A DNA stretch of 64,000 nucleotides from Rickettsiales bacterium. GTDB lineage: Bacteria > Pseudomonadota > Alphaproteobacteria > Rickettsiales > UBA3002. This document shows, piece by piece, positions 1 to 64,000 of this stretch (positions are counted from its first letter, which is position 1; each line of letters opens with the position of its first letter). The stretch is from positions 7,641 through 71,640 of the forward strand of contig JBBKVX010000009.1 of the NCBI GenBank assembly GCA_037968615.1, given 5' to 3'. The notes under the pieces are model-generated. The model saw only the letters and a program-made list of their open reading frames with translations. It ran no database searches and was not told where the DNA came from. The translations under genes and the position numbers were made by a program.

Positions 1-1939
1 CCGCGTGGAACGCTGCGCCCTTGATGGCAGCTCGATCGCTGAAACTGACTGGTGGGTGGATCTCGAAGAACACATGGCGTCCGTCGCGGCTGCGATGCAC
101 ATGGCGGACGGCCATGCCATGCAGGCCGATGCGTGGTTTGGGGGTGCCTTCACCGTAGGGGCGGAGTCTCTCCTGCTGCAGAGCGAACGTATGCAGGGCT
201 TCGTCGGGGGTTTGAGTGGAGCCTTTGGCGGCCGCCGCGAAGTCCAATACACCCGCGAGGGGAATGCGTTGTGTTTCACGTGCGTTGATGGCCGCCTGCC
301 CCAATTTTTCTTCCAGACGCCGACGGATTGGTTCGAGCTGGGCCTGCTCGAAACTTGCGCCGGCGGCCATCGGATGCCCGCCGGCTTTCAACATGATATG
401 GTCTTCCTCGCACATGGCGCGCAATGCGGTTCCTAGATCGACGCTGTCGTTTGGCGTTTTCAGGCTACGGGCAGAGGCTTTGTAAACGCCGCTTTTTGCG
501 TTGAGGCTTGCGACCATGACGGGGCGGTTGAACTCCTCTTTTAGCCTGCCTGCGACGATGCCGATGACGCCCTCGTGCCAGTCGTCGCCGGCGATAAGCA
601 AGGTGCCGCAATCGGGGTGTTTCTCGACATAAGCGGATGCCTGCTTCCGCGCTTCGCGAAGCACTTGGTGCTCCACCAATTTGCGGCGCTGATTCGCCTC
701 GCGCGAACCGAGCATCAAACCGTATTGTTTGGCGTCGATCGCGATGCCCTCAGGCACTGGAACTGCTGCTGATTGCGCGGGCTTTTTCAGTTTGGCGCCG
801 ACGTTCGGGTCATTCGAAAATGACTGATATCTCGTTTGAAGATGGTCGTAGAGATCCATGTTCTGGCGACGATTTGCTCGCATCAGCGTTTCGGTGTGTG
901 TGGTCGTGGCTTCTGCTGGGCCGAGGAAGTTCCATGCCACCGACTGGTTTAGGCGACCGGGCGCGTTGATGATGGGCGTGAGCTGGAAAGAGATATCTTC
1001 TTCCGTGAGTTTCTTGGGATCGGGAATCTGCGCCACTTTAGCCAACGCCGTAATGTTGGGGTCGCGCCCTTCGCGTATCACTCTGAGCCCCTCATTCAGC
1101 AATGTGCGGTTCAGCGGGCGGCGGATATTTACCACATCGCCCTGCGTGGCAAGCGCCACCAGCCCAAGCCAGTCGCGCGGATTAGGCGCGGGCAGGGCTT
1201 TGGTGTAATGCCCTCTCGCCTTCAACATTTCAGCCGCTCGACGGCAGACCAGCCAAGTGACGCCAACCGCCGCAAGATCGCCCACACCGAGCGGATCGTT
1301 CTTGATGTCGTCGGGTTCGTCGCTGCGACGGGGGTTCACCACCAGCGCACCTTTAGGCAGGTCATGGCCGATGGAATTGGGGTGGTGGTCGATCACCGTC
1401 ACGTCCATGCCCAGTTCCTGCGCCAATCCCAATGGGGCGTTGGCCAGCGTGCCGTTATCCAGCGTCATCAGCAGGGAAACGTTCTTGTCGCGCATGGCTT
1501 CCACGGCTTCGCCATTGACGCCATAACCCTCGATCTCGCGGTTGGGAATATGCACGTCGATATGGTCGCGCGGTACGCCGGAAGCTTGCAGGAACCGCAC
1601 CATCAGGGCGGTGGAGCAGTTGCCGTCGCAATCGTAATCGCCGCTGATGCCGATGCGTTCGCCTTTTTGCACGGCGTCGGCCAGTCGCCCTGCGGCGGCG
1701 TCGAGATCCTTCAGTCGGTTGTAGCCGGGCAGAATATCGGTATCGAGGGTTGCATAGGAAACCGGCGCAAAGAAGGTGGCGGCGCTGGCTATGTCCATAT
1801 GGGGCATGGAGGCGACGGCAGCGACAAGCAACGGATCCGCATCGGGATATGTCCCGCGCAACAGCGTAGCAAGCCGCCGATCGGGGCGTGCGACCGTTAC
1901 ATGATGCTGGCGTACCGTCTGCGTAGGTGCCTTTTCCAT
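1..1939 (-). CDS. recJ: Single-stranded-DNA-specific exonuclease RecJ (3' end runs off the window start)
   Basis: My own minus-strand translation from ATG 1939 gives MEKAPTQTV...GISGDYDCDGNCSTAL...TVIDHHPN...GGHPMAAGASF, i.e. DHH and DHHA1 motifs. It is absent from the ORF track because there is no stop inside the window. The + ORFs 5..436 and 1208..2119 are its antisense shadows. The frame stays open upstream to a possible GTG, so the start is uncertain. Confidence 0.9.
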   Translation of the reverse strand, partial: MEKAPTQTVRQHHVTVARPDRRLATLLRGTYPDADPLLVAAVASMPHMDIASAATFFAPVSYATLDTDILPGYNRLKDLDAAAGRLADAVQKGERIGISGDYDCDGNCSTALMVRFLQASGVPRDHIDVHIPNREIEGYGVNGEAVEAMRDKNVSLLMTLDNGTLANAPLGLAQELGMDVTVIDHHPNSIGHDLPKGALVVNPRRSDEPDDIKNDPLGVGDLAAVGVTWLVCRRAAEMLKARGHYTKALPAPNPRDWLGLVALATQGDVVNIRRPLNRTLLNEGLRVIREGRDPNITALAKVAQIPDPKKLTEEDISFQLTPIINAPGRLNQSVAWNFLGPAEATTTHTETLMRANRRQNMDLYDHLQTRYQSFSNDPNVGAKLKKPAQSAAVPVPEGIAIDAKQYGLMLGSREANQRRKLVEHQVLREARKQASAYVEKHPDCGTLLIAGDDWHEGVIGIVAGRLKEEFNRPVMVASLNAKSGVYKASARSLKTPNDSVDLGTALRAMCEEDHIMLKAGGHPMAAGASFEQAQLEPIRRRLEEKLGQAAINARETQRIPLAGVLDFAAAAKGSTQTPDEALHTFALQQERLRPYGEGTPKPRIGLHGMAVRHVHRSRDGRHVFFEIHPPVSFSDRAAIKGAAFHA

Positions 1940-2115
1940 GCCGGGCTTATAGCGGTTCCGGCACGATTTGAATGTGACAGAACGGTGAAGTTTTTTTTCT
2001 TTGCTGGGATTCCTAATGGCCGCTTGGTAGCGGTGTTGGGAACAGACATGCACACAGCATGCAATTCAGGGGCTAAGCGACCAATGAAGCTACGTTACAA
2101 ACAGGGAAGAGAAGC

Positions 2116-4293
2116 ATGAGCCCCGAGCGCATTCTCGTGTTCGAGACGTCGGCGTTGCTGGCGACCCTGTCGCAATTCACCGATCCGCATACGCACTCGC
2201 CGGTAGCGCTAGAACGGCTGCTGCAAACTGCGCCCGGGCAACGCGCCCCCGTGGATCGGATCGTGATCCCCGACCATGTGTTCTATGAACTGAGCGGCCT
2301 GCTTCCCGTGTGTTTCCCCGAGATGCAGCGCAAGCTTGCCGCAGCACAGAACGATCCGAAAGCGCTTGATAGAGTGATCGATCTATACGTGCTGGCGTCG
2401 CCCCGTGGCGAGGTGAATGACCCACGCGGTGAGCAGAAAAGCCATATACGCGTGCTCCTAAAATTCATCGCGCAGCATCCCGACAGCCTCGTTCGCACGG
2501 ATACCAGCGAGGCCTATTGCCGCCGACTGATGGCGGATTACAATGGGCTAAGCAGCAACGGCGATTCCCTGAAACGCTACTGCCCCACTTTTGCCGATGC
2601 CTTCGCCCATCTGGACAAACAGTTCCAATCCACGGGCTTGCGCATCCATGCGGGACAGCTGCGCATGATGGGGTTGCTGAGCGAGGACGAATATAACGAA
2701 CGGCTCGATCGTCCGGAAACACCGCTCAGCAAGCAACAGCGTTTCTTCCTGAAAGGCGAGATGCTCGACAGGCTTGGCCGCAAGATCGAATCGCCTGGCA
2801 CGAAACCGGAACAAGCGCTGCTCACTCCCGGCTTCATCGAGAAAATGAAAAAGCAGGAAGAGGGCATCAAGGATACGAAATACGCCACCATCGGTTTCTT
2901 CCGGCGCCACCCAAAGATTCTCCAGTTGGCGCGGGAGCGTTATGAAAGCCCCTCCATCCGCGAGGAGCGCACGCAATGGAGCGACGAACAATGGCTGCAA
3001 CAGGCGCTGGGACCATCGCGTCTGCTGATGGAACATTATCTGTATGGTGGCATCATCCCGCCTTACAACCCATCGCTGCTGATCGCCGCGCAGACGCTCG
3101 GGTTCGACACAGCAGGCTTGAGTAAGAACAGTGATAGCGACGTGATCCGACGGCATCTCTACAATCAGGGGTTCTTTGAAGTGACGCCGGACCTGGAACA
3201 GTTGAACCGCATTGCGGCGGGCCTGAAAGCCGAGGGAATTGCCTCGAAGGAACTCGACGACCTGATCCAAGCTATACCCCAAGCGGGCAAGCAGCAGCAA
3301 ACGCGCTTCAACGCGGCGTGCAGCACTAAGGGTATCGTGCCGTACGAAAAAGTATTCAGCGACGGGTTGGTGAATGGCGCCATCGAATGGCCGCAGTTCT
3401 GGAAATTAGTGACGGCGGTGGATGGGTTGCACCATCAGAATGGCGGCTATATAGGCAGCAAGAGCGGCGACATTCTCGTCAAGCCTGGCGCCACGCCCGA
3501 TCAAAGCGCCATCCTCATACGGCAGGACGGGTTCACCAGCCGCGCTGGACTTACCGTGCCCGATCGCTTCATCAGCCATGCATCGCGCAGCGTGCATCTG
3601 GCCGGCAAGCAGGGAAATTATTATGAATTGCCCGCGATGGAGCTGGTGAAACGTTGCCGCGCAGGGCGGCTGGACCATAAACTCTCAAGCCGCCTGTACC
3701 GTGTGTTCGAGGCGATGTTGTATCCACCCATCGCGCGGGATGCGGTGGATGTGCGCAATGAAGCGCGGGGCATTCTGGGCGACGAACGTGTGGTGCAGTT
3801 GGAGAAAGATTTCGCCAACCGCCACGCGCGCAAGAGCCGAAAGGTCGAGCCTCCCTACCGTAGTCTGTTCTCGTCGCTGCATGTGAACGGGCGTCTCATG
3901 CGCAAGAATCTAGGGGAAGTGGCGACGCTGGAAGTGGCCGCCGCTGAGATGGACCAGTATCCCAATGCCCATGTCTGGTTGATAAACCACGACAGCGATC
4001 TGTTCCCCACTAAGCCCAGCAAAGGCGACATCCAGCTCGAGGATGCTATTGTGCGCCAGCATAGCGGGTTATGGTCGGGCGTGCGGCAGTTGAACGAACG
4101 TGTGGCGGGTAACGGCCACTTGCATCTCGTGCCGACGGCGCCTCAGTTTTTGAACGATATGCAGGTATTGATGGGCGGACAACCGCGCAGCGAGTACGAA
4201 GGCGTTAAAGCGAAGCAGATCATCACCCAGCATCGCAGCACCAGCTGGAGCGACACGGTGGCGCAGGACATGGCCGCGCAGCGTCACCGCTGA
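2116..4293 (+). CDS. Hypothetical 725-aa protein; putative PIN-like nuclease fold split by a ~530-aa insertion
   Basis: ATG 2116 follows the purine-rich stretch agggaagag, and third-position GC is coding-like. N-terminus ERILVFETSALLATL...DRIVIPDHVFYELSG and aa ~597-630 NLGEVATLEVAAAEMDQYPNAHVWLINHDSDL resemble the first and second halves of COG2405-type PIN proteins (vvDtSpLi..L....viP..V..El / lGEaeaiaLA....lliDD). I recognise nothing in the intervening sequence. Confidence 0.6.
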   Translation: MSPERILVFETSALLATLSQFTDPHTHSPVALERLLQTAPGQRAPVDRIVIPDHVFYELSGLLPVCFPEMQRKLAAAQNDPKALDRVIDLYVLASPRGEVNDPRGEQKSHIRVLLKFIAQHPDSLVRTDTSEAYCRRLMADYNGLSSNGDSLKRYCPTFADAFAHLDKQFQSTGLRIHAGQLRMMGLLSEDEYNERLDRPETPLSKQQRFFLKGEMLDRLGRKIESPGTKPEQALLTPGFIEKMKKQEEGIKDTKYATIGFFRRHPKILQLARERYESPSIREERTQWSDEQWLQQALGPSRLLMEHYLYGGIIPPYNPSLLIAAQTLGFDTAGLSKNSDSDVIRRHLYNQGFFEVTPDLEQLNRIAAGLKAEGIASKELDDLIQAIPQAGKQQQTRFNAACSTKGIVPYEKVFSDGLVNGAIEWPQFWKLVTAVDGLHHQNGGYIGSKSGDILVKPGATPDQSAILIRQDGFTSRAGLTVPDRFISHASRSVHLAGKQGNYYELPAMELVKRCRAGRLDHKLSSRLYRVFEAMLYPPIARDAVDVRNEARGILGDERVVQLEKDFANRHARKSRKVEPPYRSLFSSLHVNGRLMRKNLGEVATLEVAAAEMDQYPNAHVWLINHDSDLFPTKPSKGDIQLEDAIVRQHSGLWSGVRQLNERVAGNGHLHLVPTAPQFLNDMQVLMGGQPRSEYEGVKAKQIITQHRSTSWSDTVAQDMAAQRHR

Positions 4294-4294
4294 T

Positions 4295-7200
4295 TTAATG
4301 CCTTTGCTGCTGGCCTGCAGCGCGCAATGTTTTCAGTATTTCCTGCGGATCGATACCGTGCGCCTCGGCGCGCTGGAGCGATGCATCCAGTGATGGTCGT
4401 TTGCCTGTGCGTTTTGCAAACGATGCGCCTTTGGTTTCCGCAAATGCACTGAGTGCCGTACGCACATCATGCGCGCTGGCAAAACGATCGAACGCCATCT
4501 GACCACGCACCGCGGTGCGCACGAACGGCACCTGCAGGGTTTGCTCGCCACCTTCGTCGGGCGTGGCGGGCAGGTTCAAGCCCATCCCGACAGAGGCAAG
4601 GCGCAGCGCCGCCCATGCTTTAACACGCCCCACTTTGTCTTGCGGCAGGTCAATGGTGCAGGTGATGCCGGTGACATGCTTGTCGAGCGTGACGGTCTTG
4701 ACCATCGGCACGGCGAACAGGCGGCCAGCGGCGCGGTCCACCCACGCGTAGAGATGCGGTGGGATTTCCTTCGAGCGGTTCTTATGCTGGCACCACTGGT
4801 CGAACATTTTGCTCAACGCATCTGTGGGAATCTCGATTGCACCGTTCTGCATCAGCACGGGCTCGGCGCCGCCTTCCGCCAGTTGTTGCAGCACATGGCT
4901 GCGCAGCTGATCCTGCTGCGTGTCAATCAGTCGGCGGATGTTTGGCACCGTCTGTTCGTGCAAACCGACCATCTCGGGGTGGGTTCGGATCTTCTGGCCG
5001 ATCTCGCCGATCTGGGTGGCGCTCTCATCGCTCAACCGGCCGGCCATTGCCGAGTCTTGTTGCAGCATCACCAGCAAGCCCTGCAGGTCGCGCACATGGT
5101 GGTACTTTACCATCAGCAGATCGTGCGTTTCCTTCAGCACTTTTTCGACGGAGCTCAGCAATGCCTTGCGCTGTTTGAACACGTAATACGGGTCCATCAC
5201 ATTGTCGGTGAGCCGCTCGGATTCGCGCTGTTCGGTGCTGTAACGCTTGGCCATCAACAGCTCAAACACCCGTTCCTCATGGCCGGGTTCGTCGATGACC
5301 TGGAGATGCTCTTTAATGTTCTTACTGTCGAGGTCCACCTCCATGCCGATCCGCTCGCGCGTATGGGCTTTGCGGTTGCTGTCGAACGTGCGCTTACTGC
5401 TGTTGCTCAGCGCCCGTACAATTTTTTCTTCCTCCCATCCAGCGCGCGCGAAACAGTGGCTGGCCTGTTGTAGATAAGAGCGACGGTTCGCTTCGTCCTG
5501 CGGCGGTGTGATCTCTGACATGTTGAGATAATGGTTGCCACGCGTGGCGTAGGCACCGGTGATCTCGCTCTCGATGCTGGCGGCGATAGCGGGGTTCTGT
5601 GCGAGCCATGCTTCGGGTTCCTGCGGGCGCGACGAGGGCTGGGTTAGCAGGTCATATTGTTTCAGCAATTTTGTACCGGTCACATCCGATTTTTTTGCTT
5701 CCGAAAAACAGCTGCGCACATAATCGCGGGCCTCGGCGCTCCCATGCTCGCGGTAGAGGCGAATGATGGCGCCCTGTTGTTCGGGGCTGATCGCCTCGTA
5801 GGCTTCGGAGAGTAGGTAACGCAGTGCCGTGTCGGGCATGTCGCTCTGCTCGAGGGCAATGCCGCGCAACCTCCGGAATGCCGCGCGCCATGCATGGTTT
5901 TGAAATTCTGCTTCGCTCTTTTCCCCAAGCAAGGAAAGTGTTTTGTCTCGGTATGGTTGCATGAGAGTAGCAAGGTCGCTGCGTGGATCGTAGGCGGAGA
6001 GTTGCATCGCATATTCGTCCATCATGGTCGCCATGGCGCCGCCGACTTCCTGCAACAGCCCTCGGCTGTGGTCGCCGCCCAGAAGCGCCTTGCGCGCCAC
6101 CGCGATGTCCTCTTTCAGTTGCTTGCTGCCGAACGCTACGTTGCTGAGGCGCTCCTGCGCCGTGTGCACATCGCGGCGCGCATCCGCGCCCGCTACTTTC
6201 TTAAGAGTGTTCCCGGTGCCCGCCAGTTCGTGCAGCAGCAAGCCCAGGGTGGTCAGCTCCTGCTCAAGTTCCTGCGTCAGATCGATGCTGGTGGGGTCGG
6301 TGTTGAATTCGGCACCGCCCAGAAGCTGAAGATACTGGGTGAGCGCGCTGCTTAGGCGCAGCATTTTGTCCTGTTCGTGATGCACGGTCTCGCTGAGATG
6401 CACAAGATCCGCACGCCGCTCATCGACCTGTGTTGGATCCGGCAGATGCGTCTGCAAGCGGCGAATCGATCCATCTGCCGTCGTATCGGCCAGTTCGCGA
6501 TGCACCATCAGCATGTCGTTCATTAGGCGTGGCCGGTCGAGGAAGCTAAGCTGCGGCAGGTTCAGATGCACATGGGTGCCATCGGGCGTGAAGTCGATGC
6601 TTTCGGCCGCGACGCGTTGCGACCCGGTCGATTTGCTGAGTTCGTATAAGAACAGCGACGCTTTCTCTAGCATCGGCCGCATGGTGCGTTCGCTGTGCTT
6701 GCCCACCTGGAGGCGGTCTGCACCGCGCAGGGCAACATCCGCTTTCCGGCCAGCCAGCCGCGCCGCAAGCTGCAGAAGCACGGGATTGGCCGTCACCGTA
6801 AAACCACCATCCATTGTCGGTTCAATGTGAAAACGATGCGGGCCGACGATGTCGCTCTTCTCGACCACAAGCTCCTTCTTGCGGAAGGCGAGCTGCATGT
6901 CGGGCGCAGTCTGGTCGAGCTGATGCGCGGATTTCAACTGCCCTTCGGCCTGAGTGTGCGGCACCAGCCAGCATTCGCGTTTCTCGTTCATTTCCAGCGC
7001 GTCGCCATGGCCGCGCAGCAATTTTCCCTGCACTACCTTGAGGAATTCAGGTGGGGTTTTAGACGCGTCGTTATCCTTTACGCTTTCTTCCTGTGCCCGT
7101 TGCAGGGCGACCGACCAATGAAACGCGTTCTTCATCAGTTGGTGGATGTCGACCTTGATGCTGGTGTTGTAGGCTTTGAACGGAATGCCCAGTTGGTAAA

Positions 7201-9388
7201 GCAGCCCAAGCGTTTCCAGCGACACACCGTCGCGTTGGTCGATGGTGCCCATGTCGCCTTGTATGGAGATGCCGTACGTACCGGGCAGGCGCCCCAGTCG
7301 ATAGAGCAGCCAACTTGCGTCGCGCACGAGGTTGGAGGATTTTTCTCCCCGCGGGCCATCCTTTTCCATTGGATTCAGATCAGGGTAGTCGTGGAACGCT
7401 TCCATGGTTCCTGTCAGCACATATCGCGGCGATTGTTGTTGTGCGTGCGGGTCGGGCGTCGCCAGCCGCACGGCGATCGGGCCGTGCCGTGTGGTGATGC
7501 CTTGCGCCACCAGTTCCGCCAACGAGCGTTCGAGGCGGAATGCCATGGAGGCCAGCACCGTATCCGATACAACAAGCTGCATTTGGCCTTCAGGCGCAGG
7601 GCGTATCTGAACCATGGCGGGCGCGGCTGCTCTCTTGCTTGAGGCATCGTCGAGTTCTTCGGTGGCGTCGCTCTGCGTTTCTTCTTCTTGCTCGCTCGGC
7701 CCGAAACCGTTCACGTAGGGAATGGCGCCCAGCTTCAATTGCGACAGCAGATCCTGCTGAAGCGCAGGAATGGCCGCAAGAATCGAGGCGCCCACTGGCA
7801 GATGCAGCAGGCATTCCCCGAATGCCCGCTGGTGGCCCTTAATTCGGATATTGAGCGAGCCGTCGTCGCGTTCGCTTAACAGCACCATACCCACCCGGCG
7901 GTCTTTTTTACGCAGGGCCGCAATCAGCTGTAATAATTCCTCGGCTTGTGCCGGATGCGCGTTGATAAAGGCGAAATTGGCGCGCAGCGATGCGTAGGGC
8001 ACGCCTTCAATGGTGATACGTTCGCCGGATGCGTCGCGCGCATGGAGCACCACGTCCATTTTCGTGCCGGTCGAATCGAAGGGGGCAAGGGTATGGATGG
8101 TCGGGCTATCCATGACTTGCTGGAAGAAAATACATTTCTTGAGGAAGTTGATGGAAAGCGGGTTCTTACGCTCGGCGTTGATGATCACGCGATGATGCGT
8201 CCGGTCGATATCGACCAGATGATGCGGTGCGCGGCTGTTAACGCGCGTCACCTCATCGAAGCCTTCGAGGAAATGCCAGAAGCGCTGCGCTTTGTCGTCG
8301 AGCTTTTTCGGGTCCGCTGAAAAATTCAGTTGGACATCGCCCGCCACCCTATCCGGCTGGTGACGATGTTGGCGTTCGTCCAATGGCTCGGCCGTGGCTC
8401 CGTCATCGAACTTGCGCACCAGCTTATGGTACAGATCGGTCATGGTAGGGATGCTTCCGGTCGCATGGTCCTGCAGGCGCAGCGCCAGCCGCGCCGTCAT
8501 GGTTACATCCTCCACGGCCATATGCTCGTGCCGACCGCTGAATGCAGGATCGATCAGCGAGCGATACGCGTCGTCGAGCGTGTTGCTGGCGCCGAAACCT
8601 TTTTCGGCGAGGTAGCCGTGGTAAAGGCAGCGGTAGCTGGCGGAGTTACGGTAGGGTTCGGCCACCTGTGTCACGGCATGCATCAACCCAACGAGCCGCG
8701 CTTGCTGGGTGGGGTTTGCCTCGGCGTAGGAAACGGTTTCCAATTCGCGCAATGCTTTTTTAACGTCGTTCGGTAATCCACGCAGATTATGCTGTAGCGT
8801 CTGGTGCCGATCGGCGCGCGCCAGGTCGTGCGCCTGCACATCTTCCTGAAGTTTTCCGAGGAATGGCAGGTCGAAAGGCGCGTTGTAATACACGTCGCGC
8901 GTCCCGCTACGGGTGAACGCCATGAATTCCGGCAGCACCTCGTAGAAAGGCGCTGCGGACACTTTCTTGCCTTTGACCTTAAGCCCGGTGATGGGGCCAT
9001 CCAAAGGCTTGCGGATGATCTCGGTACCGGTAACTTCCAGTGCTTTGGGGTCGATCTCGTATTCGTAACGGCGACGGTCGTAAGGCGGTGCCGGCTTCTT
9101 TTCTGCGGCGGCTTTGTGGCACAATGCGAGGTAATCGCGGAATTCCGGTTTCAGCGGCAGCACATAGCTTTGGAACAATTTAAGTTTCGGTTCGCCGTTC
9201 TCAACCACCGCGCGGGTGGAGGCGATTTCCGTCACCCCGTGGCGCTCTCGCGATAAGCCGGTCGTTTCGGTATCGGAAACAGAGATATCCAGCGCGGCAA
9301 GTTCAGCGATTTCCTGTGCGGGCACACGCGGTGAGCCATCCGGTGTGCGGGCGTGGGTGATGTCCGTAATGTAGGTGCCTGTGTGCAT
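4295..9388 (-). CDS. Giant 1697-aa protein with N-terminal DEDDh (DnaQ/epsilon-like) 3'-5' exonuclease domain; remainder unknown
   Basis: ExoI VSDTETTGL, ExoII YYNAPFDLPFL and ExoIII HMAVEDVTM (H-x4-D) all lie in the first ~300 aa. The remaining ~1350 aa are helix-rich with no motif I recognise. A GAGGGG purine run lies just upstream of ATG 9388. Confidence 0.8.
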   Translation of the reverse strand: MHTGTYITDITHARTPDGSPRVPAQEIAELAALDISVSDTETTGLSRERHGVTEIASTRAVVENGEPKLKLFQSYVLPLKPEFRDYLALCHKAAAEKKPAPPYDRRRYEYEIDPKALEVTGTEIIRKPLDGPITGLKVKGKKVSAAPFYEVLPEFMAFTRSGTRDVYYNAPFDLPFLGKLQEDVQAHDLARADRHQTLQHNLRGLPNDVKKALRELETVSYAEANPTQQARLVGLMHAVTQVAEPYRNSASYRCLYHGYLAEKGFGASNTLDDAYRSLIDPAFSGRHEHMAVEDVTMTARLALRLQDHATGSIPTMTDLYHKLVRKFDDGATAEPLDERQHRHQPDRVAGDVQLNFSADPKKLDDKAQRFWHFLEGFDEVTRVNSRAPHHLVDIDRTHHRVIINAERKNPLSINFLKKCIFFQQVMDSPTIHTLAPFDSTGTKMDVVLHARDASGERITIEGVPYASLRANFAFINAHPAQAEELLQLIAALRKKDRRVGMVLLSERDDGSLNIRIKGHQRAFGECLLHLPVGASILAAIPALQQDLLSQLKLGAIPYVNGFGPSEQEEETQSDATEELDDASSKRAAAPAMVQIRPAPEGQMQLVVSDTVLASMAFRLERSLAELVAQGITTRHGPIAVRLATPDPHAQQQSPRYVLTGTMEAFHDYPDLNPMEKDGPRGEKSSNLVRDASWLLYRLGRLPGTYGISIQGDMGTIDQRDGVSLETLGLLYQLGIPFKAYNTSIKVDIHQLMKNAFHWSVALQRAQEESVKDNDASKTPPEFLKVVQGKLLRGHGDALEMNEKRECWLVPHTQAEGQLKSAHQLDQTAPDMQLAFRKKELVVEKSDIVGPHRFHIEPTMDGGFTVTANPVLLQLAARLAGRKADVALRGADRLQVGKHSERTMRPMLEKASLFLYELSKSTGSQRVAAESIDFTPDGTHVHLNLPQLSFLDRPRLMNDMLMVHRELADTTADGSIRRLQTHLPDPTQVDERRADLVHLSETVHHEQDKMLRLSSALTQYLQLLGGAEFNTDPTSIDLTQELEQELTTLGLLLHELAGTGNTLKKVAGADARRDVHTAQERLSNVAFGSKQLKEDIAVARKALLGGDHSRGLLQEVGGAMATMMDEYAMQLSAYDPRSDLATLMQPYRDKTLSLLGEKSEAEFQNHAWRAAFRRLRGIALEQSDMPDTALRYLLSEAYEAISPEQQGAIIRLYREHGSAEARDYVRSCFSEAKKSDVTGTKLLKQYDLLTQPSSRPQEPEAWLAQNPAIAASIESEITGAYATRGNHYLNMSEITPPQDEANRRSYLQQASHCFARAGWEEEKIVRALSNSSKRTFDSNRKAHTRERIGMEVDLDSKNIKEHLQVIDEPGHEERVFELLMAKRYSTEQRESERLTDNVMDPYYVFKQRKALLSSVEKVLKETHDLLMVKYHHVRDLQGLLVMLQQDSAMAGRLSDESATQIGEIGQKIRTHPEMVGLHEQTVPNIRRLIDTQQDQLRSHVLQQLAEGGAEPVLMQNGAIEIPTDALSKMFDQWCQHKNRSKEIPPHLYAWVDRAAGRLFAVPMVKTVTLDKHVTGITCTIDLPQDKVGRVKAWAALRLASVGMGLNLPATPDEGGEQTLQVPFVRTAVRGQMAFDRFASAHDVRTALSAFAETKGASFAKRTGKRPSLDASLQRAEAHGIDPQEILKTLRAAGQQQRH

Positions 9389-9453
9389 ACGCCCCTCAAA
9401 GGAGCCGACACCCTACCCATAAATCCGCGCTACAGTGTGACAGGTTTATGAAT

Positions 9454-9482
9454 ATTATACGGTTAGTTATGTGTTTGGCTCA
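9454..9482 (-). promoter_or_regulatory. Candidate sigma70-type promoter for the 1697-aa gene
   Basis: Perfect TATAAT on the minus strand (plus-strand attata, 9454..9459), ~65 nt upstream of ATG 9388. Only a weak -35 candidate (tgagcc) sits 17 nt further upstream. Confidence 0.3.
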
Positions 9483-9549
9483 TGCTCCGTGCCCAAGCCA
9501 TGCGTAAAGTGGGTAACGCTCCACTCAGCAAGCATCAGGAAGGGTGTTT

Positions 9550-11226
9550 TTATTCTTCGATCGCGTCCCCTTCTTCGGGCTCGGCGGGGAGGGCGAGGGT
9601 GATTTTTTGGTAATCGTTGGCGCTGGTGCCTTTTTCCATGTGGGGGGTGCTGGCGATACCGTGCGCGTCGAGGCGGGTGGCGATCAGGCTGCTGCGGCGC
9701 GCGGGCAGGGAGCGTGCGTTGTCGAGCGGCTGGCTGGCACCCACGCGGTCGTAGGCGATCAGCTCCACTTGGGCGATGCCCCAGCGGTCGAGCGCCCAGA
9801 TAGCGTTTTCCAAATTCTCAAGCCCGGTTTTGCCCAGCGCGTCGGAGCCATAAGGGAACTCGATGTCAGCGAGGCGCGAGGTGGGGGGAATGATTTTGAT
9901 ATGCAGCGTGTCGAAGCGGCCGGAGAGGTCTTCTTCCATTTTGCGATACAGGCCGAGATTGCCGCCAGTGACGGGTTTGGGGCGGATGACGAACGCCGAA
10001 GGCGAGTCGCTCACCGGCGCCACATCGGCCGGGATGGGCAGCGCGTCGCGCAGCATGGTGAGGGAGTCGATCGACTTGCCTTTGATGGCGCTATCGACGG
10101 GCGAGACGGGGGCGGCGAGCGCGTTCTGCGGCACTTGCATGGCCAGTGATTTCGCGCGTTCGGGGTTTTTGCTGATCACCAGCTGGTCGATGGCCAGCGT
10201 CACTTTCCGCTCTAGCGCGGGCTCCAGTTTGGCAAGGATCGTATCCTGCGCATCGGTGTCGTATTGCTTGGTCAGCACCACGGTTTCGATGGTCACTTCG
10301 TCGTCCTGCCCGAAGGCGATGTGGAAAAGTTCCACGCGTGCGGGCGGGGTAGCCTTGGCGAAATAATCGCTGATGATGCCGCGTGCGGTGCGGGTGGTCA
10401 CGGTTTCCGACGCGATGTTTTTCAGCGAGCTGCCGAGGGGGAAGGAAAGGATGGCGAACACCAGTAACACCGCGATGATCTGCCATTTGCTGTAGTGCCG
10501 CGTTTGGCGCGTGGCGAAACCATACCACAGGGCAAGCAGCGTCACCGTCAGCGCGATGGCGAGCAAGTTGGTCATGAACAGGAAGAAGCTGCCAGTGGCC
10601 ACAGCGGCTTTGCCGGTGGCCAGCCCATAGCCCACCACGGCCAAAGGCGGCATCAGCGCGGTGGCGATGGCCACGCCCACCAGCGTTTCACCTTTGCGTT
10701 TGATCACGGCATAGCCCCCGGCAATGGCCGAGAACACCGCGATCACCAGATCCAGCAGGTTGGGGCTGGTGCGTGCTAAAATTTCTGGCGTCGGATCGTT
10801 CAGCGGCGACAGCGACACCAAAATGAACGACACCGCAATCGACATCACCGTGCCGATAAGCAGCGCCTCAAGGCTTTTGCGCACCAGTCGCAGGTCCATC
10901 ACGCACAGGCCGAAACCCAGCGCCATAATGGGCGACATGAGCGGCGACATAAGCATCGCGCCGATGACGACGGCGGGCGAGGATTGCAGCAGCCCCATGG
11001 TGGCCACGCCGCAGGAAAGCACGGCCATGAGCGAGTAGCGCGAGGTCATACGGCCTTCGCCGGAAACATATTCGATGATCTGTGTGCGTTCTTCGAAGGG
11101 CAGGCGCTGCATGCGCAATTTGCGGCGGATGAAGATAAGTGCGGCAATGGTTGCCACGTTCACCTGTTCGCGCGTCGGCATGGCTTGCTTAATGTGTGCA
11201 AGGATCTTTTCCCGAATGGGGTGCAT
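9550..11226 (-). CDS. DUF389 (TIGR00341-type) membrane protein with long soluble C-terminal extension
   Basis: Core SPAVVIGAMLMSPLMSPIMALGFGLCV plus several further TM segments. I prefer ATG 11226 (MHPIREKILAHIKQ...) to the track start 11310, whose first 28 aa look non-coding. About 270 aa of non-membrane sequence follow the TM core. Confidence 0.75.
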   Translation of the reverse strand: MHPIREKILAHIKQAMPTREQVNVATIAALIFIRRKLRMQRLPFEERTQIIEYVSGEGRMTSRYSLMAVLSCGVATMGLLQSSPAVVIGAMLMSPLMSPIMALGFGLCVMDLRLVRKSLEALLIGTVMSIAVSFILVSLSPLNDPTPEILARTSPNLLDLVIAVFSAIAGGYAVIKRKGETLVGVAIATALMPPLAVVGYGLATGKAAVATGSFFLFMTNLLAIALTVTLLALWYGFATRQTRHYSKWQIIAVLLVFAILSFPLGSSLKNIASETVTTRTARGIISDYFAKATPPARVELFHIAFGQDDEVTIETVVLTKQYDTDAQDTILAKLEPALERKVTLAIDQLVISKNPERAKSLAMQVPQNALAAPVSPVDSAIKGKSIDSLTMLRDALPIPADVAPVSDSPSAFVIRPKPVTGGNLGLYRKMEEDLSGRFDTLHIKIIPPTSRLADIEFPYGSDALGKTGLENLENAIWALDRWGIAQVELIAYDRVGASQPLDNARSLPARRSSLIATRLDAHGIASTPHMEKGTSANDYQKITLALPAEPEEGDAIEE

Positions 11227-11333
11227 GGTCTCGACTTTCGAAAGGGGTGGGCCTCGGCCCCTAAAGGGGAAGACAAACGCAGTTCTTATCTCTATTCGTA
11301 GCCATAGCAAATTTTTAGCCCATAGGAAATGAT

Positions 11334-13631
11334 ATGAGCGTCACTGTCTCGCGCAAATTGTCCAACTCGTTCGAAGGCGCTTTGGCCGGGGGTGGCGATC
11401 CCGCCACCTCGCCGCTTTATGTGTTCGGCCCGTTCCTCCGCCTCATCGTGGTGGCGGGCGTGGCGCAGGTCACGTTCGGAGCCACGGTGTGGCTCGCGGT
11501 GTTCACGGTCATCATGGTCTCGGCCATGTACCGTCAGGTGATGCGTTGGGTGACCGACGGCAGCGGCGGCAGCGGGCTGAGCGAGGAAGAGTTCGGCGGC
11601 TGGGCAGTCAAAATCAACGCAGGCATCACCGTCATTGAGTACCTGCTCACCTTTATGGTGAGCATGGCCGCGCTGGTGACCTTCATCGCCGACCGATTCC
11701 CCATGCTCAACGAAACCATCTTCGGCCTGCAGTACCGCGTGTTCCTTGCTGTGGTGTTAAGCCTCTTCACCTGCTGGCTGGTCAATCTGGGCCCCAAAAT
11801 TTCGGCGCGGGCATTCGGCCCAGCCACTGCCGCCATTCTGATACTGCTGTGGGGCATGGTGTTCGCCACTATCTACACGGCGGGTTTCCACTTGCCCGGT
11901 ATCGACCTGAAAGCCTTCTCGCTCGACACGGTTACCTTCGCCAACGTGGCCGGGGAAACCGAGACCAGCTCCTACCTGAACCTCACCCTTGGCGGCTACG
12001 CGCGCATTCTCGCGCTGATGACCGGGGTGGAAATTTTTGCCAACCTTGTCGCGGCCTACGAAGGCAAACGCGCCGACCGCAGCCGCAAGGCCTTCGGTAG
12101 CCTCGTCATCATCATGGGCACCACGGCCATCACCATGCTCATCGTCGGGCCGATGATCCTGCAGGTCTCCGACCCGCTCAACACCCATGTCTCCGTCTTC
12201 ACCCAGACGATGGATCATTTGTTCCCTGCATGGCTCTCCTACGCCGGTACGCTCATTGGCGTGGCGGTGCTGCTCTCCGCTTGTGCGGCGGCGGCGCAGG
12301 GCGTGCAGAACCTGTCGCTCGGTTTGCGGTATCGCCATTATGTGAGCGCCAAGCTCGGTCAGCGCAACAAGCACGATGTGGCGGGCCGCCCGGTGTGGCT
12401 GATGGCGGTGGTGTGCATCGCCTGCTTCGTGCTGTTCGGCACGCATGAGGAAACCTACCTCGCGCTGTATGCGGCGGGTGTGTTCATCCTGCTCAGCATG
12501 ACGGGCTGGGCGGCCTCCAAACGTCTGGGCCGCGAACTGCGCGCGGCATTCACCGTGCCCAAAGCGCTCATGCTGCTGGGCACCGTCCTCGCCGCAATGC
12601 TGACGAGCTTTGCCACCGCCATCATTTTCGAAGAACGCTTCTATGAGGGCGCGTGGTCGTATCTCATCCTCGTGCCCGTCTTCTACGGCATCTTCAGCTA
12701 TTACCGCACCCGCCTTGGTGCCCCGCCTTCGGTCGAGGACCGGCTTGGGCTGGTGGTTTCCGGGCAGGGCTACCTGCCGCAGGTCATGGAAGGCGCGTCT
12801 GGACAGAGCGCGTCGTTCTCGCGCATCGTGGTGCCGTTGAATGGTAGCGTCTATGCCGAGCAGTTACTGCCCCTCATCCATTCCTTCGCGCGCAGTTACC
12901 AAGCGAATATTTCATTGCTGATGGTCGATGACCGCGAGGAGCGCAAGTCCGATGGGCAAAGCGAGTATCTGGAAGTGATCGGCGAAATGCTGAGTGGCGA
13001 GGGCGTCACCGCCAGCCACGCGGTGCGCAGTGGCGAAGCCTCCAAAGCCATCGATGCCTACGCGCAGGAGATCCACGCCCACCTCATCGTGATGGCCACC
13101 AACGAAATTAGCGTTGCCAACAAGATTCTGCCGGAAAAACTGGTCGCCAACGTCATCCGCAAAACGCTCACGCCCACCTTGGTAGTGCGCCCGTCCGAGC
13201 ATTGGCGCAGCCGTCATTCGCGTTTCCAACGCATCCTCGTGGCGCTTGATGGGTCGGAGGCGGCGGAGGCCGTGCTGCCCTACATCCGCACGCTGGCCAA
13301 GAAGTTCAACAGCACTGTGCTGCTGCTTTCGGTGCCGGAAGGTTCGGAATCGGAGGAGTACGCCACCACCATCCAGCGCTATCTGGAAGACATCGCCGCG
13401 CGGCTAACGCGTGAAGGCGTCAGCGTCACCACCTCCTTCTCCGGCTCCGGCCCCGCGCGCACCATCCTTGCCACCGCCGAGCACGAGAATTCTGACCTCA
13501 TCATGATGGCGTCGCATGGTCGCGGCGGCATTGCGCGTGCCAGTATTCACTTGGGCAGCGTGAGCGAGAAGGTGATCCAATCCACCCTATGCCCGGTCTT
13601 CATCGTGCCGCTCACGCGCAGCCACAGCTAG
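11334..13631 (+). CDS. APC-superfamily permease fused to two C-terminal universal stress protein (UspA) domains
   Basis: About 470 aa with around 12 hydrophobic segments (GGDPATSPLYVFGP...). Two USP modules follow: RIVVPLNGS...AHLIVMATNE and RILVALDGSE...DLIMMASHGRGG...GSVSEKV. Confidence 0.8.
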   Translation: MSVTVSRKLSNSFEGALAGGGDPATSPLYVFGPFLRLIVVAGVAQVTFGATVWLAVFTVIMVSAMYRQVMRWVTDGSGGSGLSEEEFGGWAVKINAGITVIEYLLTFMVSMAALVTFIADRFPMLNETIFGLQYRVFLAVVLSLFTCWLVNLGPKISARAFGPATAAILILLWGMVFATIYTAGFHLPGIDLKAFSLDTVTFANVAGETETSSYLNLTLGGYARILALMTGVEIFANLVAAYEGKRADRSRKAFGSLVIIMGTTAITMLIVGPMILQVSDPLNTHVSVFTQTMDHLFPAWLSYAGTLIGVAVLLSACAAAAQGVQNLSLGLRYRHYVSAKLGQRNKHDVAGRPVWLMAVVCIACFVLFGTHEETYLALYAAGVFILLSMTGWAASKRLGRELRAAFTVPKALMLLGTVLAAMLTSFATAIIFEERFYEGAWSYLILVPVFYGIFSYYRTRLGAPPSVEDRLGLVVSGQGYLPQVMEGASGQSASFSRIVVPLNGSVYAEQLLPLIHSFARSYQANISLLMVDDREERKSDGQSEYLEVIGEMLSGEGVTASHAVRSGEASKAIDAYAQEIHAHLIVMATNEISVANKILPEKLVANVIRKTLTPTLVVRPSEHWRSRHSRFQRILVALDGSEAAEAVLPYIRTLAKKFNSTVLLLSVPEGSESEEYATTIQRYLEDIAARLTREGVSVTTSFSGSGPARTILATAEHENSDLIMMASHGRGGIARASIHLGSVSEKVIQSTLCPVFIVPLTRSHS

Positions 13632-13641
13632 CGTTGGGCGG

Positions 13642-14886
13642 TTACGGTTTCGCAGCGCCGGTTGGCGGATAGGGTAGGCTGTCCTGCATGTTCTTCTGTG
13701 CCTCGGGCGGCACATGCGGGAAGAAGTAACCCGCATCTTTGCGTAGTTGGCCCATTTTGGCGCCGGTCTTTTCTTTCTGCGCCGATGAAATACCGTGACT
13801 GCGTTCCAGATAGACGGTGGTGGACGGGAACGCGAAATCGGAGCCCGCTTCAGAAACGATGTCCATGATGCGCAGGAAAATATCTTCGCGGATGGCAAGG
13901 AACTCTACCCAATCGGCACTGCGAATGTAGGCGAATATCTCGATGTTCAGCGCCGAATCACCAAAGCCCGAGAACCTTGCGCGGCCTTCGTTCTCGGCCT
14001 TGGGATGCGCCACGAACAGCTCGTTTATTTTCATGACGATGTAGCGGATCTGGTCGGGCGTGGTGTCGTAGCGCACGCCGATGGTGGTGTGAATCAGCAG
14101 CTTGTCGCGCGCCGCCATGTTCTCCAGCGCCATCTCCGAGAAGGCGGCGTTCGGAATCGTCACGCGTGTCCGCTGTAAGGTGCGAATGGTCACGGAGCGC
14201 AAGCCGATATCCTCGACCGTGCCAACATTGTCGCCGAAATTGATGAAGTCGCCCACGCGCACGGGTTGGTCGAGCGTCACCGACACACCACCGAACAGAT
14301 TCTCGACGGTTTTCTGGCTGGCCAGTGCGATCGCCACGCCGCCAATGCCCAAGCCCGCCAGCAAGGTCGCCACGTCGTAGCCCCAGTTCTGCAGCAGGAA
14401 CAGCAGCATCATCACGGCCAGCACGGCCTTCGCCAGTTTGCGCAGCAGCGGCAAAATGGCCGAAGCGGATAGCTTGTCATGCGCGATCAAATGTTCGCGG
14501 CAGCTCTCGATGGAGGTGGTGAGCAGATGGAAAAGCCCCCAAGTGATGGCCAGCGTTACCAGCGTACTCACGAAGGTTTGCAGGTTGCCTTGGAAATCTT
14601 CACTAAGCGGCAACAGATGCACCAGCGAGGCAAAACACAACGCCGTAACCAGCAGCCGTAACGGCGCGAACAGCGGGGTGATGTGCCGTTGGTAGAACGG
14701 TTTGCGCGTGCCGCGGAACGACCAACTCAACACAATGCGCATGCCGATTACCACTGTCACCGACACGAAATACGCGAGAGTGAAAAACGCGGGCAGGCAC
14801 AGCCACACCCAGAGGGCCAACGCGCCGTAATCCTTAAGTAGCCATGGCGCAAAATCGGCGAAATAAGGTTTAATTAATTCATTCAT
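13642..14886 (-). CDS. Mechanosensitive ion channel family protein (MscS-like)
   Basis: N-terminal TM helices, then the MscS beta-domain signature PVRVGDFINFGDNVGTVEDIGLRSVTIRTLQRTRVTIPNAAF. Confidence 0.9.
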   Translation of the reverse strand: MNELIKPYFADFAPWLLKDYGALALWVWLCLPAFFTLAYFVSVTVVIGMRIVLSWSFRGTRKPFYQRHITPLFAPLRLLVTALCFASLVHLLPLSEDFQGNLQTFVSTLVTLAITWGLFHLLTTSIESCREHLIAHDKLSASAILPLLRKLAKAVLAVMMLLFLLQNWGYDVATLLAGLGIGGVAIALASQKTVENLFGGVSVTLDQPVRVGDFINFGDNVGTVEDIGLRSVTIRTLQRTRVTIPNAAFSEMALENMAARDKLLIHTTIGVRYDTTPDQIRYIVMKINELFVAHPKAENEGRARFSGFGDSALNIEIFAYIRSADWVEFLAIREDIFLRIMDIVSEAGSDFAFPSTTVYLERSHGISSAQKEKTGAKMGQLRKDAGYFFPHVPPEAQKNMQDSLPYPPTGAAKP

Positions 14887-15002
14887 TCAAATACTTAAGC
14901 TCCTTGCCCTAGGGGTAACATGGCAAGGCTCAAAAGCCTATAAAGAATCCCACTTTTTCCCCCCAACGCCCGTTGGTCGCACTCAGCGGAGCTGACAGCG
15001 CG

Positions 15003-15481
15003 CTACCATTTCAACTGCGATTCGCGGCCAAGGAAACCCACCACTTCATTACCTGCCTCGTTGAAGGCAAGCTTGTCGAAACGGGTGGCCGCCTGTGCGA
15101 TGCCACGCCCATGGGCACGCCCCGCATGGGCCGGATCGAACGTCAGGTAATCACGCCACGCGAAACCTTCGCCGGGGTCGCGTACGCTGACATAACAGCC
15201 CTCGCTGCGACGCGTAAAAATCAGCTCGCATTGTTTATGGATATGCTCCGCCGACTGTTGGCGACTGTCGATTTCCGAACGCCAAATGCCCATCTCCAGT
15301 AGCTCGCCTTTCTGCTCGTCGCTTTCTCATCGCTGAGGGCTGAATGCTGTGGCGTTTGCGCCAGCACGGAATTGCCGGAAAGCTCCCGGTCGTCTGCCTG
15401 ATAAATGTCGGCGCGCAGGGCCGAGGGGGCAGCATGGAGAGCGGAAACAGGGGCTTGGCGATAGGCTTCGGACTGACTCAT
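15003..15481 (-). pseudogene. HATPase_c-type ATP-binding protein (anti-sigma/RsbW-like size), apparently split by a frameshift near 15294..15340
   Basis: ATG 15481 has a perfect SD (AGGAGG, 5-nt spacer). That frame runs off into non-homologous sequence (15221..15481). The G1/G2-like boxes DPGEGF...GRAHGRGIA lie in another frame (15003..15326, track ORF 15003..15293). Joined, the length is 159 codons, typical for this family. Confidence 0.45.
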
Positions 15482-15744
15482 AAATACCTCCTAGGGTTGC
15501 ATATCCAAAATCTATGCCTCTAAGATTAATAAAAGATTAAAACGATGCGGCGAAATGCATTAATCCACATAAATCTATTTTTTATATTAATAAACAAAGT
15601 GATAAAGATCGGCTGTGTTCGTGGAACATGCTTTTAGGCTTCTTTGGAACTTAGTCGACCCTATTTTGCAAAAACACCCATAGGTTGTAAAGCGAATACG
15701 CACTCCAGGGTTGCGCGCGGGGTGAAATCACGTCAGGCTGTGGC

Positions 15745-15990
15745 ATGGTTTGGACGGTCTATATCTTGCGTTGTGCCGATGGCAGCTTCTACACGGGCGT
15801 CACCAACGACATGGCGAAACGACTGGTGGCGCATGCGAACGGTAGCGGTGCGAAATACACGCGCGGACGCGGCCCGCTTGCTGTGGTGTTCACCGAGACG
15901 CACGCCACGCGCAGCGAAGCGCAAAAGCGCGAAACCGCCATTAAAAAACTCAGCCGCCTGAAAAAACAACAGCTCATAGATTTGGTTTAA
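15745..15990 (+). CDS. GIY-YIG nuclease family protein (UPF0213-like, 81 aa)
   Basis: WTVYILRCADGSFYTGVTNDMAKRLVAHANGSGAKYTRGR...RSEAQKRETAIKKL matches the GIY..YxG..R..E..IK pattern. Confidence 0.85.
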   Translation: MVWTVYILRCADGSFYTGVTNDMAKRLVAHANGSGAKYTRGRGPLAVVFTETHATRSEAQKRETAIKKLSRLKKQQLIDLV

Positions 15991-16057
15991 AGCTGGCTTC
16001 CCATGCGCAGGGAACTTGTGTAGAGAACAGCGTCCTTAACCGCTGAACAGGTCTGTC

Positions 16058-16600
16058 ATGCTCGAACTCGTCATCGCTCCCGATCCCATTTACAAAACCG
16101 TCTGCACACCCGTGCCCGTCGTCGACGACGCCGTGCGCGCCACGCTCGACGCCATGACGGAAACCCTGAAAGCCCATCACGCCATGGGCCTCGGCGCGCC
16201 GATGGTGGGGCTGACGCAGCGGCTGGTGGTGGTGGAGATGGAAGACGAAGCCGGGGCCACGCACCGCTACCAAATGGTCAATCCCGAGATCACCGAACGC
16301 TCCGCCGAAATGAGCACGATGGAAGAAGCTTCCATCACCTTCCCCGGCGTGTCGGCGCCCGTTACCCGCCCGGCGGAAGTCACCGTTTCCTATCTCGATG
16401 CGCAGGGTACGCCGCAGACTGTGCGCGCCACTGGTATTGTCAGCGTGTGCCTACAGCATGAAATTGACTATCTCGATGGCAAAACATTCGTCGATTACCA
16501 GCCGCCGATGAAGCGCGACATCATGAAGCGTAAAATGGAAAAGCAGAAACGCCTCGGGCTCATTCCGCACATTCATGGCGCGCATTGCAACCACGGTTAA
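16058..16600 (+). CDS. Peptide deformylase-like protein with degenerate active site
   Basis: Collinear with E. coli Def along its length. Motif 1 GIGLAATQ becomes MGLGAPM (Gln lost). Motif 2 EGCLS becomes EASIT (Cys ligand becomes Ser). Motif 3 HEMDH becomes HEIDY (second His ligand becomes Tyr). Confidence 0.8.
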   Translation: MLELVIAPDPIYKTVCTPVPVVDDAVRATLDAMTETLKAHHAMGLGAPMVGLTQRLVVVEMEDEAGATHRYQMVNPEITERSAEMSTMEEASITFPGVSAPVTRPAEVTVSYLDAQGTPQTVRATGIVSVCLQHEIDYLDGKTFVDYQPPMKRDIMKRKMEKQKRLGLIPHIHGAHCNHG

Positions 16601-18897
16601 TGGCGTTGGCGCGTGGCTCCTGAGCTTCCCGCCACGGTTTCTTCCCAGCGTGTTTCGCTTGCACTCGCGCGCAGTTTTTCAACATCGAGCGCCACGGACG
16701 GGCTACGTTTCGGGAGGGCGAGCGCGAAGCTGGCGCGGCCTGCGTAACGCGCCGTTAGTTCGTTTCCCTGCGCATCGCCGAGCTTATCAATCAGTGGCGG
16801 CTCATGTTCAGCCGCCCATTCCAAAAATACTTCGGCAGGAATCGAGGTTGGTTGGTCGATCAGTGTGCGCGGTTCGCCGCTACGGTTGGGGAATTCACGC
16901 AGCACGCCCACCACGAACGGGGTGAGGGAGCTGCGTTGCGCGCCTTGCAGCACCGAGGTTTCGCTGATGCCGTAACCATGGAAGCGCGCGCCGTCCTGCC
17001 GGGTGCGTCGCCCCACATCGCGCAGCAGGTCGCGGTAGGTGGGGGCACCTTCGCCCGCCGCTTCCAGTTGGAACAGGCGGTTGACATGGCCGTTCAGCAG
17101 CACCCGCTTCAGCGCCGGGTAGCGCGTCGTGTCGATGGGGCCTTTGTCCACCGCGATGGATTTCTTGTCGGGGTGGCGATCACGAATTTCGTTCACCAGC
17201 GCCATCGTGTCGGTGAAATCGCTGTAGCTGACATTGAGCGGCGCGCAGAGTTCCTTGAGCTTCGCGCGCGCGGGCTCCAGCACCGCGATGCGGTCGGTGT
17301 CGCCCGTCGCTAATATATTCGGTGCATCGGCCAAAATGCGCGCCACTGGGCTCGCTTCCAATTGGCGGTACGCCTTCAGCCCATCAAGAACATCCGAGCC
17401 ACCATGAATGTCGGATTTGCCCTCGAACCCATGGCCGCGCTGATAATTTTCGCGCAAATTCCCGTGCTCCACCAGCGCCGCCATCATAATGGCCTCGCCC
17501 AGCAGTTTCGGGCTTTTGCGCGCGGTGGCGTCGTTGGAGCGGGCGTTGGCCACATCCATGCGCCGCGCCTCGCACAGCATCGCTCCGGTCTCCGGCGACA
17601 GGGGAAGCCGCGCCACATACGCGCCGTCGTCGGTCAACGTCCAATCCTCATGAATCAATCCAAGGCGCAACAGATCGGCCTTCGCTTCTTGCCAACGTTC
17701 GGCGGTTATTTTGACGTCGAAGTTCAGCGCGTCGGGCGCATGGCCGAGCGCGGCGGCGCGGAAACCGATGTTGGTGAGCGCGCGGCGTTCGAGTTCGGGC
17801 GTCGCCTGCTGCGGCCGATGCTCCATTTCCTTATTGGAATGCAAAATGAAAATACCGGAATCAAACCCCGTCTCTGCCGGGTCGCGGTTGATGCGCCCGC
17901 GTTGCTGCACCACCCGCCATTGGGGCAAATGCTCCTGCACCAGCGCCGCCGCTCCGGTATCGTGTCGATCGTAGGGAATTTTTCCCAGCCCGTCGGAAAT
18001 CCCCGCATCCAGCCAGCGCAAATTCACGCCCGACTCGATGACGTTGGTACCGACCAATATTTTCGCACCGCCAGGCTTCGGGTTGGCGCGTGCTTTGTTG
18101 CGTTCGTCGGCCGGGGTGCCGCCATAAATTTGTGCCACTTCCACATGCGTCAGTCCTGCAGCTTTCACTTTTTGCTGCAGCTCATCAACGTTCTTTTCCA
18201 CGTCCTTGATGCCCGAACAGAACACCGCGATGCCTTTGCGTTGTTCGTTCTTGATGAGATCCACGGCGGTCTGCGCGATGCTCGACCCATCTTTGCCTGG
18301 CGTCTGGCGGCGCTCTTCGCAGGCCAGCGTTTGCCCCGCTACCGTATGCACTTGCGTGTCGGCGATGGGTTTCCAGTAACCCGCTTGCCGCGAGGCATCC
18401 ACCGTCGCGCTCATCTCCAGAAGGCGCAGCGCGGGGTCGTTCTTTTTGCGGCCATAGAGAATCGCGCGGGCGAGGGAAATATCCTCCGCCGCCTCATGCA
18501 CCTCGTCGAGGACAATGTTCTGCGCGCGGTTGATGAGACCCGAACTGATGGCGTAGCCATAGGTGACGAACAGCAGTTTTGTGTTCGGCGAAAAGCGCGA
18601 TTTCTCGCCCGACATTTCGCCCACCGCATAGCCCACATCCGTGCCCAGCGGCGACCCGGCCATGTTCGCCACGTTGCTGGCGGCGTCGATGGCAAGGAAG
18701 CGGCGCGGCACCAGAACCACTACTTGCTCATTCGCCGCATCGGCCAGTTGCGCGGGCACCATCATCGATTTGCCGCTGCCGGTGGGCGCGGCCAACACGG
18801 TGGCCTTACCCGCCATCACCGAAGCAACCACATCGCCCGCCACCTTGGCGACCGGCAGGTCTTTCAATGTTTCGCTCACCTTGGAAAAATGCGCCAT
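16597..18897 (-). CDS. DEAH/DEVH-box helicase (SF2) with uncharacterised ~350-aa C-terminal region
   Basis: Walker A AAPTGSGKS, motif II LDEVHE, motif III MSAT, motif VI QQRGRINR. The stop codon overlaps the stop of the convergent def-like gene. Confidence 0.85.
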   Translation of the reverse strand: MAHFSKVSETLKDLPVAKVAGDVVASVMAGKATVLAAPTGSGKSMMVPAQLADAANEQVVVLVPRRFLAIDAASNVANMAGSPLGTDVGYAVGEMSGEKSRFSPNTKLLFVTYGYAISSGLINRAQNIVLDEVHEAAEDISLARAILYGRKKNDPALRLLEMSATVDASRQAGYWKPIADTQVHTVAGQTLACEERRQTPGKDGSSIAQTAVDLIKNEQRKGIAVFCSGIKDVEKNVDELQQKVKAAGLTHVEVAQIYGGTPADERNKARANPKPGGAKILVGTNVIESGVNLRWLDAGISDGLGKIPYDRHDTGAAALVQEHLPQWRVVQQRGRINRDPAETGFDSGIFILHSNKEMEHRPQQATPELERRALTNIGFRAAALGHAPDALNFDVKITAERWQEAKADLLRLGLIHEDWTLTDDGAYVARLPLSPETGAMLCEARRMDVANARSNDATARKSPKLLGEAIMMAALVEHGNLRENYQRGHGFEGKSDIHGGSDVLDGLKAYRQLEASPVARILADAPNILATGDTDRIAVLEPARAKLKELCAPLNVSYSDFTDTMALVNEIRDRHPDKKSIAVDKGPIDTTRYPALKRVLLNGHVNRLFQLEAAGEGAPTYRDLLRDVGRRTRQDGARFHGYGISETSVLQGAQRSSLTPFVVGVLREFPNRSGEPRTLIDQPTSIPAEVFLEWAAEHEPPLIDKLGDAQGNELTARYAGRASFALALPKRSPSVALDVEKLRASASETRWEETVAGSSGATRQRH

Positions 18898-18977
18898 GAG
18901 TTAGGCATACGCTATTTTCAGGTTCGATGTCGCGCAAATTATTGCTCTTCCATCCTGCTATTAGCAGCCGGTCTGCG

Positions 18978-19718
18978 TTAATTCTGGATCTGGAATTCCC
19001 GCACGCGATTGCTGCCGTAGCGCACGAATTCGTACTCGAACGGCGTGCCGGATTCGTAGTAGCGGAAGCTGTTCACGTAGCGCGCATCCAGTGGCTGCAC
19101 GCCATAGACGGCCACTTTATACGAGGTTTCGTCCTCGATATGGTTGGGCACCGCCAACGAGAAGGCGGCGAAATCCACCGCAAGCCCGACCGTGTCCCGT
19201 ACATTGCTCGGGCCGAAGAACGGCAGCACGATGTAGGCGCCCGAGCCTACGCCCCACACGCCAAGTGTCTGCCCGAAATCTTCCGACTGGCGTTGCAGGC
19301 CCATTTCCGTGGCGACGTCGAACGTGCCGAGCAGCCCGACGGTGGTGTTCACCACGAAGCGGCCCAGCGTGGTGCCGGATTTGCCTGCATCGGCTTGCAG
19401 CACCGAGTTGGTGAAGTTCTTGAACTCGCCCACGTTCTCGAAGAAGCGCGACACGCGGCTGCGCAAGAATTGCGGCGTGACGTAGGTGTACGCATCCACC
19501 ACGGGCAGCAGGAAGTAGCGGTCGAGCTGCGCGTTGAACGTGTACAGGCTGCGGTTCATACCCTCCAGCGGGTCGCTCACGGCGAATTGCTGCTCGGCTT
19601 TTTCTTTCTGTTGCAGATCGATGTAGCCACGCACAGGCGTGGTGGTGCCTACATAGGGGTCTTCCGCACAGGCGGTGAGCAGCAGCGCGACGGCGAGCAT
19701 GGGAAGCAGGCGGATCAT
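18978..19718 (-). CDS. mlaA: MlaA/VacJ family outer-membrane lipoprotein
   Basis: Lipobox LLLTAC, then DPLEGMNRSLYTFNAQLDRYFLLPVVDAYTYVTP...VNTTVGLLGTFDVA, which is typical of MlaA. Confidence 0.85.
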   Translation of the reverse strand: MIRLLPMLAVALLLTACAEDPYVGTTTPVRGYIDLQQKEKAEQQFAVSDPLEGMNRSLYTFNAQLDRYFLLPVVDAYTYVTPQFLRSRVSRFFENVGEFKNFTNSVLQADAGKSGTTLGRFVVNTTVGLLGTFDVATEMGLQRQSEDFGQTLGVWGVGSGAYIVLPFFGPSNVRDTVGLAVDFAAFSLAVPNHIEDETSYKVAVYGVQPLDARYVNSFRYYESGTPFEYEFVRYGSNRVREFQIQN

Positions 19719-21055
19719 GGGCGGCCTCCCTCTTTCATAAAGTGCACGATGGCGTAGGCCACGGCCGGGTGCGTCATGTTACCCAGATGCCCGCCATTGC
19801 TGAAAATATGCGCCTGTTCGCCGAACAACGACGCCAGTTTCTCGATGTCGCCGGGGGCGAGGATCACGTCGTCCTGATTGGTGATGAGGCCGAATTTCGG
19901 ATTGTTGCGAATGTATTCGTCGAGGTAGCCGAGCGTATCCTCGTGCGCCAATTGCTCTTTGGTGGAGCCTTGGCGGACGGTCAGCAATTGCTCGTTATAG
20001 AACGCGTCGGCGTAATCTACGAAGCTGGTGCGCAGGGCAATGCCCATCACCGTATCAAGGTGTGTCTGGCTGGTGAATTCCGCATCTTTCGGGAAAATGT
20101 AACCGCGGCGGCTCATCACGTCGCTGGCAAACACCATGTTGGCCGAGGAGAGGCGGAAGCTGAGCCCAATGGTGGTGGCAAAATTATCGGCACTCAGTTT
20201 ATCTTGCTCGTAGGCGTCCAGAAGCAGGCGTTCGTTCTCGAAATCCAGTGCTTCGCCGGATTGGTTTTCCGCACCCAGCCGCGCCATCAGCCGCTCGATA
20301 AAGCGATTCGCGTCGTCGATGCCGTTCGGTAAGTCCACATACAGCATGCGGTCGATCAGGCGGGTGGAGCTGTTCAAATCGTAGGGCGGGTTGATGAGCA
20401 GCACGCGCTCGAAATTCATCGCATGTTCCTGGTCGTCGAGCTTGGCGGTGAAGGCGGCGTCCATCGCGCCGAGGCTGTATCCGGTCAGCATGCGGCTGGT
20501 GATCTCGGCTTCTTTCGACACTTCTTTATCAATTTTCTGCATCACGCGGTAGAGGTCTTTCGCCGATTCGCGCGGGCGCTCACCAAGGAAATCGCTGCTG
20601 GCGTTGATGATGAAATTCTGGTGCGTGGGCGAGGGAAGCAGCACCACATGGAACCCGGCACTGTAGAACATGCGCGCCAGTGCGTGCATTTTAGCACCCT
20701 TATGGTCGCCGCCCGTGCCTGAGATTACATAGATAAGCGGCGCCGGATCGCTTTGCAGCAATTGGCCATAGCGCAGACCGTGCTCGTACCAATAGCCATC
20801 GGGAATATCGCGGTCGGGGAAAATAGTGATTTTCTCTTCGTCCGGTTCCGCGATGCTCGACAGATCCACCTTCTGCTCCGGCGGCATGGTGATGACGGTG
20901 GCGGCGTAGGGGTTCTGGATCGGGTAGTCATAATCCGGCGCATGGTCGGCGAGGATGGTGGCTTCGGGGCTGCGCGGGTCGGGGCTGCAGGCGGCCACGC
21001 CGCACAACAGCAAAAAGAAACCTGCTTTGCAAATGGCGTTCGCGCGATGGTACAT
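19715..21055 (-). CDS. Alpha/beta-hydrolase lipoprotein (serine hydrolase)
   Basis: I chose ATG 21055 (MYHRANAICKAGFFLLLCGVAAC, signal peptide plus lipobox). The track start 21325 would overlap the upstream gene by ~160 nt and read through a terminator. Nucleophile elbow GYSLGA. 4-nt overlap with mlaA. Confidence 0.7.
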   Translation of the reverse strand: MYHRANAICKAGFFLLLCGVAACSPDPRSPEATILADHAPDYDYPIQNPYAATVITMPPEQKVDLSSIAEPDEEKITIFPDRDIPDGYWYEHGLRYGQLLQSDPAPLIYVISGTGGDHKGAKMHALARMFYSAGFHVVLLPSPTHQNFIINASSDFLGERPRESAKDLYRVMQKIDKEVSKEAEITSRMLTGYSLGAMDAAFTAKLDDQEHAMNFERVLLINPPYDLNSSTRLIDRMLYVDLPNGIDDANRFIERLMARLGAENQSGEALDFENERLLLDAYEQDKLSADNFATTIGLSFRLSSANMVFASDVMSRRGYIFPKDAEFTSQTHLDTVMGIALRTSFVDYADAFYNEQLLTVRQGSTKEQLAHEDTLGYLDEYIRNNPKFGLITNQDDVILAPGDIEKLASLFGEQAHIFSNGGHLGNMTHPAVAYAIVHFMKEGGRP

Positions 21056-21075
21056 AGTTCCCCAGACAAAAAGAC

Positions 21076-21092
21076 GGCCCCGGTGTGGGGCC
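21076..21092 (-). terminator. Rho-independent terminator after the RND operon
   Basis: On the minus strand: GGCCCC-acacc-GGGGCC followed by gtcttttt, 73 nt downstream of the OMF stop at 21165. Confidence 0.6.
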
Positions 21093-21164
21093 TCGGTAAA
21101 AAAGCATCTTACGCTATAAGCGCATAAATAGATCGTATGTTCGTTCGCATTTGCGAAAGAAAAA

Positions 21165-22715
21165 TTAACGACGCGGGCGCGGCGTTGGTTTGCCGAACGG
21201 CACGACTGCAGGTTTTTCCTCGGCTTTCGGGGCTTCGATGCTCTCCGGTGCTTTGGAAATTTCCGGTGCGGGGGCAGGCACTTCAGCCTCCGCCGGGGCA
21301 GTAGTCGGCGCGTCTTCCGGCACATTCCAGCCGCCGCCGATGGCTTTTTGCAGCGTCACCACGGCGCTCAGGCGCTCCTGCATGGCGCTGATCTGGTTAA
21401 GCTGTGCCTGGAACAATTGGCGTTGCGCGTCCAATTGGTCGAGCTGGGTGGCGTAGCCCGCATCGTAGCGCAGACCCGCCACGCGGAAGGTTTCTTCGTT
21501 AGCCTTCACCTTGCGCGTTTGCGCATCGAGTTGCGCTTGTGTGGTTTCCAAGCGGTTCAGCGCGTTGCTGACATCGGCAAAGGCAAGACGCACCACTTGC
21601 TGGTAATTCACCAGCGCCTGTTCGGTGCGTGCTTTGGCGGCGTCGACATTGCCGCCGGTGCGGCCAAAATCGAGCACGGGCAGCACGCTCGTCGCGCCCG
21701 CATCCCACGCGCGGGCGGAGCCTTTCATGAGATTGTCGATGTCGGCGCTGGCCAGCCCGAGCAACGCCGAGAGCGACAGGTTCGGGTAATAATCCGCAAT
21801 CGCTACGCCGATCTGCGCGTTGGCGGCAACCAACTGCTGCTCGGCGGCGGCAATGTCTGGGCGGCGCTGCAACAACGTCGAGGGCGCATTGGCAGGCAGC
21901 GTCGGCGGAACTGGCAGGTTGGCGATATGTTCCTGTTTCGCCAGCGGCGCTTCCACGATGGCTTTCGGCGAGCGGCCAAGTAGCACCGACAGTGCGTTCT
22001 GTTGCTCCACGCGCGCCTGTTCCAGCATCGGCAATGTGGCCTCGGCGGCGGCCAGTTCGGCCTCGGCGCGGCGGAAGCTCAGCACATCGATGGCCCCGGC
22101 GTCGTATTGTTTCTTCTGGTAGTCGAACCCGTTCTGCCGCGAGGTGATGGTGTCGCGCGTGATGGCGAGTTGGCTGTCGAGCGCGCGCAGGTTGAAGTAG
22201 TTGGTGGCGATGTCGCTGGCCACGGCGAGGCGTACCGCGTCGCGGTTGGCCTTCTCGGACAGCAGTTGCGCCTGCGCCGATTCCGAACCGCGGCGCAGTT
22301 TGCCCCACAGATCGATCTCGTAATCCAGCACCGCGGCGACACTGAAATCATTGTAGGGTTTGCTGCCCCCGAACGCACCTTGGCGCGATTGGTCGCTCGG
22401 CCCCGTGCGGCGGGCACCGGCTTGCGCCGACAGGGTCGGGTAGAGGTCGGCGTCCGTAAGCCGCAGGATGGCGCGGGCTTCCGCCACACGCGCAGCGGCC
22501 AGCGCAATATCGGCGTTGGCGGTGAGGCCTTCTTCTTCCAGCGCGTTCAGCGCCGGATCGTTGAAATCTTCCCACCATTTAGTGGTTGCCATTTCGCCCT
22601 CACTGGGCGCTTTGTCCGTCCAGCTGCTGGGCAGTTCGAAACTGGGCATCGCATAATCGGGGCCGACCATGCAGGCGCTGAGCAGCAATGAGGCGAGGAG
22701 GGAAAGCTTACGCAT
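21165..22715 (-). CDS. Efflux transporter outer-membrane factor lipoprotein (NodT family) with Pro/Ala/Glu-rich C-terminal tail
   Basis: Start at ATG 22715 ([15 protein letters not shown], lipobox), overlapping the RND stop by 8 nt. OMF repeats are present. The last ~50 aa read [51 protein letters not shown]. Confidence 0.85.
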
Positions 22716-25700
22716 GCGGCGGCTCCCGATGGATGGGTTTTTTGCCACGGTTCTTGGCGCGCTCCGCCAGATCGGTGATGAGCAGGTAGAAGGCAGGAAT
22801 GAAGAACGTTGCCAGCACCGTCGCGGCCAACATGCCGCCGATGACGCCAGTACCAATGGCGTGGCGGCTCGCCGCCCCAGCACCGGAGCTAATGGCCAGC
22901 GGCACGCAACCCAGAATGAACGCCAGCGAGGTCATCACGATCGGGCGGAAACGCAGCTGCGCTGCTTCAATCGCCGCCTCCTTGATGGATTTGCCTTTCT
23001 GCCGCTGCAGCACCGCGAACTCCACGATGAGAATCGCGTTCTTGGCCGACAGCGCCACCAGCGTCAGCAGCCCCACCTGGAAATACACATCGTTGTTAAG
23101 TCCGCGCGCCCAAGTGAACAGCAGCGCCCCAAAAATACCGAACGGCACAGCCGTCAGCACGGCCAGCGGCAAGCTCCAACGTTCGTATTGCGCGGCCAGA
23201 ATGAGGAACACCATGATCAACCCAAACAGCATCGCGCTGGTGCCTGCACCGCCCGCGGCTTTCTCCTGATAGGCCTGCCCGGCCCACGCCAAGCTGTAGC
23301 TTGCGCCGAGTTCGCTTGCGGCCAATTCTTCCATCGCCTGAAGCGCCTGTCCCGACGAATATCCCGGTGCCGGGCCACCCAGAATTTTGGCGGCTGGGTA
23401 GATGTTGAAGCGGTCGACCAGATCGGGCCCAAGAATGCGCGTGGCCGTGACCAGTGACGAAAGCGGAATCATGCTGCCGTCATTGGCGCGCACATAGACT
23501 TGTTTCAAATCTTCCGGCTTCTCGCGGAACTCCGCTTCCGACGAAAGACTGACGCGGAAGATGCGGCCCGAATAGGTGAAGTCGTTCACGTAATAACTGC
23601 CGAACGTGCTCTGCATCGCGGCGAACACCGAGGTGATCGGCACGCCCAACGCCTTGGCCTTGGCGCGGTCGAGGTCGATGTAATATTGCGGTACGTTGGC
23701 GGCGATGGTGGTTTGCACGCCCGCCAGTTCCGGGCGTTTGGCGGCGGCGGCCACCAGTTTCGCGGCGGTCTCAGCGATCTTCTTCACCGACGCGCCTTCG
23801 CGGTTCTGCAGATAGCCCTCGAACCCACCGGTAAGGCTGATGCCGGTGATGGGCGGCGGGCTGAACGACAGCACCATGGCGTCCTTCATGTTGGCGCCTG
23901 CGGCCATCACCTTGCCGGTGAAACTATCGGCGCTGTGTTCCTTGCCTTTGCGTTTGCTCCAATCCTTGAGCACCACGAACGATGCCCCGGCATTGGTGCG
24001 TTGCGCCCCGGCCAGCAGATCGAAGCCCGCGAACATGGTCACGTGTTCGGCGTCTTCCTCTTTTACCAACCGTTTCGACAGCTCGGCCGTGACCGCTTTC
24101 GTGCGGTCGAGCGACGCGCCCGGCAGCAGAATCGGCACTGCCAGCACATAGCCTTGGTCTTCCTGCGGCACCAGCGAGCTGGGCACGCGGTTATAAAGCA
24201 GCACGGTAATCACCAGCAGCCCGGCGAACAGGAACAGCGCCACGCCCATGCGGCGGATAAAGAACTTCACCCCGCGCATGTAGCCGTTGGTGATGCGGTC
24301 GAACCGTTCGTTGAACCAGGCAAAGAAGCGGTTCTCTTTGCTGTGGTCGTGGTCTTTGAGGAACAGAGCGCACAGGGCAGGCGACAGCGTCAGCGCCACG
24401 ATGCCCGAGATGATGACGGAGATGGCGATGGTGATGGCGAACTGGCGGTACATCTCGCCGGTCATGCCACCCATGAAGCCCACCGGCACGAACACCGCGC
24501 ACAGCACCAGCACGATGGCGACGATGGGGCCGGTCACCTCATTCATTGCCTTGATGGCGGCTTCCTTGGCCTTTAGCCCTTCGGTGCGCATGATGCGCTC
24601 CACGTTCTCGATCACCACGATGGCGTCATCCACCACGATGCCGATGGCCAGCACCATGCCGAACAGCGTCAGCAGGTTAATGGAGAATCCGAGCATGTAC
24701 ATGCCCGCGAACGTGCCCACCAGCGACACCGGAACCGCCAGCAGCGGAATGATGGTGGCGCGCACATTCTGCAGGAACAGGAACACCACCAGCACCACCA
24801 GCACCAATGCTTCGGCGAAGGTTTTGATCACTTCATGAATGGAGACCTGAACGAATTTCGTCGTGTCGAACGGCACGTTGTAGGCGATGCCATCAGGGAA
24901 GCGTTTCGACAAACGCTCCATGGTCGCGTTCACTTGTTTGGTCACGTCGAGCGCGTTGGCGCCCGGCTGCTGGCTCACCCGAATAATGGCGGCGGGTTTC
25001 TCGTTGTACAGGCCGACGAAGCCGTAATCTTGCGCGCCCAGTTCCACGCGCGCTACGTCTTTCAGGCGTAGTGTTGCGCCGCTTTTGTCGGCCAGAAGAA
25101 TGATCTCTTCGAATTCTTTCGGGTCGACCATCCGTCCGCGCGTGGTGGCGGTAAAAGTGAAGGCCTGAGGGTTGGCCATCGGCTCCTGCCCAAACTGTCC
25201 GGCAGCGAATTGCGAGTTCTGTTCGCGTACGGCATCGGCCACATCGGCGGGCGTCAGTTTATATTGCGCCAGTTTGTCGGGGCGCAACCAGATGCGCATC
25301 GAATAATCCATGGTGCCGATCAGCGACGCATCGCCCACGCCCGGCACGCGGCGCACTTCGTCCAGCACGTTCAGCAGCGCGTAGTTGCTCACGAACACTG
25401 GGTCGTAGCGCCCGTTCGGTGAATACATCACGATGGCTTCCAGAATCGCGCCGGAGCGTTTGCTCACGTTCACGCCCTGGCGGCGCACTTCTTCCGGCAT
25501 GCGCGCGAGGGCGGCCTGCACGCGGTTGTTCACGTCGATGGTGGCCTGATCGGGGTCGGTGCCGATATCAAAGGTCACGGTCAGGTTCATGCTGCCCGAG
25601 TTGGCGCTGGACGAGCGCATATAGATCATGTTCGGCACGCCGTTGATCTGTTGCTCCAGCGGTGCGGCCACGGTGTTGGCGATCACCTCGGCCGAAGCGC

Positions 25701-25854
25701 CCGGATAGCTGGTGGACACCGAAACATCCGGCGGAATAATTTCAGGATACTGCGCCACCGGCAGCGTACGCAGCGCCAGCAGGCCGCCGATCACAATGAT
25801 GATGGAGATGACCGCAGAGAAGACCGGACGTTCGATGAAGAACTTTGAGAACAT
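22708..25854 (-). CDS. RND efflux permease (HAE1, AcrB/MexB-like)
   Basis: 1048 aa starting [24 protein letters not shown]..., with a 12-TM architecture and two large periplasmic loops. Confidence 0.95.
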
Positions 25855-25857
25855 GCG

Positions 25858-27072
25858 CTATTCCTTCGCCTTGGCGGCGGGGGCAGGGGCTGCGGGGGCT
25901 TCGTCCTTGGGTTGCTTCTTAGCGGCGTTGGCTGGATTGCAGGGCGAATCTTCCGTGCCGGTATCGATGCAAACGGGCGCATCCGGGCGCGCTTTGATCA
26001 TGCCTTCGGTGATGACCTTATCACCTTCTTTCAGACCTTTGGTGATGAGTTGGTTGCCGTTGTTCAGCAGCCCCAGTTCCACCACGGTGATCGCTGCCTT
26101 GTTCTCCGGCGTTACAGTATACACGAAGGTGCCCATCGGCCCCTGCATGATGGCGCGTTCGGGGATGCCGATGGCGTCGACTTTCGTCATGCCTTTCACT
26201 TTCACGCGCACGAACTGACCGGGCATGATGCTCTGGTTTTTGTTCGGTACGATCGCGCGGGCGCTCACGGTGCCGGTATCCGGGCTAATGATGCTGTCGG
26301 TGAATTTGATGGTGCCTTGTTGCGCGTAGCTTTCGCCATTGTTCGAAATGATTTCAACATGCAGCGTTTTGTCAGCGGGCAGGGTAATCGAGCCATTGGC
26401 CACGCCTTGGCGCTGCATCATTGCTTCGCTGTCGGGGTAGGCGAATTCCACATACATCGGGTCAAGCTGCGTCACGCGTGTCAGCACGGTCATGTCGGCG
26501 GTCACCAGCGAACCTTCGGAGTTGTTCTCGCGGCTGGTGTAGCCGCTGATGGGCGCGCGCACGGTGGTGTAGGCGAGATTGATTTTGGCGGTATCGAGCT
26601 GCGCTTTGGCCGCGCCATAGAAGGCTTCCGATTGTTCGAACTCACGCGCGCTCAATGCTTTCTGGCGTTTCAGCGTCACGGCGCGGCGGTAGTCACGGTC
26701 GGTTTGGCTGAAGCTGGCTTTGGCTTCGGCGAGGGCGGCTTCGTAGGGGGCGGGGTCGATCTGGAACAACAAATCGCCGCGTTTCACGAACTTGCCTTCG
26801 GTGTAGGCGCGCCTCAGCAAAATGCCGCCGACGCGGGCGCGAATTTCCACTTCGCGCGAACCGGCAAGGCGTGCGGGATAATCAAATACCAGTGGAATGT
26901 CCTTCACTTCGATTTCTTGCACCGTCACGGCTGGGGGCGGCGGTGTATATGCTTGAGGTTCTTCACCACCGAAGATCAATCGGTACGCGACGTAAAGAAT
27001 CGCCAGCAATACGGCCAGAACGATCATGTTGCGCAGCACCGGCGAGCGGCGGGAACGGGTAGGATACACCAT
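25858..27072 (-). CDS. RND periplasmic adaptor (membrane fusion protein, AcrA-like)
   Basis: HlyD/MFP architecture. I prefer ATG 27072 (MVYPTRSRR..., TM anchor IVLAVLLAILYV), because the track start 27117 would lie inside the palindromic operator at 27114..27131. Confidence 0.85.
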   Translation of the reverse strand: MVYPTRSRRSPVLRNMIVLAVLLAILYVAYRLIFGGEEPQAYTPPPPAVTVQEIEVKDIPLVFDYPARLAGSREVEIRARVGGILLRRAYTEGKFVKRGDLLFQIDPAPYEAALAEAKASFSQTDRDYRRAVTLKRQKALSAREFEQSEAFYGAAKAQLDTAKINLAYTTVRAPISGYTSRENNSEGSLVTADMTVLTRVTQLDPMYVEFAYPDSEAMMQRQGVANGSITLPADKTLHVEIISNNGESYAQQGTIKFTDSIISPDTGTVSARAIVPNKNQSIMPGQFVRVKVKGMTKVDAIGIPERAIMQGPMGTFVYTVTPENKAAITVVELGLLNNGNQLITKGLKEGDKVITEGMIKARPDAPVCIDTGTEDSPCNPANAAKKQPKDEAPAAPAPAAKAKE

Positions 27073-27113
27073 ACAAATTGCTCTTTTTTGGCTATTTTTG
27101 TTAATGACTTTAT

Positions 27114-27131
27114 ACATACATTCATGTATGT
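27114..27131. promoter_or_regulatory. Perfect 8-bp inverted repeat, candidate TetR-family operator
   Basis: ACATACAT-tc-ATGTATGT in the AT-rich divergent intergenic region between the MFP gene and the TetR gene. Confidence 0.55.
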
Positions 27132-27179
27132 TGGCAATAGAAGTTTCGGCAACGCAACATTAAATAAAAGCAATAATTC

Positions 27180-27791
27180 ATGGTCAGACGTACCAAAGAG
27201 GACGCAGAAAAAACACGCACATCGTTGCTGGATGCAGCAGAGATCGTGTTCTTGCGCCGGGGCGTGGCCAATTCGTCGTTGCAGGAAATCGCCAAAGAAG
27301 CGGGCCTTACCCGTGGGGCGGTTTATTGGCATTTCGAAAATAAATTAGCCATATTCCAAGCCATGCACCGCCGGGTGAAAGAACCCATGGACATGCTGTT
27401 CGCCGAGCTTACCGGCGGCGACGACCCGCTCACCGGCCTAAAAACCATGTGCATCCACGTCTTCAAAACCCTCGGCACTGACGCGCATACGCGCAACGTG
27501 TTCACCATCATGCGCCTGCGCAGTGGCGAGTACCATTGCGACGACAGCGAATACGGCCACGAGATATGCAACAAGCGGCAGGAAGTGCACGCTAAGTTTC
27601 TGCACGTCTTCACCCAAATTGCTCAGCAGCATGCATTCGCCGAGGGCGTGACGCCTGATTTCGCCGCCACCGCCATGCATGGTTTCATCTCCGGCGTGTT
27701 CTGGGATTATTTGAGTGACCCCGAGAACTATCCCATCGAGACGTTAGCCACGCCGCTGGTGGAAACGTTCTTCCGCGGCCTTATTCGCTAG
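27180..27791 (+). CDS. TetR/AcrR family transcriptional repressor
   Basis: N-terminal HTH: KTRTSLLDAAEIVFLRRGVANSSLQEIAKEAGLTRGAVYWHFENK. Divergent from the RND operon. Confidence 0.9.
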   Translation: MVRRTKEDAEKTRTSLLDAAEIVFLRRGVANSSLQEIAKEAGLTRGAVYWHFENKLAIFQAMHRRVKEPMDMLFAELTGGDDPLTGLKTMCIHVFKTLGTDAHTRNVFTIMRLRSGEYHCDDSEYGHEICNKRQEVHAKFLHVFTQIAQQHAFAEGVTPDFAATAMHGFISGVFWDYLSDPENYPIETLATPLVETFFRGLIR

Positions 27792-29124
27792 CGACCGGCC
27801 CGCCCAGCGCGCGCATCAGGTCGATGGCGGCGGCCAACTGGTCCTGCCGCGCACTTAGATACCCATCCTCCGCTTGCAGTAATGCGGCCTGCGTATTCAG
27901 TAGCGTCGTGAAATCAATGGAGCCTGCATCGAATTGTGCGCGGCCGATATCGTCGGCCTTGCGCGCTTCCTCCGAAGCATTGGCAAGACTGTCACGCCGC
28001 GCCGTCGCTGCCTCGTAATTGCTCAGCGCATCCTCCACTTCGCGGAACGCCACCAGCAGCACACCTTCGTAGGCCGCCACCTGTTCGTCACGCGCCGCTT
28101 CGCTGCGATCGATCTCGCCTTGCAACGTCCCACCTTGGAAAATCGGCGCGAAGAACGACGCCGCCAAACCCACCAGCGTGCCCGACGGATTGCCCACCAC
28201 CCCCGCGTTCAACCCCAGCGAAAGGCTGGGCAATGCGTTGGCCCGCGCCACGCCGATATCGATGTTCGCCGCGCGCAGCCGCGCTTCCGCCGCTGCAATG
28301 TCGGGGCGGCGTTCCAGCAGCGCCCACGGGCTGGTCACCGCCACCTTCGGTACAGCGAGCTGCTCCAAGGTGCTGCCCGTCGCCAGTTGCAATTGCGCGG
28401 GCGTGGTGCCTACCACCAGCGCCAGCTGGTTAAAGAACAGCGCGCGTTGGTTCTTGATGCTGGCAATCGCCGCTTCCGTATTCGCCACCGAGGTGCGTTG
28501 CTGCGCCCGCTCCAGCCCCGAGATCGCGCCTTCTTGATGCCGCAGTTCCGTAATGCGCAGCACGTCGCGCGCGTTGGCGAGGTTCTTCTCCGCCACGATC
28601 ACGCGCGCATCGCCCGCCATCACCCCACTATAAAGCCGCGCCACTTCCGACGACACCAGCAACGCCAGCGCGTCGCGGTCGGTGCGCGTGGCGCGCAATT
28701 GCCACAACGCGCTGTCGAGCTGGTTGCGGTTGCGCTGCCACAGGTCGAGTTCGTAGGCCACCGAAAGCGTGGCGCTGCTGCTGTTGTCGGTGCGGCGAAT
28801 GCCACCGCTGTCGCTGCGCTGCCGCCCCGCCGAGCCGGAAGCATCCACCTGCGGATACAACCCCGAACCCGCAATGTCGGCGCTGGCCCGCGCCTGCTCG
28901 ATGCGCGCGAGCGCCACCGAGAGATCGGTGTTGTTAGCAAGCGCCGTGGCGATGAGCTGCTCCAGCTCCGCACTGCCGAAATCGCTCCATTGCGCGGTGG
29001 CATCCATTTCTGTCGTCGCGCTGCCGCGCCAGTTCTCCGGCACGCGCTCGGTCGGCACCACCGCGTCGGGCGCCAACGAGCACGCGGCAAGGAAAAGAAC
29101 GGGAAGGATGAGGGTTGTTTTCAT
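27781..29124 (-). CDS. Efflux outer-membrane factor lipoprotein (NodT family), last gene of the MacAB operon
   Basis: Lipobox LFLAAC and OMF repeats. The stop overlaps the end of the convergent TetR gene by 11 nt. Confidence 0.85.
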   Translation of the reverse strand: MKTTLILPVLFLAACSLAPDAVVPTERVPENWRGSATTEMDATAQWSDFGSAELEQLIATALANNTDLSVALARIEQARASADIAGSGLYPQVDASGSAGRQRSDSGGIRRTDNSSSATLSVAYELDLWQRNRNQLDSALWQLRATRTDRDALALLVSSEVARLYSGVMAGDARVIVAEKNLANARDVLRITELRHQEGAISGLERAQQRTSVANTEAAIASIKNQRALFFNQLALVVGTTPAQLQLATGSTLEQLAVPKVAVTSPWALLERRPDIAAAEARLRAANIDIGVARANALPSLSLGLNAGVVGNPSGTLVGLAASFFAPIFQGGTLQGEIDRSEAARDEQVAAYEGVLLVAFREVEDALSNYEAATARRDSLANASEEARKADDIGRAQFDAGSIDFTTLLNTQAALLQAEDGYLSARQDQLAAAIDLMRALGGPVASE

Positions 29125-29128
29125 GAAG

Positions 29129-31057
29129 CTACTCCGAAGCCAGCGCGACGACCGGATCGAGCCGCGCGGCTTTGCTGGCGGGCCAGATACCGAAGATCAA
29201 TCCGGTGGTGACCGCGCAGGTGAAGGAAATAATCGCCGGCATAGGCGTAATTAAAATCGGTACGCTAAACAGCTTCAAACCAAGCGCCAGAGCCAGACCC
29301 GCCGCCACGCCCAGGATGCCGCCGATGGTGCAGACCACCGCCGCCTCCGTGTTGAACTGCAGCATAATGTCTCGCCGCCGCGCGCCCGTCGCCATACGAA
29401 TGCCGATCTCGCGCGTGCGCTCCGTCACGCTCACCAGCATGATATTCATCACCCCGATGCCGCCCACCAAAAGCGAAATGGCCGCCACCGCACCCAGCAG
29501 CAGCGTGAAGGTATTATAGGTGTCGCTCGCCATATCGATGAACGAGGCCATGTTGCGCGTTTGGAAATCCTGTTGCCGATGCCGCGCCAGCAGCAGCGCG
29601 TTGATGGAAGCTTCCGTGCCGGGAATTGCCTCGATGCTGTCCACCCGCACCGTCACCGCGCTCAGGAAATTCATGCCGAACAGGCGAATGAGCCCGGTGG
29701 TAATGGGCACCACCACCGTGTCGTCCTGGTCGCCGCCCCAGCCCGACGCGCCCTTAGGTTCCAGCACCCCGATCACCTCGAACGGCACATTCTTCACCAG
29801 CACGTATTTGCCCACTGGGTCTTCGCCGTTGGGGAATAAATTATTCACCGTCGTTTGCCCCAGCACGGCCACCGGCGCGTAGGAGCGCACGTCGCGGTCG
29901 GTAAAGAAACTGCCGCGCACAGTGGGCCAGTCGCGCACGAACGGCATCGCCGCGCCCACGCCTTGCACGGGGGTCTGCACATCCACATTGCCGTACTGCA
30001 CCTTGTACGAACCGCTGCGCTCCGGCACCACCGCATCCACATGCGCCAGCTCAGAAATTGCTTCCGTGTCGGCGATGGTCAGGGTGGTTACATTCCCATC
30101 CCCACGCACGCCGGGCGCGCCGGGGCGCACCGAAAGCAGGTTGGTGCCCATGGCGGTAATTTGGTCGAGCACTTGCTGTTTGCTGCCGCTGCCCACTGCC
30201 AACATGGTGACGACCGACGCCACGCCGATGATGATGCCGAGCAGTGTCAGCGCCGTGCGGAATTTGTTGGCGCGCAGCGAGCGCATGGCGGTTTTTGCTG
30301 CTTCGTCGATCTCCGGCAACAGGCCCGCATGGCCGCGATGCGGCGGCGGGGGCAGGGCGATGGAGGAGGGGCACACCTCGCCCGTTTCCTCCACGATGCG
30401 TCCGTCGAACAGATGCAGGACGCGGCTGGCATGCTGCGCTACCGCCGCGTCGTGGGTAATGAGAATGATGGTGCGGCCCTCGGCGTTCAACTGCTTCAAA
30501 AGCGCCATCACCTCTTCCGAACTTTTGCTATCGAGCGCCCCGGTCGGCTCATCCGCTAGAATAATGGGCGGGTCGTTCATCAGCGCCCGGGCTATCGCCA
30601 CGCGCTGTTGCTGCCCGCCCGAAAGCTCCGACGGTTTATGCGCGCCGCGCTCGCCCAGTCCCAATTGCGCCAGCAACGAACGCGCCCGCGCATTACGTGC
30701 TGATTTAGGCATGGCGGCGTAGATGCCGGGGATCTCGACATTCTCCTCCGCCGTGGCGGTGGCCAATAAATTATAACGCTGGAACACGAACCCGAACGTG
30801 TCGCGGCGCAGGGCCGCCAGCTCGTCGGCGTTCAGCTCGCCCACCTCGCGGCCACGAATGCGGTAACTGCCGCTCGACGCGCGGTCGAGGCAACCGAGAA
30901 TATTCATCAGCGTCGATTTGCCCGAGCCCGATTGCCCCATAATGGCCACGAATTCGCCCGGCCAAATGCTCAGCGACGCATCGTCCAACGCGCGCAGTTC
31001 GTTGTCACCTGTGTGGTAAACGCGGCTGGCGTGATCGACAATAAGCAGCGGTTCCAT
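29129..31057 (-). CDS. macB: MacB-type ABC transporter (fused ATPase and FtsX-like permease)
   Basis: Walker A GQSGSGKST, signature LSGGQQQRVAIARAL, Walker B ILADEPTGALD, then a 4-TM permease with a large periplasmic domain. Confidence 0.9.
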   Translation of the reverse strand: MEPLLIVDHASRVYHTGDNELRALDDASLSIWPGEFVAIMGQSGSGKSTLMNILGCLDRASSGSYRIRGREVGELNADELAALRRDTFGFVFQRYNLLATATAEENVEIPGIYAAMPKSARNARARSLLAQLGLGERGAHKPSELSGGQQQRVAIARALMNDPPIILADEPTGALDSKSSEEVMALLKQLNAEGRTIILITHDAAVAQHASRVLHLFDGRIVEETGEVCPSSIALPPPPHRGHAGLLPEIDEAAKTAMRSLRANKFRTALTLLGIIIGVASVVTMLAVGSGSKQQVLDQITAMGTNLLSVRPGAPGVRGDGNVTTLTIADTEAISELAHVDAVVPERSGSYKVQYGNVDVQTPVQGVGAAMPFVRDWPTVRGSFFTDRDVRSYAPVAVLGQTTVNNLFPNGEDPVGKYVLVKNVPFEVIGVLEPKGASGWGGDQDDTVVVPITTGLIRLFGMNFLSAVTVRVDSIEAIPGTEASINALLLARHRQQDFQTRNMASFIDMASDTYNTFTLLLGAVAAISLLVGGIGVMNIMLVSVTERTREIGIRMATGARRRDIMLQFNTEAAVVCTIGGILGVAAGLALALGLKLFSVPILITPMPAIISFTCAVTTGLIFGIWPASKAARLDPVVALASE

Positions 31058-31059
31058 GG

Positions 31060-32223
31060 CTAGATCCGCGGCACGCGGCGCGCTTTCGCGGCACCAGTCG
31101 CATCCGTGGTGGGTATGGCCACTTCCTCACCTTCCGTCAGTCCGCTTTGCACCTCTGCCTGCGTGCGGTTCATCAGCCCGATGGCGACTTCGCGCGTCTC
31201 TATGCCCTTCTTGGTTTTCACCGTCACTTCGTACCGTTCGCCATCGGGCAGTTTTTTGCCCAACGCGCGGGCAGGAATCACCAGCGCGTTCTCGGCGGTG
31301 CCGAGTTGGAAAAACATCTGTGTGCTCATGCCGGTCATCAGCGCTTTGTCGGTGTTCACCACATCGACCAGTGCATTATAAAGCACCACGTCGGTCACCG
31401 TTCCATCGGGCGAGGGCAACAGTTGGCGCAACGTGCTGGTCCAGCGGCGCTCGGAACCCAGCGTGTTGAAATACACCGTCATGCCCGGTTTCAGCCGCGA
31501 AACATCGGCCTCCGCCACCTGCGCGCGCACCGTCATCGTGTCGAGGTTCGCCACCTGCACGATGACTGGCGCGGTCTGGTTGGCGTTCAGCGTCTGGCCC
31601 TCTTTCGAGGTTTGCGACACTACCGTTCCATCGATCGGCGCGTAAATTTTTGTGTAGCCGAGGTTCGCTTTGTTGGCGTCGAGTTGCGATTGCGCTTCTT
31701 CCAACTGTGCCTTGAACGAGTTGGTGCGCGCCTGCGCGGCCTTGAATTCCTTGAGGCTGCTTTCCAGCGTCTCCTTGCTCACCGCGTCGGCTTTCACCAG
31801 CTTCTGGTTGCGCGCGTAGACGCTTTGGCTGAACTCTACCTGCGCCTGCTGCTCGGCCAGTTGCGCGCGCAGCGTTTTCAATCGCGCCTCATCGGCCGCC
31901 ACCTGCGCCACATAAATCTGCGGATCGATTTCCGCGATCAGCGCACCTTTTTTTACATCGTCGCCGATTTCGACATGCAGCTTCTCCAACTGTCCCGAAA
32001 CCTGCGCGCCCACATCCACGAATTCTTTCGGTTCTAATTTGCCCTGCGCGGTTACTGTCTCTTCAATGGTGGCGCGCGTTACCTTCACCAGCTCCAGAGC
32101 TCGGTTTTCATCCGCCCCGCCCGGCCAAGGCGACCACCAGAAAAGCCCCACAAGCAATAACGCCGCCATGGCAGCGTAGCGTTTGATATGTTTGATTCTT
32201 TTTGGATTTTGTTGCATGGCCAT
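31060..32223 (-). CDS. macA: MacA-type periplasmic adaptor
   Basis: MFP with a long coiled-coil hairpin (AQVAADEARLKTLRAQLAEQQAQVEF...). Start chosen at ATG 32223 or 32217 (MAMQQNPKRIK... followed by a TM anchor). The track start 32352 extends into the intergenic repeat array. Confidence 0.85.
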   Translation of the reverse strand: MAMQQNPKRIKHIKRYAAMAALLLVGLFWWSPWPGGADENRALELVKVTRATIEETVTAQGKLEPKEFVDVGAQVSGQLEKLHVEIGDDVKKGALIAEIDPQIYVAQVAADEARLKTLRAQLAEQQAQVEFSQSVYARNQKLVKADAVSKETLESSLKEFKAAQARTNSFKAQLEEAQSQLDANKANLGYTKIYAPIDGTVVSQTSKEGQTLNANQTAPVIVQVANLDTMTVRAQVAEADVSRLKPGMTVYFNTLGSERRWTSTLRQLLPSPDGTVTDVVLYNALVDVVNTDKALMTGMSTQMFFQLGTAENALVIPARALGKKLPDGERYEVTVKTKKGIETREVAIGLMNRTQAEVQSGLTEGEEVAIPTTDATGAAKARRVPRI

Positions 32224-32239
32224 AAGAATGATACGTGAC

Positions 32240-32267
32240 GACGCAGGCAAATCCTGCGTTCTGCGTC
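32240..32267. promoter_or_regulatory. Inverted-repeat element just upstream of macA
   Basis: gACGCAGG-caaat-CCTGCGT followed by a second copy of the right arm, CTGCGTC. This gives two alternative pairings 17-45 nt upstream of the macA start. Confidence 0.3.
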
Positions 32268-32322
32268 CATCATACCCAAAAATTATAAATTCCGTAGTGG
32301 GCAAGCGCCCACAACACCAAAT

Positions 32323-32372
32323 TTGGGATGCATTGGGACAGGTTGTGACCATTTGGGAATAGTTGGGATTGC
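32323..32372. repeat. Five tandem 10-bp units with conserved TTGGGA core (helically phased array)
   Basis: TTGGGAtgca TTGGGAcagg TTGTGAccat TTGGGAatag TTGGGAttgc, with cores at 32323, 32333, 32343 (one mismatch), 32353 and 32363. The array sits in the macA / gmhB-like divergent intergenic region. Confidence 0.8.
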
Positions 32373-32402
32373 GCTGCGCGCGCGCACTCCTATAGTAGCG
32401 GT

Positions 32403-32891
32403 ATGAAAGCCCTGTTCCTCGACCGCGATGGCGTCATCAACATCGATTATGGATTCGTGCATAAGCGCGAAAATTTCCAGTTCGTCGATGGCATCCACGA
32501 ACTGGTGCAGTCCGCGAAAGCCAAAGGCTACGCCATCGTCATCGTCACCAACCAGTCCGGCATCGGCCGCGGCCTCTACACCGAAGCAGACTTTCACACG
32601 CTGATGGATTGGCTGAAAACCGAGCTTCCGTTCGACGCGCTCTATTATTCTCCTGAGCATCCCGACGCCGATTCCTACGACCGCAAACCCAATCCCGGCA
32701 TGATGCTACGCGCGGCCAAGGATTTGGGCATCGACCTGAAAAACTCGCTGCTGATCGGCGACCGCGAAACTGATATTCAGGCCGCAAAGAACGCCGCCAT
32801 CGGCACCAGCATCCTGCTGAATCCCGAAGGAAACCCTACCGCTGCCGATGTGTCCATCGGGCGGCTGGCGGAAGTGCAGGGGCTTTTGTAG
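32403..32891 (+). CDS. HAD-IIIA family phosphatase (GmhB / histidinol-phosphatase-like)
   Basis: FLDRDGVIN, VIVTNQSGIGRG, DRKPNPGMM, LIGDRETDIQAA. The GmhB Zn-binding cysteines (CPH...CxCRKP) are absent here (SPEHP...DRKP), so I do not assign gmhB. Confidence 0.75.
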   Translation: MKALFLDRDGVINIDYGFVHKRENFQFVDGIHELVQSAKAKGYAIVIVTNQSGIGRGLYTEADFHTLMDWLKTELPFDALYYSPEHPDADSYDRKPNPGMMLRAAKDLGIDLKNSLLIGDRETDIQAAKNAAIGTSILLNPEGNPTAADVSIGRLAEVQGLL

Positions 32892-32965
32892 GCCCCAAAA
32901 AACACCCTTGACGAACGAAGCCAAATAGCGCAACTTGATTTCTGTCCCATTAATAGGAGGCCGTT

Positions 32966-33481
32966 TTGGCGCATGGTGGTGTAAGAAAAGGTGCAGGTCG
33001 CCCCAAAGGCAAAGGCACGTACGGCGAACCAACGGAACGCATTCGCGTGCCCGCGAGCATGGTCGACCAGATCAAGCAATTCGCCATCACTGGCGGCTTG
33101 AAGCTACCCGTCTATGCCAGCCGCGTGCAGGCAGGCTACGCCATGCCCGGCGACGACTCGATGGAAGACCGGATGGATCTGGTATCCTATTTGGTCGAGG
33201 AACCTGAGGACACCTTCATGGTCTACGCCGCCGGCGACTCGATGAAGGATGCGGGCATCCGTGACGGTGACCTGATGCTGGTGAACCGCCGCATGAAACC
33301 CGCCAACGGCAAAATCGTCGTCGCCGCCGTCGAAGGCGCGATGACAGTGAAATACCTCATCATGAAAAACGGCAAAGCCTTCCTCATGCCCGCGAACCCG
33401 GCCTATAAGGAAATCCCGGTCGATCAGGAGCATGGCGTGGTGATCTGGGGCGTGGTGACCCGTTCCATTCAGGCACATTAA
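32966..33481 (+). CDS. S24 family self-cleaving peptidase, UmuD-like, with basic N-terminal arm
   Basis: TTG start with AGGAGG 5 nt upstream. Collinear with UmuD: VQA|GYAMPGDD (UmuD VQC|GFPSPAADY), nucleophile AAGDSM, general base in TVKYL. The N-terminus is GGVRKGAGRPKGKG. Confidence 0.8.
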   Translation: MAHGGVRKGAGRPKGKGTYGEPTERIRVPASMVDQIKQFAITGGLKLPVYASRVQAGYAMPGDDSMEDRMDLVSYLVEEPEDTFMVYAAGDSMKDAGIRDGDLMLVNRRMKPANGKIVVAAVEGAMTVKYLIMKNGKAFLMPANPAYKEIPVDQEHGVVIWGVVTRSIQAH

Positions 33482-33568
33482 AGAGCGTCCGCTTCAACCG
33501 ACATTGCTCGAAACAGCGGCTGACAGAGCGGTTTCAATGCGATAAACCTCATGGCCTAACCCGCCGAA

Positions 33569-34360
33569 ATGGCGCATGAGGGATCTATGTGGCTCACCAT
33601 CATTGAATTTCTTTCCTCCCCGCACGCACCGTACGTGTTCTGCGGCGTCATCGGCTTTGTGTTCCTCTACGGGCTTTTGGAAGGCTGGGCGCGGCTAAGC
33701 AGCGTGCGCGCGGCGGTGCGTCGCGCCACCAAACTGGTCGCCGACATCAACAGCACGCAAGGCTTCTACACTCAATTCGAAACACTGAACGACCAGTTCG
33801 CGGGGCAAAAACTGTTCGCGCGGCCATGGGCGGAGTTCGCCAAAACCGTGATCATCGACAGCAGCCGCGATTTGGTACGTATCAGCCGTCGCCCACAGGA
33901 ATTCTTCCATCAGGCCAGCCTGCTTGCGCCGCGCCTCAACCTGCGCCAGTTCAACGCCATGCCGGGCTACCTCATTAGCCTCGGCCTGTTCTTCACCTTC
34001 ATCGGGCTGGTGGCGGCTATTTCCGTGGCAGCGCGCGGCCTCGCGCATTCCGCCGATGTGGCGCAAACGCAGGCAGCACTCGTGCAACTGCTCGACATTG
34101 CCAGCGTGAAATTCATCAGTTCCGTGGCGGGCATTTCGCTCAGCATTCTGTTGTCGTTCGCGCAGAAAGCATGGCTCAACCGCGCGATGAACGACATCCA
34201 CCGCTTCTGCGAAACGGTGGAAACACGCACCCAGCTCGTCACCACCGAGCAGTTGCTCTATCAATGGCTGGTGGCGCAGGAGCAGACCACGCGCAGCTTC
34301 ACCCACCTTGCCGACGACATCGCCACCGAAGTGACCTTGCAGCTCAACCAGGCCAAATAA
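33569..34360 (+). CDS. MotA/TolQ/ExbB-family proton-channel-like membrane protein (short, ZorA-like head without tail)
   Basis: TM1 YVFCGVIGFVFLYGLL. The channel signature MPGYLISLGLFFTFIGLVAAI compares with P.iGLfGTV.GI, and FISSVAGISLSILLSF compares with AL..Ta.GL..aIp. A pre-channel segment reads PWAEFAKTV...PQEFF. The alternative start ATG 33587 has a GAGGGA upstream. Confidence 0.65.
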   Translation: MAHEGSMWLTIIEFLSSPHAPYVFCGVIGFVFLYGLLEGWARLSSVRAAVRRATKLVADINSTQGFYTQFETLNDQFAGQKLFARPWAEFAKTVIIDSSRDLVRISRRPQEFFHQASLLAPRLNLRQFNAMPGYLISLGLFFTFIGLVAAISVAARGLAHSADVAQTQAALVQLLDIASVKFISSVAGISLSILLSFAQKAWLNRAMNDIHRFCETVETRTQLVTTEQLLYQWLVAQEQTTRSFTHLADDIATEVTLQLNQAK

Positions 34361-34361
34361 C

Positions 34362-35096
34362 ATGCCGCACCACGAAGAATCGTCCGAACATTTCTTCACC
34401 GCGTTCACCGACCTGCTGGTCGGTGTCATCTTTTTGTTTATGCTGCTGCTGATGGTGTTCGGCCTCAACCTGAAACAGGACGAGGTGGTGGAAGAACCCA
34501 CCTTCACCAGCGACGAGATTCGTGCGCATGTGCTGACGGAAATCGGCAAGCGCATGGCGGAGGGCGGCACCGCGTTAAAGCTTGATCCCGCCAACGGCAT
34601 CGTGCGCTTGCCGGAAGAGCAGTTGTTCGAATCCGGCCAGTGGAAACTGTCGGAACAGGGGACGCAAATGGTGGTAACGCTGGCCAAGGTGCTGGCTGAG
34701 TTGCTGCCCTGTGCGGCGACGTCAACGGCGCCTTGCGACTGGTACACACAGCCTATCACCCTCGATTCCGTACTCATCGAAGGCCATACCGACAAGCGTC
34801 CCTTCAGCAGCCCGCAAGGCTACGGCAACTGGGAGCTTTCGGCTTTCCGCGCGATTAGTGTGTACGAGACCATGGTGGCGGCGCAGCCGCAGTTGGAGCA
34901 GGGCATTACTAATCTGGGCCGCGAGCCGCTGTTGGGTGTCAGTGCCTATGCCGACCGCCGCCCGGTCGACCGCGTGAACCTCGATCCCAACCGCCGCATC
35001 GACATTCGCTTCAACATGCACGCCACGGATTATCAGCCGAGATTGACCAAAAAAGCCGCGCCCAAACCCACCCCCATGCCCATACCTGCACCATGA
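34362..35096 (+). CDS. MotB/OmpA-like peptidoglycan-binding partner protein
   Basis: Single N-terminal TM helix with a conserved Asp (FFTAFTDLLVGVIFLFMLLL; compare MotB YADFMTAMMAFF). OmpA-like domain: IVRLPEEQLFESGQWKL...VLIEGHTDKRPF...GNWELSAFRAISV. The start lies 1 nt after the upstream stop. Confidence 0.75.
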   Translation: MPHHEESSEHFFTAFTDLLVGVIFLFMLLLMVFGLNLKQDEVVEEPTFTSDEIRAHVLTEIGKRMAEGGTALKLDPANGIVRLPEEQLFESGQWKLSEQGTQMVVTLAKVLAELLPCAATSTAPCDWYTQPITLDSVLIEGHTDKRPFSSPQGYGNWELSAFRAISVYETMVAAQPQLEQGITNLGREPLLGVSAYADRRPVDRVNLDPNRRIDIRFNMHATDYQPRLTKKAAPKPTPMPIPAP

Positions 35097-35680
35097 AAAT
35101 CGCCGTCACATGGCAGCAGGATTGGAACGAAAGTGGCGTGCGCCTTACCCGCGCCGACGACGCGCAGGCCGTGCGCCTTACCCACGCTGACATCGCCGCG
35201 CTGAACGAATACGACGCGCGGCTTTACGGCCTGCCGCACAGCATGGAAGCCATCCTGACCGTGCGCATCGAAGGGCGGATCGACCATCCCGAGTTCAGCG
35301 TGGACTGCACGTTGGAATCGGTACGCAGCTTGCAGATATGGCCGGTCTATCGCCGCGAGGGCGCACGCATGTTTATTGGCGCGCGCGCATTACGGCTTAA
35401 CCGTCATCAACTCGCGCTGTTCGTGGCGTTGGAGAACATGCAGGAGGCCGGGGCCGACATTGCTGCGCGTCTGCGCGCTTGGCCAGCGCTCGATGCGGCG
35501 CTCAACGCACCCAGCCATAGCCGCATTCTGGTGCAGGGGCGGGTGCCGCGCATTCTGATATCCACGCCCGCCGCCATGCCCGAGCAAGCGATGGTGCGTT
35601 CGCACGGAAAGTTACAGAAAGCGGCAGGGTTCGCCTGGGGCATGCTGCCGCGTCGGCGCTACGTGCTGGTCTCGGAATAA
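35093..35680 (+). CDS. Hypothetical 195-aa protein, third gene of the stator-like module
   Basis: ATGA start/stop overlap with the MotB-like gene and coding-like GC3. No motif recognised. The 3' end overlaps the convergent alpha-E gene by 22 nt. Confidence 0.55.
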   Translation: MKIAVTWQQDWNESGVRLTRADDAQAVRLTHADIAALNEYDARLYGLPHSMEAILTVRIEGRIDHPEFSVDCTLESVRSLQIWPVYRREGARMFIGARALRLNRHQLALFVALENMQEAGADIAARLRAWPALDAALNAPSHSRILVQGRVPRILISTPAAMPEQAMVRSHGKLQKAAGFAWGMLPRRRYVLVSE

Positions 35681-36612
35681 AGCGCGAAGAACGAGCGGTA
35701 GATGGCCTGATCGACCACGTTCAGGTTGAACTGGAACACATCAATGAACTCATGCAGTCCGTTGCCCAGCACTGTTTCAATGCTGGTGGAAGCGAGGGTG
35801 TTTTGTAGCGTGGCCATTTCTGCCTGCGCCGGCACTTTCACGTTCAGCTCCTTGGTGATGGCGGCGAGCGAACGCGCGGCGGTGTTGACGCAGCGGGCCA
35901 TGGAGCGCGGGAAGCCGGTATCGAAAATAAGGAACTCCGCCACTTCCTTGTAATGGATGCTGTGGCAATGTTTGCGGTACATTTCGAACGCGTTGGCCGA
36001 TTTCAGCACCGCGCCCCATTCCACGATGTCGTGCGGGGAATCGACGTATTCGGCACCGGGCAGCAACAGGAAATATTTCACATCGAGGATGCGAGCGGTC
36101 TTGTCGGCGCGTTCCAGCATGCGGCCCATGCGCGCGAAATGCCAGCCTTCGCCATGCGACATGGTGTTCTCGGTCAGCCCCGCAAACAGGTGGCTGGCGC
36201 GGCGCACCTCGACATAGAATTGCTGCAGGTTGCCAATGCTTTTGCGGCGGCTATGCTCGATTACCATATGGTACAGCGCGTTGATCTGCTCCCACATTTC
36301 GGGCGAGATCACGTCGCGCACGGTGCGCGCATTTTCACGCGCGCTGCACACGCAGCTGTAAATAGAGTTGGGGTTTTCCTTATCGAAGGTCAGGAAATAC
36401 AGCACGTTTTTTTCGCTGGCTTCGGCGTAGCGTTTCGAGAAATCGGCGTCGTCGCCCGAGGTGGTGACCAGCGGTTTCCATTGCGCCGTGCCGGGGGTGA
36501 GGCCCATGTCGAGCATCAGATGCACGTTCACCGCCACGAAGCGCGCAACATTCTCCGCCCGCTCCAGATAGCGGCTCATCCAATAGACGGCACTGGCGGT
36601 ACGGCTAAGCAT
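35659..36612 (-). CDS. Alpha-E domain protein (DUF403)
   Basis: [26 protein letters not shown]... is the characteristic alpha-E N-terminus. 8-nt overlap with the upstream ATP-grasp gene. Confidence 0.85.
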
Positions 36613-38044
36613 CGGCGAGCACCCATGTGTCTTTGCTGCCGCCGCCCTGCGACGAGTTCACCACAAGCGAGCCCTTGGTGAGCGCCACGCGCGTCAGCCC
36701 ACCGGGCAGCACGAAAATGGATTTTCCGTAGAGGATGTAGGGGCGGAAATCGACATGGCGCCCTTCGATGCCGTCGTCGGTGAGCGTCGGGCTGCGTGAC
36801 AACGACAAGGTAGGCTGCGCAATGTAATCGCGCGGGTTTTTCTTGATGCGCGCGGCGAAATCCTTGCGCTCGGCGGCGGTGGAGCGTGGACCGATCAGCA
36901 TGCCGTAACCGCCGGAAAGATTCACCGCTTTCACCACCAGCGAATCGAGGTTGGCGAGCACGTGCTCGCGCTGTTCCTTATCCCAGCAGGCGTAGGTCGG
37001 CACGTTGGGAATGATGGCTTCTTCGCCGAGGTAATACTGGATGATGGCGGGCACGTAAGCATACACCGCTTTGTCGTCGGCGATGCCGGTGCCGGGGGCA
37101 TTAGCGAGGGTGACATTGCCTTTGCGGTAGGCTTCCATGATGCCGGGCACGCCGAGCATCGAGTCCTCGCGGAAGGCTTTGGGGTCGAGATATTCGTCGT
37201 CGATGCGGCGGTAGATCACATCTACTTTTTCGTAGCCGCTGGTAGTGCGCAGCATCACTTTATCGTCGATCACCGCGAGGTCGGAGCCCTCGGCCAGCGG
37301 CACGCCCATCTGCTGCGCAAGGTAGGCATGCTCGAAATAAGCGGAGTTATAAATGCCCGGCGTCAGCACCACGATGCGCGGCGACCTCGAGCTGTTGGCC
37401 GGTGCCGCATGGTGCAGCGCCTGATAGAGATGCTCGGTATAATTCGAGACCGGGCGCACCTTCATGGCGGCGAACGCGTTAGGGAAAGTACGTTTCTGGA
37501 TGGCGCGGTTCTGCAGCACATAGGAGATGCCCGAGGGGCAGCGCAGATTATCCTCCAGCACGTAATAGGTGCCGCTCGCATCGCGCACAAGGTCGGTGCC
37601 GGTGATGTGAATCCAGATGCCACCCGGCGGTTTTAGGCCCTTGCATTGCGTGAGGTAGCAGGCGCTGGAGAGGATAAGGTCGGCGGGAATGATGCCGTCC
37701 TTGAGGATTTTCTGGTCGTTGTAAATATCGTCGATGAACATGTTGAGCGCTTTGATGCGCTGCTTCAGGCCCAGCTCCAGCTTCGTCCATTCCGCACCGG
37801 GAACCACGCGTGGAATGATGTCGAACGGGATAATCTTCTCGGTGCCGTCTTTGTCGCCATAGACGCTGAAAGTGATGCCTTGCTGGTAGAGCGCCAGTTC
37901 CGCCGTGGTCTGCAATTGGCGGAGCTCCTCGGCTTTGAGGGCGTTGACGTGTTTGATGAGCGGTTTTGTCACCGCCCGGGGCTTGCCGTTCGCACCGATC
38001 AACTCGTCGAAGAACCCTTCGGTCTGGTACGACTCAAAACCCAT
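36605..38044 (-). CDS. Circularly permuted type-2 ATP-grasp protein (DUF404/DUF407)
   Basis: [59 protein letters not shown] is typical of this family. Start chosen at ATG 38044 ([14 protein letters not shown]...), a 1-nt overlap with the upstream stop. The track start 38242 adds an Arg/His-rich non-coding-looking extension. Confidence 0.85.
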
Positions 38045-39909
38045 CAGGAGGTCACCTCCACCATTTTCACATCCACGGTCAGCGTTTCGGTTCCGCCGCC
38101 TTTGAAGATGGTGCCGCTGGTGGGAGTGGCGTCGATGTAGTTCCGGCCTGCGGCTACGCGCACATGGTCCTGTTCCACCATGCAGCCGTTGGTGGGATCG
38201 AACCCTCGCCAGCCGACATAAGGAATGTAGATTTCTACCCAAGCATGCGAAGCGTCGGACTGGATTTTATTCGCGTAATTCACGCCAGTATAAATGTAAC
38301 CCATGCGGTAGCGCGCGGGAATGCTAAGCAACCGCGCAAGGCAGATGAACAGATTGGCGAAATCCTGGCACACGCCCGCGCGCGAGGTGTAGACCTCGAA
38401 CGGCGTGGTACTGAGGGCGGTGACACCGGGCACGTATTTGTAATCACGGTAGATGGTGATGTTCATGTCCTTCAGCGTGGCGACGAGGTTGTAGTCGTTA
38501 CGCTCGACGAAGCTGGTGGCGTATTCCGTCAGCTCGCGCAGCTGCGTTTCCGGCAGCTCGGGCGGCAGCAAATAGGGCGTCATCATCTGGCGCTGCCACG
38601 GCATCCATACTAGCGGAATGGTGGAGCGACGGCGCGACTGGCTGAAATCGTCCGGCGGCATGGCGTAGATTTTCACGCGGCTGGTACTGGTGACGGTGAG
38701 TTCCGTGTAGGGCCGGTTGATGCTGTAATGGATCGACTGGTTGCCGAACACGTCCTCGTAGCGAATCTCTTCGCCCTCGGAGGAAATGATGAAACTGGCA
38801 TTGACGGTTTCTTGTATCGGGTCTTCCACCGGTTGCAGGCGGAACGTGTGCGTGCTGTGCTCCACCGGCTCGGAATAGCTGTAGGAGGTGGTGTGCGTGA
38901 GGTCGAACGTGCGGTAGGCCAGCAGCTCGCCCTCGGGCGTCTGGGTGATGGAGCGCACATTCACCGTCGATTGATGTAGCTGCGATTGCTCGGCGCGCAC
39001 GGCGGCGAATTTCTTACTTTCGTCGAGCGGTGGCTGGGTGGCGGGGTTCGGGAACAACGCCACCTGCTGGTTGTTTGGATGGCTGTTCCAGAAGATCGTG
39101 CCACGGCGCACGATGAGCATTTGCCCCGGCTGCATTTGCAGCCAGCTGCCCGCATCGAACGGGGCGGAGCTGATCATGAACGCGGTGCGGTAGGTGTCGC
39201 GCGGGTCGTGCAGGTCGAGCAGCATGGTCTCGGAATTGAAAGCCAACGTCTGGTCGGGCGGGGAGTGGCGCGTGTAATACAGCTCGCGGGCCGATTGCGT
39301 GCCATGGTAACTGACGACGGTGAGCCCGTCGGAGAGGCACATGTCGGCGCTGCCCAGCGCGTCGAGTTGTTCGAACCATTGCAGCACTGTTTCGGCCGGA
39401 ACATCGGCGAGTTTGCGCGCTTCTGTTTCGATGATCTTGCCGAGCAGGTAGCAGAAGGCCAGCTCCGAATCGGTGTTGCCCACCGGCTCAAGGAAGCGCG
39501 ATTTGTCGGTATGCATTTCGGCCAACTGCTCGCGGTCGAGATCGCCATTATGCATGAACAACCAGTCGTGCCCGGCGAAGCTGCGGCTGAACGGCTGGGT
39601 CTCGTGGTGGGTGTAGCCGCTGGCCGCGCCCTTGGCTTTGCAGAAGAACACGGTGGAGCGGAACACTTCCCAATCGGCCAGTTTTTCGAGCTGGATGTCG
39701 GTGCCGCGCGCCACCGGATCCTTTTTCACGATGGCGGCTTGATTATCGTTGGGGTACCACGCCACTCCCCATCCCAGCGGGTGCGTGCCGTCGGCTTGTG
39801 CCGGCAGCTTCACCTGAATGGAGGGGGAACTTAGGCTATCAAAGCTTAGCGCAAGAATGTCACTGGTAATATTGCCCAAGGGAGCTCCATAGAATGTGGT
39901 GCAATGCAA
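38044..39909 (-). CDS. Fusion protein: class-II (Ntn, YafJ-like) glutamine amidotransferase domain plus transglutaminase-like cysteine protease domain
   Basis: TTG start with AAGGA 7 nt upstream. The N-terminus [26 protein letters not shown] aligns with YafJ MCELLGMSANVPTDICFSF. The C-terminal half has Bact_transglu_N plus the core [28 protein letters not shown]...[22 protein letters not shown]. Confidence 0.75.
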
Positions 39910-39976
39910 AAGATAATCCTTTACGCTCTGTTGTCAAAGAGCGATGTGGAAACCTCGAATTCTGTAAGGAACATTG

Positions 39977-42900
39977 ATGGGCATGCGCGCGGCATTGTGT
40001 CATGTGACACACTACACCTACGATCGGCCGGTGGAGCTTGGCATCCAGACCATTCGTTTGCGTCCTGCGCCGCATACCCGCTCCCACATTCAATCTTACT
40101 CGCTGAAAATTACGCCCGCCGAGCATTTCATCAACTGGCAACAAGACCCCTTCGGCAACCATTTGGCGCGGGTGATCTTCCCCGAAAAAATCACCGAGTT
40201 CCGCGTCGAGGTTGATCTGATCACCGAGATCCGCGTGTTCAACCCGTTTGATTTCTTCCTCGAGGAATACGCCAAGGACTTCCCCTTCGCCTATGAGCCG
40301 CTTTTGAGAGAAGAGCTGGCGCCCTATCTGGAAGTGAAGGAAAATGGCACGTTGCAGACGGCGTTCCTCGCCGAGCATGCCGCGCAGAACATGGGCGTCA
40401 TCGATTTTCTCGTCGGCATTAATCAGAAGCTAAACCAATCGTTGCAGTACCTCGTGCGGTTGGAACCGGGCATTCAAACCTGCGAACAGACGCTGGAAAT
40501 GAAAAGTGGCTCCTGCCGCGACATGGCGTGGCTGCTGTGCCAGATGTTGCGCCAGCTGGGCTTCGCCACGCGCTTTGCGTCGGGCTACCTCATTCAACTG
40601 AAGCCCGATGTGAAACCGCTCACCGGCCCCGCAGGCACCGATGTGGACTTCACCGACCTGCATGCATGGACGGAGGTGTACCTCCCCGGCGCAGGCTGGG
40701 TGGGGCTTGACCCCACCTCGGGCCTGTTCGTGGGCGAGGGGCATATTCCACTTTGCTGCACGCCCAGCCCGCTCAGCGCCGCGCCCATCAGCGGTACCAT
40801 CGAGCCGTGCGAAGCCACGCTGCATCATGAGATGACGGTGACGCGCATCGACGAAGAAAGCCGCGTCACCAAACCCTACACCGACCAGCAATGGGCGGCG
40901 ATCGATGCGCTGGGTGCGCGCGTTGATGGCGATTTGAAAAAACGCGATGTGCGGCTGACAATGGGAGGCGAACCGACCTTCGTTTCCGCCAGCAACCAGA
41001 CCGGCGACGAATGGAACTTCACCGCTTTAAGCGACGAAAAGAAAACGATGGGCAACGCGTTGTTGCTGCGTTTGCGCGAGAAATTCGCCCCCGGCAGCTT
41101 GTTGCATTACGCGCAGGGAAAATGGTATCCCGGCGAGCTGTTGCCGCGTTGGGCCATGAACTGTTTCTGGCGCACAGACGCCGAACCCATATGGGAAAAC
41201 GATGCGTTGCTGGCTGACCCCGAACAGAAACTCGAACATAATTTAGCGACGGCAAAAACATTCCTCACCGCCCTCGCGGAAACATTAGGCATACCGCAAA
41301 GTTACGTGCTCGGTGCGCGCGAGGACACGCCGTATTATTTGTGGAAAGAACGCCGCCTGCCCATCGAAGGCGAAATACTGGCGGCCGATTTGCACGAGCA
41401 AGCCGAACGCGCCCGGGTGCAGAAGCTGATGGATCAGCAACTGAAAGACCCCGTCGCCTACGTGCTGCCGCTGCATTTCTCGCCGACGCGCAAAGGCTGG
41501 ATCAGCAACGGCTGGACGTTCCGTGGCGAACATATGGTGCTGTTGCCTGGCGATTCGCCCGCGGGCCTGCGCCTGCCGCTTGGTAGCTTGCCGCATGTGA
41601 AAGCATCGGAGAAAGAACTCTACCCCGAACGCGCGCCGAAGGAGCAAACGGGCAGCCTGCCCAAACGCGCCGCGCTGTTCAAGGCGTTGGCCTCGCACGC
41701 CAAAAAATCGTTGGGTGCGCCAGCATTTTTGGATGATGCGAACGGCCTCATCAAAAGCGCACTCTGCGCCGAAGTGCGCGGCGGGGTGCTGCATCTGTTT
41801 CTGCCGCCCGTGGCGCATATCGAGCATTTCCTCGAACTGGTTTCGGCCATCGAAATGGTGGCCGCTTCACAGAGCATTCCGCTGGTGCTGGAAGGCTACG
41901 CCCCGCCCAGCGACCAGCGCGTCACCAGCTTCAGCGTCACGCCCGACCCCGGAGTCATCGAAGTGAACGTGCAGCCCGCCGCCGATTGGCAGGCGATGAA
42001 AACCATCACCACCATCGTTTATGAAGAAGCACGCCAGACCGGCCTTTCCACCGAGAAGTTCCTGCTCGATGGGCGCGGCGTCGGCACTGGCGGCGGCAAC
42101 CATTTGGTGATGGGCGCAGCCAAAACCGAGGACAGCCCCTTCCTGCGCCGCCCCGATCTGCTGCAAAGCCTCATTACGTTCTGGCAGCATCACCCGGCGC
42201 TGTCGTACCTGTTCTCGGGCATGTATATCGGCCCCACCAGCCAATCGCCGCGCATCGACGAAGCGCGCCACGATTCGCTCTATGAACTTGAGATCGCCTT
42301 CGCACAAATTACGGATGGCATGAAGCCGGAAGCCGTCGATCGCGCGCTGCGTAATCTGTTGATCGATTTAACCGGCAACACCCACCGCGCCGAATTCTGC
42401 ATCGACAAATTGTTCAGCCCCGACGGCGCGCGCGGCAAGCTCGGCCTGTTGGAAATGCGCGGGTTTGAAATGACGCCACACCCGCAAATGAACCTGCTGC
42501 AAGGCCTACTCCTGCGCGCCTGCGTGGCGCATTTCTGGCAGCAGCCCTACCGCTATCCGCTGCAGCGCCACGGCACATCGTTGCACGACGCCTACATGCT
42601 GCCGCATTACGTGGAGCAGGATTTCCGCGCGGTGCTTGAGGTGTTGAAAGCCGGGGGCTACGATTTCCCATTCGATTGGTTCGCGCCGTTCTTCAGCTTC
42701 CGCTTCCCCAGCTACGGCGCGGTGCAATTAGGCGATGTCAGCATCGAGCTGCGCATGGCGCTCGAAGCATGGCCGGTGATGGGCGAAGAGATTGGCATGG
42801 GCGGCATGAGCCGCTCGGTGGATTCGTCGGTCGAGCGGCTGCAAGTGCTGGTGCGCGGGTTGGCCGATGCGCGCCACGCCGTGACCTGCAATGGCCGCCG

Positions 42901-43249
42901 CCTGCCGCTGCACCCCACGAGCGAACCGGGTTCGTATGTGGCTGGCGTGCGTTACAAAGCATGGGCGCCCAGCTCGTCGCTGCACCCGAACATTCCGGCG
43001 CATACGCCGCTGGTGTTCGACCTGCTCGATACGCATCACCAGCGTTCGCTGGGCGGCTGCATGTACCATGTCGCGCATCCCGGTGGCCGCAATTACGAAA
43101 CCATTCCGGTGAACGCCAACGAGGCCGAAGGCCGCCGCCTGTCGCGCTTCGAGGCGATGGGCCACACGCCGGGCCACATGGCCGTGCCCCCGCGCGAGGT
43201 CAACGCCGATTTCCCACACACGCTCGATCTGCGTCGCAGCCAGAACTAA
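39977..43249 (+). CDS. Large transglutaminase-family protein with DUF2126 region
   Basis: RAALCHVTHYTYDRPVELGIQTIRLRPAPH (Bact_transglu_N), SGSCRDMAWLLCQMLRQLGFATRFASGY...DLHAWTEVYLPGAGWVGLDPTSG (core), then a ~750-aa DUF2126-type region. ATG 39977 sits 6 nt after AAGGA. The track start is TTG 39974. Confidence 0.85.
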   Translation: MGMRAALCHVTHYTYDRPVELGIQTIRLRPAPHTRSHIQSYSLKITPAEHFINWQQDPFGNHLARVIFPEKITEFRVEVDLITEIRVFNPFDFFLEEYAKDFPFAYEPLLREELAPYLEVKENGTLQTAFLAEHAAQNMGVIDFLVGINQKLNQSLQYLVRLEPGIQTCEQTLEMKSGSCRDMAWLLCQMLRQLGFATRFASGYLIQLKPDVKPLTGPAGTDVDFTDLHAWTEVYLPGAGWVGLDPTSGLFVGEGHIPLCCTPSPLSAAPISGTIEPCEATLHHEMTVTRIDEESRVTKPYTDQQWAAIDALGARVDGDLKKRDVRLTMGGEPTFVSASNQTGDEWNFTALSDEKKTMGNALLLRLREKFAPGSLLHYAQGKWYPGELLPRWAMNCFWRTDAEPIWENDALLADPEQKLEHNLATAKTFLTALAETLGIPQSYVLGAREDTPYYLWKERRLPIEGEILAADLHEQAERARVQKLMDQQLKDPVAYVLPLHFSPTRKGWISNGWTFRGEHMVLLPGDSPAGLRLPLGSLPHVKASEKELYPERAPKEQTGSLPKRAALFKALASHAKKSLGAPAFLDDANGLIKSALCAEVRGGVLHLFLPPVAHIEHFLELVSAIEMVAASQSIPLVLEGYAPPSDQRVTSFSVTPDPGVIEVNVQPAADWQAMKTITTIVYEEARQTGLSTEKFLLDGRGVGTGGGNHLVMGAAKTEDSPFLRRPDLLQSLITFWQHHPALSYLFSGMYIGPTSQSPRIDEARHDSLYELEIAFAQITDGMKPEAVDRALRNLLIDLTGNTHRAEFCIDKLFSPDGARGKLGLLEMRGFEMTPHPQMNLLQGLLLRACVAHFWQQPYRYPLQRHGTSLHDAYMLPHYVEQDFRAVLEVLKAGGYDFPFDWFAPFFSFRFPSYGAVQLGDVSIELRMALEAWPVMGEEIGMGGMSRSVDSSVERLQVLVRGLADARHAVTCNGRRLPLHPTSEPGSYVAGVRYKAWAPSSSLHPNIPAHTPLVFDLLDTHHQRSLGGCMYHVAHPGGRNYETIPVNANEAEGRRLSRFEAMGHTPGHMAVPPREVNADFPHTLDLRRSQN

Positions 43250-43254
43250 AAAAA

Positions 43255-43291
43255 CCGCCGCGACCTTCGGAAGAACCGAGTGTCGCGGCGG
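43255..43291. terminator. Bidirectional rho-independent terminator
   Basis: Perfect 10-bp stem CCGCCGCGAC / GTCGCGGCGG with a 17-nt loop, flanked by aaaaaa (5') and cgtttt (3'). It reads as stem plus T6 on the minus strand. A second hairpin, CCTACA-gaaa-TGTAGG, lies at 43302..43317. Confidence 0.75.
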
Positions 43292-43318
43292 CGTTTTGGT
43301 GCCTACAGAAATGTAGGT

Positions 43319-43885
43319 TTAGGCGCGGCGGAAGGAAACGTACCGTTTCACATCCGGGTTGCGGTCGCGATGGTCGCCGCCGAGAACGGCGGATGCCCAT
43401 GCTGCCACCGCCGCGATCAGCGACGAAGTAGCAACGCCGAAACCAGTGATGATACCGGCTTTCTGCGCCATATCTTCCGACATGGCCGGTTCGGGTGCAA
43501 CGCCTTGCTGCACAGCCAAAGCTGCCAGCGCAGCAGCAGCGCCCACTAACAGCAACGTGACTACACTGCACAGCGCCCAGACCAGAAGCCCGTGCGCACC
43601 GTCGCGCAGTTCGCTTTCGGTCTCGCCGCCAACGCGGGTCGTCATGCGTCCGGCAAGATAGCCGCCGGATACAGAAGCAATCAGCTGTACCCAAATGACC
43701 CAAAGGCCGATGGAGATGATGTTGCCGAGGGTGACCGCTTGGTCAGTGCTCAGGTCGCTGTACGACAAACCAATGCCGTTACCGAACTGAATGAGAACAA
43801 GCGAAATTGCGCCCGCCACGAGGGAGCCTGCAATTACAGGGCTCCACTCGACCGAACGCGTGGTGAGGATCGGGGTGGTTACCAT
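43319..43885 (-). CDS. Hypothetical integral membrane protein (188 aa)
   Basis: Four or five hydrophobic segments (VIAGSLVAGAISLVLIQF, IISIGLWVIWVQLIASVSGGYLAG, LLVWALCSVVTLLLVGAAAALAALAV, ...). No family recognised. Confidence 0.6.
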   Translation of the reverse strand: MVTTPILTTRSVEWSPVIAGSLVAGAISLVLIQFGNGIGLSYSDLSTDQAVTLGNIISIGLWVIWVQLIASVSGGYLAGRMTTRVGGETESELRDGAHGLLVWALCSVVTLLLVGAAAALAALAVQQGVAPEPAMSEDMAQKAGIITGFGVATSSLIAAVAAWASAVLGGDHRDRNPDVKRYVSFRRA

Positions 43886-43897
43886 GATGCGATGCTC

Positions 43898-43972
43898 CTA
43901 ATGGATGCCGAGGAAGGAAAGGATGGCCAATACGATGACCACGAGGCCGACAAGATAAATAATCGAATTCAT
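43898..43972 (-). CDS. 24-aa hydrophobic micropeptide (not in ORF track)
   Basis: My own translation gives MNSIIYLVGLVVIVLAILSFLGIH*. A perfect AAGGAG lies 5 nt upstream of the ATG, and the stop is 12 nt before the downstream membrane-protein ATG. Confidence 0.5.
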   Translation of the reverse strand: MNSIIYLVGLVVIVLAILSFLGIH

Positions 43973-44077
43973 AAAAACTCCTTAAGTGCTGTTGATGGGC
44001 ACAGTTTCCGCGCAGGGGGATAAATTTTCCATGGTGCAGAAGCGGAGGATTATAAATTCGATGCTTATGTCGACGCG

Positions 44078-47000
44078 TTATGCGGCGACGGCCTCGGTGA
44101 GCGGCATGGCCAGCCGCGTCAGCATTTCTTTGGGGCATACCTGCCAGAAATGCGTGCTCTCATAGTCCCACGCGGCCAACAATTGGTCGGCGATGCGGGA
44201 GTTGGTGTCGGCGTAGTGGCGCTCGACGAGGGCTTTTAGTACGCCCGACCAATGGACGGAAGCAAGGCGTTGTGCCACCACGGTCTCGTCGTTCAGGTGG
44301 GTGGGCAGCGCGCCATCGGGGTCGTACACGAAGGCCATGCCCCCGGTCATCCCAGCGGCGAAGTTGTAACCGATTGCGCCCAGCACCACCACGGTACCGC
44401 CGGTCATGTATTCGCAGCCATTGCTGCCGCAGCCTTCCACCACCGCATCGGCGCCAGAATTGCGCACGGCGAACCGCTCGCCCGCTTGGCCGGAAGCCAG
44501 CAGCAGGCCCGAGGTGGCGCCATAAAGCACGGTATTGCCGATGATGGTTTGTTCGTGCGGCACCAGCGTGCTGGAGGGGCGGGGGCGGATGACGATGACG
44601 CCGCCCGACATGCCTTTGCCGACGTAATCGTTGGCGTCGCCCAGCAGCTCGATGCGGATGCCGCGCGCGAGGAACGCGCCCAGCGATTGCCCCGCCGTGC
44701 CGCGCAGGCGCAGGGTGATGTGGTCTTCCTTCAGCACATTCGGCGCAAAGCGTGCGACGACGGCGGAGGAAAGCCGCGTGCCGATGGCGCGCATGGTGCT
44801 GCGCACATTGTAGGCGAGCTGGATTTTCTCGGCGCGTTCAAGGGCGGCGGTGGCGTCCTCAAGCATTTGTTTGTCGAGCGTGTCGGGCACTTCGTTGCGG
44901 AAGCCTCGCAAGGAATGGCGCGGGTGCGGGCCGGGGTCGGCTTGGCTGAGCAGGGTGTTGAGGTCGAGATCGACCATGTCCTCCGCCCCGCGATTCACCT
45001 GCCGCAACAGGTCGCTGCGGCCGATGATTTCGTCGATGCTGCGGGCGCCGAGGCGGGCGAGAATCTCGCGCACCTCTTCCGCCACGAAGCTCATCAGGTT
45101 GATAACTTTTTCCACCGTGCCTTCGAATTTTTTGCGCAGTTCGTCGTCCTGCGTTGTGAGGCCCACGGGGCAGGTGTTGCTGTGGCACTGCCGCACCATC
45201 AGGCAGCCCATGGCCACCAGCGCGGCGGTGCCCAGCGCGTATTCCTCAGCCCCCAGAAGCGCGGCGATCACGATGTCGCGGCCGGTCTTCAGCCCGCCAT
45301 CGGTCTGCAGCGTCACGCGGTGGCGCAGGCGGTTCAGCGTCAGCACTTGGTTGGCTTCGGCAAGCCCCATTTCCCACGGCGCACCCGCAAATTTCAGGCT
45401 GCTCCACGCGCTCGCGCCCGTCCCGCCCGAATGGCCCGCGATGATGATTTTATCGGCCAGTGCTTTGGCCACGCCCGCCGCAATGGTGCCGATGCCCGCT
45501 TGCGCCACCAGCTTCACCGAAACCAGTGCGGTGGGGTTGATTTGCTTCAGGTCATAAATCAGCTGCGCCAGATCCTCGATGGAATAAATATCGTGGTGCG
45601 GCGGCGGGGAAATGAGCGTCACGCCCGGTGTGGAATGGCGCAGCCGCGCGATTTCTACCGTGACTTTGAACGCTGGAAGCTGGCCGCCTTCGCCGGGTTT
45701 TGCGCCTTGCGCCACTTTGATTTGCAGCTCTTTCGCGCTCATCAGGTAACGCGCAGTGACGCCGAAACGACCCGAGGCAATTTGCTTGATGCCGGAGTTG
45801 GCGTTGTCGCCATTCTCGCGTGGAGTGTAGCGTTCGGCCCCTTCGCCGCCTTCGCCGGAGTTCGATTGCGCGCCGATGCGGTTCATGGCGATGGCCAGCG
45901 TTTCGTGCGCCTCCGGGCTTAACGCGCCAAGCGACATGGCAGGCGCCACGAAGCGTTTGCGAATTTCGGTGATGGGCTCCACATCCTCGATGGGAATCGG
46001 CGTGGCCGCGAATTTGAAATCGAGCAGGTCGCGCAGTTGAATGGGCGGCAAAGCGGCAATGGTTTCGCTGAATTTGCGGTAGGTCTGGTAGCTGCCTTTG
46101 GTAACGGCGGTTTGCAGAATATGGATCGCTTGGCCATCCCAACCATGCTGCTCGCCACGCGCAGCGCGGGCGCGGTAGAAGCCGCCCACGGGCAGTGCGT
46201 CGCTGGCAGTGGGGTCGAACGCCGCTTCGTGCAGCGCGCGCAGGCGTGAGGCGATGCCGCCAAGGCCAATGCCGGAAATGCGCGAGGGCAGGCCGGGGAA
46301 GAATTCCGCCACCAACGCGCGGCTCAAACCGATCACCTCGAAATTCAGACCACCGCGATAGGAACTCACCACCGAGATGCCCATTTTCGCCATGATCTTG
46401 AGCAGGCCGAGATTCATCGCTTCGCGGTAATTCTCCAGCGCTTGTGCCAGTGTCAGGTCTTTCATATGTCCGGCAGCATGCGCGGCGCGCAGGCTTTCTT
46501 CGGCCAGCGCGGGATGCACTACCGTCGCGCCCGCACCAATCAACACGGCCAGCGCATGCACGTCGTAGCATTCCGACGTGCGCACGATGATGGATGCTTT
46601 TTTGCGCAGCTTTTGGCGCACCAGATGGCTCTGCACGGCAGACACCGCCAGTATCATGGGGATGGTGGCGTGCTGCGGGCTGATGCCTTTGTCGGTGAGT
46701 ACGAGGAAGGATTTGCCCTCGCGGGTAGCGCGCTCGGCTTCCGCCACCAGTTTTTCCAGCGCCATGCGCAAGCCAGCTTCGCCGGAATCGATTTCGAACA
46801 GAGTGGAAATATAGGTGATGCGCGTTTCGAAATGGCGGGTGAGGGCTTGCAACTCGTAGCCCAAAAGCACTGGCGATTCGGCCAGCAGAATTTTGCTGTG
46901 CGATTTGTCGAGCGCGAGGAAATTGCCGTCATTGCCGAAGCGCGTATAGAGGCTCATCACCCGCCGCTCGCGCAGCGAATCGATGGGTGGGTTGGTGACT

Positions 47001-48583
47001 TGGCTGAAATTTTGGCGGAAGAAATGATGGAACGGGCGATGCTGGCTCGACAGCGCGGCCAGCGGCGTATCGTCGCCCATCGAGCCGACGGCTTCTTTCG
47101 CCGTCATCGCCATCGGCATCAAAATCGCGTCCATTTCCTCAAGCGTATAGCCCGCGGCTTTCTGGCGCTGGCGTAGCACCAGCGCGTCGGGCGCGGGCGT
47201 GTCGGCCACGGTGGCGTCGCCGATGATGTCTTTTAGCTGCACTAATTTCTGCACCCAGTCGCCGTAGGGCTGCTCGGCGGCGAGGTAATCTTTCAGTTCG
47301 TGGTCGTGGTAAAGTTTGCCTTGGCCCAAATGCACGCCGATCATTTCTCCCGGCCCGAGGCGTCCGCGCTCCGCGATGTCGGCTTCTTCCACCGGAACCA
47401 TGCCGCTTTCCGAGGCGCAAATGAGCAGGCCACTATGGGTGATGGTGGTGCGCATCGGGCGGAGGCCGCCGCGATCCATGCCCGCGATCACCCATTCGCC
47501 ATCGGTGGCGGCGAGGGCGGCGGGGCCGTCCCACGGTTCGGAAATGCTGTTGCAGCAGGAGTAGAGGTCTTTATGCGCTTGCGGCAATTCGGGCATCATG
47601 CTCCATGCGGGCGGGATGAGAATCAATTTCGCCAACGGCAGCGCACGGCCCGCGCGGGTGAGGATTTCCATCACCGCATCGAGCGCGCCGGTGTCGGATG
47701 TATGTTCGGGAATCACCGGCACGAATTCGTCTTCCAGCCCTTCGAACACGGGCGAACGGAAGGTTGCCTCGTGGCTGCGCATGAAGTTCACGTTGCCCTT
47801 GAGCGTGTTAATTTCACCGTTATGCGCCAGCACGCGGAACGGCTGGGCGAGGTGCCATGCGGGCGCGGTGTTGGTGGAGAAACGCTGGTGGAACACCGCG
47901 AAATTCGAGATGAAGCGCGCATCGAGCAGGTCGGGATAGAACTCGGTGAGCTGCTCGGCCTTGAACAGGCCTTTGTAAATGATGCTGCGCGAGGAGAGCG
48001 AACAGATGTAGAAGCCGTTGATGGCGCTGGCACGCACCGCGCGTTCGATGCGGCGGCGAATGAGGTAAAGTTCGGCCTCGAAATCCTTAGTGCCGGGTTT
48101 GGCGGCGACGATGATTTGTTCGATCTCCGGGCGTGATTCGTTGGCGATGTCGCCGATCACTTCCGACATCACCGGCACTTGCCGCCAGCCATGAATGCGA
48201 TGGCCCATGCGCAGAATTTCGCTTTCCACGATGGCGCGGCAGCTTTCCTGCGCGCTGAAGTTTTTCTTCGGCAGGAATAACATGCCCACGGCCAGTTGTT
48301 CGTCCTTCAGGCGCTTGCCGATGGCTTCGATATGTTCGCGGAAAAACGCGTGCGGCAGTTGGATATGGATGCCCGCGCCGTCGCCGGTTTTGCCGTCCGC
48401 ATCCACTGCACCGCGATGCCAAACATTGCGCAAGCCCTCGATGGCTTTCTCGACGATTTCGCGGCGCGGCACGCCGTCGATGGCGGCGACGAGGCCGACG
48501 CCACAGGCATCGTGCTCGTCGGCGGGGGAGTAGAGCCCCTCGGCGGCCAGAGTGGCGGCGCGACTGTAGAAATCGTTGCTCAT
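44078..48583 (-). CDS. gltB: Glutamate synthase large subunit
   Basis: Start at ATG 48583 (MSNDFYSRAA...DEHDACGVGLVA, the Ntn amidotransferase Cys), in an ATGA overlap with the gltD stop. ~1500 aa with FMN and GXGXG domains (e.g. GNTVLYGATSG, VVEGCGSNGCEYMTGG). Confidence 0.95.
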   Translation of the reverse strand: MSNDFYSRAATLAAEGLYSPADEHDACGVGLVAAIDGVPRREIVEKAIEGLRNVWHRGAVDADGKTGDGAGIHIQLPHAFFREHIEAIGKRLKDEQLAVGMLFLPKKNFSAQESCRAIVESEILRMGHRIHGWRQVPVMSEVIGDIANESRPEIEQIIVAAKPGTKDFEAELYLIRRRIERAVRASAINGFYICSLSSRSIIYKGLFKAEQLTEFYPDLLDARFISNFAVFHQRFSTNTAPAWHLAQPFRVLAHNGEINTLKGNVNFMRSHEATFRSPVFEGLEDEFVPVIPEHTSDTGALDAVMEILTRAGRALPLAKLILIPPAWSMMPELPQAHKDLYSCCNSISEPWDGPAALAATDGEWVIAGMDRGGLRPMRTTITHSGLLICASESGMVPVEEADIAERGRLGPGEMIGVHLGQGKLYHDHELKDYLAAEQPYGDWVQKLVQLKDIIGDATVADTPAPDALVLRQRQKAAGYTLEEMDAILMPMAMTAKEAVGSMGDDTPLAALSSQHRPFHHFFRQNFSQVTNPPIDSLRERRVMSLYTRFGNDGNFLALDKSHSKILLAESPVLLGYELQALTRHFETRITYISTLFEIDSGEAGLRMALEKLVAEAERATREGKSFLVLTDKGISPQHATIPMILAVSAVQSHLVRQKLRKKASIIVRTSECYDVHALAVLIGAGATVVHPALAEESLRAAHAAGHMKDLTLAQALENYREAMNLGLLKIMAKMGISVVSSYRGGLNFEVIGLSRALVAEFFPGLPSRISGIGLGGIASRLRALHEAAFDPTASDALPVGGFYRARAARGEQHGWDGQAIHILQTAVTKGSYQTYRKFSETIAALPPIQLRDLLDFKFAATPIPIEDVEPITEIRKRFVAPAMSLGALSPEAHETLAIAMNRIGAQSNSGEGGEGAERYTPRENGDNANSGIKQIASGRFGVTARYLMSAKELQIKVAQGAKPGEGGQLPAFKVTVEIARLRHSTPGVTLISPPPHHDIYSIEDLAQLIYDLKQINPTALVSVKLVAQAGIGTIAAGVAKALADKIIIAGHSGGTGASAWSSLKFAGAPWEMGLAEANQVLTLNRLRHRVTLQTDGGLKTGRDIVIAALLGAEEYALGTAALVAMGCLMVRQCHSNTCPVGLTTQDDELRKKFEGTVEKVINLMSFVAEEVREILARLGARSIDEIIGRSDLLRQVNRGAEDMVDLDLNTLLSQADPGPHPRHSLRGFRNEVPDTLDKQMLEDATAALERAEKIQLAYNVRSTMRAIGTRLSSAVVARFAPNVLKEDHITLRLRGTAGQSLGAFLARGIRIELLGDANDYVGKGMSGGVIVIRPRPSSTLVPHEQTIIGNTVLYGATSGLLLASGQAGERFAVRNSGADAVVEGCGSNGCEYMTGGTVVVLGAIGYNFAAGMTGGMAFVYDPDGALPTHLNDETVVAQRLASVHWSGVLKALVERHYADTNSRIADQLLAAWDYESTHFWQVCPKEMLTRLAMPLTEAVAA

Positions 48584-49953
48584 GCCGCCGCCTTTTTCTG
48601 TGCCGTGATGTGGCGATGCATGGCGGCAGCGGCGTCGCGCCCGTCTTTGATGGCCCAAACCACCAGCGACGCGCCACGCACAATATCGCCCGCAGCAAAC
48701 ACGCCCGGCAGCGCCGTTTCGCCCTGCGCGGTGACGGCGATGGTGCCGTTCGGTGTGCAGGTGAGTTCGGGCTCGTTGAACAACGCGGGCAAATCTTCCG
48801 CCTCGAAACCAAGTGCGGTGATGACCATGTCGGCCTCAAGCGTCGCGATGTCGCCGGGAATGGCAACGGCATTTTGGCGGCCGCCCGCTTCGGCGGAGGT
48901 GAGACGCATGTTTTGCACTTCGATGCGGCCATCCTGAATGGCGTGCGGGGCGGAGAGCCAGCGGAACACTACGCCTTCTTCCTCGGCGTTCTGCACTTCG
49001 TGGGCGCTGCCGGGCATGTTGGCGCGGTCGCGGCGGTAAAGGCAGCTCACCGACGCGGCGTTCTGACGCACGGCGGTGCGCACGCAATCCATCGCGGTGT
49101 CGCCACCGCCGATGACCACTACATGTTTGCCTTCGGCGCTGATGAGCGGCGCGGCATCGCCCAGCCCATGGCGGTTGCTGCTGATGAGGAAATCGAGCGC
49201 AGGAATGGTGCTGCCCGCCAGATCCAGCGCACGCGGTTTGTACACGCCGGTGGCGATAAGCACCGCGCCATGTTTCTCGCGCAGCGACTGCATGGATACC
49301 GTGTCGCCCACCGCGGCGTTGAGATGGAAATGCACGCCCGCATCGCGCAGCAATTTCTCGCGGCGTGCCACCACCATTTTATCGAGCTTGAAATTGGGAA
49401 TGCCGTAGATAAGCAACCCGCCCACGCGGTCGTAGCGGTCGTAGACATGCACCTCGTGGCCGTAGCGACGCAGCATGTCGGCGGCGGCAAGGCCCGCAGG
49501 GCCCGCGCCGATGATGCCAACGCTGCTGCCGGTTGCCTGACGCGGCAGGCCGGGGGTGACCCAGCCTTCGGCGAAGGCTTTCTCGGTGATGTATTTCTCC
49601 ACCGCGCCGATGGTGACGGCGCCGAACCCGCGCTCGATCACGCAATTGCCTTCGCACAGCCGATCCTGCGGGCAGATGCGGCCACAGATTTCGGGGAAAT
49701 TATTGGTGGCGCTGGACACTTCGTACGCCTCGCGCAAGCGGCCCTCGGCGGCAAGGCGCAACCAATCGGGAATGTTGTTCTGAAGCGGGCAATGGATCTG
49801 GCAGAAGGGAACACCGCATTGCGAGCAGCGCGCGGCCTGTTCGGCATCGCCTTCCGGCCCGAAAAGCGCGGTGATTTCGTTGAAATCATGGATGCGCTGT
49901 TCCGCCGCTCGCTGGGCGGGGTAGTCCTGTTCTGTGTCGACAAAGCGCAGCAT
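48580..49953 (-). CDS. gltD: Glutamate synthase small subunit (NADPH)
   Basis: Fe-S cysteines CSQCGVPFCQIHCPLQNNIPDW...CGRICPQDRLCEGNC and dinucleotide folds VGIIGAGPAGLAAA and VVVIGGGDTAMDC. Confidence 0.95.
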   Translation of the reverse strand: MLRFVDTEQDYPAQRAAEQRIHDFNEITALFGPEGDAEQAARCSQCGVPFCQIHCPLQNNIPDWLRLAAEGRLREAYEVSSATNNFPEICGRICPQDRLCEGNCVIERGFGAVTIGAVEKYITEKAFAEGWVTPGLPRQATGSSVGIIGAGPAGLAAADMLRRYGHEVHVYDRYDRVGGLLIYGIPNFKLDKMVVARREKLLRDAGVHFHLNAAVGDTVSMQSLREKHGAVLIATGVYKPRALDLAGSTIPALDFLISSNRHGLGDAAPLISAEGKHVVVIGGGDTAMDCVRTAVRQNAASVSCLYRRDRANMPGSAHEVQNAEEEGVVFRWLSAPHAIQDGRIEVQNMRLTSAEAGGRQNAVAIPGDIATLEADMVITALGFEAEDLPALFNEPELTCTPNGTIAVTAQGETALPGVFAAGDIVRGASLVVWAIKDGRDAAAAMHRHITAQKKAAA

Positions 49954-50057
49954 GTTTCTTCCGCCTTCGCAGTGTGTTGACGGCGAGTATGACGTGGCGG
50001 GGCCAGCGGTTCAATTAAAATCGCTGCAATGCAACAGGACGGCTTGGGTACGGCGTT

Positions 50058-51713
50058 TTAAAGCGCAACGCTGTGGAAGCTGGCGATTTTCTCTCTCAGC
50101 TCCTCGGGCACGAAGGGTTTGGTGATGTAATCGTCCATGCCCGCCGAGATGCAGCGCTCGCGGTCGCCCAGCAATGCATGCGCCGTCATACCGATGATGG
50201 GCTGGCGCGGGAGGTCTTTTTCCGCTTCCAGTTCGCGCAGACGGGCGGTGGCTTCGTAGCCGTTCATGCCATGCATCTGCACGTCCATCAGCACCACCAC
50301 GTAGGGTTTCTGCTGCGCCATCTCCACGGCCTCGATGCCGTTGGTAGCCACATCGACGCTGTACCCAAAATCCTCAAGGAACGTGCGCGCCACCAGCACG
50401 TTGGGCACATGGTCTTCGACCAGCAGTACCAGCGCGTTCTCATGCGAGGGCGAAGCAACGCTGTTCGCCATGGCCGTTGCTTTGCCCACCGGCACGCTGC
50501 CTTCATCGGCGATTTCGAGTGGCACGATGACAGTGAACATCGAGCCTTCGCCCTGAACGCTTTCCACTTCGATGGTGCCGCCCATGATGCCCGCCAGCGT
50601 TTTGGTAATGGCCAGCCCAAGGCCTGTGCCGCCGTATTTGCGGTTGATGGAGGAATCCGCCTGCACGAATTTCTGGAAAATGGTCTCGAGTTTTTCGGGC
50701 GCGATGCCAATGCCGGTATCGCGCACGGCGATGCGCACTTCCTCGCGCCCATCGGCCAGCGTTTCGCAATCGAGGGTGATATGCACGCCGCCGGTTTCGG
50801 TGAATTTGAGCGCGTTGCTGCATAGGTTCAGCAGAATCTGGCGCAGCCGCATCGGGTCGCCGAGGAACACGCGGTTTTCAAGGTTGGGGCAGGCATGGTC
50901 GATGCTGAGTTCCAGCCCTTTTTCCTGCGCGCGCACGTTCATGATGCTTGCGGTCTCCTGCACCATTTGCAGCACCGAGAACGGCACATGTTCCAGCTCC
51001 ACTGTGCTGGCCTCGATTTTTGAAATATCCAGCAAATCGTTGATGAGGCTGAGCAGGGATTCGGCGCTCATCTGCAACGTCTGGATGAATTCGACCTGCT
51101 GTTTGGTCAGCGGTTCGCTCATGGCGAGAATACTGGCGAGCCCGATCACCGCGTTCATCGGCGTGCGAATCTCGTGGCTCATGTTAGCGAGGAACTCATC
51201 CTTGCGGCGGTCGGCCTCCTTCAGGGCGGTGGCGTATTGGCGGCTTTCTTCCAGCAGGCGGGCGTTCTCTTCAGCTGAAATTTGCAATTCATCGCGTTGG
51301 CGAATCAGCACACGTTGCTGACGGGCGAGGGCAAAGAACACACTGGCCTTGCTGCGCAGGATATCCGGCTCGATCGGTTTCTGTAGGAAATCCACTGCGC
51401 CGGCTTCGTAGCCGCGGAAACGCCGCTGGTGATCGCTGTTGCCAGCGGTGAGGAATATAATGGGCACGCGTTGAGTGCGCTCGGTGCCGCGCATCAGCTC
51501 GGCCAGCTCAAACCCGTCCATGCCCGGCATCTGCACATCCAGCAGCGCCAGCGCGATGTCGTGCGTCAGCAATAGTTCCAACGCCTCGTGGCCGGAGCGC
51601 GCTTTCAGCAGCGTCACATGTTCCTGCCGCAGTAATGCGTCGAGTGATAGCAGGTTTTCTTCCAGGTCATCGACAAGGAGGCAATAGACTTGCTCGGTCA
51701 GTAAGTTTTTCAT
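50058..51713 (-). CDS. Hybrid histidine kinase with REC-HisKA-HATPase_c-REC architecture
   Basis: N-terminal REC CLLVDDLEENL...LLDVQMPGMDGF, H-box [17 protein letters not shown]-boxes DTGIGI and GGTGLGLAI, C-terminal REC VLLVEDHVPN...LMDVQMHGMNGY...KP. Confidence 0.9.
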   Translation of the reverse strand: MKNLLTEQVYCLLVDDLEENLLSLDALLRQEHVTLLKARSGHEALELLLTHDIALALLDVQMPGMDGFELAELMRGTERTQRVPIIFLTAGNSDHQRRFRGYEAGAVDFLQKPIEPDILRSKASVFFALARQQRVLIRQRDELQISAEENARLLEESRQYATALKEADRRKDEFLANMSHEIRTPMNAVIGLASILAMSEPLTKQQVEFIQTLQMSAESLLSLINDLLDISKIEASTVELEHVPFSVLQMVQETASIMNVRAQEKGLELSIDHACPNLENRVFLGDPMRLRQILLNLCSNALKFTETGGVHITLDCETLADGREEVRIAVRDTGIGIAPEKLETIFQKFVQADSSINRKYGGTGLGLAITKTLAGIMGGTIEVESVQGEGSMFTVIVPLEIADEGSVPVGKATAMANSVASPSHENALVLLVEDHVPNVLVARTFLEDFGYSVDVATNGIEAVEMAQQKPYVVVLMDVQMHGMNGYEATARLRELEAEKDLPRQPIIGMTAHALLGDRERCISAGMDDYITKPFVPEELREKIASFHSVAL

Positions 51714-52285
51714 ACCGCCTCCGGATTTTTAAGGAAATCGCTGATGGCTGAAATGGAGAGTGCGGTGGCGGTGGGGCAGAGGTCGAGTGCGGCCTGCGGC
51801 ATCGCCGAGGCATAGGCGGTGGAGGGCAATTGAACCAGCCCCGTGCCACCCTCCGCGAGGATGGTTTGCAGGCCTTTGGCGCCATCGCTGTTGGCGCCAG
51901 TAAGCACCACGCCGATGAGTTGCGCGCCATAGGCATCGGCGGCGGTCTCGAACAGTACGTCGATGGAGGGGCGTGAATATTGCACCTCTTCTTCGCTCGA
52001 AAGCGACAGGCGTTTGTCGGGCTCCACCAGCACATGGTAGTTCGGCGGGGCGAGGTACACGGTGCCGGGCTGGATGGTTTCTTTATCCTCCACCTCGCGC
52101 ACGGGCAGGGCGCATTTGGCCTGCAGCAATTCGGCGAGCAGGCTGTTCTTATCGGGCGGAATATGCACCACGATGATGACGGCCAGCGGCAAATCTTTTG
52201 GAAGCGCGGGCAACAGCGCCGAAAGCGCTTCCAGTGCTCCCGCCGACGCGCCGACCACGACTGCTTCAAAACGTGAGGCGCTCAT
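51710..52285 (-). CDS. cheB: CheB-type methylesterase, catalytic domain only (no receiver)
   Basis: 191 aa; VVVGASAGALEALSALLPALPKDLPLAVIIVVHIP...YLAPPNYHV. 4-nt overlaps on both sides. Confidence 0.85.
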   Translation of the reverse strand: MSASRFEAVVVGASAGALEALSALLPALPKDLPLAVIIVVHIPPDKNSLLAELLQAKCALPVREVEDKETIQPGTVYLAPPNYHVLVEPDKRLSLSSEEEVQYSRPSIDVLFETAADAYGAQLIGVVLTGANSDGAKGLQTILAEGGTGLVQLPSTAYASAMPQAALDLCPTATALSISAISDFLKNPEAV

Positions 52286-53106
52286 GCGATCCCCCGTTTC
52301 TGGTAGATACGCTCTTCGCGTACGAAGTCGTCGAACGAATCTGCATCGCGCGTGAAACGGATGTTTTCTTTCGAGCCGAGGCCGAGAAACCCTTTATGGC
52401 CCAGCGCGTCTTTGAACAGGCCGATGGCGCGGTCTTGCAGCTCGCGGTCGAAATAGATCAGCACATTGCGGCAGGATATCAGCTGCATTTCCGCGAACAC
52501 GGCGTCTGTCACCAAACTGTGATCGGAGAAAACCACGTTGCGGCGTAGGCTGGCATCCAGCGAGGCTGCGCCATAGGCGGCGGTGTAGTAATCCGAGAGC
52601 GACGATTTGCCGCCGGATTTCTGGTGATTCTCGGTGAACAGTTGAATGCGGTCGAGCGCGTAGACCCCGGCCTCGGCGCGTTTGAGGGCGTCGGGGTTGA
52701 TGTCGGTGGCGTAGAACAGGGTGCGGTCTTCCAGCCCTTCTTCGCGGAACAGGATGACCAGCGAGTAGAGTTCCTCGCCGCTGCTGCAGCCCGCGATCCA
52801 CACTTTGAGCGACGGGTAGGTGCGCAGATGCGGCAGCACCTTTTCGCGCAATGCGCGGAAGTAGCTGGGGTCGCGGAACATCTCGCTCACCTGCACCGTC
52901 AGGAACCCGAGCAGCTCGGGAATCAGGTGCGAGTTATGCAGGATGAGGTCTTGAAGTTGCGAGTAGCTTTTGCAGTTGAAATGGTCTTTCGCCTGCCGCA
53001 AACGGCGCTTCACCGACGCCATGGAGTAGCCGCGGAAATCGTAGTGGTACTTGAGGAAAAGCGCTTCCAGCAACAACCGCAGTTCAATGTCATCGGTTTT
53101 TGGCAT
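52282..53106 (-). CDS. cheR: CheR-type SAM-dependent protein-glutamate methyltransferase
   Basis: YDFRGYSMASVKRRL..., SEMFRDPSYF, LKVWIAGCSSGEELYSLVILF, VFSDHSL...ISCRNVLIYF. Confidence 0.9.
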   Translation of the reverse strand: MPKTDDIELRLLLEALFLKYHYDFRGYSMASVKRRLRQAKDHFNCKSYSQLQDLILHNSHLIPELLGFLTVQVSEMFRDPSYFRALREKVLPHLRTYPSLKVWIAGCSSGEELYSLVILFREEGLEDRTLFYATDINPDALKRAEAGVYALDRIQLFTENHQKSGGKSSLSDYYTAAYGAASLDASLRRNVVFSDHSLVTDAVFAEMQLISCRNVLIYFDRELQDRAIGLFKDALGHKGFLGLGSKENIRFTRDADSFDDFVREERIYQKRGIA

Positions 53107-56100
53107 CAGCGGGGCATCCAGACACGCACCAGCGACAGAAGTTTTTCGACATCCAGCGGTTTGGCCATGTAATCGTTGGCGCCTGCTTCAAGGCAGCGTT
53201 CCTGGTCGTCGCGCATCGCTTTGGCGGTGAGCATGATGATGGGAAGTTTCTTCCATTCGCGCTCCTTACGAAGCGCGCGCGTGGCCGTCAGCCCGTCCAT
53301 TTCCGGCATCATCACATCCATCAGCACCAGGTCGATGGCGGTGGCGGCGCTGCTTTTGGTTTTCTCCATCAGTTCCAGCGCCTCACGGCCATTTCGGGCG
53401 ATCTGCACCTGCACGCCATGCGGCTCCAGAATGCTGGTGAGGGCATAGACGTTGCGGATGTCGTCCTCCACGATCAGGATGCGGCGGCCTTCCAGTACCG
53501 CGTCGCGGTTGCGGGCCTTCTCGATCATCTTCTGTTTATCGGGCGCCATTTCCGACACCACTTGGTGCAGGAACAGGCTCACTTCATCCAGCAAACGCTC
53601 CGGCGATTTCGCGCCCTTGATGATGATGGATTTGGAATAGCGACGCAGTTTCTGTTCGTCGGCGGCTTTCAAATCGCGTCCGGTATACACGATCACCGGC
53701 GGGAAGGAGTAGCTGTCTTCTTTACTGAGGGTCTCGAGCAGGTCGTAGCCCGACGTATCGGGCAGCGTAAGATCGAGCACCATGCAATCGAAGGTCGATT
53801 CCTTGAGCATGGCGAGGCATTCGGCGGCGGTGCCGACGGCGACGGTCTCTACGTCGCGCGTGGCCAGCAGCTTGCGCACGCTTTCGCGCTGCACCTCGTC
53901 GTCCTCGACGATCAGTACGCGGCGCAGGCGCTGCGAAAGTTTTGTCTCCAGTTTCTTCAGCGCGTCGGACAGCTCCTCGCGCTTCACGGGCTTCACCATA
54001 TAACCCACGGCGCCGAGCGACATGGCGGTTTGCGCGTAATCGCCCGCCGACACCACATGCACCGGAATATGGCGTGTGCGCGGGTCGCGCTTCAGGCGGT
54101 CGAGCACCGAGAGGCCGGAATTATCGGGCAGCCCCACATCCAGCACCACGGCGCTGGGCATGTATTGCCGCGCCACCACCAGCGCTTCTTCCGCCGTGCT
54201 GGCGATGAGGCATTGGAACTCCAGCTCATGCGCGAGGTCGTAGAGAATGCGCGCGAAGGATTCGTCGTCCTCCACCACCAGCAGCACGCGGCGGTTGCCG
54301 GCCAGAAGCTCTCGGTCGTCCTCGATGCGACGGATGGCGACATGCGGTGTCGTGGCCTGCGGTTCTGGCGTTTTCTCAGGCGCGCGCAGGATGGTCGCGT
54401 CGCGCTGCTGCACGTTCTGCGCACTGTAGATGGCGGGGATGAGGACGGTGAATACGCTGCCTTTACCCGGTTCACTGGTCAACTCGATATGGCCGCCCAG
54501 CAGGCGGGCCAGCTCGCGCGAGATGGATAGCCCAAGCCCCGTGCCGCCGTATTTGCGGTTGATGGTGCCGTCGGCTTGGCGGAACGCATCGAACACCGAT
54601 TGCTGCTGCTGCGGGTTGATGCCGATGCCGGTGTCGCGCACGGCGAAGGAAATCTTGCCCTCCTGCGGCGCGCTGACCTGCATGGTGATGCTGCCTTTTT
54701 CCGTGAACTTGAACGCGTTCGACAGCAGGTTCTTGAGGATCTGCTCCAACCGCTGGCGATCGGTCTCGATGAGGTCCGGACAGGTGGGGTCGAGCATGAT
54801 CTTGAATTCCAGATTCTTCTGCTCGGCGAACGGCTCGAACACGCGCGTCAGATCGGCCACCAGCCGCTTCATCGGCAGCGATTCGGAGCGCACTTCCATA
54901 TGCCCTGCCTCGATCTTCGATAGGTCGAGAATATCGTTGATGAGCGCCAATAAATCGTTGCCCGACGACTGGATGGTCTGCGCGTATTTCACCTGTTCCT
55001 CGCTGAGGTTGCCTTGGCTGTTATCGGCCAGCAGCTTGGCGAGGATGAGCGACGAGTTGAGCGGCGTGCGCAGTTCGTGCGACATGTTGGCGAGGAAGTC
55101 GGATTTGTATTGGCTGGCCTGTTCCAGCTCTTCCGCCTTCAACTGCACGCTGTTCTTGGCGCGCGTCACTTCGTCGCGCTGCACTTCCAAAAGTTGCGTT
55201 TGTTCTTCCAACTGCGCGTTGGTCTGCTCCATTTCCGCCTGTTGTTGCTCCAGCCGCACCTGCGATTCTTTCAGCGCGTTGCTTTGCTCTTCCAACTCCT
55301 CGTTCGACACTTTCAGCTCTTCGCTTTGCGCCTGAAGCTCTTCGGTCTGGCGTTGGGTCTCTTCCAGCAGGTTTTGCAATTCGGCACGATAGGTGGCCGA
55401 GCGCATGGCCACGCCAATCGATTCGGCGGCCATTTTCAGAAGTTCCAGCGACAGTGGATCGACGGGATGCACAAAGCCCAGCTCGATGACGGTGTTCACC
55501 GCATTATCCGCCGTGCCCGGGGTGATAAGCAGGTGGCGCGGGTTGCCTTTGCCCAGCGCCGAACCCACGGTGAGGTAGTTGTCGGGCACTTCGTTGATCA
55601 TCACCGTGCGCGCGTCCTTCACCACTTGGCCGAGCAACCCATCGCCCGCCTTGAACTGTGTCGGAATGTTATTGTCTGCGGGCACGCCGTAGGTGGCGAT
55701 GCGTGAAAACACGCCGCTTTGCTGTGCAAAAATGGCACCGGCATGGGCATCGAAATATTCCGCGAGGAAGCTGAGGATATTTTCGCCAAGCTTCTCGATG
55801 CGTTGCTCGCCGACCAGCGCGTTGCTGAGCCCAACTTGTCCGGTCTGCAGCCATTCCTGCCGCTGCCGTGCCAGCATCGAGCGGCGAAGCAGATGCGCCA
55901 CCGCCAGCGACAGAAGCACGCCACACAGGCCCGTCAAAATGCCGCTGATGACCGCGACGCGGTAGGCCTTGTTCGTTTCCGAAAGCCGTTGCGTGCGAAT
56001 GTCCTGCTGTTCCTGCTGCATCACGATCACGATGCTGCGGACTGCGTCCATTTCCTTTTTGCCGCGATCGGTCTCCACAACTTTAAGCGCCGCTTGAAGC

Positions 56101-56540
56101 CCTTGGGTGCGACGCAAATCAATGGTCTCGCGCAGTTCGTCCATTTTGGCGTCGACACGCGGACGTAAGGTTTTCAACCGCTCATGCTGGTCTGCATTCG
56201 CGGAGGTTAGTTTTTCAAGGGTCTCGAATTCCGTTTCAATGCGCGGGATGGCGACTGTGTAAGGGCGCAGATATTTATCGTCGCCGGTCAGCATGTAGCC
56301 GCGTTGGCCGGTCTCGGCGTCTTTCATGGCGCCCATCACATTGCTTAGCCCCGTGATGACCTCGTGCGTGAGGGCCACTTGCTGCGCGTTGCGGCTCAAT
56401 GTGCGTGTGTTGAGGTACGAGATGAACCCGCTGGCGATAAAGAACAGCAATACGGCACCAAGGCCCGCCAGAACGCTGATGTCATACGTGGCGCGGCGGC
56501 TCGGGGCGCGGACGCGGGAAACAGTGTCGCTCATGCTCAA
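53106..56540 (-). CDS. Hybrid sensor kinase: CHASE3, TM, GAF, long E/Q-rich coiled coil, HisKA, HATPase_c and three REC domains
   Basis: CHASE3 (LTHEVITGLSNVMGAMKDAETGQRGYMLTGDDKYLRPY), GAF (AGAIFAQQ...GDGLLGQVV...), H-box [16 protein letters not shown]-boxes DTGIGI and GGTGLGLSI. Three receivers begin VLLVVEDDE, VLIVEDDE and ILIVEDDI. Confidence 0.9.
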   Translation of the reverse strand: MSMSDTVSRVRAPSRRATYDISVLAGLGAVLLFFIASGFISYLNTRTLSRNAQQVALTHEVITGLSNVMGAMKDAETGQRGYMLTGDDKYLRPYTVAIPRIETEFETLEKLTSANADQHERLKTLRPRVDAKMDELRETIDLRRTQGLQAALKVVETDRGKKEMDAVRSIVIVMQQEQQDIRTQRLSETNKAYRVAVISGILTGLCGVLLSLAVAHLLRRSMLARQRQEWLQTGQVGLSNALVGEQRIEKLGENILSFLAEYFDAHAGAIFAQQSGVFSRIATYGVPADNNIPTQFKAGDGLLGQVVKDARTVMINEVPDNYLTVGSALGKGNPRHLLITPGTADNAVNTVIELGFVHPVDPLSLELLKMAAESIGVAMRSATYRAELQNLLEETQRQTEELQAQSEELKVSNEELEEQSNALKESQVRLEQQQAEMEQTNAQLEEQTQLLEVQRDEVTRAKNSVQLKAEELEQASQYKSDFLANMSHELRTPLNSSLILAKLLADNSQGNLSEEQVKYAQTIQSSGNDLLALINDILDLSKIEAGHMEVRSESLPMKRLVADLTRVFEPFAEQKNLEFKIMLDPTCPDLIETDRQRLEQILKNLLSNAFKFTEKGSITMQVSAPQEGKISFAVRDTGIGINPQQQQSVFDAFRQADGTINRKYGGTGLGLSISRELARLLGGHIELTSEPGKGSVFTVLIPAIYSAQNVQQRDATILRAPEKTPEPQATTPHVAIRRIEDDRELLAGNRRVLLVVEDDESFARILYDLAHELEFQCLIASTAEEALVVARQYMPSAVVLDVGLPDNSGLSVLDRLKRDPRTRHIPVHVVSAGDYAQTAMSLGAVGYMVKPVKREELSDALKKLETKLSQRLRRVLIVEDDEVQRESVRKLLATRDVETVAVGTAAECLAMLKESTFDCMVLDLTLPDTSGYDLLETLSKEDSYSFPPVIVYTGRDLKAADEQKLRRYSKSIIIKGAKSPERLLDEVSLFLHQVVSEMAPDKQKMIEKARNRDAVLEGRRILIVEDDIRNVYALTSILEPHGVQVQIARNGREALELMEKTKSSAATAIDLVLMDVMMPEMDGLTATRALRKEREWKKLPIIMLTAKAMRDDQERCLEAGANDYMAKPLDVEKLLSLVRVWMPR

Positions 56541-56710
56541 TCCATATTCTTTGGGCCGATGGCCGGAGAATCCGTCATCGTAGGTGTACCATAGCTGTAA
56601 TGAGGATAGCCGCCCTCAACAAGCTTTCCTTCCCCGAGTGGCATAAATTTTCCATAAGGATTCGCGCCAGAGGCTTTATTTTGCTGGATAATTTTTGGCT
56701 GCGGGCAGGG

Positions 56711-58549
56711 CTAAAGGCTGGAGATAAACTCTTCCAGTGCCTTCTCGGCGGCCTCATGGTCCTTCTGTATGCGCGCGTAGGTCTGGTTCAGGCGCTTCAA
56801 TTGCCCGGCATCGCCCTCGGCACTCACCGTGGCCAGCTCGTTCTCAATGTCGTCTTTTTGCGTGGTGAGTTGGGCCAACGCGTCTTCCAGTTTTGCAGCT
56901 TTTTTCTCGCTGTCGCTGGCATTCTTGTTCTTGTTTTTGCCTTTGCCTGCGCGGGCTTCCTTGCGGCTGCCCTCGCGCTCGCGGCGGCGCTGCTTGACGA
57001 TAAGATCGCGGTACGCTTCCAGATCGTCGTCGTAGGGCACGCAGGTGCCATCGGCCACCAGCCACAAGCGATCGGCCACGGTTTCCACGAGGTGCGGATC
57101 GTGGCTCACGATGATGACGGCGCCGGTATAGTTGTTCAGCGCCTGCATCAGCGCTTCGCGGGCGTCCATGTCCAAGTGGTTGGTCGGCTCATCGAGCAGC
57201 ATGATATGCGGCGCGTCGTAGCCCATCAGGCAGAACAGCAGGCGCGCTTTTTCGCCGCCGGAAAGCTCGCCCACTTTGGTATCGGCCTTATCTTTGTCGA
57301 ACCCGAACTGGCCCAGCGCGGCGCGCACTTTCGGCTCCGGCGCGGCGATCATCACGGCGGCCATGGTCTGGAACGGGGTGAGTTTCACGTCCAGCTCGTC
57401 GGTCTGGAACTGGGCGAAGTAGCCCACCTTCAACTTGCTCGATTTGTGGATGTCGCCCGCCAGTTGCGGCAGACGGCCCGAGAGCAGTTTCACCAGCGTC
57501 GATTTACCATTGCCGTTCGCGCCCAGCAGCGCGATGCGGTCGTCCATATCGATGCGCAGATTCAGGCGCTTCAGAATAGGCGTATCCTTTTCGTAACCCG
57601 CATCCACGTCTTCCAGCGTGATCAGTGGCGATTTCAGCTCGGGCGGGTCGGGAAATTTGAACGCGGTCACGCGGTCGGCCATCACGGCATCCACGATGTC
57701 CATTTTCTGGATCATCTTGAGGCGGCTTTGCGCTTGGCGGGCTTTGCTGGCCGTGGCGCCGAAGCGATCCACGAACTTCTGCATATGCTCTTTCTGTTTC
57801 AACTGCTTCTCGCGCAGGGCGCTTTGGTTCAGCAGCTTCTCGGCACGACGGCGCTCGAACTCGTCGTAGGTGCCGGTATAGGCGTTTAGTTTCTGGTCTT
57901 CCATATGCAGGATATGGGTGACAGTCTTGTTCAGAATATCGCGGTCATGGCTGATGATGAGCAGCGTTTCGGTGAACTTCATCAGATAGCTCTCCAGCCA
58001 CACCATTGCCTCGAAATCAAGGTGGTTGGTCGGCTCATCGAGCATCAGCAGGTTGGGGCGGCGGAACAAGGTGGCGGCGAGGGCCACGCGCATTTTCCAG
58101 CCCCCCGAGAAATCCGAGATGGGGCGCTGCTGCGCGTCTTCGTTGAAGCCAAGGCCGGAAAGAATGGTCGCGGCGCGCGCGGGTGCGTCGTAGGCATCGA
58201 TCTCGCTGAGGCGCGTGTAGATGTACCCGATGCGCTCGGCGTCCTGCGTGGTTTCCGCCTCAAGCATCAGCGCGGCGCGTTCGGTGTCGGCGGCCAGCAC
58301 GATGTCGATCAGGGTGGTGTCATCGTCCGGCAGATCTTGCTTCACCCAGCCGATATTTGCGTTCTTCACGATGCCGATATCGCCGCCATCGGCCACCAGC
58401 TCGCCCGTGATGAGTTTGAATAAGGTCGATTTGCCCACGCCGTTTGGCCCGACCAGCCCCACGCGCTGCCCAGCGCCGATAGCCAGCGAGGCTTTGTCGA
58501 GCAACGTACGGCCGCCGACGCGGTAGGTGAGGTCTTGAATCGTGAGCAT
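56711..58549 (-). CDS. ABC-F family ATPase (two ABC cassettes, no TM domain)
   Basis: Walker A GPNGVGKST and GANGNGKST, signatures LSGGWKMRVALA and LSGGEKARLL, and a Lys/Arg-rich coiled-coil tail. ATG 58549 (MLTIQDLTYRV) is preferred over the TTG at 58561. Confidence 0.9.
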   Translation of the reverse strand: MLTIQDLTYRVGGRTLLDKASLAIGAGQRVGLVGPNGVGKSTLFKLITGELVADGGDIGIVKNANIGWVKQDLPDDDTTLIDIVLAADTERAALMLEAETTQDAERIGYIYTRLSEIDAYDAPARAATILSGLGFNEDAQQRPISDFSGGWKMRVALAATLFRRPNLLMLDEPTNHLDFEAMVWLESYLMKFTETLLIISHDRDILNKTVTHILHMEDQKLNAYTGTYDEFERRRAEKLLNQSALREKQLKQKEHMQKFVDRFGATASKARQAQSRLKMIQKMDIVDAVMADRVTAFKFPDPPELKSPLITLEDVDAGYEKDTPILKRLNLRIDMDDRIALLGANGNGKSTLVKLLSGRLPQLAGDIHKSSKLKVGYFAQFQTDELDVKLTPFQTMAAVMIAAPEPKVRAALGQFGFDKDKADTKVGELSGGEKARLLFCLMGYDAPHIMLLDEPTNHLDMDAREALMQALNNYTGAVIIVSHDPHLVETVADRLWLVADGTCVPYDDDLEAYRDLIVKQRRREREGSRKEARAGKGKNKNKNASDSEKKAAKLEDALAQLTTQKDDIENELATVSAEGDAGQLKRLNQTYARIQKDHEAAEKALEEFISSL

Positions 58550-58607
58550 GTTGCAACGCAATAAAGGGTGGAAAAGGCGCGCAACCTAGTGGGGAGCGGC
58601 CCCAAGG

Positions 58608-59834
58608 TCAACCCTCCGATACCACTTTCAGTGGCACCACCACGGTAAAGCAGGTTCCATCACCCGGTACGCTGGTCAGGTCGATGCGTCCGCCCATCAG
58701 CTCCACCAACCGGCGAACGATGCTGAGCCCCAATCCCGTGCCACCATATTTGCGGCTTATGGAAGTGTCGGCCTGCATGAATTTCTCGAACACCTGCGCG
58801 TGTTTTTCGGGCGGGATGCCAATGCCGGTGTCCTGGACGGTAAGGGTGATGCGATCGATGCCGAGTCCCTCCGTCGTCTCGCAGGCGATGCCGAGCGTGA
58901 CGCCGCCATATTCCGTGAATTTCACCGCGTTGCTTCCCAAATTCAGGAGCACCTGCCGCAAGCGGCTTGGGTCGCCATAATGCTCGCGGCCGCGAAGTTC
59001 GGGACAATTGTCGGTGAAGTTGAAACTCAAATTCTTTTCCCGCGCCCGCAACTGCATTACCTGCACCGTTTCTTCGATGACGGTCAGGATACTGAACGGG
59101 ATCTCTTCCAGCTCCACATTGTGTGTTTCGATCTTTTCGATATCCAGCAGGTCGTTGATGAGCGCTAGCAGCGATTCCGCGCTCATTTGCAGGGTCGAAA
59201 TGAACTCATGCTGTTTGCTGGTCAGCGGCTCGCTTCGTTGCAGCAGGTCGGCGATGCCCACCACCGCGTTCATCGGTGTGCGAATCTCATGGCTCATATT
59301 GGCAAGGAATTCGGATTTGGCTTTGCTGGCTTCCTCCGCCTTCTCACGTGCTTCACGCAGCTCGGCATTGGTCTTTTCCAGCTGGGCAGTGCGTTCGCGC
59401 ACTTGCCGTTCGATGTCGGCCTGGCTTTCCTCCAACCGGCGATTGATTGCCTGCAAGCTGGAAGGGCTGGGCAGGGTGAGGGCCGTGGGCAGGATGCGCC
59501 ACACAAAAATCGCCACCATGCCCGACACGATGCCAGTGGTCAGCATCAGCAGCCCTTCGATGCCGTAGGCGGGCCACCACAGCACTAATATACCGAACAC
59601 ATGCGTGAGGCCGCACAAGGTAATAAACATTGCGAACAGAATGAACATGCTGTGGAACGGCATATCCGGCCGTTTGTAGGCAAAGCGCCACAGGGCGAGG
59701 GGGATGCTGAAATACGCCGCCGCGATCAAGGCGTTCGCGGCCACATGCAGCCACACGATCTCGGGCAGCCACATAAAACAATAACCGTGCGGCGCCATGA
59801 AATTGGTGCTGAAGAATTGCTCAAGCCGCGACAT
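58608..59834 (-). CDS. Histidine kinase with ETR1-type ethylene-binding-domain-like membrane module
   Basis: aa ~30-120, [52 protein letters not shown], compares with Arabidopsis ETR1 [49 protein letters not shown]. A coiled coil, H-box [16 protein letters not shown] and HATPase_c follow. There is no receiver. 1-nt start/stop overlap with the maoC-like gene. Confidence 0.8.
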
Positions 59835-60289
59835 CAGCCCGGTCTCCGGTTCATAAGCGCCGAGGTGGTGATTTCCATCACCTGCTCGTCGTGCTGGTTA
59901 AACGTTTCGACCTTGTATTGCATCACCGCTTTGCCCGGTTTCGATTGCGAGGAGCGCAGCGCCAAAATGGTGGTGACGATGCGCAACGTATCGCCCGGCT
60001 TCACCGGCTTCGTCCAGCGCACATTATCCAGCCCCAGCCCCTGCAGCCCGCCCACCACATCACCCAACGGCCCATCAAGCTTGATGCGCATGCTGATGGC
60101 GGCGGTGTGCATGCCGCTGGCCACCAAAGTGCCGAACTGAGTGTGTTTGGCGGCTTCCTCGTCGATATGCTGCGGTTGGGGGTCGTAGCGCCGCGCGAAA
60201 TCGATCACGTCGGCCTTGTCCATGATATAGGTGCTGCCGCCTGCGATGGCCTGCCCGACGTGAAAATCTTCGAAATAGAGCGTGCCCAT
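59834..60289 (-). CDS. MaoC-like (hotdog fold) dehydratase family protein
   Basis: Start at ATG 60289 ([13 protein letters not shown]...) with AGGAGA upstream. [32 protein letters not shown] is typical of the MaoC family. Confidence 0.75.
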
Positions 60290-60390
60290 GGAAGTCTCCT
60301 GACTCCTCTTTATACCCGTGTCGGGGGGGTGATTCAAGTTGTCTTGGCGGGGCAATTCCGCTACGCCAAAACCATCATCAGAGGATTCCC

Positions 60391-62058
60391 ATGAGCGCCA
60401 ACCACACTGTCGGTTCCTTCCTGTTCGATTACCTGCACCAGCTCGGCGTCACACATGTGTTCGGCATTCCCGGCGACTTCGCGTTGCCCACCTTCCGCTG
60501 GATGCATCAGTCGAAGCTTAAAATCATCACCATGACGCACGAACCCAGCGTCGGTTTCGCCGCCGATGGCTATGCGCGTGTGAATGGCCTCGGCGTCGCC
60601 TGCGTCACCTACTGCGTGGGCGGGCTGAACATGCTGAACTCGGTGGCCTGCGCCTACGCCGAAAAATCTCCCATGCTGGTCATTTCCGGCGGCCCATCGC
60701 CCGCCGATCGCAAAAAGGACGCGCTAATTCACCATAAAGTGCGCACGTTCGATACGCAGCGCCGCATCTACGAAGAAGTCACCTGCGCTACGGCAGTGCT
60801 GATGGACCCCGAAACGGCTGCCGCCGAAATCATGCGTGTGGTCGGCGCCATACTCGAACAGTCGCGCCCCGGTTATATCGAGATACCCTACGATGTGGTG
60901 GATATGGCTATTCCCACCCCGCCGCCCATTCTGCCCCCGGTGGTGGCCGAGAGCGACCCGGATCATCTAAGCGCCATGCTGGAGGATGCGGTGAAAACCA
61001 TCAACGCGGCGAAGCAACCCGTCATCATCGCCGATGTGGAACTGCACCGTTTTGGGTTGGAGGAGTTGGCGCTGGAACTGGCGGCAAAATTCAACATCCC
61101 CATCGCTGCCACACTGATGTCGAAATCGATCGTCTCCGACACGCATCCGCTGTTCATTGGCGTGTATTCCGGTCCGCTTTCAGAACCCGCCGTGCAAAGC
61201 TACATCGAGGAATCCGACTGCCTCATCATGCTTGGCGCGATGGTGAACGATGTCTGGTTCGGCTTCAACAGCACCAGCGACAAACTGAGCCCCAAACACC
61301 GGCTGCTTGCCACCAGCGAGAAAATGCGCATCGGCGCGCGCACCTACGAATATGTGCAAATGAAGGATTTCCTCGAAGGCCTGCTCGACGCCCCCATCAC
61401 CCCGCGCAAACCCGGCGAATTGCCGGAGCCCGAGCCGGAGCCCCAGCCGCTCACCACAGCAGAACGCGATGAAGCCGTAAGCATCGAGAATTTTTACCGC
61501 ATCATCGGTCTGCATGCGCGCGACGACAGCATCATTACTTGCGACACCGGCGACGCATTGTTCGGTGCCGTGAAGCTGCGCACCAAGAACGCCACCAACT
61601 TTTTGTCTGATGCTTATTACCTCTCCATGGGCTTCGCCATTCCCGCCGCCATCGGCGTGATGGCCGCCAAGCCAAACAACCGCTCCATTTCCGTGGTCGG
61701 CGACGGCGCCTTCCAAATGACCGGCATCGAACTCTCCACCGCCGTGAAGTTCGGCATGAAGCCCATCGTGTTCATCCTGAACAACGACGGCTACGGCACA
61801 CAGCGCTTCATCATCGATGGGCCGTTCAACGAAATTCTGCCGTGGAACTACACCAAGCTCACCGAACTGTTCGGCAGTGGCGTCGCCAAAAAAGTCAGCA
61901 CGCTCGGCGAGGTGGAAGATGCATTCAAGGAGGCGCTGGCCGCCAACGAATTCACGCTCATCGAAGTGATCGTGCCGCGCGAGGCCTGCAGCCCCGGCCT
62001 GCGTCGCGCGGGCGAAGAACTCGGCAAACTGCGCGACAAAGATAAGCGAGGCAACTGA
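60391..62058 (+). CDS. Thiamine-diphosphate-dependent alpha-keto-acid decarboxylase (indolepyruvate/phenylpyruvate decarboxylase family)
   Basis: FGIPGDFALPTF, THEPSVGFAADGYAR, AYAEKSPMLVISGGP, SRPGYIEIP, and the TPP motif VGDGAFQM...NNDGYG. Collinear with my recollection of Azospirillum IpdC/PPDC. Confidence 0.8.
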   Translation: MSANHTVGSFLFDYLHQLGVTHVFGIPGDFALPTFRWMHQSKLKIITMTHEPSVGFAADGYARVNGLGVACVTYCVGGLNMLNSVACAYAEKSPMLVISGGPSPADRKKDALIHHKVRTFDTQRRIYEEVTCATAVLMDPETAAAEIMRVVGAILEQSRPGYIEIPYDVVDMAIPTPPPILPPVVAESDPDHLSAMLEDAVKTINAAKQPVIIADVELHRFGLEELALELAAKFNIPIAATLMSKSIVSDTHPLFIGVYSGPLSEPAVQSYIEESDCLIMLGAMVNDVWFGFNSTSDKLSPKHRLLATSEKMRIGARTYEYVQMKDFLEGLLDAPITPRKPGELPEPEPEPQPLTTAERDEAVSIENFYRIIGLHARDDSIITCDTGDALFGAVKLRTKNATNFLSDAYYLSMGFAIPAAIGVMAAKPNNRSISVVGDGAFQMTGIELSTAVKFGMKPIVFILNNDGYGTQRFIIDGPFNEILPWNYTKLTELFGSGVAKKVSTLGEVEDAFKEALAANEFTLIEVIVPREACSPGLRRAGEELGKLRDKDKRGN

Positions 62059-62930
62059 TGCCGCTGATCGACCTCACCATTGCCCCGCGCGAGAAAGACC
62101 TCGGCGGCTTCAGCGTGCGCCGCCTGCTGCCCTACGCCAAACGTCGCATGGTCGGTCCGTTCATTTTTCTCGACCATATGGGCCCTGCCCAATTCGAGGC
62201 CGGGCAGGGCATCGACGTGCGCCCGCACCCGCATATCGGCCTCTCGACGGTGACGTATTTATTCGACGGCGAGATCCATCACCGCGACACGTTGGGCTAC
62301 AACGAAGTCATCACCCCTGGCGCCGTGAACTGGATGACGGCGGGGCGCGGCATCGCCCATTCCGAACGCACCACCGCCGACGACCAAGGCCGCCCGCACA
62401 AGCTCGACGGTATCCAAAGCTGGATCGCGCTGCCGAAATCGCACGAGAACATCGCGCCGAGCTTTCACCACCACGCCGCCGACGCGCTGCCCGAATTCAC
62501 CTTGCCCGGCGCGAAACTGAAGCTCATTGCGGGCAGCGCCTACGGCTATGAAGCGCCCGTCTCCATCCATAGCCCGCTCTTCTATCTCGAAGTGTTTTTG
62601 GAAGCGGGCGGCAGTTTTACCCTGCCCATCGAGTACAATGAACGCGCGCTTTATCTCGTCAGCGGCCAATTGCGTATCGGCAATGCCACCATCGAACCGC
62701 TGACCATGCCCATTTTCACCGACGGCGAAATCGTCACTATCGAAGCCGATAAGCCGTCGCATTTCATGCTGCTGGGCGGCGAGCCGTTCACCGAGCAGCG
62801 CTACATCTGGTGGAACTTCGTGGCCAGTTCCGAGGACGCGATCGAGCAAGCTAAGCTGGATTGGGCCGCCGGCAAATTCGGCACCATCCCCGGCGATGAT
62901 AAAGAATTCATTCCACTGCCCACCAGTTAG
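62058..62930 (+). CDS. Pirin family protein
   Basis: GPFIFLDHMGP...RPHPHIGLSTVTYLFDGEIHHRDTLG...WMTAGRGIAHSE (cupin metal site). 1-nt overlap with the upstream stop. Confidence 0.9.
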   Translation: MPLIDLTIAPREKDLGGFSVRRLLPYAKRRMVGPFIFLDHMGPAQFEAGQGIDVRPHPHIGLSTVTYLFDGEIHHRDTLGYNEVITPGAVNWMTAGRGIAHSERTTADDQGRPHKLDGIQSWIALPKSHENIAPSFHHHAADALPEFTLPGAKLKLIAGSAYGYEAPVSIHSPLFYLEVFLEAGGSFTLPIEYNERALYLVSGQLRIGNATIEPLTMPIFTDGEIVTIEADKPSHFMLLGGEPFTEQRYIWWNFVASSEDAIEQAKLDWAAGKFGTIPGDDKEFIPLPTS

Positions 62931-62936
62931 CGCGCC

Positions 62937-63743
62937 ATGAAAAAACAGCGTCTCTTTCTCATTCTGGCCGCGTTAGCCGTTCTCGGGGCGGGCGTTTGGG
63001 CCACGCGCAGCGCGTCGGAATTCTATCCCGTGTACCGCGACCTTGCCTACGGCAGCCATGCGCGCCAGAAGCTCGACATCTATCTCCCGCCGCACGCCAA
63101 CAACGCACCGGTGGTGCTGTTCTTCTACGGAGGCGCATGGCAGGTGGGCAGCAAGGAGCAGTATAGATTCATCGGCGAAGCCTTCGCGCGCAAAGGCCTT
63201 GTCGCCGTGCTGGCCGATTACCGGCTCTACCCGGAAGTGAAATTCCCCGCTTTCGTCGAGGACGGCGCGAACGCGTTTCAATATGTGCGCGAGCACATCG
63301 CCGCCTATCACGGCGACCCGGAGCGCATCTTCGTCGCGGGCCATTCGGCAGGGGCCTACATCGCTATGATGCTGGGCGCCGACCCCAAACGCAGCGGCCT
63401 GCGCGGCACCATCGGGCTTGCGGGGCCTTACGATTTTCTACCCAGCGAGCATGAAAGCATCAATGCGATTTTTAGCACTGCCTCCAAGGCAGAAATGCAG
63501 CCGATCGACCGCATCCGCACCAAAATCGCGCCGGTGTTCCTCGCCACGGGTGAGACCGACAACATCGTGCCCGCCTCCAACAGTCACCATGTAAAAGCGA
63601 AGCTGAAAACATTCGACAGCCCGGTGGAGGAACATATCTATCCCGAGGTCGGCCATATGGGCCTCGTCCTGTCCATCAACGAGGTGTACGAAGGCCATAC
63701 CTCCCTGCTCGACGACATCGTGGCCTTCGTGAAAGCGCATTAA
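62937..63743 (+). CDS. Secreted alpha/beta hydrolase (esterase/lipase, Abhydrolase_3-like)
   Basis: Signal peptide MKKQRLFLILAALAVLGAG, oxyanion FFYGGAW, nucleophile elbow GHSAGA, and GHMG near the C-terminus. Confidence 0.85.
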   Translation: MKKQRLFLILAALAVLGAGVWATRSASEFYPVYRDLAYGSHARQKLDIYLPPHANNAPVVLFFYGGAWQVGSKEQYRFIGEAFARKGLVAVLADYRLYPEVKFPAFVEDGANAFQYVREHIAAYHGDPERIFVAGHSAGAYIAMMLGADPKRSGLRGTIGLAGPYDFLPSEHESINAIFSTASKAEMQPIDRIRTKIAPVFLATGETDNIVPASNSHHVKAKLKTFDSPVEEHIYPEVGHMGLVLSINEVYEGHTSLLDDIVAFVKAH

Positions 63744-63747
63744 ACAC

Positions 63748-64000
63748 ATGCATGGTAAAAAACTTTTCCTTTTGCTGATTCTCTTTGCCGCGCCGGCCAC
63801 GGCAAACGAGCCGCTTTGGCCTGACCTCAGCCTGCATAGCGCCGATGACGCTTACACCATCGATGTGCATGGCCGTTTCCTTGTGGATGCGGGCACGGGC
63901 GCAGGCGAGGGCGATGTGAATTTCCGTCGTGCGCGGCTGGGCGTCAGCGGTAAATTGGCCAAGGATTTCTTCTATAAATTCGAGAATGATTTCGCCGCCG
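63748..64000 (+). CDS. Phosphate-selective porin O/P family protein (5' part; runs off window end)
   Basis: My own translation: MHGKKLFLLLILFAAPATANEP...VHGRFLVDAG...NFRRARLGVSGKLAKDFFYKFENDFAA. It has a signal peptide and the RRARLG...F.YK.E.DF pattern of OprO/OprP porins. Confidence 0.6.
   Translation, partial: MHGKKLFLLLILFAAPATANEPLWPDLSLHSADDAYTIDVHGRFLVDAGTGAGEGDVNFRRARLGVSGKLAKDFFYKFENDFAA

What the first reader, a model, noticed from the sequence alone, without database searches (positions are those of the whole stretch)
4295..9388. 1697-aa orphan protein with a DnaQ-like DEDDh exonuclease head and ~1350 aa of unrecognisable sequence
All three Exo motifs, with their catalytic residues, are intact (DTETTG, NAPFD, H-x4-D). 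The spacers between motifs look longer than I remember for epsilon. The exonuclease is fused to a very large helix-rich region with no motif I can place. Proteins of this size carrying a 3'-5' exonuclease are not part of the standard replication or repair repertoire. Possibilities include a defence or anti-plasmid nuclease, or a secreted effector. The C-terminus is net positively charged (...KRTGKRPS...LRAAGQQQRH), but that is weak evidence.
Basis: partly seen in the sequence, partly recalled or inferred. Interest (0 to 1): 0.65.

Follow-up and report, generated by a model that had tools for sequence, protein, structure and literature searches.

The report
Giant exonuclease scaffold of a multi-nuclease machine
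This 1,697-residue protein is real but is not an orphan: it is the 3'-5' exonuclease-bearing core of a rare, undescribed gene cluster in uncultured Alphaproteobacteria, where it always sits beside a RecJ-type 5'-3' exonuclease and a second unknown protein, each of which is fused to it in some relatives.

Summary
The ORF (4295-9388, minus strand, 1,697 aa) and its three DEDDh motifs are confirmed. Independent metagenome assemblies show no indels, and synonymous SNPs dominate.

"Orphan" is wrong. About 35 family clusters exist, all unnamed and all from Alphaproteobacteria MAGs.

The remaining ~1,350 aa fold confidently (pLDDT 87-91) but match nothing in Pfam, PDB or BFVD. An exhaustive scan of 1.84 billion representative proteins finds this region only in the family.

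The giant gene is always clustered with a ~725-aa unknown partner (window 2116-4293, +) and a long RecJ paralog (window 2-1939, -, cut by the window edge). A ~490-aa fourth gene is sometimes present but is absent here.

Two independent fusions tie the parts together. RecJ is fused to the giant's N-terminus in P0062, P0064, P0066 and P0068. The partner is fused to its C-terminus in P0061 and P0067.

No P-loop, signal peptide, SOS box, mobile element or defence island is present, and composition matches the host.

Best reading: a cytoplasmic, ATP-independent complex that combines exonucleases of opposite polarity on a novel scaffold. The complex is well supported. Its substrate and biological role (repair, DNA disposal or defence) are inferred.

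The parts
4295..9388 (-). Giant protein, 1,697 aa (including stop codon 4295-4297): DEDDh exonuclease head plus novel scaffold
   Evidence: ORF and translation; 30 full-length homologs; confirmed in independent assemblies with no indels; 10 synonymous and 6 non-synonymous SNPs
8414..9388 (-). aa 1-325: DEDDh 3'-5' exonuclease domain (Exo I D39/E41, Exo II N169/D173, Exo III H289/D294) with two large inserts
   Evidence: Pfam RNase_T; PADLOC DEDDh; Foldseek match to RNase T and TREX1 homolog; catalytic residues invariant or nearly so
7703..8401 (-). aa 330-562: highly conserved alpha/beta region of unknown fold (motifs NSRxPxH, INAERKxPLS, DSTGT, SLRAN, KGHxRxFGE)
   Evidence: AF2 pLDDT mostly above 90; no PDB match beyond the exonuclease domain; invariant H390, K418, N471 and nearly invariant D445, H519
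7601..7702 (-). aa 563-596: acidic low-complexity linker (net -6)
   Evidence: pLDDT below 50 from aa 563; charge; variable in the alignment
4298..7600 (-). aa 597-1697: C-module. Alpha/beta domains (about aa 597-960), all-helical core (about 960-1500), alpha/beta domains (about 1510-1640), basic tail
   Evidence: AF2 pLDDT 86.9, pTM 0.68; no significant PDB or BFVD fold match; no internal sequence repeats
2116..4293 (+). Partner protein, 725 aa, unknown fold; convergent with the giant gene, stop codons 1 nt apart
   Evidence: Adjacent to the giant gene in L001-L004, L006, L007, L008 and L010; 20 homolog clusters, none named or carrying a precomputed Pfam domain; fused to the giant's C-terminus in P0061 and P0067; 12 synonymous and 3 non-synonymous SNPs
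2..1939 (-). RecJ-like 5'-3' exonuclease paralog (DHH-DHHA1-RecJ_OB). First 646 aa only; the gene runs off the left edge of the window
   Evidence: tblastn; start at ATG 1939; Pfam DHH, DHHA1 and a sub-threshold RecJ_OB (RecJ_OB passes in the L002 ortholog); PDB RecJ 8y30 at 3e-40; TIGR00644 at 318.6 bits; catalytic motifs conserved; fused to the giant in P0062, P0064, P0066 and P0068
1940..2115 (.). Divergent intergenic region between the RecJ-like and partner genes (presumed promoters)
   Evidence: Sequence; no SOS box; no sigma-70 consensus match in this interval
9389..9549 (-). Upstream region of the giant gene: SD GAGGGG (9397-9392), TATAAT (9459-9454)
   Evidence: Sequence; no SOS box

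Best explanation
The 1,697-aa protein is the central subunit of a previously undescribed, chromosomally encoded, cytoplasmic multi-nuclease complex confined to a few lineages of uncultured Alphaproteobacteria. Its N-terminal 325 aa are an active-looking DEDDh 3'-5' exonuclease. The other ~1,350 aa are a well-folded novel scaffold. The N-terminal end of the giant works with a RecJ-type 5'-3' single-strand DNA exonuclease, and its C-terminal end works with a 725-aa partner of unknown fold. Many relatives add a fourth ~490-aa protein, which is absent from this window.

Proposed mechanism: the complex holds a DNA end or a single-stranded region and degrades it with both polarities at once, 3'-5' by the DEDDh head and 5'-3' by RecJ. 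It does this without an ATP-driven motor, so functionally it resembles exonuclease VII or a helicase-less RecBCD/AddAB.

Shown: the ORF, the catalytic motifs, the fold of the head, the conserved gene trio, both fusions, purifying selection, and the absence of P-loops.

Inferred: physical complex formation, DNA rather than RNA as substrate, simultaneous dual-polarity action, and the biological role. I lean towards a lineage-specific DNA repair or DNA-disposal function over mobile immunity.
For: (1) DEDDh residues are invariant or nearly invariant across relatives at 26-67% identity, and the fold matches RNase T/TREX1.
(2) The gene trio is conserved in every locus with enough flank: window, L001, L002/L004, L003, L006, L007, L008, L010 and L014. 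Matching longest-contig lengths pair at least 10 further giant and partner clusters.
(3) Rosetta-stone fusions: DHH-DHHA1-RecJ_OB lies N-terminal to the DEDDh and core regions in P0062, P0064, P0066 and P0068. The partner is fused C-terminally in P0061 and P0067 (E = 4e-56 and 3e-53).
(4) The RecJ-like protein is a paralog, not the housekeeping gene: L001 also carries a canonical 605-aa recJ next to hom and glpX. It keeps the DYDxDG, DHH, NAxGR and GGHxxAxG motifs in both separate and fused forms.
(5) The giant, partner and fourth-gene families are all similarly rare (30-35, 20 and 15 clusters) and occur nowhere else among 1.84 billion representative proteins.
(6) No P-loop and no TM segment in any of the three proteins.
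(7) The giant's GC matches the host contig to within about 1.3 points in six of seven loci (42-57% GC) and in the window (59.2% versus 60.1%). RSCU correlation with neighbouring window genes is 0.96. Flanks are housekeeping genes, with no integrases or defence genes.
(8) Synonymous SNPs are in excess.
Against: - No biochemical or structural evidence for a complex; co-folding could not be run.
- Substrate type is not established. DEDDh and DHH enzymes also act on RNA, nanoRNA and dinucleotides.
- The scaffold and partner have no recognisable DNA-binding, helicase or wedge element, so how a duplex would be opened is unknown.
- The distant fused forms (L015, L016) lack a detectable partner and fourth gene within 10 kb, so the partner is not universally required.
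- No SOS box in any of the 12 promoter regions examined, which gives no support to a damage-inducible repair role.
- No transcript data.
- In L015 the giant gene's GC is about 6 points above the rest of the locus.
- Rarity and the facultative accessory gene are also compatible with an accessory or defence function.
Confidence: 0.55

Rival explanations
1. It is an anti-phage or anti-plasmid defence system. The complex recognises and destroys invading linear or single-stranded DNA with two exonucleases. The partner and the fourth gene act as sensor and accessory effector.
For: Multi-nuclease gene cassettes with giant unknown subunits are typical of defence systems. The accessory gene is facultative. 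The family is very rare and patchy. The PADLOC Cas-associated DEDDh model matches the head. Flanking genes differ between loci.
Against: No PADLOC system-level match for the giant or the partner. No neighbouring defence, integrase or transposase genes in the window or in 8 other loci. GC and codon usage are ameliorated to hosts in six of seven loci spanning 42-57% GC. The family is restricted to Alphaproteobacteria rather than spread across phyla. No ATPase or other sensor-type domain.
Confidence: 0.22
2. It is an RNA or oligonucleotide turnover machine. The DEDDh head (RNase T/Orn-like) and the DHH protein (NrnA-like) degrade RNA, nanoRNA or linearised cyclic-dinucleotide signals on a degradosome-like scaffold.
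For: The best structural matches of the head are RNase T. DHH-family enzymes include nanoRNases and cyclic-dinucleotide phosphodiesterases (established knowledge; PMC5593865 and PMC6256023 appeared). A possible HD-type phosphohydrolase is the fourth gene (H103/H141-D142/E145 invariant; weak Pfam HD hit, E = 0.05).
Against: The DHH protein is specifically RecJ-like. It scores 318.6 bits against TIGR00644 recJ even though truncated, matches PDB RecJ at 3e-40, and carries a RecJ_OB domain, which nanoRNases lack. RNase T itself also acts on DNA.
Confidence: 0.12
3. It is a secreted or injected effector nuclease. It would be exported through a C-terminal basic signal, for example by a type IV secretion system.
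For: The basic C-terminal tail in the window (net +4 over 57 aa). Some source MAGs are labelled Rickettsiales. A TPS-domain gene lies next to the L001 copy.
Against: No signal peptide or TM segment. No secretion-system genes in the 64-kb window. The tail charge is weak and variable. The C-terminus is internal in the giant-partner fusion. Conserved coupling and fusion to a RecJ paralog. The TPS neighbour is not conserved.
Confidence: 0.03
4. It is a replication proofreading subunit (a DnaQ/epsilon paralog) with a lineage-specific extension.
For: The DEDDh motifs. One relative (P0020) is labelled 'DNA polymerase III epsilon subunit-like' by JGI.
Against: No NCBIfam epsilon or DEDD equivalog comes near its cutoff (best 21 bits against 454). 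The nearest folds are RNase T and TREX1 rather than epsilon. There is no polymerase gene in the neighbourhood. The conserved partners are RecJ and unknown proteins.
Confidence: 0.02

Closest known systems
DEDDh (DnaQ-like) 3'-5' exonucleases: RNase T, TREX1, Pol III epsilon, ExoI/ExoX
   Same: The N-terminal 325 aa have the RNase H-like fold and all five catalytic residues (D39, E41, D173, H289, D294). Pfam RNase_T is above its gathering score.
   Different: There are two large inserts (134 and 116 residues between motifs). Sequence similarity is very low (13-17% identity to RNase T in Foldseek). The domain is fused to ~1,350 aa of novel structure. No family-level (equivalog) match.
RecBCD / AddAB / AdnAB end-processing machines
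   Same: Two nucleases that attack strands of opposite polarity are united in one large complex or polypeptide of about 3,000 aa in total.
   Different: No helicase or ATPase: no P-loop in any subunit. The nucleases are DEDDh and DHH, not PD-(D/E)xK. No sequence or fold similarity.
Exonuclease VII (XseAB)
   Same: An ATP-independent enzyme that degrades single-stranded DNA from both the 5' and 3' ends. This is the closest functional analogy for the activity proposed here.
   Different: ExoVII uses one type of catalytic subunit with an unrelated fold and small XseB subunits (own knowledge; PMC2566859 was listed). There is no homology.
DEDDh domains fused to larger machines: exonuclease-DinG (S. 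aureus), PolC, WRN, Cas2-DEDDh
   Same: An N-terminal DEDDh exonuclease is appended to a large nucleic-acid-processing protein (PMC12345164). The PADLOC Cas-associated DEDDh model matches.
   Different: The appended part here is not a helicase, polymerase or Cas protein, and it has no known fold.
RecJ in complexes (Deinococcus RecJ-HerA, archaeal GAN-CMG)
   Same: A long-form RecJ (about 750 aa, DHH-DHHA1-OB plus a C-terminal extension) is recruited into a larger assembly (PMC4663267 was listed).
   Different: The partner here is a DEDDh giant protein rather than a HerA or CMG helicase. The RecJ is a dedicated paralog with a large insert between the DHH and DHHA1 domains in the window, L002, L003 and L014 copies.

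Membership tests
DEDDh (DnaQ-like) exonuclease superfamily (domain level) | Exo I motif D-x-E | tested here: met
   D39-T-E41 in DTETTG. At least 90% conserved in the family.
DEDDh (DnaQ-like) exonuclease superfamily (domain level) | Exo II motif with catalytic Asp | tested here: met
   N169-A-P-F-D173. Both N169 and D173 are invariant.
DEDDh (DnaQ-like) exonuclease superfamily (domain level) | Exo III motif H-x4-D (the 'h' subtype) | tested here: met
   H289-MAVE-D294. Both are invariant.
DEDDh (DnaQ-like) exonuclease superfamily (domain level) | RNase H-like alpha/beta fold; profile match above the curated threshold | tested here: met
   Pfam PF00929 at 24.6 bits against a cutoff of 24, found in 18 of 24 members. 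Foldseek matches RNase T with probability 1.0 and TM (target-normalised) 0.56-0.61.
DNA polymerase III epsilon (DnaQ) proofreading subunit | Equivalog-level profile match; about 240 aa with a Pol III alpha-binding C-terminus | tested here: not met
   No NCBIfam epsilon model was hit. The best DEDD equivalog scored 21 bits against a cutoff of 454. The architecture is entirely different.
RecJ family (for the neighbouring gene at 2-1939) | DHH motifs I-IV, the DHHA1 GGGH-type motif and the RecJ OB domain | tested here: met
   Pfam DHH and DHHA1 pass. RecJ_OB is below threshold in the truncated window copy but passes in the L002 ortholog. The motifs DYDxDG, DxG, DHH and GGHxxAxG are conserved. PDB RecJ matches at 3e-40.
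RecJ family (for the neighbouring gene at 2-1939) | Equivalog score for housekeeping recJ (TIGR00644, at least 396.9 bits) | tested here: inconclusive
   318.6 bits, but the window copy lacks its C-terminus. L001 carries a separate canonical recJ, so this gene is a paralog.
Known anti-phage defence systems (PADLOC-DB v2) | Match of the component proteins to models of a described system | tested here: not met
   Only the generic Cas-associated DEDDh domain model matches the head. The partner has no match.
PIN-domain nucleases (for the 725-aa partner; a lead from memory) | Profile or fold match to a PIN domain with four conserved acidic residues | tested here: inconclusive
   The termini resemble PIN motifs: (E/D)10-T-S, invariant Y57-E58, invariant G600-E601, and D626-S-D628 (D626 invariant, D628 nearly so). 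However, Pfam scans of each family member, the full-length family profile against PDB, and an insert-deleted mini-profile against PDB all gave no PIN hit.
HD-domain phosphohydrolases (for the facultative fourth gene, absent from the window) | The H...HD...D/E metal-binding motif with a profile match | tested here: inconclusive
   H103, H141-D142 and E145 are invariant in 16 sequences. One member hits Pfam HD over that region at E = 0.051. There is no PDB or precomputed Pfam match.
RecBCD/AddAB-type helicase-nucleases | SF1 helicase motor (Walker A/B) plus a PD-(D/E)xK nuclease | tested here: not met
   No P-loop in the giant protein, the partner or the RecJ-like protein. No Pfam helicase or nuclease hit.
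Type IV secretion effectors | A free, basic C-terminal translocation signal, and a secretion system in the genome | tested here: inconclusive
   The tail charge is weak and variable, and the terminus is internal in P0061. No T4SS genes in the window. The rest of the genome was not available.

The most novel reading that the evidence does not exclude
The trio is a new class of motor-less nucleic-acid-processing machine. About 2,000 residues of previously unseen folds (the giant's scaffold plus the partner) position a DEDDh exonuclease and a RecJ exonuclease to attack DNA with both polarities. This would give these Alphaproteobacteria either a RecBCD/AddAB-independent end-resection and DNA-disposal pathway or a new kind of innate immunity. 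The partner and the fourth protein could be further, cryptic nuclease or phosphohydrolase subunits (PIN-like and HD-like).
Probability: 0.3. Interest if true: 0.8.

Novelty: new variant of a known kind. Interest (0 to 1): 0.62.

Why it matters
The two catalytic heads, DEDDh and RecJ, are textbook enzymes. I found no description of them coupled on a giant scaffold, in four full-text searches plus one paper checked.

The two reciprocal gene fusions give unusually strong purely genomic evidence that three proteins totalling about 3,200 aa act as one machine.

More than 2,000 aa of it fold confidently yet have no relative in Pfam, PDB or BFVD. The family is therefore a source of new folds and possibly new nuclease chemistry.

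If the dual-polarity, ATP-independent mechanism holds, it would add a new solution to DNA end processing or disposal alongside RecBCD, AddAB, AdnAB and ExoVII. It would also give a handle on the DNA metabolism of poorly known, uncultured Alphaproteobacteria.

Tried and rejected
- **Sequence and profile searches of the giant protein.** Pfam, NCBIfam, PADLOC and PDB sequences gave only the exonuclease head.
- **Fold searches.** Foldseek of the C-module against PDB and BFVD gave only long-helix noise (SMC, Rad50, SbcC, tape-measure, pore-forming toxins) with TM of 0.11 or less. I rejected these as evidence.
- **Internal repeats.** An hhalign all-against-all of 10 sub-domains found none; the best probability was 25%.
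- **PIN hypothesis for the partner.** Not supported by the family profile or the insert-deleted mini-profile against PDB, nor by Pfam. Kept only as a lead.
- **HD hypothesis for the fourth gene.** Only the motif pattern and one weak Pfam hit support it.
- **+ strand ORFs at 858-1208 and 1208-2119.** At first I took these for the ~495-aa fourth gene. tblastn showed they are shadows of the RecJ-like gene on the minus strand.
- **SOS regulation.** No GTTC-N7-GTTC or GAAC-N7-GAAC site in 12 promoter regions.
- **Promoter and terminator consensus scan.** No more sites than in shuffled sequence.
- **Rfam.** Nothing in the window.
- **Small ORFs next to the fourth gene in L013 and L014.** Unrelated to each other.
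- **RNA-seq evidence.** None available.
- **Literature.** Four full-text searches and one paper checked found no description of the family.
- **First trimmed profile (A5).** I rebuilt it as A6.
Full report
**1. Observation**

The window holds one uninterrupted ORF on the minus strand, 4295..9388, of 1,697 codons. Its ATG is preceded by GAGGGG and, about 65 nt upstream, by TATAAT. Homologs start at the same Met.

N169, D173, H289 and D294 are invariant, and D39/E41 are conserved in at least 90% of 24-30 relatives.

Pfam RNase_T just passes its gathering score (24.6 against 24 bits) and is detected in 18 of 24 family members. PADLOC's DEDDh model gives 4e-10.

The gene is not an assembly artefact. 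Contigs from two runs of a sediment metagenome cover positions 1-11,500 with substitutions only, with no indels or joints. Of the variants, 10 of 16 in the giant gene and 12 of 15 in its neighbour are synonymous. That indicates purifying selection on real coding sequence.

**2. Structure of the protein**

I split the protein at the acidic linker (aa 563-596). Both halves gave confident AlphaFold2 models with only about 30 aligned sequences:
- aa 1-570: pLDDT 90.7, pTM 0.89.
- aa 590-1697: pLDDT 86.9, pTM 0.68.

The first ~320 aa match RNase T and a TREX1 homolog (Foldseek probability 1.0, E about 3e-4, 13-17% identity).

Nothing else matches. The alpha/beta region aa 330-562 and the whole C-module have no significant hit in PDB or in BFVD. 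The C-module comprises alpha/beta domains to about aa 960, a helical core at 960-1500, and alpha/beta domains at 1510-1640. The best matches are long-helix noise with TM of 0.11 or less.

Sequence and profile searches against PDB, Pfam and NCBIfam are equally empty. There are no internal sequence repeats, no P-loop and no hydrophobic segment.

**3. Not an orphan**

The word-indexed search found 30 relatives at 26-67% identity, almost all full length at 1,546-2,102 aa (four are shorter or truncated).

An exhaustive HMMER scan of 1.84 billion representative proteins, using a profile of aa 345-1000 only (no exonuclease), found 35 proteins. All of them belong to this family of giants. So the unknown region exists nowhere else.

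Every named member is a 'hypothetical protein' from an Alphaproteobacteria or 'Rickettsiales bacterium' MAG. Full-text literature searches found no description of the family.

**4. Context: the key result**

In three distant loci the giant gene is followed, tail to tail, by an unknown gene of 720-830 aa. Next comes an unknown gene of 490-505 aa, and then, divergently, a 750-790-aa DHH-DHHA1-RecJ_OB protein.

In the window, the same RecJ-like gene lies on the minus strand from ATG 1939 to beyond the left edge. It matches PDB RecJ at 3e-40 and TIGR00644 recJ at 318.6 bits. The + strand ORFs at 858-1208 and 1208-2119 are its shadows.

The 725-aa ORF at 2116-4293 (+) is the conserved partner. Its stop codon lies 1 nt from the giant gene's stop. 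The ~490-aa gene is absent from the window.

Across all fetched loci, the trio of giant, partner and RecJ-like genes is present wherever the contig is long enough: window, L001, L002/L004, L003, L006, L007, L008, L010 and L014. Identical longest-contig lengths link at least 10 further giant and partner clusters.

L001 also carries a canonical 605-aa recJ next to hom and glpX, so the cluster's RecJ is a dedicated paralog. It keeps all the DHH and DHHA1 catalytic motifs.

**5. Rosetta-stone fusions**

Two independent fusions tie the neighbours to the giant protein:
- **RecJ at the N-terminus.** Four distant members carry a RecJ-type module directly N-terminal to the DEDDh and core regions: P0064 (2,389 aa) and P0068 (2,288 aa) with DHH, DHHA1 and RecJ_OB; P0066 (2,885 aa) with DHH and RecJ_OB; and P0062 (2,037 aa, N-terminally partial) with DHHA1 and RecJ_OB.
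- **Partner at the C-terminus.** P0061 (2,518 aa) and the fragment P0067 carry the partner fused to the C-terminus of the giant (partner profile E = 4e-56 and 3e-53). In the P0061 locus a RecJ-like gene follows with a 4-nt overlap, and then the fourth gene.

Each neighbour is therefore found covalently joined to the giant protein in some lineage, at opposite ends. This is the strongest genomic evidence available for a single physical and functional unit.

The fused RecJ-giant forms in L015 and L016 stand alone among housekeeping genes, with no detectable partner or fourth gene within 10 kb. The DEDDh-scaffold plus RecJ pair is therefore the minimal core.

**6. What kind of element it is**

- The giant gene's GC matches its host contig to within about 1.3 points in six of seven loci (42-57% GC). 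In L015 it is about 6 points higher. In the window it is 59.2% against 60.1% overall.
- Its codon usage correlates at 0.96 with other window genes.
- Flanks are housekeeping genes that differ from locus to locus. In the window they are DUF389, Usp, MscS, def, RND and MacAB efflux, GltBD and histidine kinases.
- There are no integrases, transposases, secretion systems or recognised defence genes.
- There is no alphaproteobacterial SOS box in any of the 12 promoter regions examined.
- There is no Rfam element in the window, and no RNA-seq data are available.

**7. Mechanism**

Shown:
- An intact DEDDh 3'-5' exonuclease head.
- An intact RecJ-type 5'-3' exonuclease paralog.
- Obligatory genomic coupling of the two, plus fusions.
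- No ATPase motif anywhere.
- Cytoplasmic-type sequences.

Inferred: the proteins assemble, with RecJ at the giant's N-terminal end and the partner at its C-terminal end, into a complex that degrades DNA with both polarities without a motor. Functionally this resembles exonuclease VII or a helicase-less RecBCD/AddAB.

I lean towards a lineage-specific DNA repair or DNA-disposal role, because of the ameliorated composition, the housekeeping contexts and the restriction to one class. A defence role is a serious rival: the family is rare, it is modular, and multi-nuclease cassettes are typical of defence. An RNA or oligonucleotide role cannot be excluded. The secreted-effector and proofreading readings are disfavoured.

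Two leads could not be confirmed with the tools left:
- The partner's termini look PIN-like, but the profiles found nothing.
- The fourth protein has an invariant H...HD...E pattern and one weak Pfam HD hit, but no PDB or Pfam support.

**8. Verdict**

The 'orphan' label is wrong.

What is there is the core subunit of an undescribed multi-nuclease system. It has known catalytic heads, a new architecture and new folds. I rate it a new variant of a known kind, of moderately high interest. Its biological role remains open.

Noticed in passing
window 858-1208 and 1208-2119 (+): Two + strand ORFs of 116 and 303 aa with no Pfam hit. They are shadow ORFs lying antisense to the RecJ-like gene (minus strand, 2-1939) and are not genes.
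   Followed up: yes
window 4291-4297; L001 15776-15793; L002 15043-15046; L003 15331-15332: The convergent giant and partner genes meet tail to tail with essentially no spacer: a 1-nt gap in the window, an 18-nt overlap in L001, a 4-nt overlap in L002, and abutting in L003. This leaves no room for terminators, so each transcript must run into the other gene. In L014 the same two genes are fused in frame instead. The regulatory meaning is unknown.
   Followed up: partly
C-termini of giant-family proteins (P0004-P0030, P0051-P0055) and of the window's partner (P0031): Most family members end in Arg (...QR, ...RQR, ...GR, ...KR). The window copy ends ...QQQRH, and the window's partner ends ...QRHR. 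A conserved C-terminal Arg might be a docking or degradation signal. Unexplained.
   Followed up: no
L001 18029-19516, L002 17352-18815, L003 17827-19344, L007 about 7342-8880, L013 1-972, L014 10540-11964: A fourth, facultative cluster gene of about 470-505 aa with invariant H103, H141-D142, E145 and E149 (HD-phosphohydrolase-like pattern). It has no Pfam label and only 15 clusters in the database. It is absent from the window, L008 and L010.
   Followed up: partly
window 2988-3033 (partner gene): Seven strain-level substitutions within 46 nt in run X2, all synonymous. This is a second strain haplotype at a contig end, and it shows strong constraint on the partner protein.
   Followed up: partly
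window 54196-54285 (-): ARAGORN calls a 90-nt tRNA-Ala (CGC) inside the 1,144-aa CHASE3/GAF hybrid histidine kinase ORF (53106-56540). Rfam finds no tRNA there, so it is probably a false positive.
   Followed up: partly
window 35659-43249: A cluster of Alpha-E (35659-36612), GATase_4 plus transglutaminase (38044-39909) and transglutaminase plus DUF2126 amidoligase (39974-43249). From memory, this resembles the bacterial Alpha-E/transglutaminase/amidoligase gene neighbourhoods proposed for peptide synthesis or modification. Not part of this finding.
   Followed up: no
window 19715-21325 (-), 21499-22308 (-), 25912-27348 (+), 33695-34795 (-), 18927-19757 (+): Several ORFs of 270-540 aa with no Pfam match. 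Some may be spurious in this 60% GC sequence, for example 25912-27348 next to acrB.
   Followed up: no
window 11334-13631 (+): A 765-aa protein in which Pfam recognises only Usp domains (two matched stretches, the best at aa 631-759). Most of the N-terminal region is unassigned.
   Followed up: no
L015 8138-9581: A 1.4-kb stretch without any called gene immediately upstream of the RecJ-giant fusion gene P0068. It contains no SOS box and was not examined further.
   Followed up: no
L001 6252-9854: A 1,200-aa TPS-domain (two-partner secretion) protein lies directly upstream of the giant gene in L001 only. It is not conserved in other loci, so it is probably coincidental.
   Followed up: partly

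What the first reader, a model, noticed from the sequence alone, without database searches (positions are those of the whole stretch)
33569..35680. Orphan stator-like three-gene module: short MotA/ExbB-type channel, MotB/OmpA-type anchor and an unknown 195-aa protein (a 'tail-less Zorya-like' unit)
Three translationally coupled genes are present (1-nt gap, then an ATGA overlap).

- **Gene 1:** carries the proton-channel signatures of the MotA/TolQ/ExbB 5:2 motor family (GLFFTFIGL and AGISLSILLSF). It also has a pre-channel segment (PWAEFAKTV...PQEFF) that, as I remember it, resembles the ZorA head. At 263 aa it lacks the long ZorA tail.
- **Gene 2:** has the plug/TM helix with the proton-relay Asp (FTDLLVG) and an OmpA-like peptidoglycan-binding domain.
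- **Gene 3:** has no motif I recognise.

No flagellar, Tol-Pal, TonB/ExbD, gliding or Zorya effector (ZorC/D/E) genes are in the window. The module is wedged between a housekeeping phosphatase and a conserved cluster on the opposite strand, whose last gene it overlaps by 22 nt. A peptidoglycan-anchored ion-driven motor with an unknown cytoplasmic partner is the architecture used by Zorya anti-phage systems, so this could be a minimal uncharacterised relative or another envelope-sensing device.
Basis: partly seen in the sequence, partly recalled or inferred. Interest (0 to 1): 0.8.

Follow-up and report, generated by a model that had tools for sequence, protein, structure and literature searches.

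The report
Tail-less, nuclease-free Zorya-like motor module
A conserved three-gene operon in an uncultured alphaproteobacterium encodes a stripped-down relative of the Zorya anti-phage system (the membrane motor without its long tail, its cell-wall anchor, and only the first domain of the nuclease), showing that evolution keeps this motor even without any DNA-cutting partner.

Summary

- **Gene 1** (257 aa) is a type I ZorA motor. It ends about 35 residues into the tail.
- **Gene 2** (244 aa) is a full-length ZorB, with the channel Asp (D17) and an OmpA-like peptidoglycan-binding domain.
- **Gene 3** (195 aa) is not an orphan. It is a stand-alone homologue of the first ~200-250 residues of the ZorD nuclease (PADLOC E 7e-12; Foldseek's only significant PDB hit is EcZorD).

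ZorC, the ZorD Snf2/nuclease part and the ZorA tail are all absent.

The same tightly packed triad is found in every related locus long enough to show it. All named genomes carrying it are uncultured Alphaproteobacteria. The flanks are chromosomal and non-mobile. All three genes are under purifying selection (dN/dS 0.06-0.25).

I read this as a reduced, nuclease-free derivative of type I Zorya. It most likely forms a peptidoglycan-anchored ion-driven unit whose cytoplasmic face engages the ZorD-N-like protein. I found no description of it in the literature. Its function is inferred, not shown.

The parts
33587..34360 (+). Gene 1: tail-less type I ZorA-like motor subunit (257 aa; an alternative upstream ATG at 33569 would give 263 aa). 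Sub-parts: TM1 ~33626-33694; cytoplasmic domain with beta-hairpin ~33695-33940; TM2 ~33941-34036; TM3 ~34064-34162; short tail-base helix ~34226-34357.
   Evidence: PADLOC ZorA1 E 3e-45, matching profile positions 10-261 of 636. NCBIfam antiphage_ZorA_1 scores 128 bits, below the 190-bit cut-off. The family profile aligns to EcZorA residues 17-254. AF2 model pLDDT 83.7. Foldseek hits ZorA chains with TM 0.65-0.75. T137, S179 and E83 are invariant in the family.
34362..35096 (+). Gene 2: ZorB-like anchor subunit (244 aa). TM helix ~34389-34481 with the channel Asp D17 (34410-34412). OmpA-like peptidoglycan-binding domain ~34614-35027.
   Evidence: PADLOC ZorB1 E 2e-63, full length. PDB ZorB 8vvn_B E 8e-19. 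Pfam OmpA 27.4 bits. D17, EGHTD, LSxxR, NRRID and two Cys are invariant across 15 family members and 2 canonical ZorB.
35093..35680 (+). Gene 3: stand-alone homologue (195 aa) of the first ~200-250 residues of ZorD. It has no helicase or nuclease domain. The start overlaps the gene 2 stop (ATGA).
   Evidence: PADLOC ZorD1 E 7e-12, matching profile positions ~60-210 of 1012-1208. AF2 pLDDT 94.9. The only significant Foldseek PDB hit is EcZorD 8qy7, E 1.2e-6. The family HMM hits canonical ZorD residues 57-253 and 31-232. About 17 stand-alone clusters among 1.84 billion representatives.
32966..33481 (+). Accessory gene, linked only in the window's sub-clade: UmuD/LexA-like S24 autoprotease (171 aa). 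It has a conserved basic 45-aa N-terminal extension, cleavage site A56-G57 and catalytic S92/K129.
   Evidence: Pfam Peptidase_S24 E 2e-29. NCBIfam UmuD subfamily 124 bits, above the 110-bit cut-off. PDB UmuD 8gmt E 3e-23. Adjacent to the triad in the window, L001, L002-4, L021, L026 and L027, in two orientations.
32908..32939 (+). Conserved promoter-like element of the S24 gene: TTGACG (32908-32913), N16, GCAACTTGAT (32930-32939).
   Evidence: The same TTGACG...GCA(T/A)CTTGA(T/A) arrangement lies upstream of the S24 gene in the window, L001, L002/3, L021/26 and L027. Its function is inferred from position only.

Best explanation
The module is a reduced, nuclease-free derivative of a type I Zorya system, kept as a functional operon in the chromosomes of an uncultured alphaproteobacterial lineage.

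**Shown**
- Gene 1 is a ZorA motor domain that stops ~35 residues into the tail.
- Gene 2 is a complete ZorB with the channel Asp and a peptidoglycan-binding domain.
- Gene 3 is a free-standing copy of the N-terminal sub-domain of ZorD.
- The three genes always occur together, tightly packed and under purifying selection.
- There is no ZorC, no Snf2/nuclease domain and no long tail in any locus examined.

**Inferred mechanism**
1. Five ZorA-like and two ZorB-like subunits form a peptidoglycan-anchored, ion-driven 5:2 unit. The nearly invariant C-terminal helix of gene 1 acts as the minimal pentameric collar needed for assembly.
2. When the envelope is perturbed, ZorB engages the cell wall, and ion flow through D17/T137/S179 turns or switches ZorA.
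3. ZorC, the ZorD catalytic half and the ZorA tail are all gone. The retained ZorD-N-like protein therefore most probably docks directly on the retained cytoplasmic face of ZorA/ZorB.
4. The gene 3 protein is the module's only cytoplasmic read-out or regulator. The output is non-nucleolytic: signalling or control of ion flux.

In the window's sub-clade a UmuD-like autoprotease may regulate the module or be regulated by it.
For: **Identity**
- PADLOC hits: ZorA1 3e-45, ZorB1 2e-63, ZorD1 N-terminus 7e-12, and nothing else.
- PDB sequence hits are to ZorA and ZorB.
- The gene 1 model matches ZorA at TM 0.65-0.75, against <=0.5 for TolQ/ExbB.
- The gene 3 model (pLDDT 94.9) has a single significant PDB match, EcZorD.
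- The match is reciprocal. phmmer with gene 3 finds bona fide ZorD proteins, and the gene 3 HMM hits ZorD residues 57-253 and 31-232 of two canonical systems.

**Functional residues kept**
- ZorB D17 corresponds to EcZorB D26. ZorA T137/S179 correspond to EcZorA T147/S184. All are invariant.

**Conservation**
- The triad is found in all loci long enough to judge: L001, L006, L007, L009, L010, L012, L014, L015, L017-L021, L023, L026, L027 and L029.
- Gene 1 family members are all ~257 aa and 50-90% identical.
- dN/dS: gene 1 0.06-0.10, gene 2 0.12-0.19, gene 3 0.19-0.25; flanking housekeeping genes 0.08-0.17.

**Derived rather than ancestral**
- Only 9 of 185,579 species representatives carry it, all Alphaproteobacteria MAGs.
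- Best scores go to particular ZorA1/B1/D1 sub-models, and a canonical alphaproteobacterial Zorya I (L025) shares the ZorB1 and ZorD1 ones.

**Not mobile**
- No members in IMG/VR or on plasmids.
- The flanks are housekeeping genes.
Against: - Nothing was tested biochemically. The 5:2 assembly, ion flow and the contact between gene 3 and ZorA are all inferences.
- In E. coli Zorya, every tail truncation abolishes defence. Deleting the whole tail (residues 223-729) abolishes motor assembly. ZorD co-localisation with ZorAB is lost in a tail-tip deletion (PMC11946911). A tail-less motor that still recruits a ZorD-like domain therefore runs against the only experimental model.
- The Ca2+-site residue EcZorA E89 is an invariant Lys here, so coupling between motor and tail base may differ.
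- Gene 3 evolves much faster than gene 1: 53-61% identity where gene 1 is 87-90%. That is not what a tight, static interface predicts.
- Whole genomes could not be searched, so ZorC or ZorD encoded elsewhere is not excluded.
- The biological role (defence or housekeeping) is open.
Confidence: 0.6

Rival explanations
1. Proto-Zorya. The triad is the ancestral minimal form, from which type I Zorya arose by growth of the ZorA tail, gain of ZorC and fusion of a Snf2 nuclease onto a gene-3-like adaptor. It is not a secondary reduction.
For: The module is self-contained, well conserved and chromosomal, with vertical synteny in one sub-clade. The domain boundaries are clean rather than ragged.
Against: The distribution is extremely narrow: 9 of 185,579 species, in one alphaproteobacterial lineage. 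Type I Zorya, by contrast, is spread across Gram-negative phyla (PMC11946911). The three proteins score far better against some ZorA1/B1/D1 sub-models than others, which suggests they nest inside type I diversity. No rooted tree was made.
Confidence: 0.15
2. The third protein acts independently of the motor, for example as an Arg-rich DNA- or RecA-associated factor working with the UmuD-like S24 protein. It is merely co-expressed with ZorAB.
For: Most family members are basic (pI 9-11). The S24/UmuD-like gene is adjacent in the whole sub-clade in two arrangements. In canonical Zorya the soluble partners act on DNA.
Against: The S24 gene is absent from most triad loci. Some gene 3 homologues are acidic or neutral. 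Gene 3 is never found without the ZorA/ZorB pair, and its start overlaps the zorB stop. No DNA-binding fold was detected.
Confidence: 0.1
3. A canonical DNA-degrading Zorya whose ZorC and ZorD effectors are encoded elsewhere in the genome.
For: Only the 64-kb window and flanks of at most 10 kb in related loci could be inspected.
Against: No ZorC or ZorD in the window or in any of the ~20 related loci. The ZorA tail, which is required for effector recruitment in E. coli, is missing. A ZorD N-domain paralogue next to zorB would then be unexplained.
Confidence: 0.07
4. A decaying, non-functional remnant of a type I Zorya system.
For: All the losses (tail, ZorC, ZorD C-terminus) are what deletions would produce. 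One metagenomic protein (P0060) looks like a gene 1-gene 3 fusion that has lost gene 2.
Against: Lengths and gene order are conserved over 50-90% sequence identity in ~20 loci. dN/dS is 0.06-0.25. The catalytic and anchor residues are invariant. The AF2 models have high confidence.
Confidence: 0.03
5. An ordinary flagellar (MotAB), Tol (TolQR) or Ton (ExbBD) stator pair.
For: It belongs to the same 5:2 motor superfamily. Weak NCBIfam MotB-type hits fall on the OmpA-like domain only.
Against: All those hits are far below their cut-offs and cover only the PG-binding domain. Pfam MotA_ExbB is not hit. The fold match to TolQ/ExbB is TM 0.3-0.5, against 0.65-0.75 to ZorA. No TolA, TonB, flagellar or Pal genes are nearby.
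Confidence: 0.01

Closest known systems
Type I Zorya (ZorA-ZorB-ZorC-ZorD; E. coli NCTC 9026 EcZorI, PDB 8qyd/8qy7; Shewanella ANA-3 ZorAB, 8vvn)
   Same: The ZorA motor fold with its cytoplasmic beta-hairpin and the Thr/Ser ion filter. ZorB with the channel Asp, paired Cys and an OmpA-like PG-binding domain. The third protein is homologous to ZorD residues ~30-250. Gene order A-B-(D) on one strand with overlapping junctions.
   Different: ZorA ends at the equivalent of EcZorA ~254 of 729, so the ~500-residue tail, including the lipid-binding Leu rings, is missing. There is no ZorC. There is no ZorD Snf2/nuclease half, nor the rest of its N-terminal domain. The Ca2+-site Glu (E89) is replaced by an invariant Lys. 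The module sits in housekeeping chromosomal contexts, not defence islands or mobile elements.
Type III Zorya (ZorA-ZorB-ZorF-ZorG)
   Same: A ZorAB pair whose soluble partners have no recognisable nuclease domain, so a Zorya-type motor with a non-nucleolytic partner is not without precedent.
   Different: ZorF and ZorG (DUF3348/DUF2894) are unrelated to gene 3. Type III ZorA is reported to keep a long tail (PMC11946911). PADLOC ZorA3/ZorB3 models match only weakly (E 2e-3 and 9e-9).
Engineered EcZorA tail deletions (residues 223-729, 359-592 and 435-729 deleted)
   Same: Natural gene 1 resembles a ZorA truncated just after the tail base.
   Different: In E. coli the full tail deletion abolishes motor assembly, and all tail truncations abolish defence. 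The natural protein keeps ~35-44 strongly conserved residues beyond TM3, and it is maintained by selection.
Flagellar stator MotAB with cytoplasmic stator-binding proteins (YcgR, FlgX)
   Same: A PG-anchored 5:2 unit whose cytoplasmic face is bound by a small soluble regulator. This is the closest analogy for how gene 3 could act.
   Different: There is no sequence or fold similarity between gene 3 and PilZ-type proteins. There is no flagellar context. The A subunit is ZorA-type.
UmuD / LexA S24 autoproteases (for the linked neighbour gene)
   Same: The S24 fold, an Ala-Gly cleavage site and a Ser/Lys dyad. Closest to UmuD.
   Different: No umuC partner in the window. It has a conserved, basic 45-aa N-terminal extension that is found in neither UmuD nor LexA.

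Membership tests
Type I Zorya system | ZorA motor domain (3 TM helices, cytoplasmic domain with beta-hairpin, Thr/Ser ion filter) | tested here: met
   PADLOC ZorA1 3e-45. Profile alignment to EcZorA 17-254, with T147/S184 matching invariant T137/S179. Foldseek TM 0.65-0.75 to ZorA chains.
Type I Zorya system | Long pentameric cytoplasmic ZorA tail (~500 residues), essential for defence | tested here: not met
   The protein is 257 aa and ends at the equivalent of EcZorA ~254. All ~60 family clusters that appear full-length are ~250-270 aa. NCBIfam ZorA_1 scores 128 bits, below the 190 cut-off.
Type I Zorya system | ZorB with conserved TM Asp and peptidoglycan-binding domain | tested here: met
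   PADLOC ZorB1 2e-63, full length. 8vvn_B E 8e-19. D17, EGHTD, LSxxR and NRRID are invariant.
Type I Zorya system | ZorC (EH-signature DNA-binding protein) | tested here: not met
   No ZorC hit in the module, among the other large window ORFs scanned or in any related triad locus. Canonical loci L025 and L030 do have it.
Type I Zorya system | ZorD with Snf2-type ATPase/nuclease C-terminal domain | tested here: not met
   Gene 3 is 195 aa and matches only ZorD profile positions ~60-210. There are no helicase or nuclease Pfam hits.
Type I Zorya system | ZorD N-terminal sub-domain | tested here: met
Type I Zorya system | Protection against phage | not testable with these tools
   This needs expression and phage challenge. 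Context argues neither way: the module is not in defence islands or on mobile elements.
5:2 ion-driven motors (MotAB/ExbBD/TolQR/ZorAB superfamily) | A5B2 stoichiometry and ion-driven rotation | not testable with these tools
   Only monomer models could be made. No multimer prediction was available.
5:2 ion-driven motors (MotAB/ExbBD/TolQR/ZorAB superfamily) | A-subunit fold and B-subunit TM Asp | tested here: met
Flagellar stator MotAB / Tol-Pal / Ton | Family-specific A/B sequence signatures and partner genes (FliG-facing MotA domain; TolA/TonB; ExbD/TolR-type B subunit) | tested here: not met
   No Pfam MotA_ExbB hit. NCBIfam Mot/Tol models score far below their cut-offs. TolQ/ExbB TM is 0.3-0.5. 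No partner genes in the window.
Type II / type III Zorya | ZorE (HNH), or ZorF and ZorG | tested here: not met
   PADLOC gives no ZorE, ZorF or ZorG hits. ZorA2/A3 and ZorB2/B3 match only weakly.
UmuD/LexA S24 autoprotease (neighbour gene 32966-33481) | S24 domain, Ala-Gly cleavage site, Ser/Lys dyad | tested here: met
   Pfam 2e-29. NCBIfam UmuD subfamily 124 bits, above 110. Alignment to UmuD 8gmt. A56-G57, S92 and K129 were read from the sequence.
UmuD/LexA S24 autoprotease (neighbour gene 32966-33481) | UmuC partner (for UmuD) or winged-helix DNA-binding domain (for LexA) | tested here: not met
   No Y-family polymerase among the window ORFs scanned. LexA TIGR00498 scores 75.7 bits, below 110.95, and matches only the C-terminal part.

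The most novel reading that the evidence does not exclude
The module is a domesticated, nuclease-free Zorya descendant that works as an envelope-to-cytoplasm mechanosensor. The peptidoglycan-anchored tail-less motor reports envelope breach, by phage or by wall damage, through the ZorD-N-like adaptor. In the window's sub-clade, the adaptor relays to a UmuD/LexA-like autoprotease, coupling a 5:2 rotary motor to an SOS-like proteolytic switch. As a corollary, the first ~250 residues of ZorD would be the motor-docking module of all type I Zorya systems.
Probability: 0.1. Interest if true: 0.85.

Novelty: new variant of a known kind. Interest (0 to 1): 0.6.

Why it matters
[quoted passage not shown] It also concludes that the tail is essential both for motor assembly and for recruiting the nuclease (PMC11946911). 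Here is a natural family, kept by purifying selection, that has dispensed with the tail, with ZorC and with the nuclease. It retains exactly one piece of ZorD.

- **A role for the ZorD N-terminus.** This points to a specific, testable role for the first ~250 residues of ZorD, whose function is uncharacterised: they may be the part that talks to the ZorAB motor.
- **A tractable minimal system.** The three small proteins offer a way to ask what a Zorya motor senses and how it signals.
- **Defence hardware in a core genome.** The module may be an example of defence hardware being domesticated into the core genome of a bacterial lineage.

Tried and rejected
- **Metagenome scan with gene 3.** A scan with the gene 3 alignment could not be run because no block was conserved enough. 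The gene 1 alignment was used instead.
- **L009 helicase.** The 1165-aa helicase downstream of the triad in L009 was suspected to be a detached ZorD. PADLOC shows it is not.
- **P0082.** This 217-aa protein looked like a second kind of stand-alone ZorD-N protein. Its contig (L030) is a canonical Zorya I chopped by frameshifts, so it was dropped. P0080 is probably a similar case but was not checked.
- **Mobile elements.** No family members were found on viral contigs or plasmids. The only plasmid hits are canonical ZorA genes.
- **Structure and phage families for gene 3.** Foldseek against viral structures gave nothing, and PHROGs gave nothing for genes 1 and 3.
- **Regulatory elements.**
  - No Rfam element in 32300-36000, and no sigma-70 consensus promoter or above-background terminator there.
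  - No conserved motif upstream of gene 1 across loci, and no k-mer shared between the S24 and gene 1 upstream regions in L026.
- **PF28082.** The local Pfam copy lacks PF28082 (ZorA-like_t1), so its curated description could not be read. It appears only as a precomputed label.
- **Literature.** Searches for ZorA-like, Zorya-like, tail-less ZorA and PF28082 returned nothing.
Full report
**Observation.** The three + strand ORFs exist as described: 33569-34360, 34362-35096 and 35093-35680.
- Gene 1 stops at TAA 34358-34360, one base before the gene 2 ATG.
- The gene 2 TGA overlaps the gene 3 ATG as ATGA.
- Gene 3 overlaps the convergent Alpha-E gene (35659-36612) by 22 nt.
Every homologue begins M-W and is ~257 aa, the ATG is preceded by GAGGGA, and the database gene call for this contig is 257 aa.
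It encodes a UmuD/LexA-type S24 autoprotease.
- The 366-aa minus-strand ORF at 33695-34795 is read as a shadow ORF, because all the homology lies on the + strand.

**Gene 1.** All PADLOC matches are ZorA models. The best is ZorA1 at E 3e-45, but it covers only positions 10-261 of a 636-position profile.
- NCBIfam gives antiphage_ZorA_1 at 128 bits, below the 190-bit cut-off. This is expected if two thirds of the model is missing.
- A profile of the family aligns end to end with EcZorA residues 17-254.
- The ion-filter residues EcZorA T147 and S184 correspond to T137 and S179, both invariant in the family. The Ca2+-site residue E86 corresponds to invariant E83, but E89 corresponds to an invariant Lys.
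- The AF2 model (pLDDT 83.7) shows TM1, a cytoplasmic domain with a beta-hairpin, TM2, TM3 and one further helix at residues 220-256.
- Foldseek puts the model on ZorA chains (TM 0.65-0.75, E 5e-9 to 5e-6). TolQ and ExbB follow far behind (TM 0.3-0.5, E > 0.01).
- Gene 1 is therefore a ZorA motor with only the base of the tail.

**Gene 2.** The best match is ZorB1 at E 2e-63 over its full length, and PDB ZorB 8vvn_B at E 8e-19.
- D17 (34410-34412) is the counterpart of EcZorB D26.
- The OmpA-type motifs EGHTD, LSxxR and NRRID, and a Cys pair, are invariant across 15 family members and two canonical ZorB proteins.

**Gene 3.** It has no Pfam or NCBIfam hit, but four PADLOC ZorD1 models match it. 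The best is E 7e-12, always at profile positions ~50-210 of 1000-1200.
- An exhaustive phmmer search of 1.84 billion representatives found only 22 proteins. About 17 are stand-alone proteins of 170-280 aa. Two long hits, of 724 and 1005 aa, were confirmed by PADLOC to be genuine ZorD proteins.
- The AF2 model is very confident (pLDDT 94.9). Its only significant PDB match is apo EcZorD 8qy7 (E 1.2e-6, prob 1.0, TMq 0.52).
- A profile search of PDB sequences also returns only EcZorD, residues 23-162, and weakly (E 0.12).
- The family HMM hits residues 57-253 and 31-232 of the ZorD proteins of two canonical type I systems (L025 Azospirillum oryzae, 72 bits; L024, 61 bits).
- Gene 3 is therefore a free-standing copy of the first sub-domain of ZorD. 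In EcZorD this lies within the 502-residue N-terminal domain that packs against the nuclease domain, and full-length ZorD is autoinhibited (PMC11946911).

**Conservation.** The gene 1 family has ~60 clusters at 90% identity. Apart from a few fragments, they are ~250-270 aa and 50-87% identical to the window protein, with a mean column identity of 68%.
- Every related locus with enough sequence has the same order: short zorA, zorB, gene 3. The junctions overlap or are separated by 1-10 nt.
- None has a long ZorA, a ZorC or a full ZorD.
- Against the closest relatives, dN/dS is 0.06-0.10 for gene 1, 0.12-0.19 for gene 2 and 0.19-0.25 for gene 3. The flanking Alpha-E and GltB genes give 0.08-0.17.
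- All three genes are therefore functional. Gene 3 evolves fastest: 53-61% identity where gene 1 is 87-90%.

**Distribution and context.** A scan of one genome per species (185,579 species) found 9 loci. All are uncultured Alphaproteobacteria MAGs, labelled Rickettsiales, 'Azospirillum' or Alphaproteobacteria.
- The window's ABC-F protein has its best named relatives (77-84% identity) in the same kind of MAGs. One of these lies on the contig that carries triad locus L007.
- Flanking genes differ between loci and include che genes, sugar metabolism, DNA repair and efflux. One sub-clade keeps the same downstream neighbours (aminotransferase, PAP2, SecF, TerC, SDF), which indicates vertical inheritance.
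- No member was found on viral contigs or plasmids.
- Around the module the window holds MacAB-type and RND efflux genes, an Alpha-E/CP-ATP-grasp/transglutaminase cluster, GltBD, sensor kinases and other housekeeping genes. There are no defence, flagellar, Tol/Ton or UmuC genes.

**The S24 neighbour.** The 171-aa protein is closest to UmuD (NCBIfam 124 bits, above the 110 cut-off; PDB 8gmt E 3e-23).
- It has the cleavage site A56-G57 and the S92/K129 dyad.
- It carries a strongly conserved basic N-terminal extension (GGxRxGAGRPKGK..YGEPTERIRVPxSMVDxIKxF).
- It has its own conserved promoter-like element, TTGACG-N16/17-GCA(T/A)CTTGA(T/A).
- It is adjacent to the triad in every locus of the window's sub-clade for which flanks exist. 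It is upstream on the same strand in the window, L001 and L027, and downstream and convergent in L002-4, L021 and L026.
- It is absent from all other triad loci.
- Because these loci share one rearranging neighbourhood (Alpha-E cluster to GltB), the linkage is suggestive, not proof.

**Mechanism (inferred).** The hardware is that of a peptidoglycan-anchored 5:2 ion-driven unit. With a cell-wall-anchored B subunit, any output has to leave through the cytoplasmic face of ZorA.
- That face consists of the cytoplasmic domain plus a ~35-44-residue helix whose sequence is almost invariant (RTQLxTTEQLLxQW..Q....R....A..IA.EV).
- In E. coli, removing the whole tail from residue 223 abolishes motor assembly. 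I therefore take this stub to be the minimal pentameric collar.
- The only piece of ZorD that survives is its first sub-domain, while every other candidate partner has been lost: ZorC, the rest of ZorD and the tail.
- The simplest reading is that this sub-domain's partner is the ZorAB core itself. Gene 3 would then be the module's docked regulator or read-out.
- With no nuclease, the output must be something else. It could be a signal, perhaps involving the S24 autoprotease where present. It could instead be control of ion flux.
- This conflicts with the E. coli result that ZorD co-localisation needs the tail tip. It is therefore a hypothesis. I put identity at ~0.9 and the docking and read-out mechanism at ~0.35.

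**Origin.** Two observations favour secondary reduction from a type I Zorya over an ancestral form. The distribution is very narrow, and the three proteins score best against particular ZorA1/B1/D1 sub-models; a canonical alphaproteobacterial system (L025) shares the ZorB1 and ZorD1 ones. This was not tested with a rooted tree.

**Novelty.** The Zorya literature held here describes types I-III. It states that long ZorA tails occur in all subtypes. Searches for tail-less or ZorA-like variants found nothing. A Pfam label (PF28082, ZorA-like_t1) is attached to these proteins in precomputed tables, so the gene 1 family may be catalogued. I found no description of the triad or of the stand-alone ZorD-N protein. 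I class it as a new variant of a known kind.

Noticed in passing
window 32966-33481 (+), promoter-like element 32908-32939: A UmuD-like S24 autoprotease without umuC. It has a conserved basic 45-aa N-terminal extension and a conserved TTGACG...GCAxCTTGAT promoter-like element, followed by a GTCCC/GGGAC motif. It is always adjacent to the triad in the window's sub-clade, in two orientations.
   Followed up: partly
window 35659-43249: An Alpha-E / circularly permuted ATP-grasp / GATase-transglutaminase / DUF2126-transglutaminase cluster (a predicted peptide-modification system). It is present, absent or repositioned between close relatives (L001, L002, L021, L026). L026 keeps only a 95-aa Alpha-E fragment just upstream of the triad, which looks like a rearrangement scar.
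   Followed up: partly
window 4295-9388 (-) and 2116-4293 (+): Two very large ORFs (1697 aa and 725 aa) with no Pfam family. The 1697-aa ORF has only a weak PADLOC DEDDh match (38 bits). L007/L008 also have an unannotated 1398-aa protein upstream of their triad; homology between the two was not checked.
   Followed up: no
window 54196-54285 (-): ARAGORN calls a 90-nt tRNA-Ala(CGC) with the anticodon at position 31. It lies inside the 1144-aa CHASE3/GAF hybrid histidine kinase ORF (53106-56540), so it is probably a false positive.
   Followed up: no
protein P0060 (293 aa; metagenomic contig of 9.6 kb): One protein joins the first ~200 residues of a gene 1 homologue to the last ~90 residues of a gene 3 homologue, as if gene 2 had been deleted. 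This is a possible decayed copy of the triad.
   Followed up: no
L030 (contig_36915), 874-7669: A canonical type I Zorya whose genes are each split into 2-4 pieces, probably by indel errors in a long-read assembly. Such fragments can masquerade as short ZorD-N or ZorA proteins in database searches.
   Followed up: partly
window 33695-34795 (-): A 366-aa ORF antisense to genes 1-2, with no homology support. It is a typical shadow ORF of GC-rich DNA.
   Followed up: no
gene 1 residue K86 (window 33842-33844): The second Glu of the EcZorA Ca2+ site (E89) is an invariant Lys in the short-ZorA family, while the first (E86, here E83) is kept. This suggests that a salt bridge replaces the metal site linking the cytoplasmic domain to the tail base.
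   Followed up: partly
L029 1547-6625; L006 59-7927: In other genomes the triad lies next to an Lhr helicase / metallophosphatase / ATP-dependent ligase repair cluster (L029), or directly after a complete che operon (L006). No neighbour beyond the triad is consistent across all loci.
   Followed up: partly
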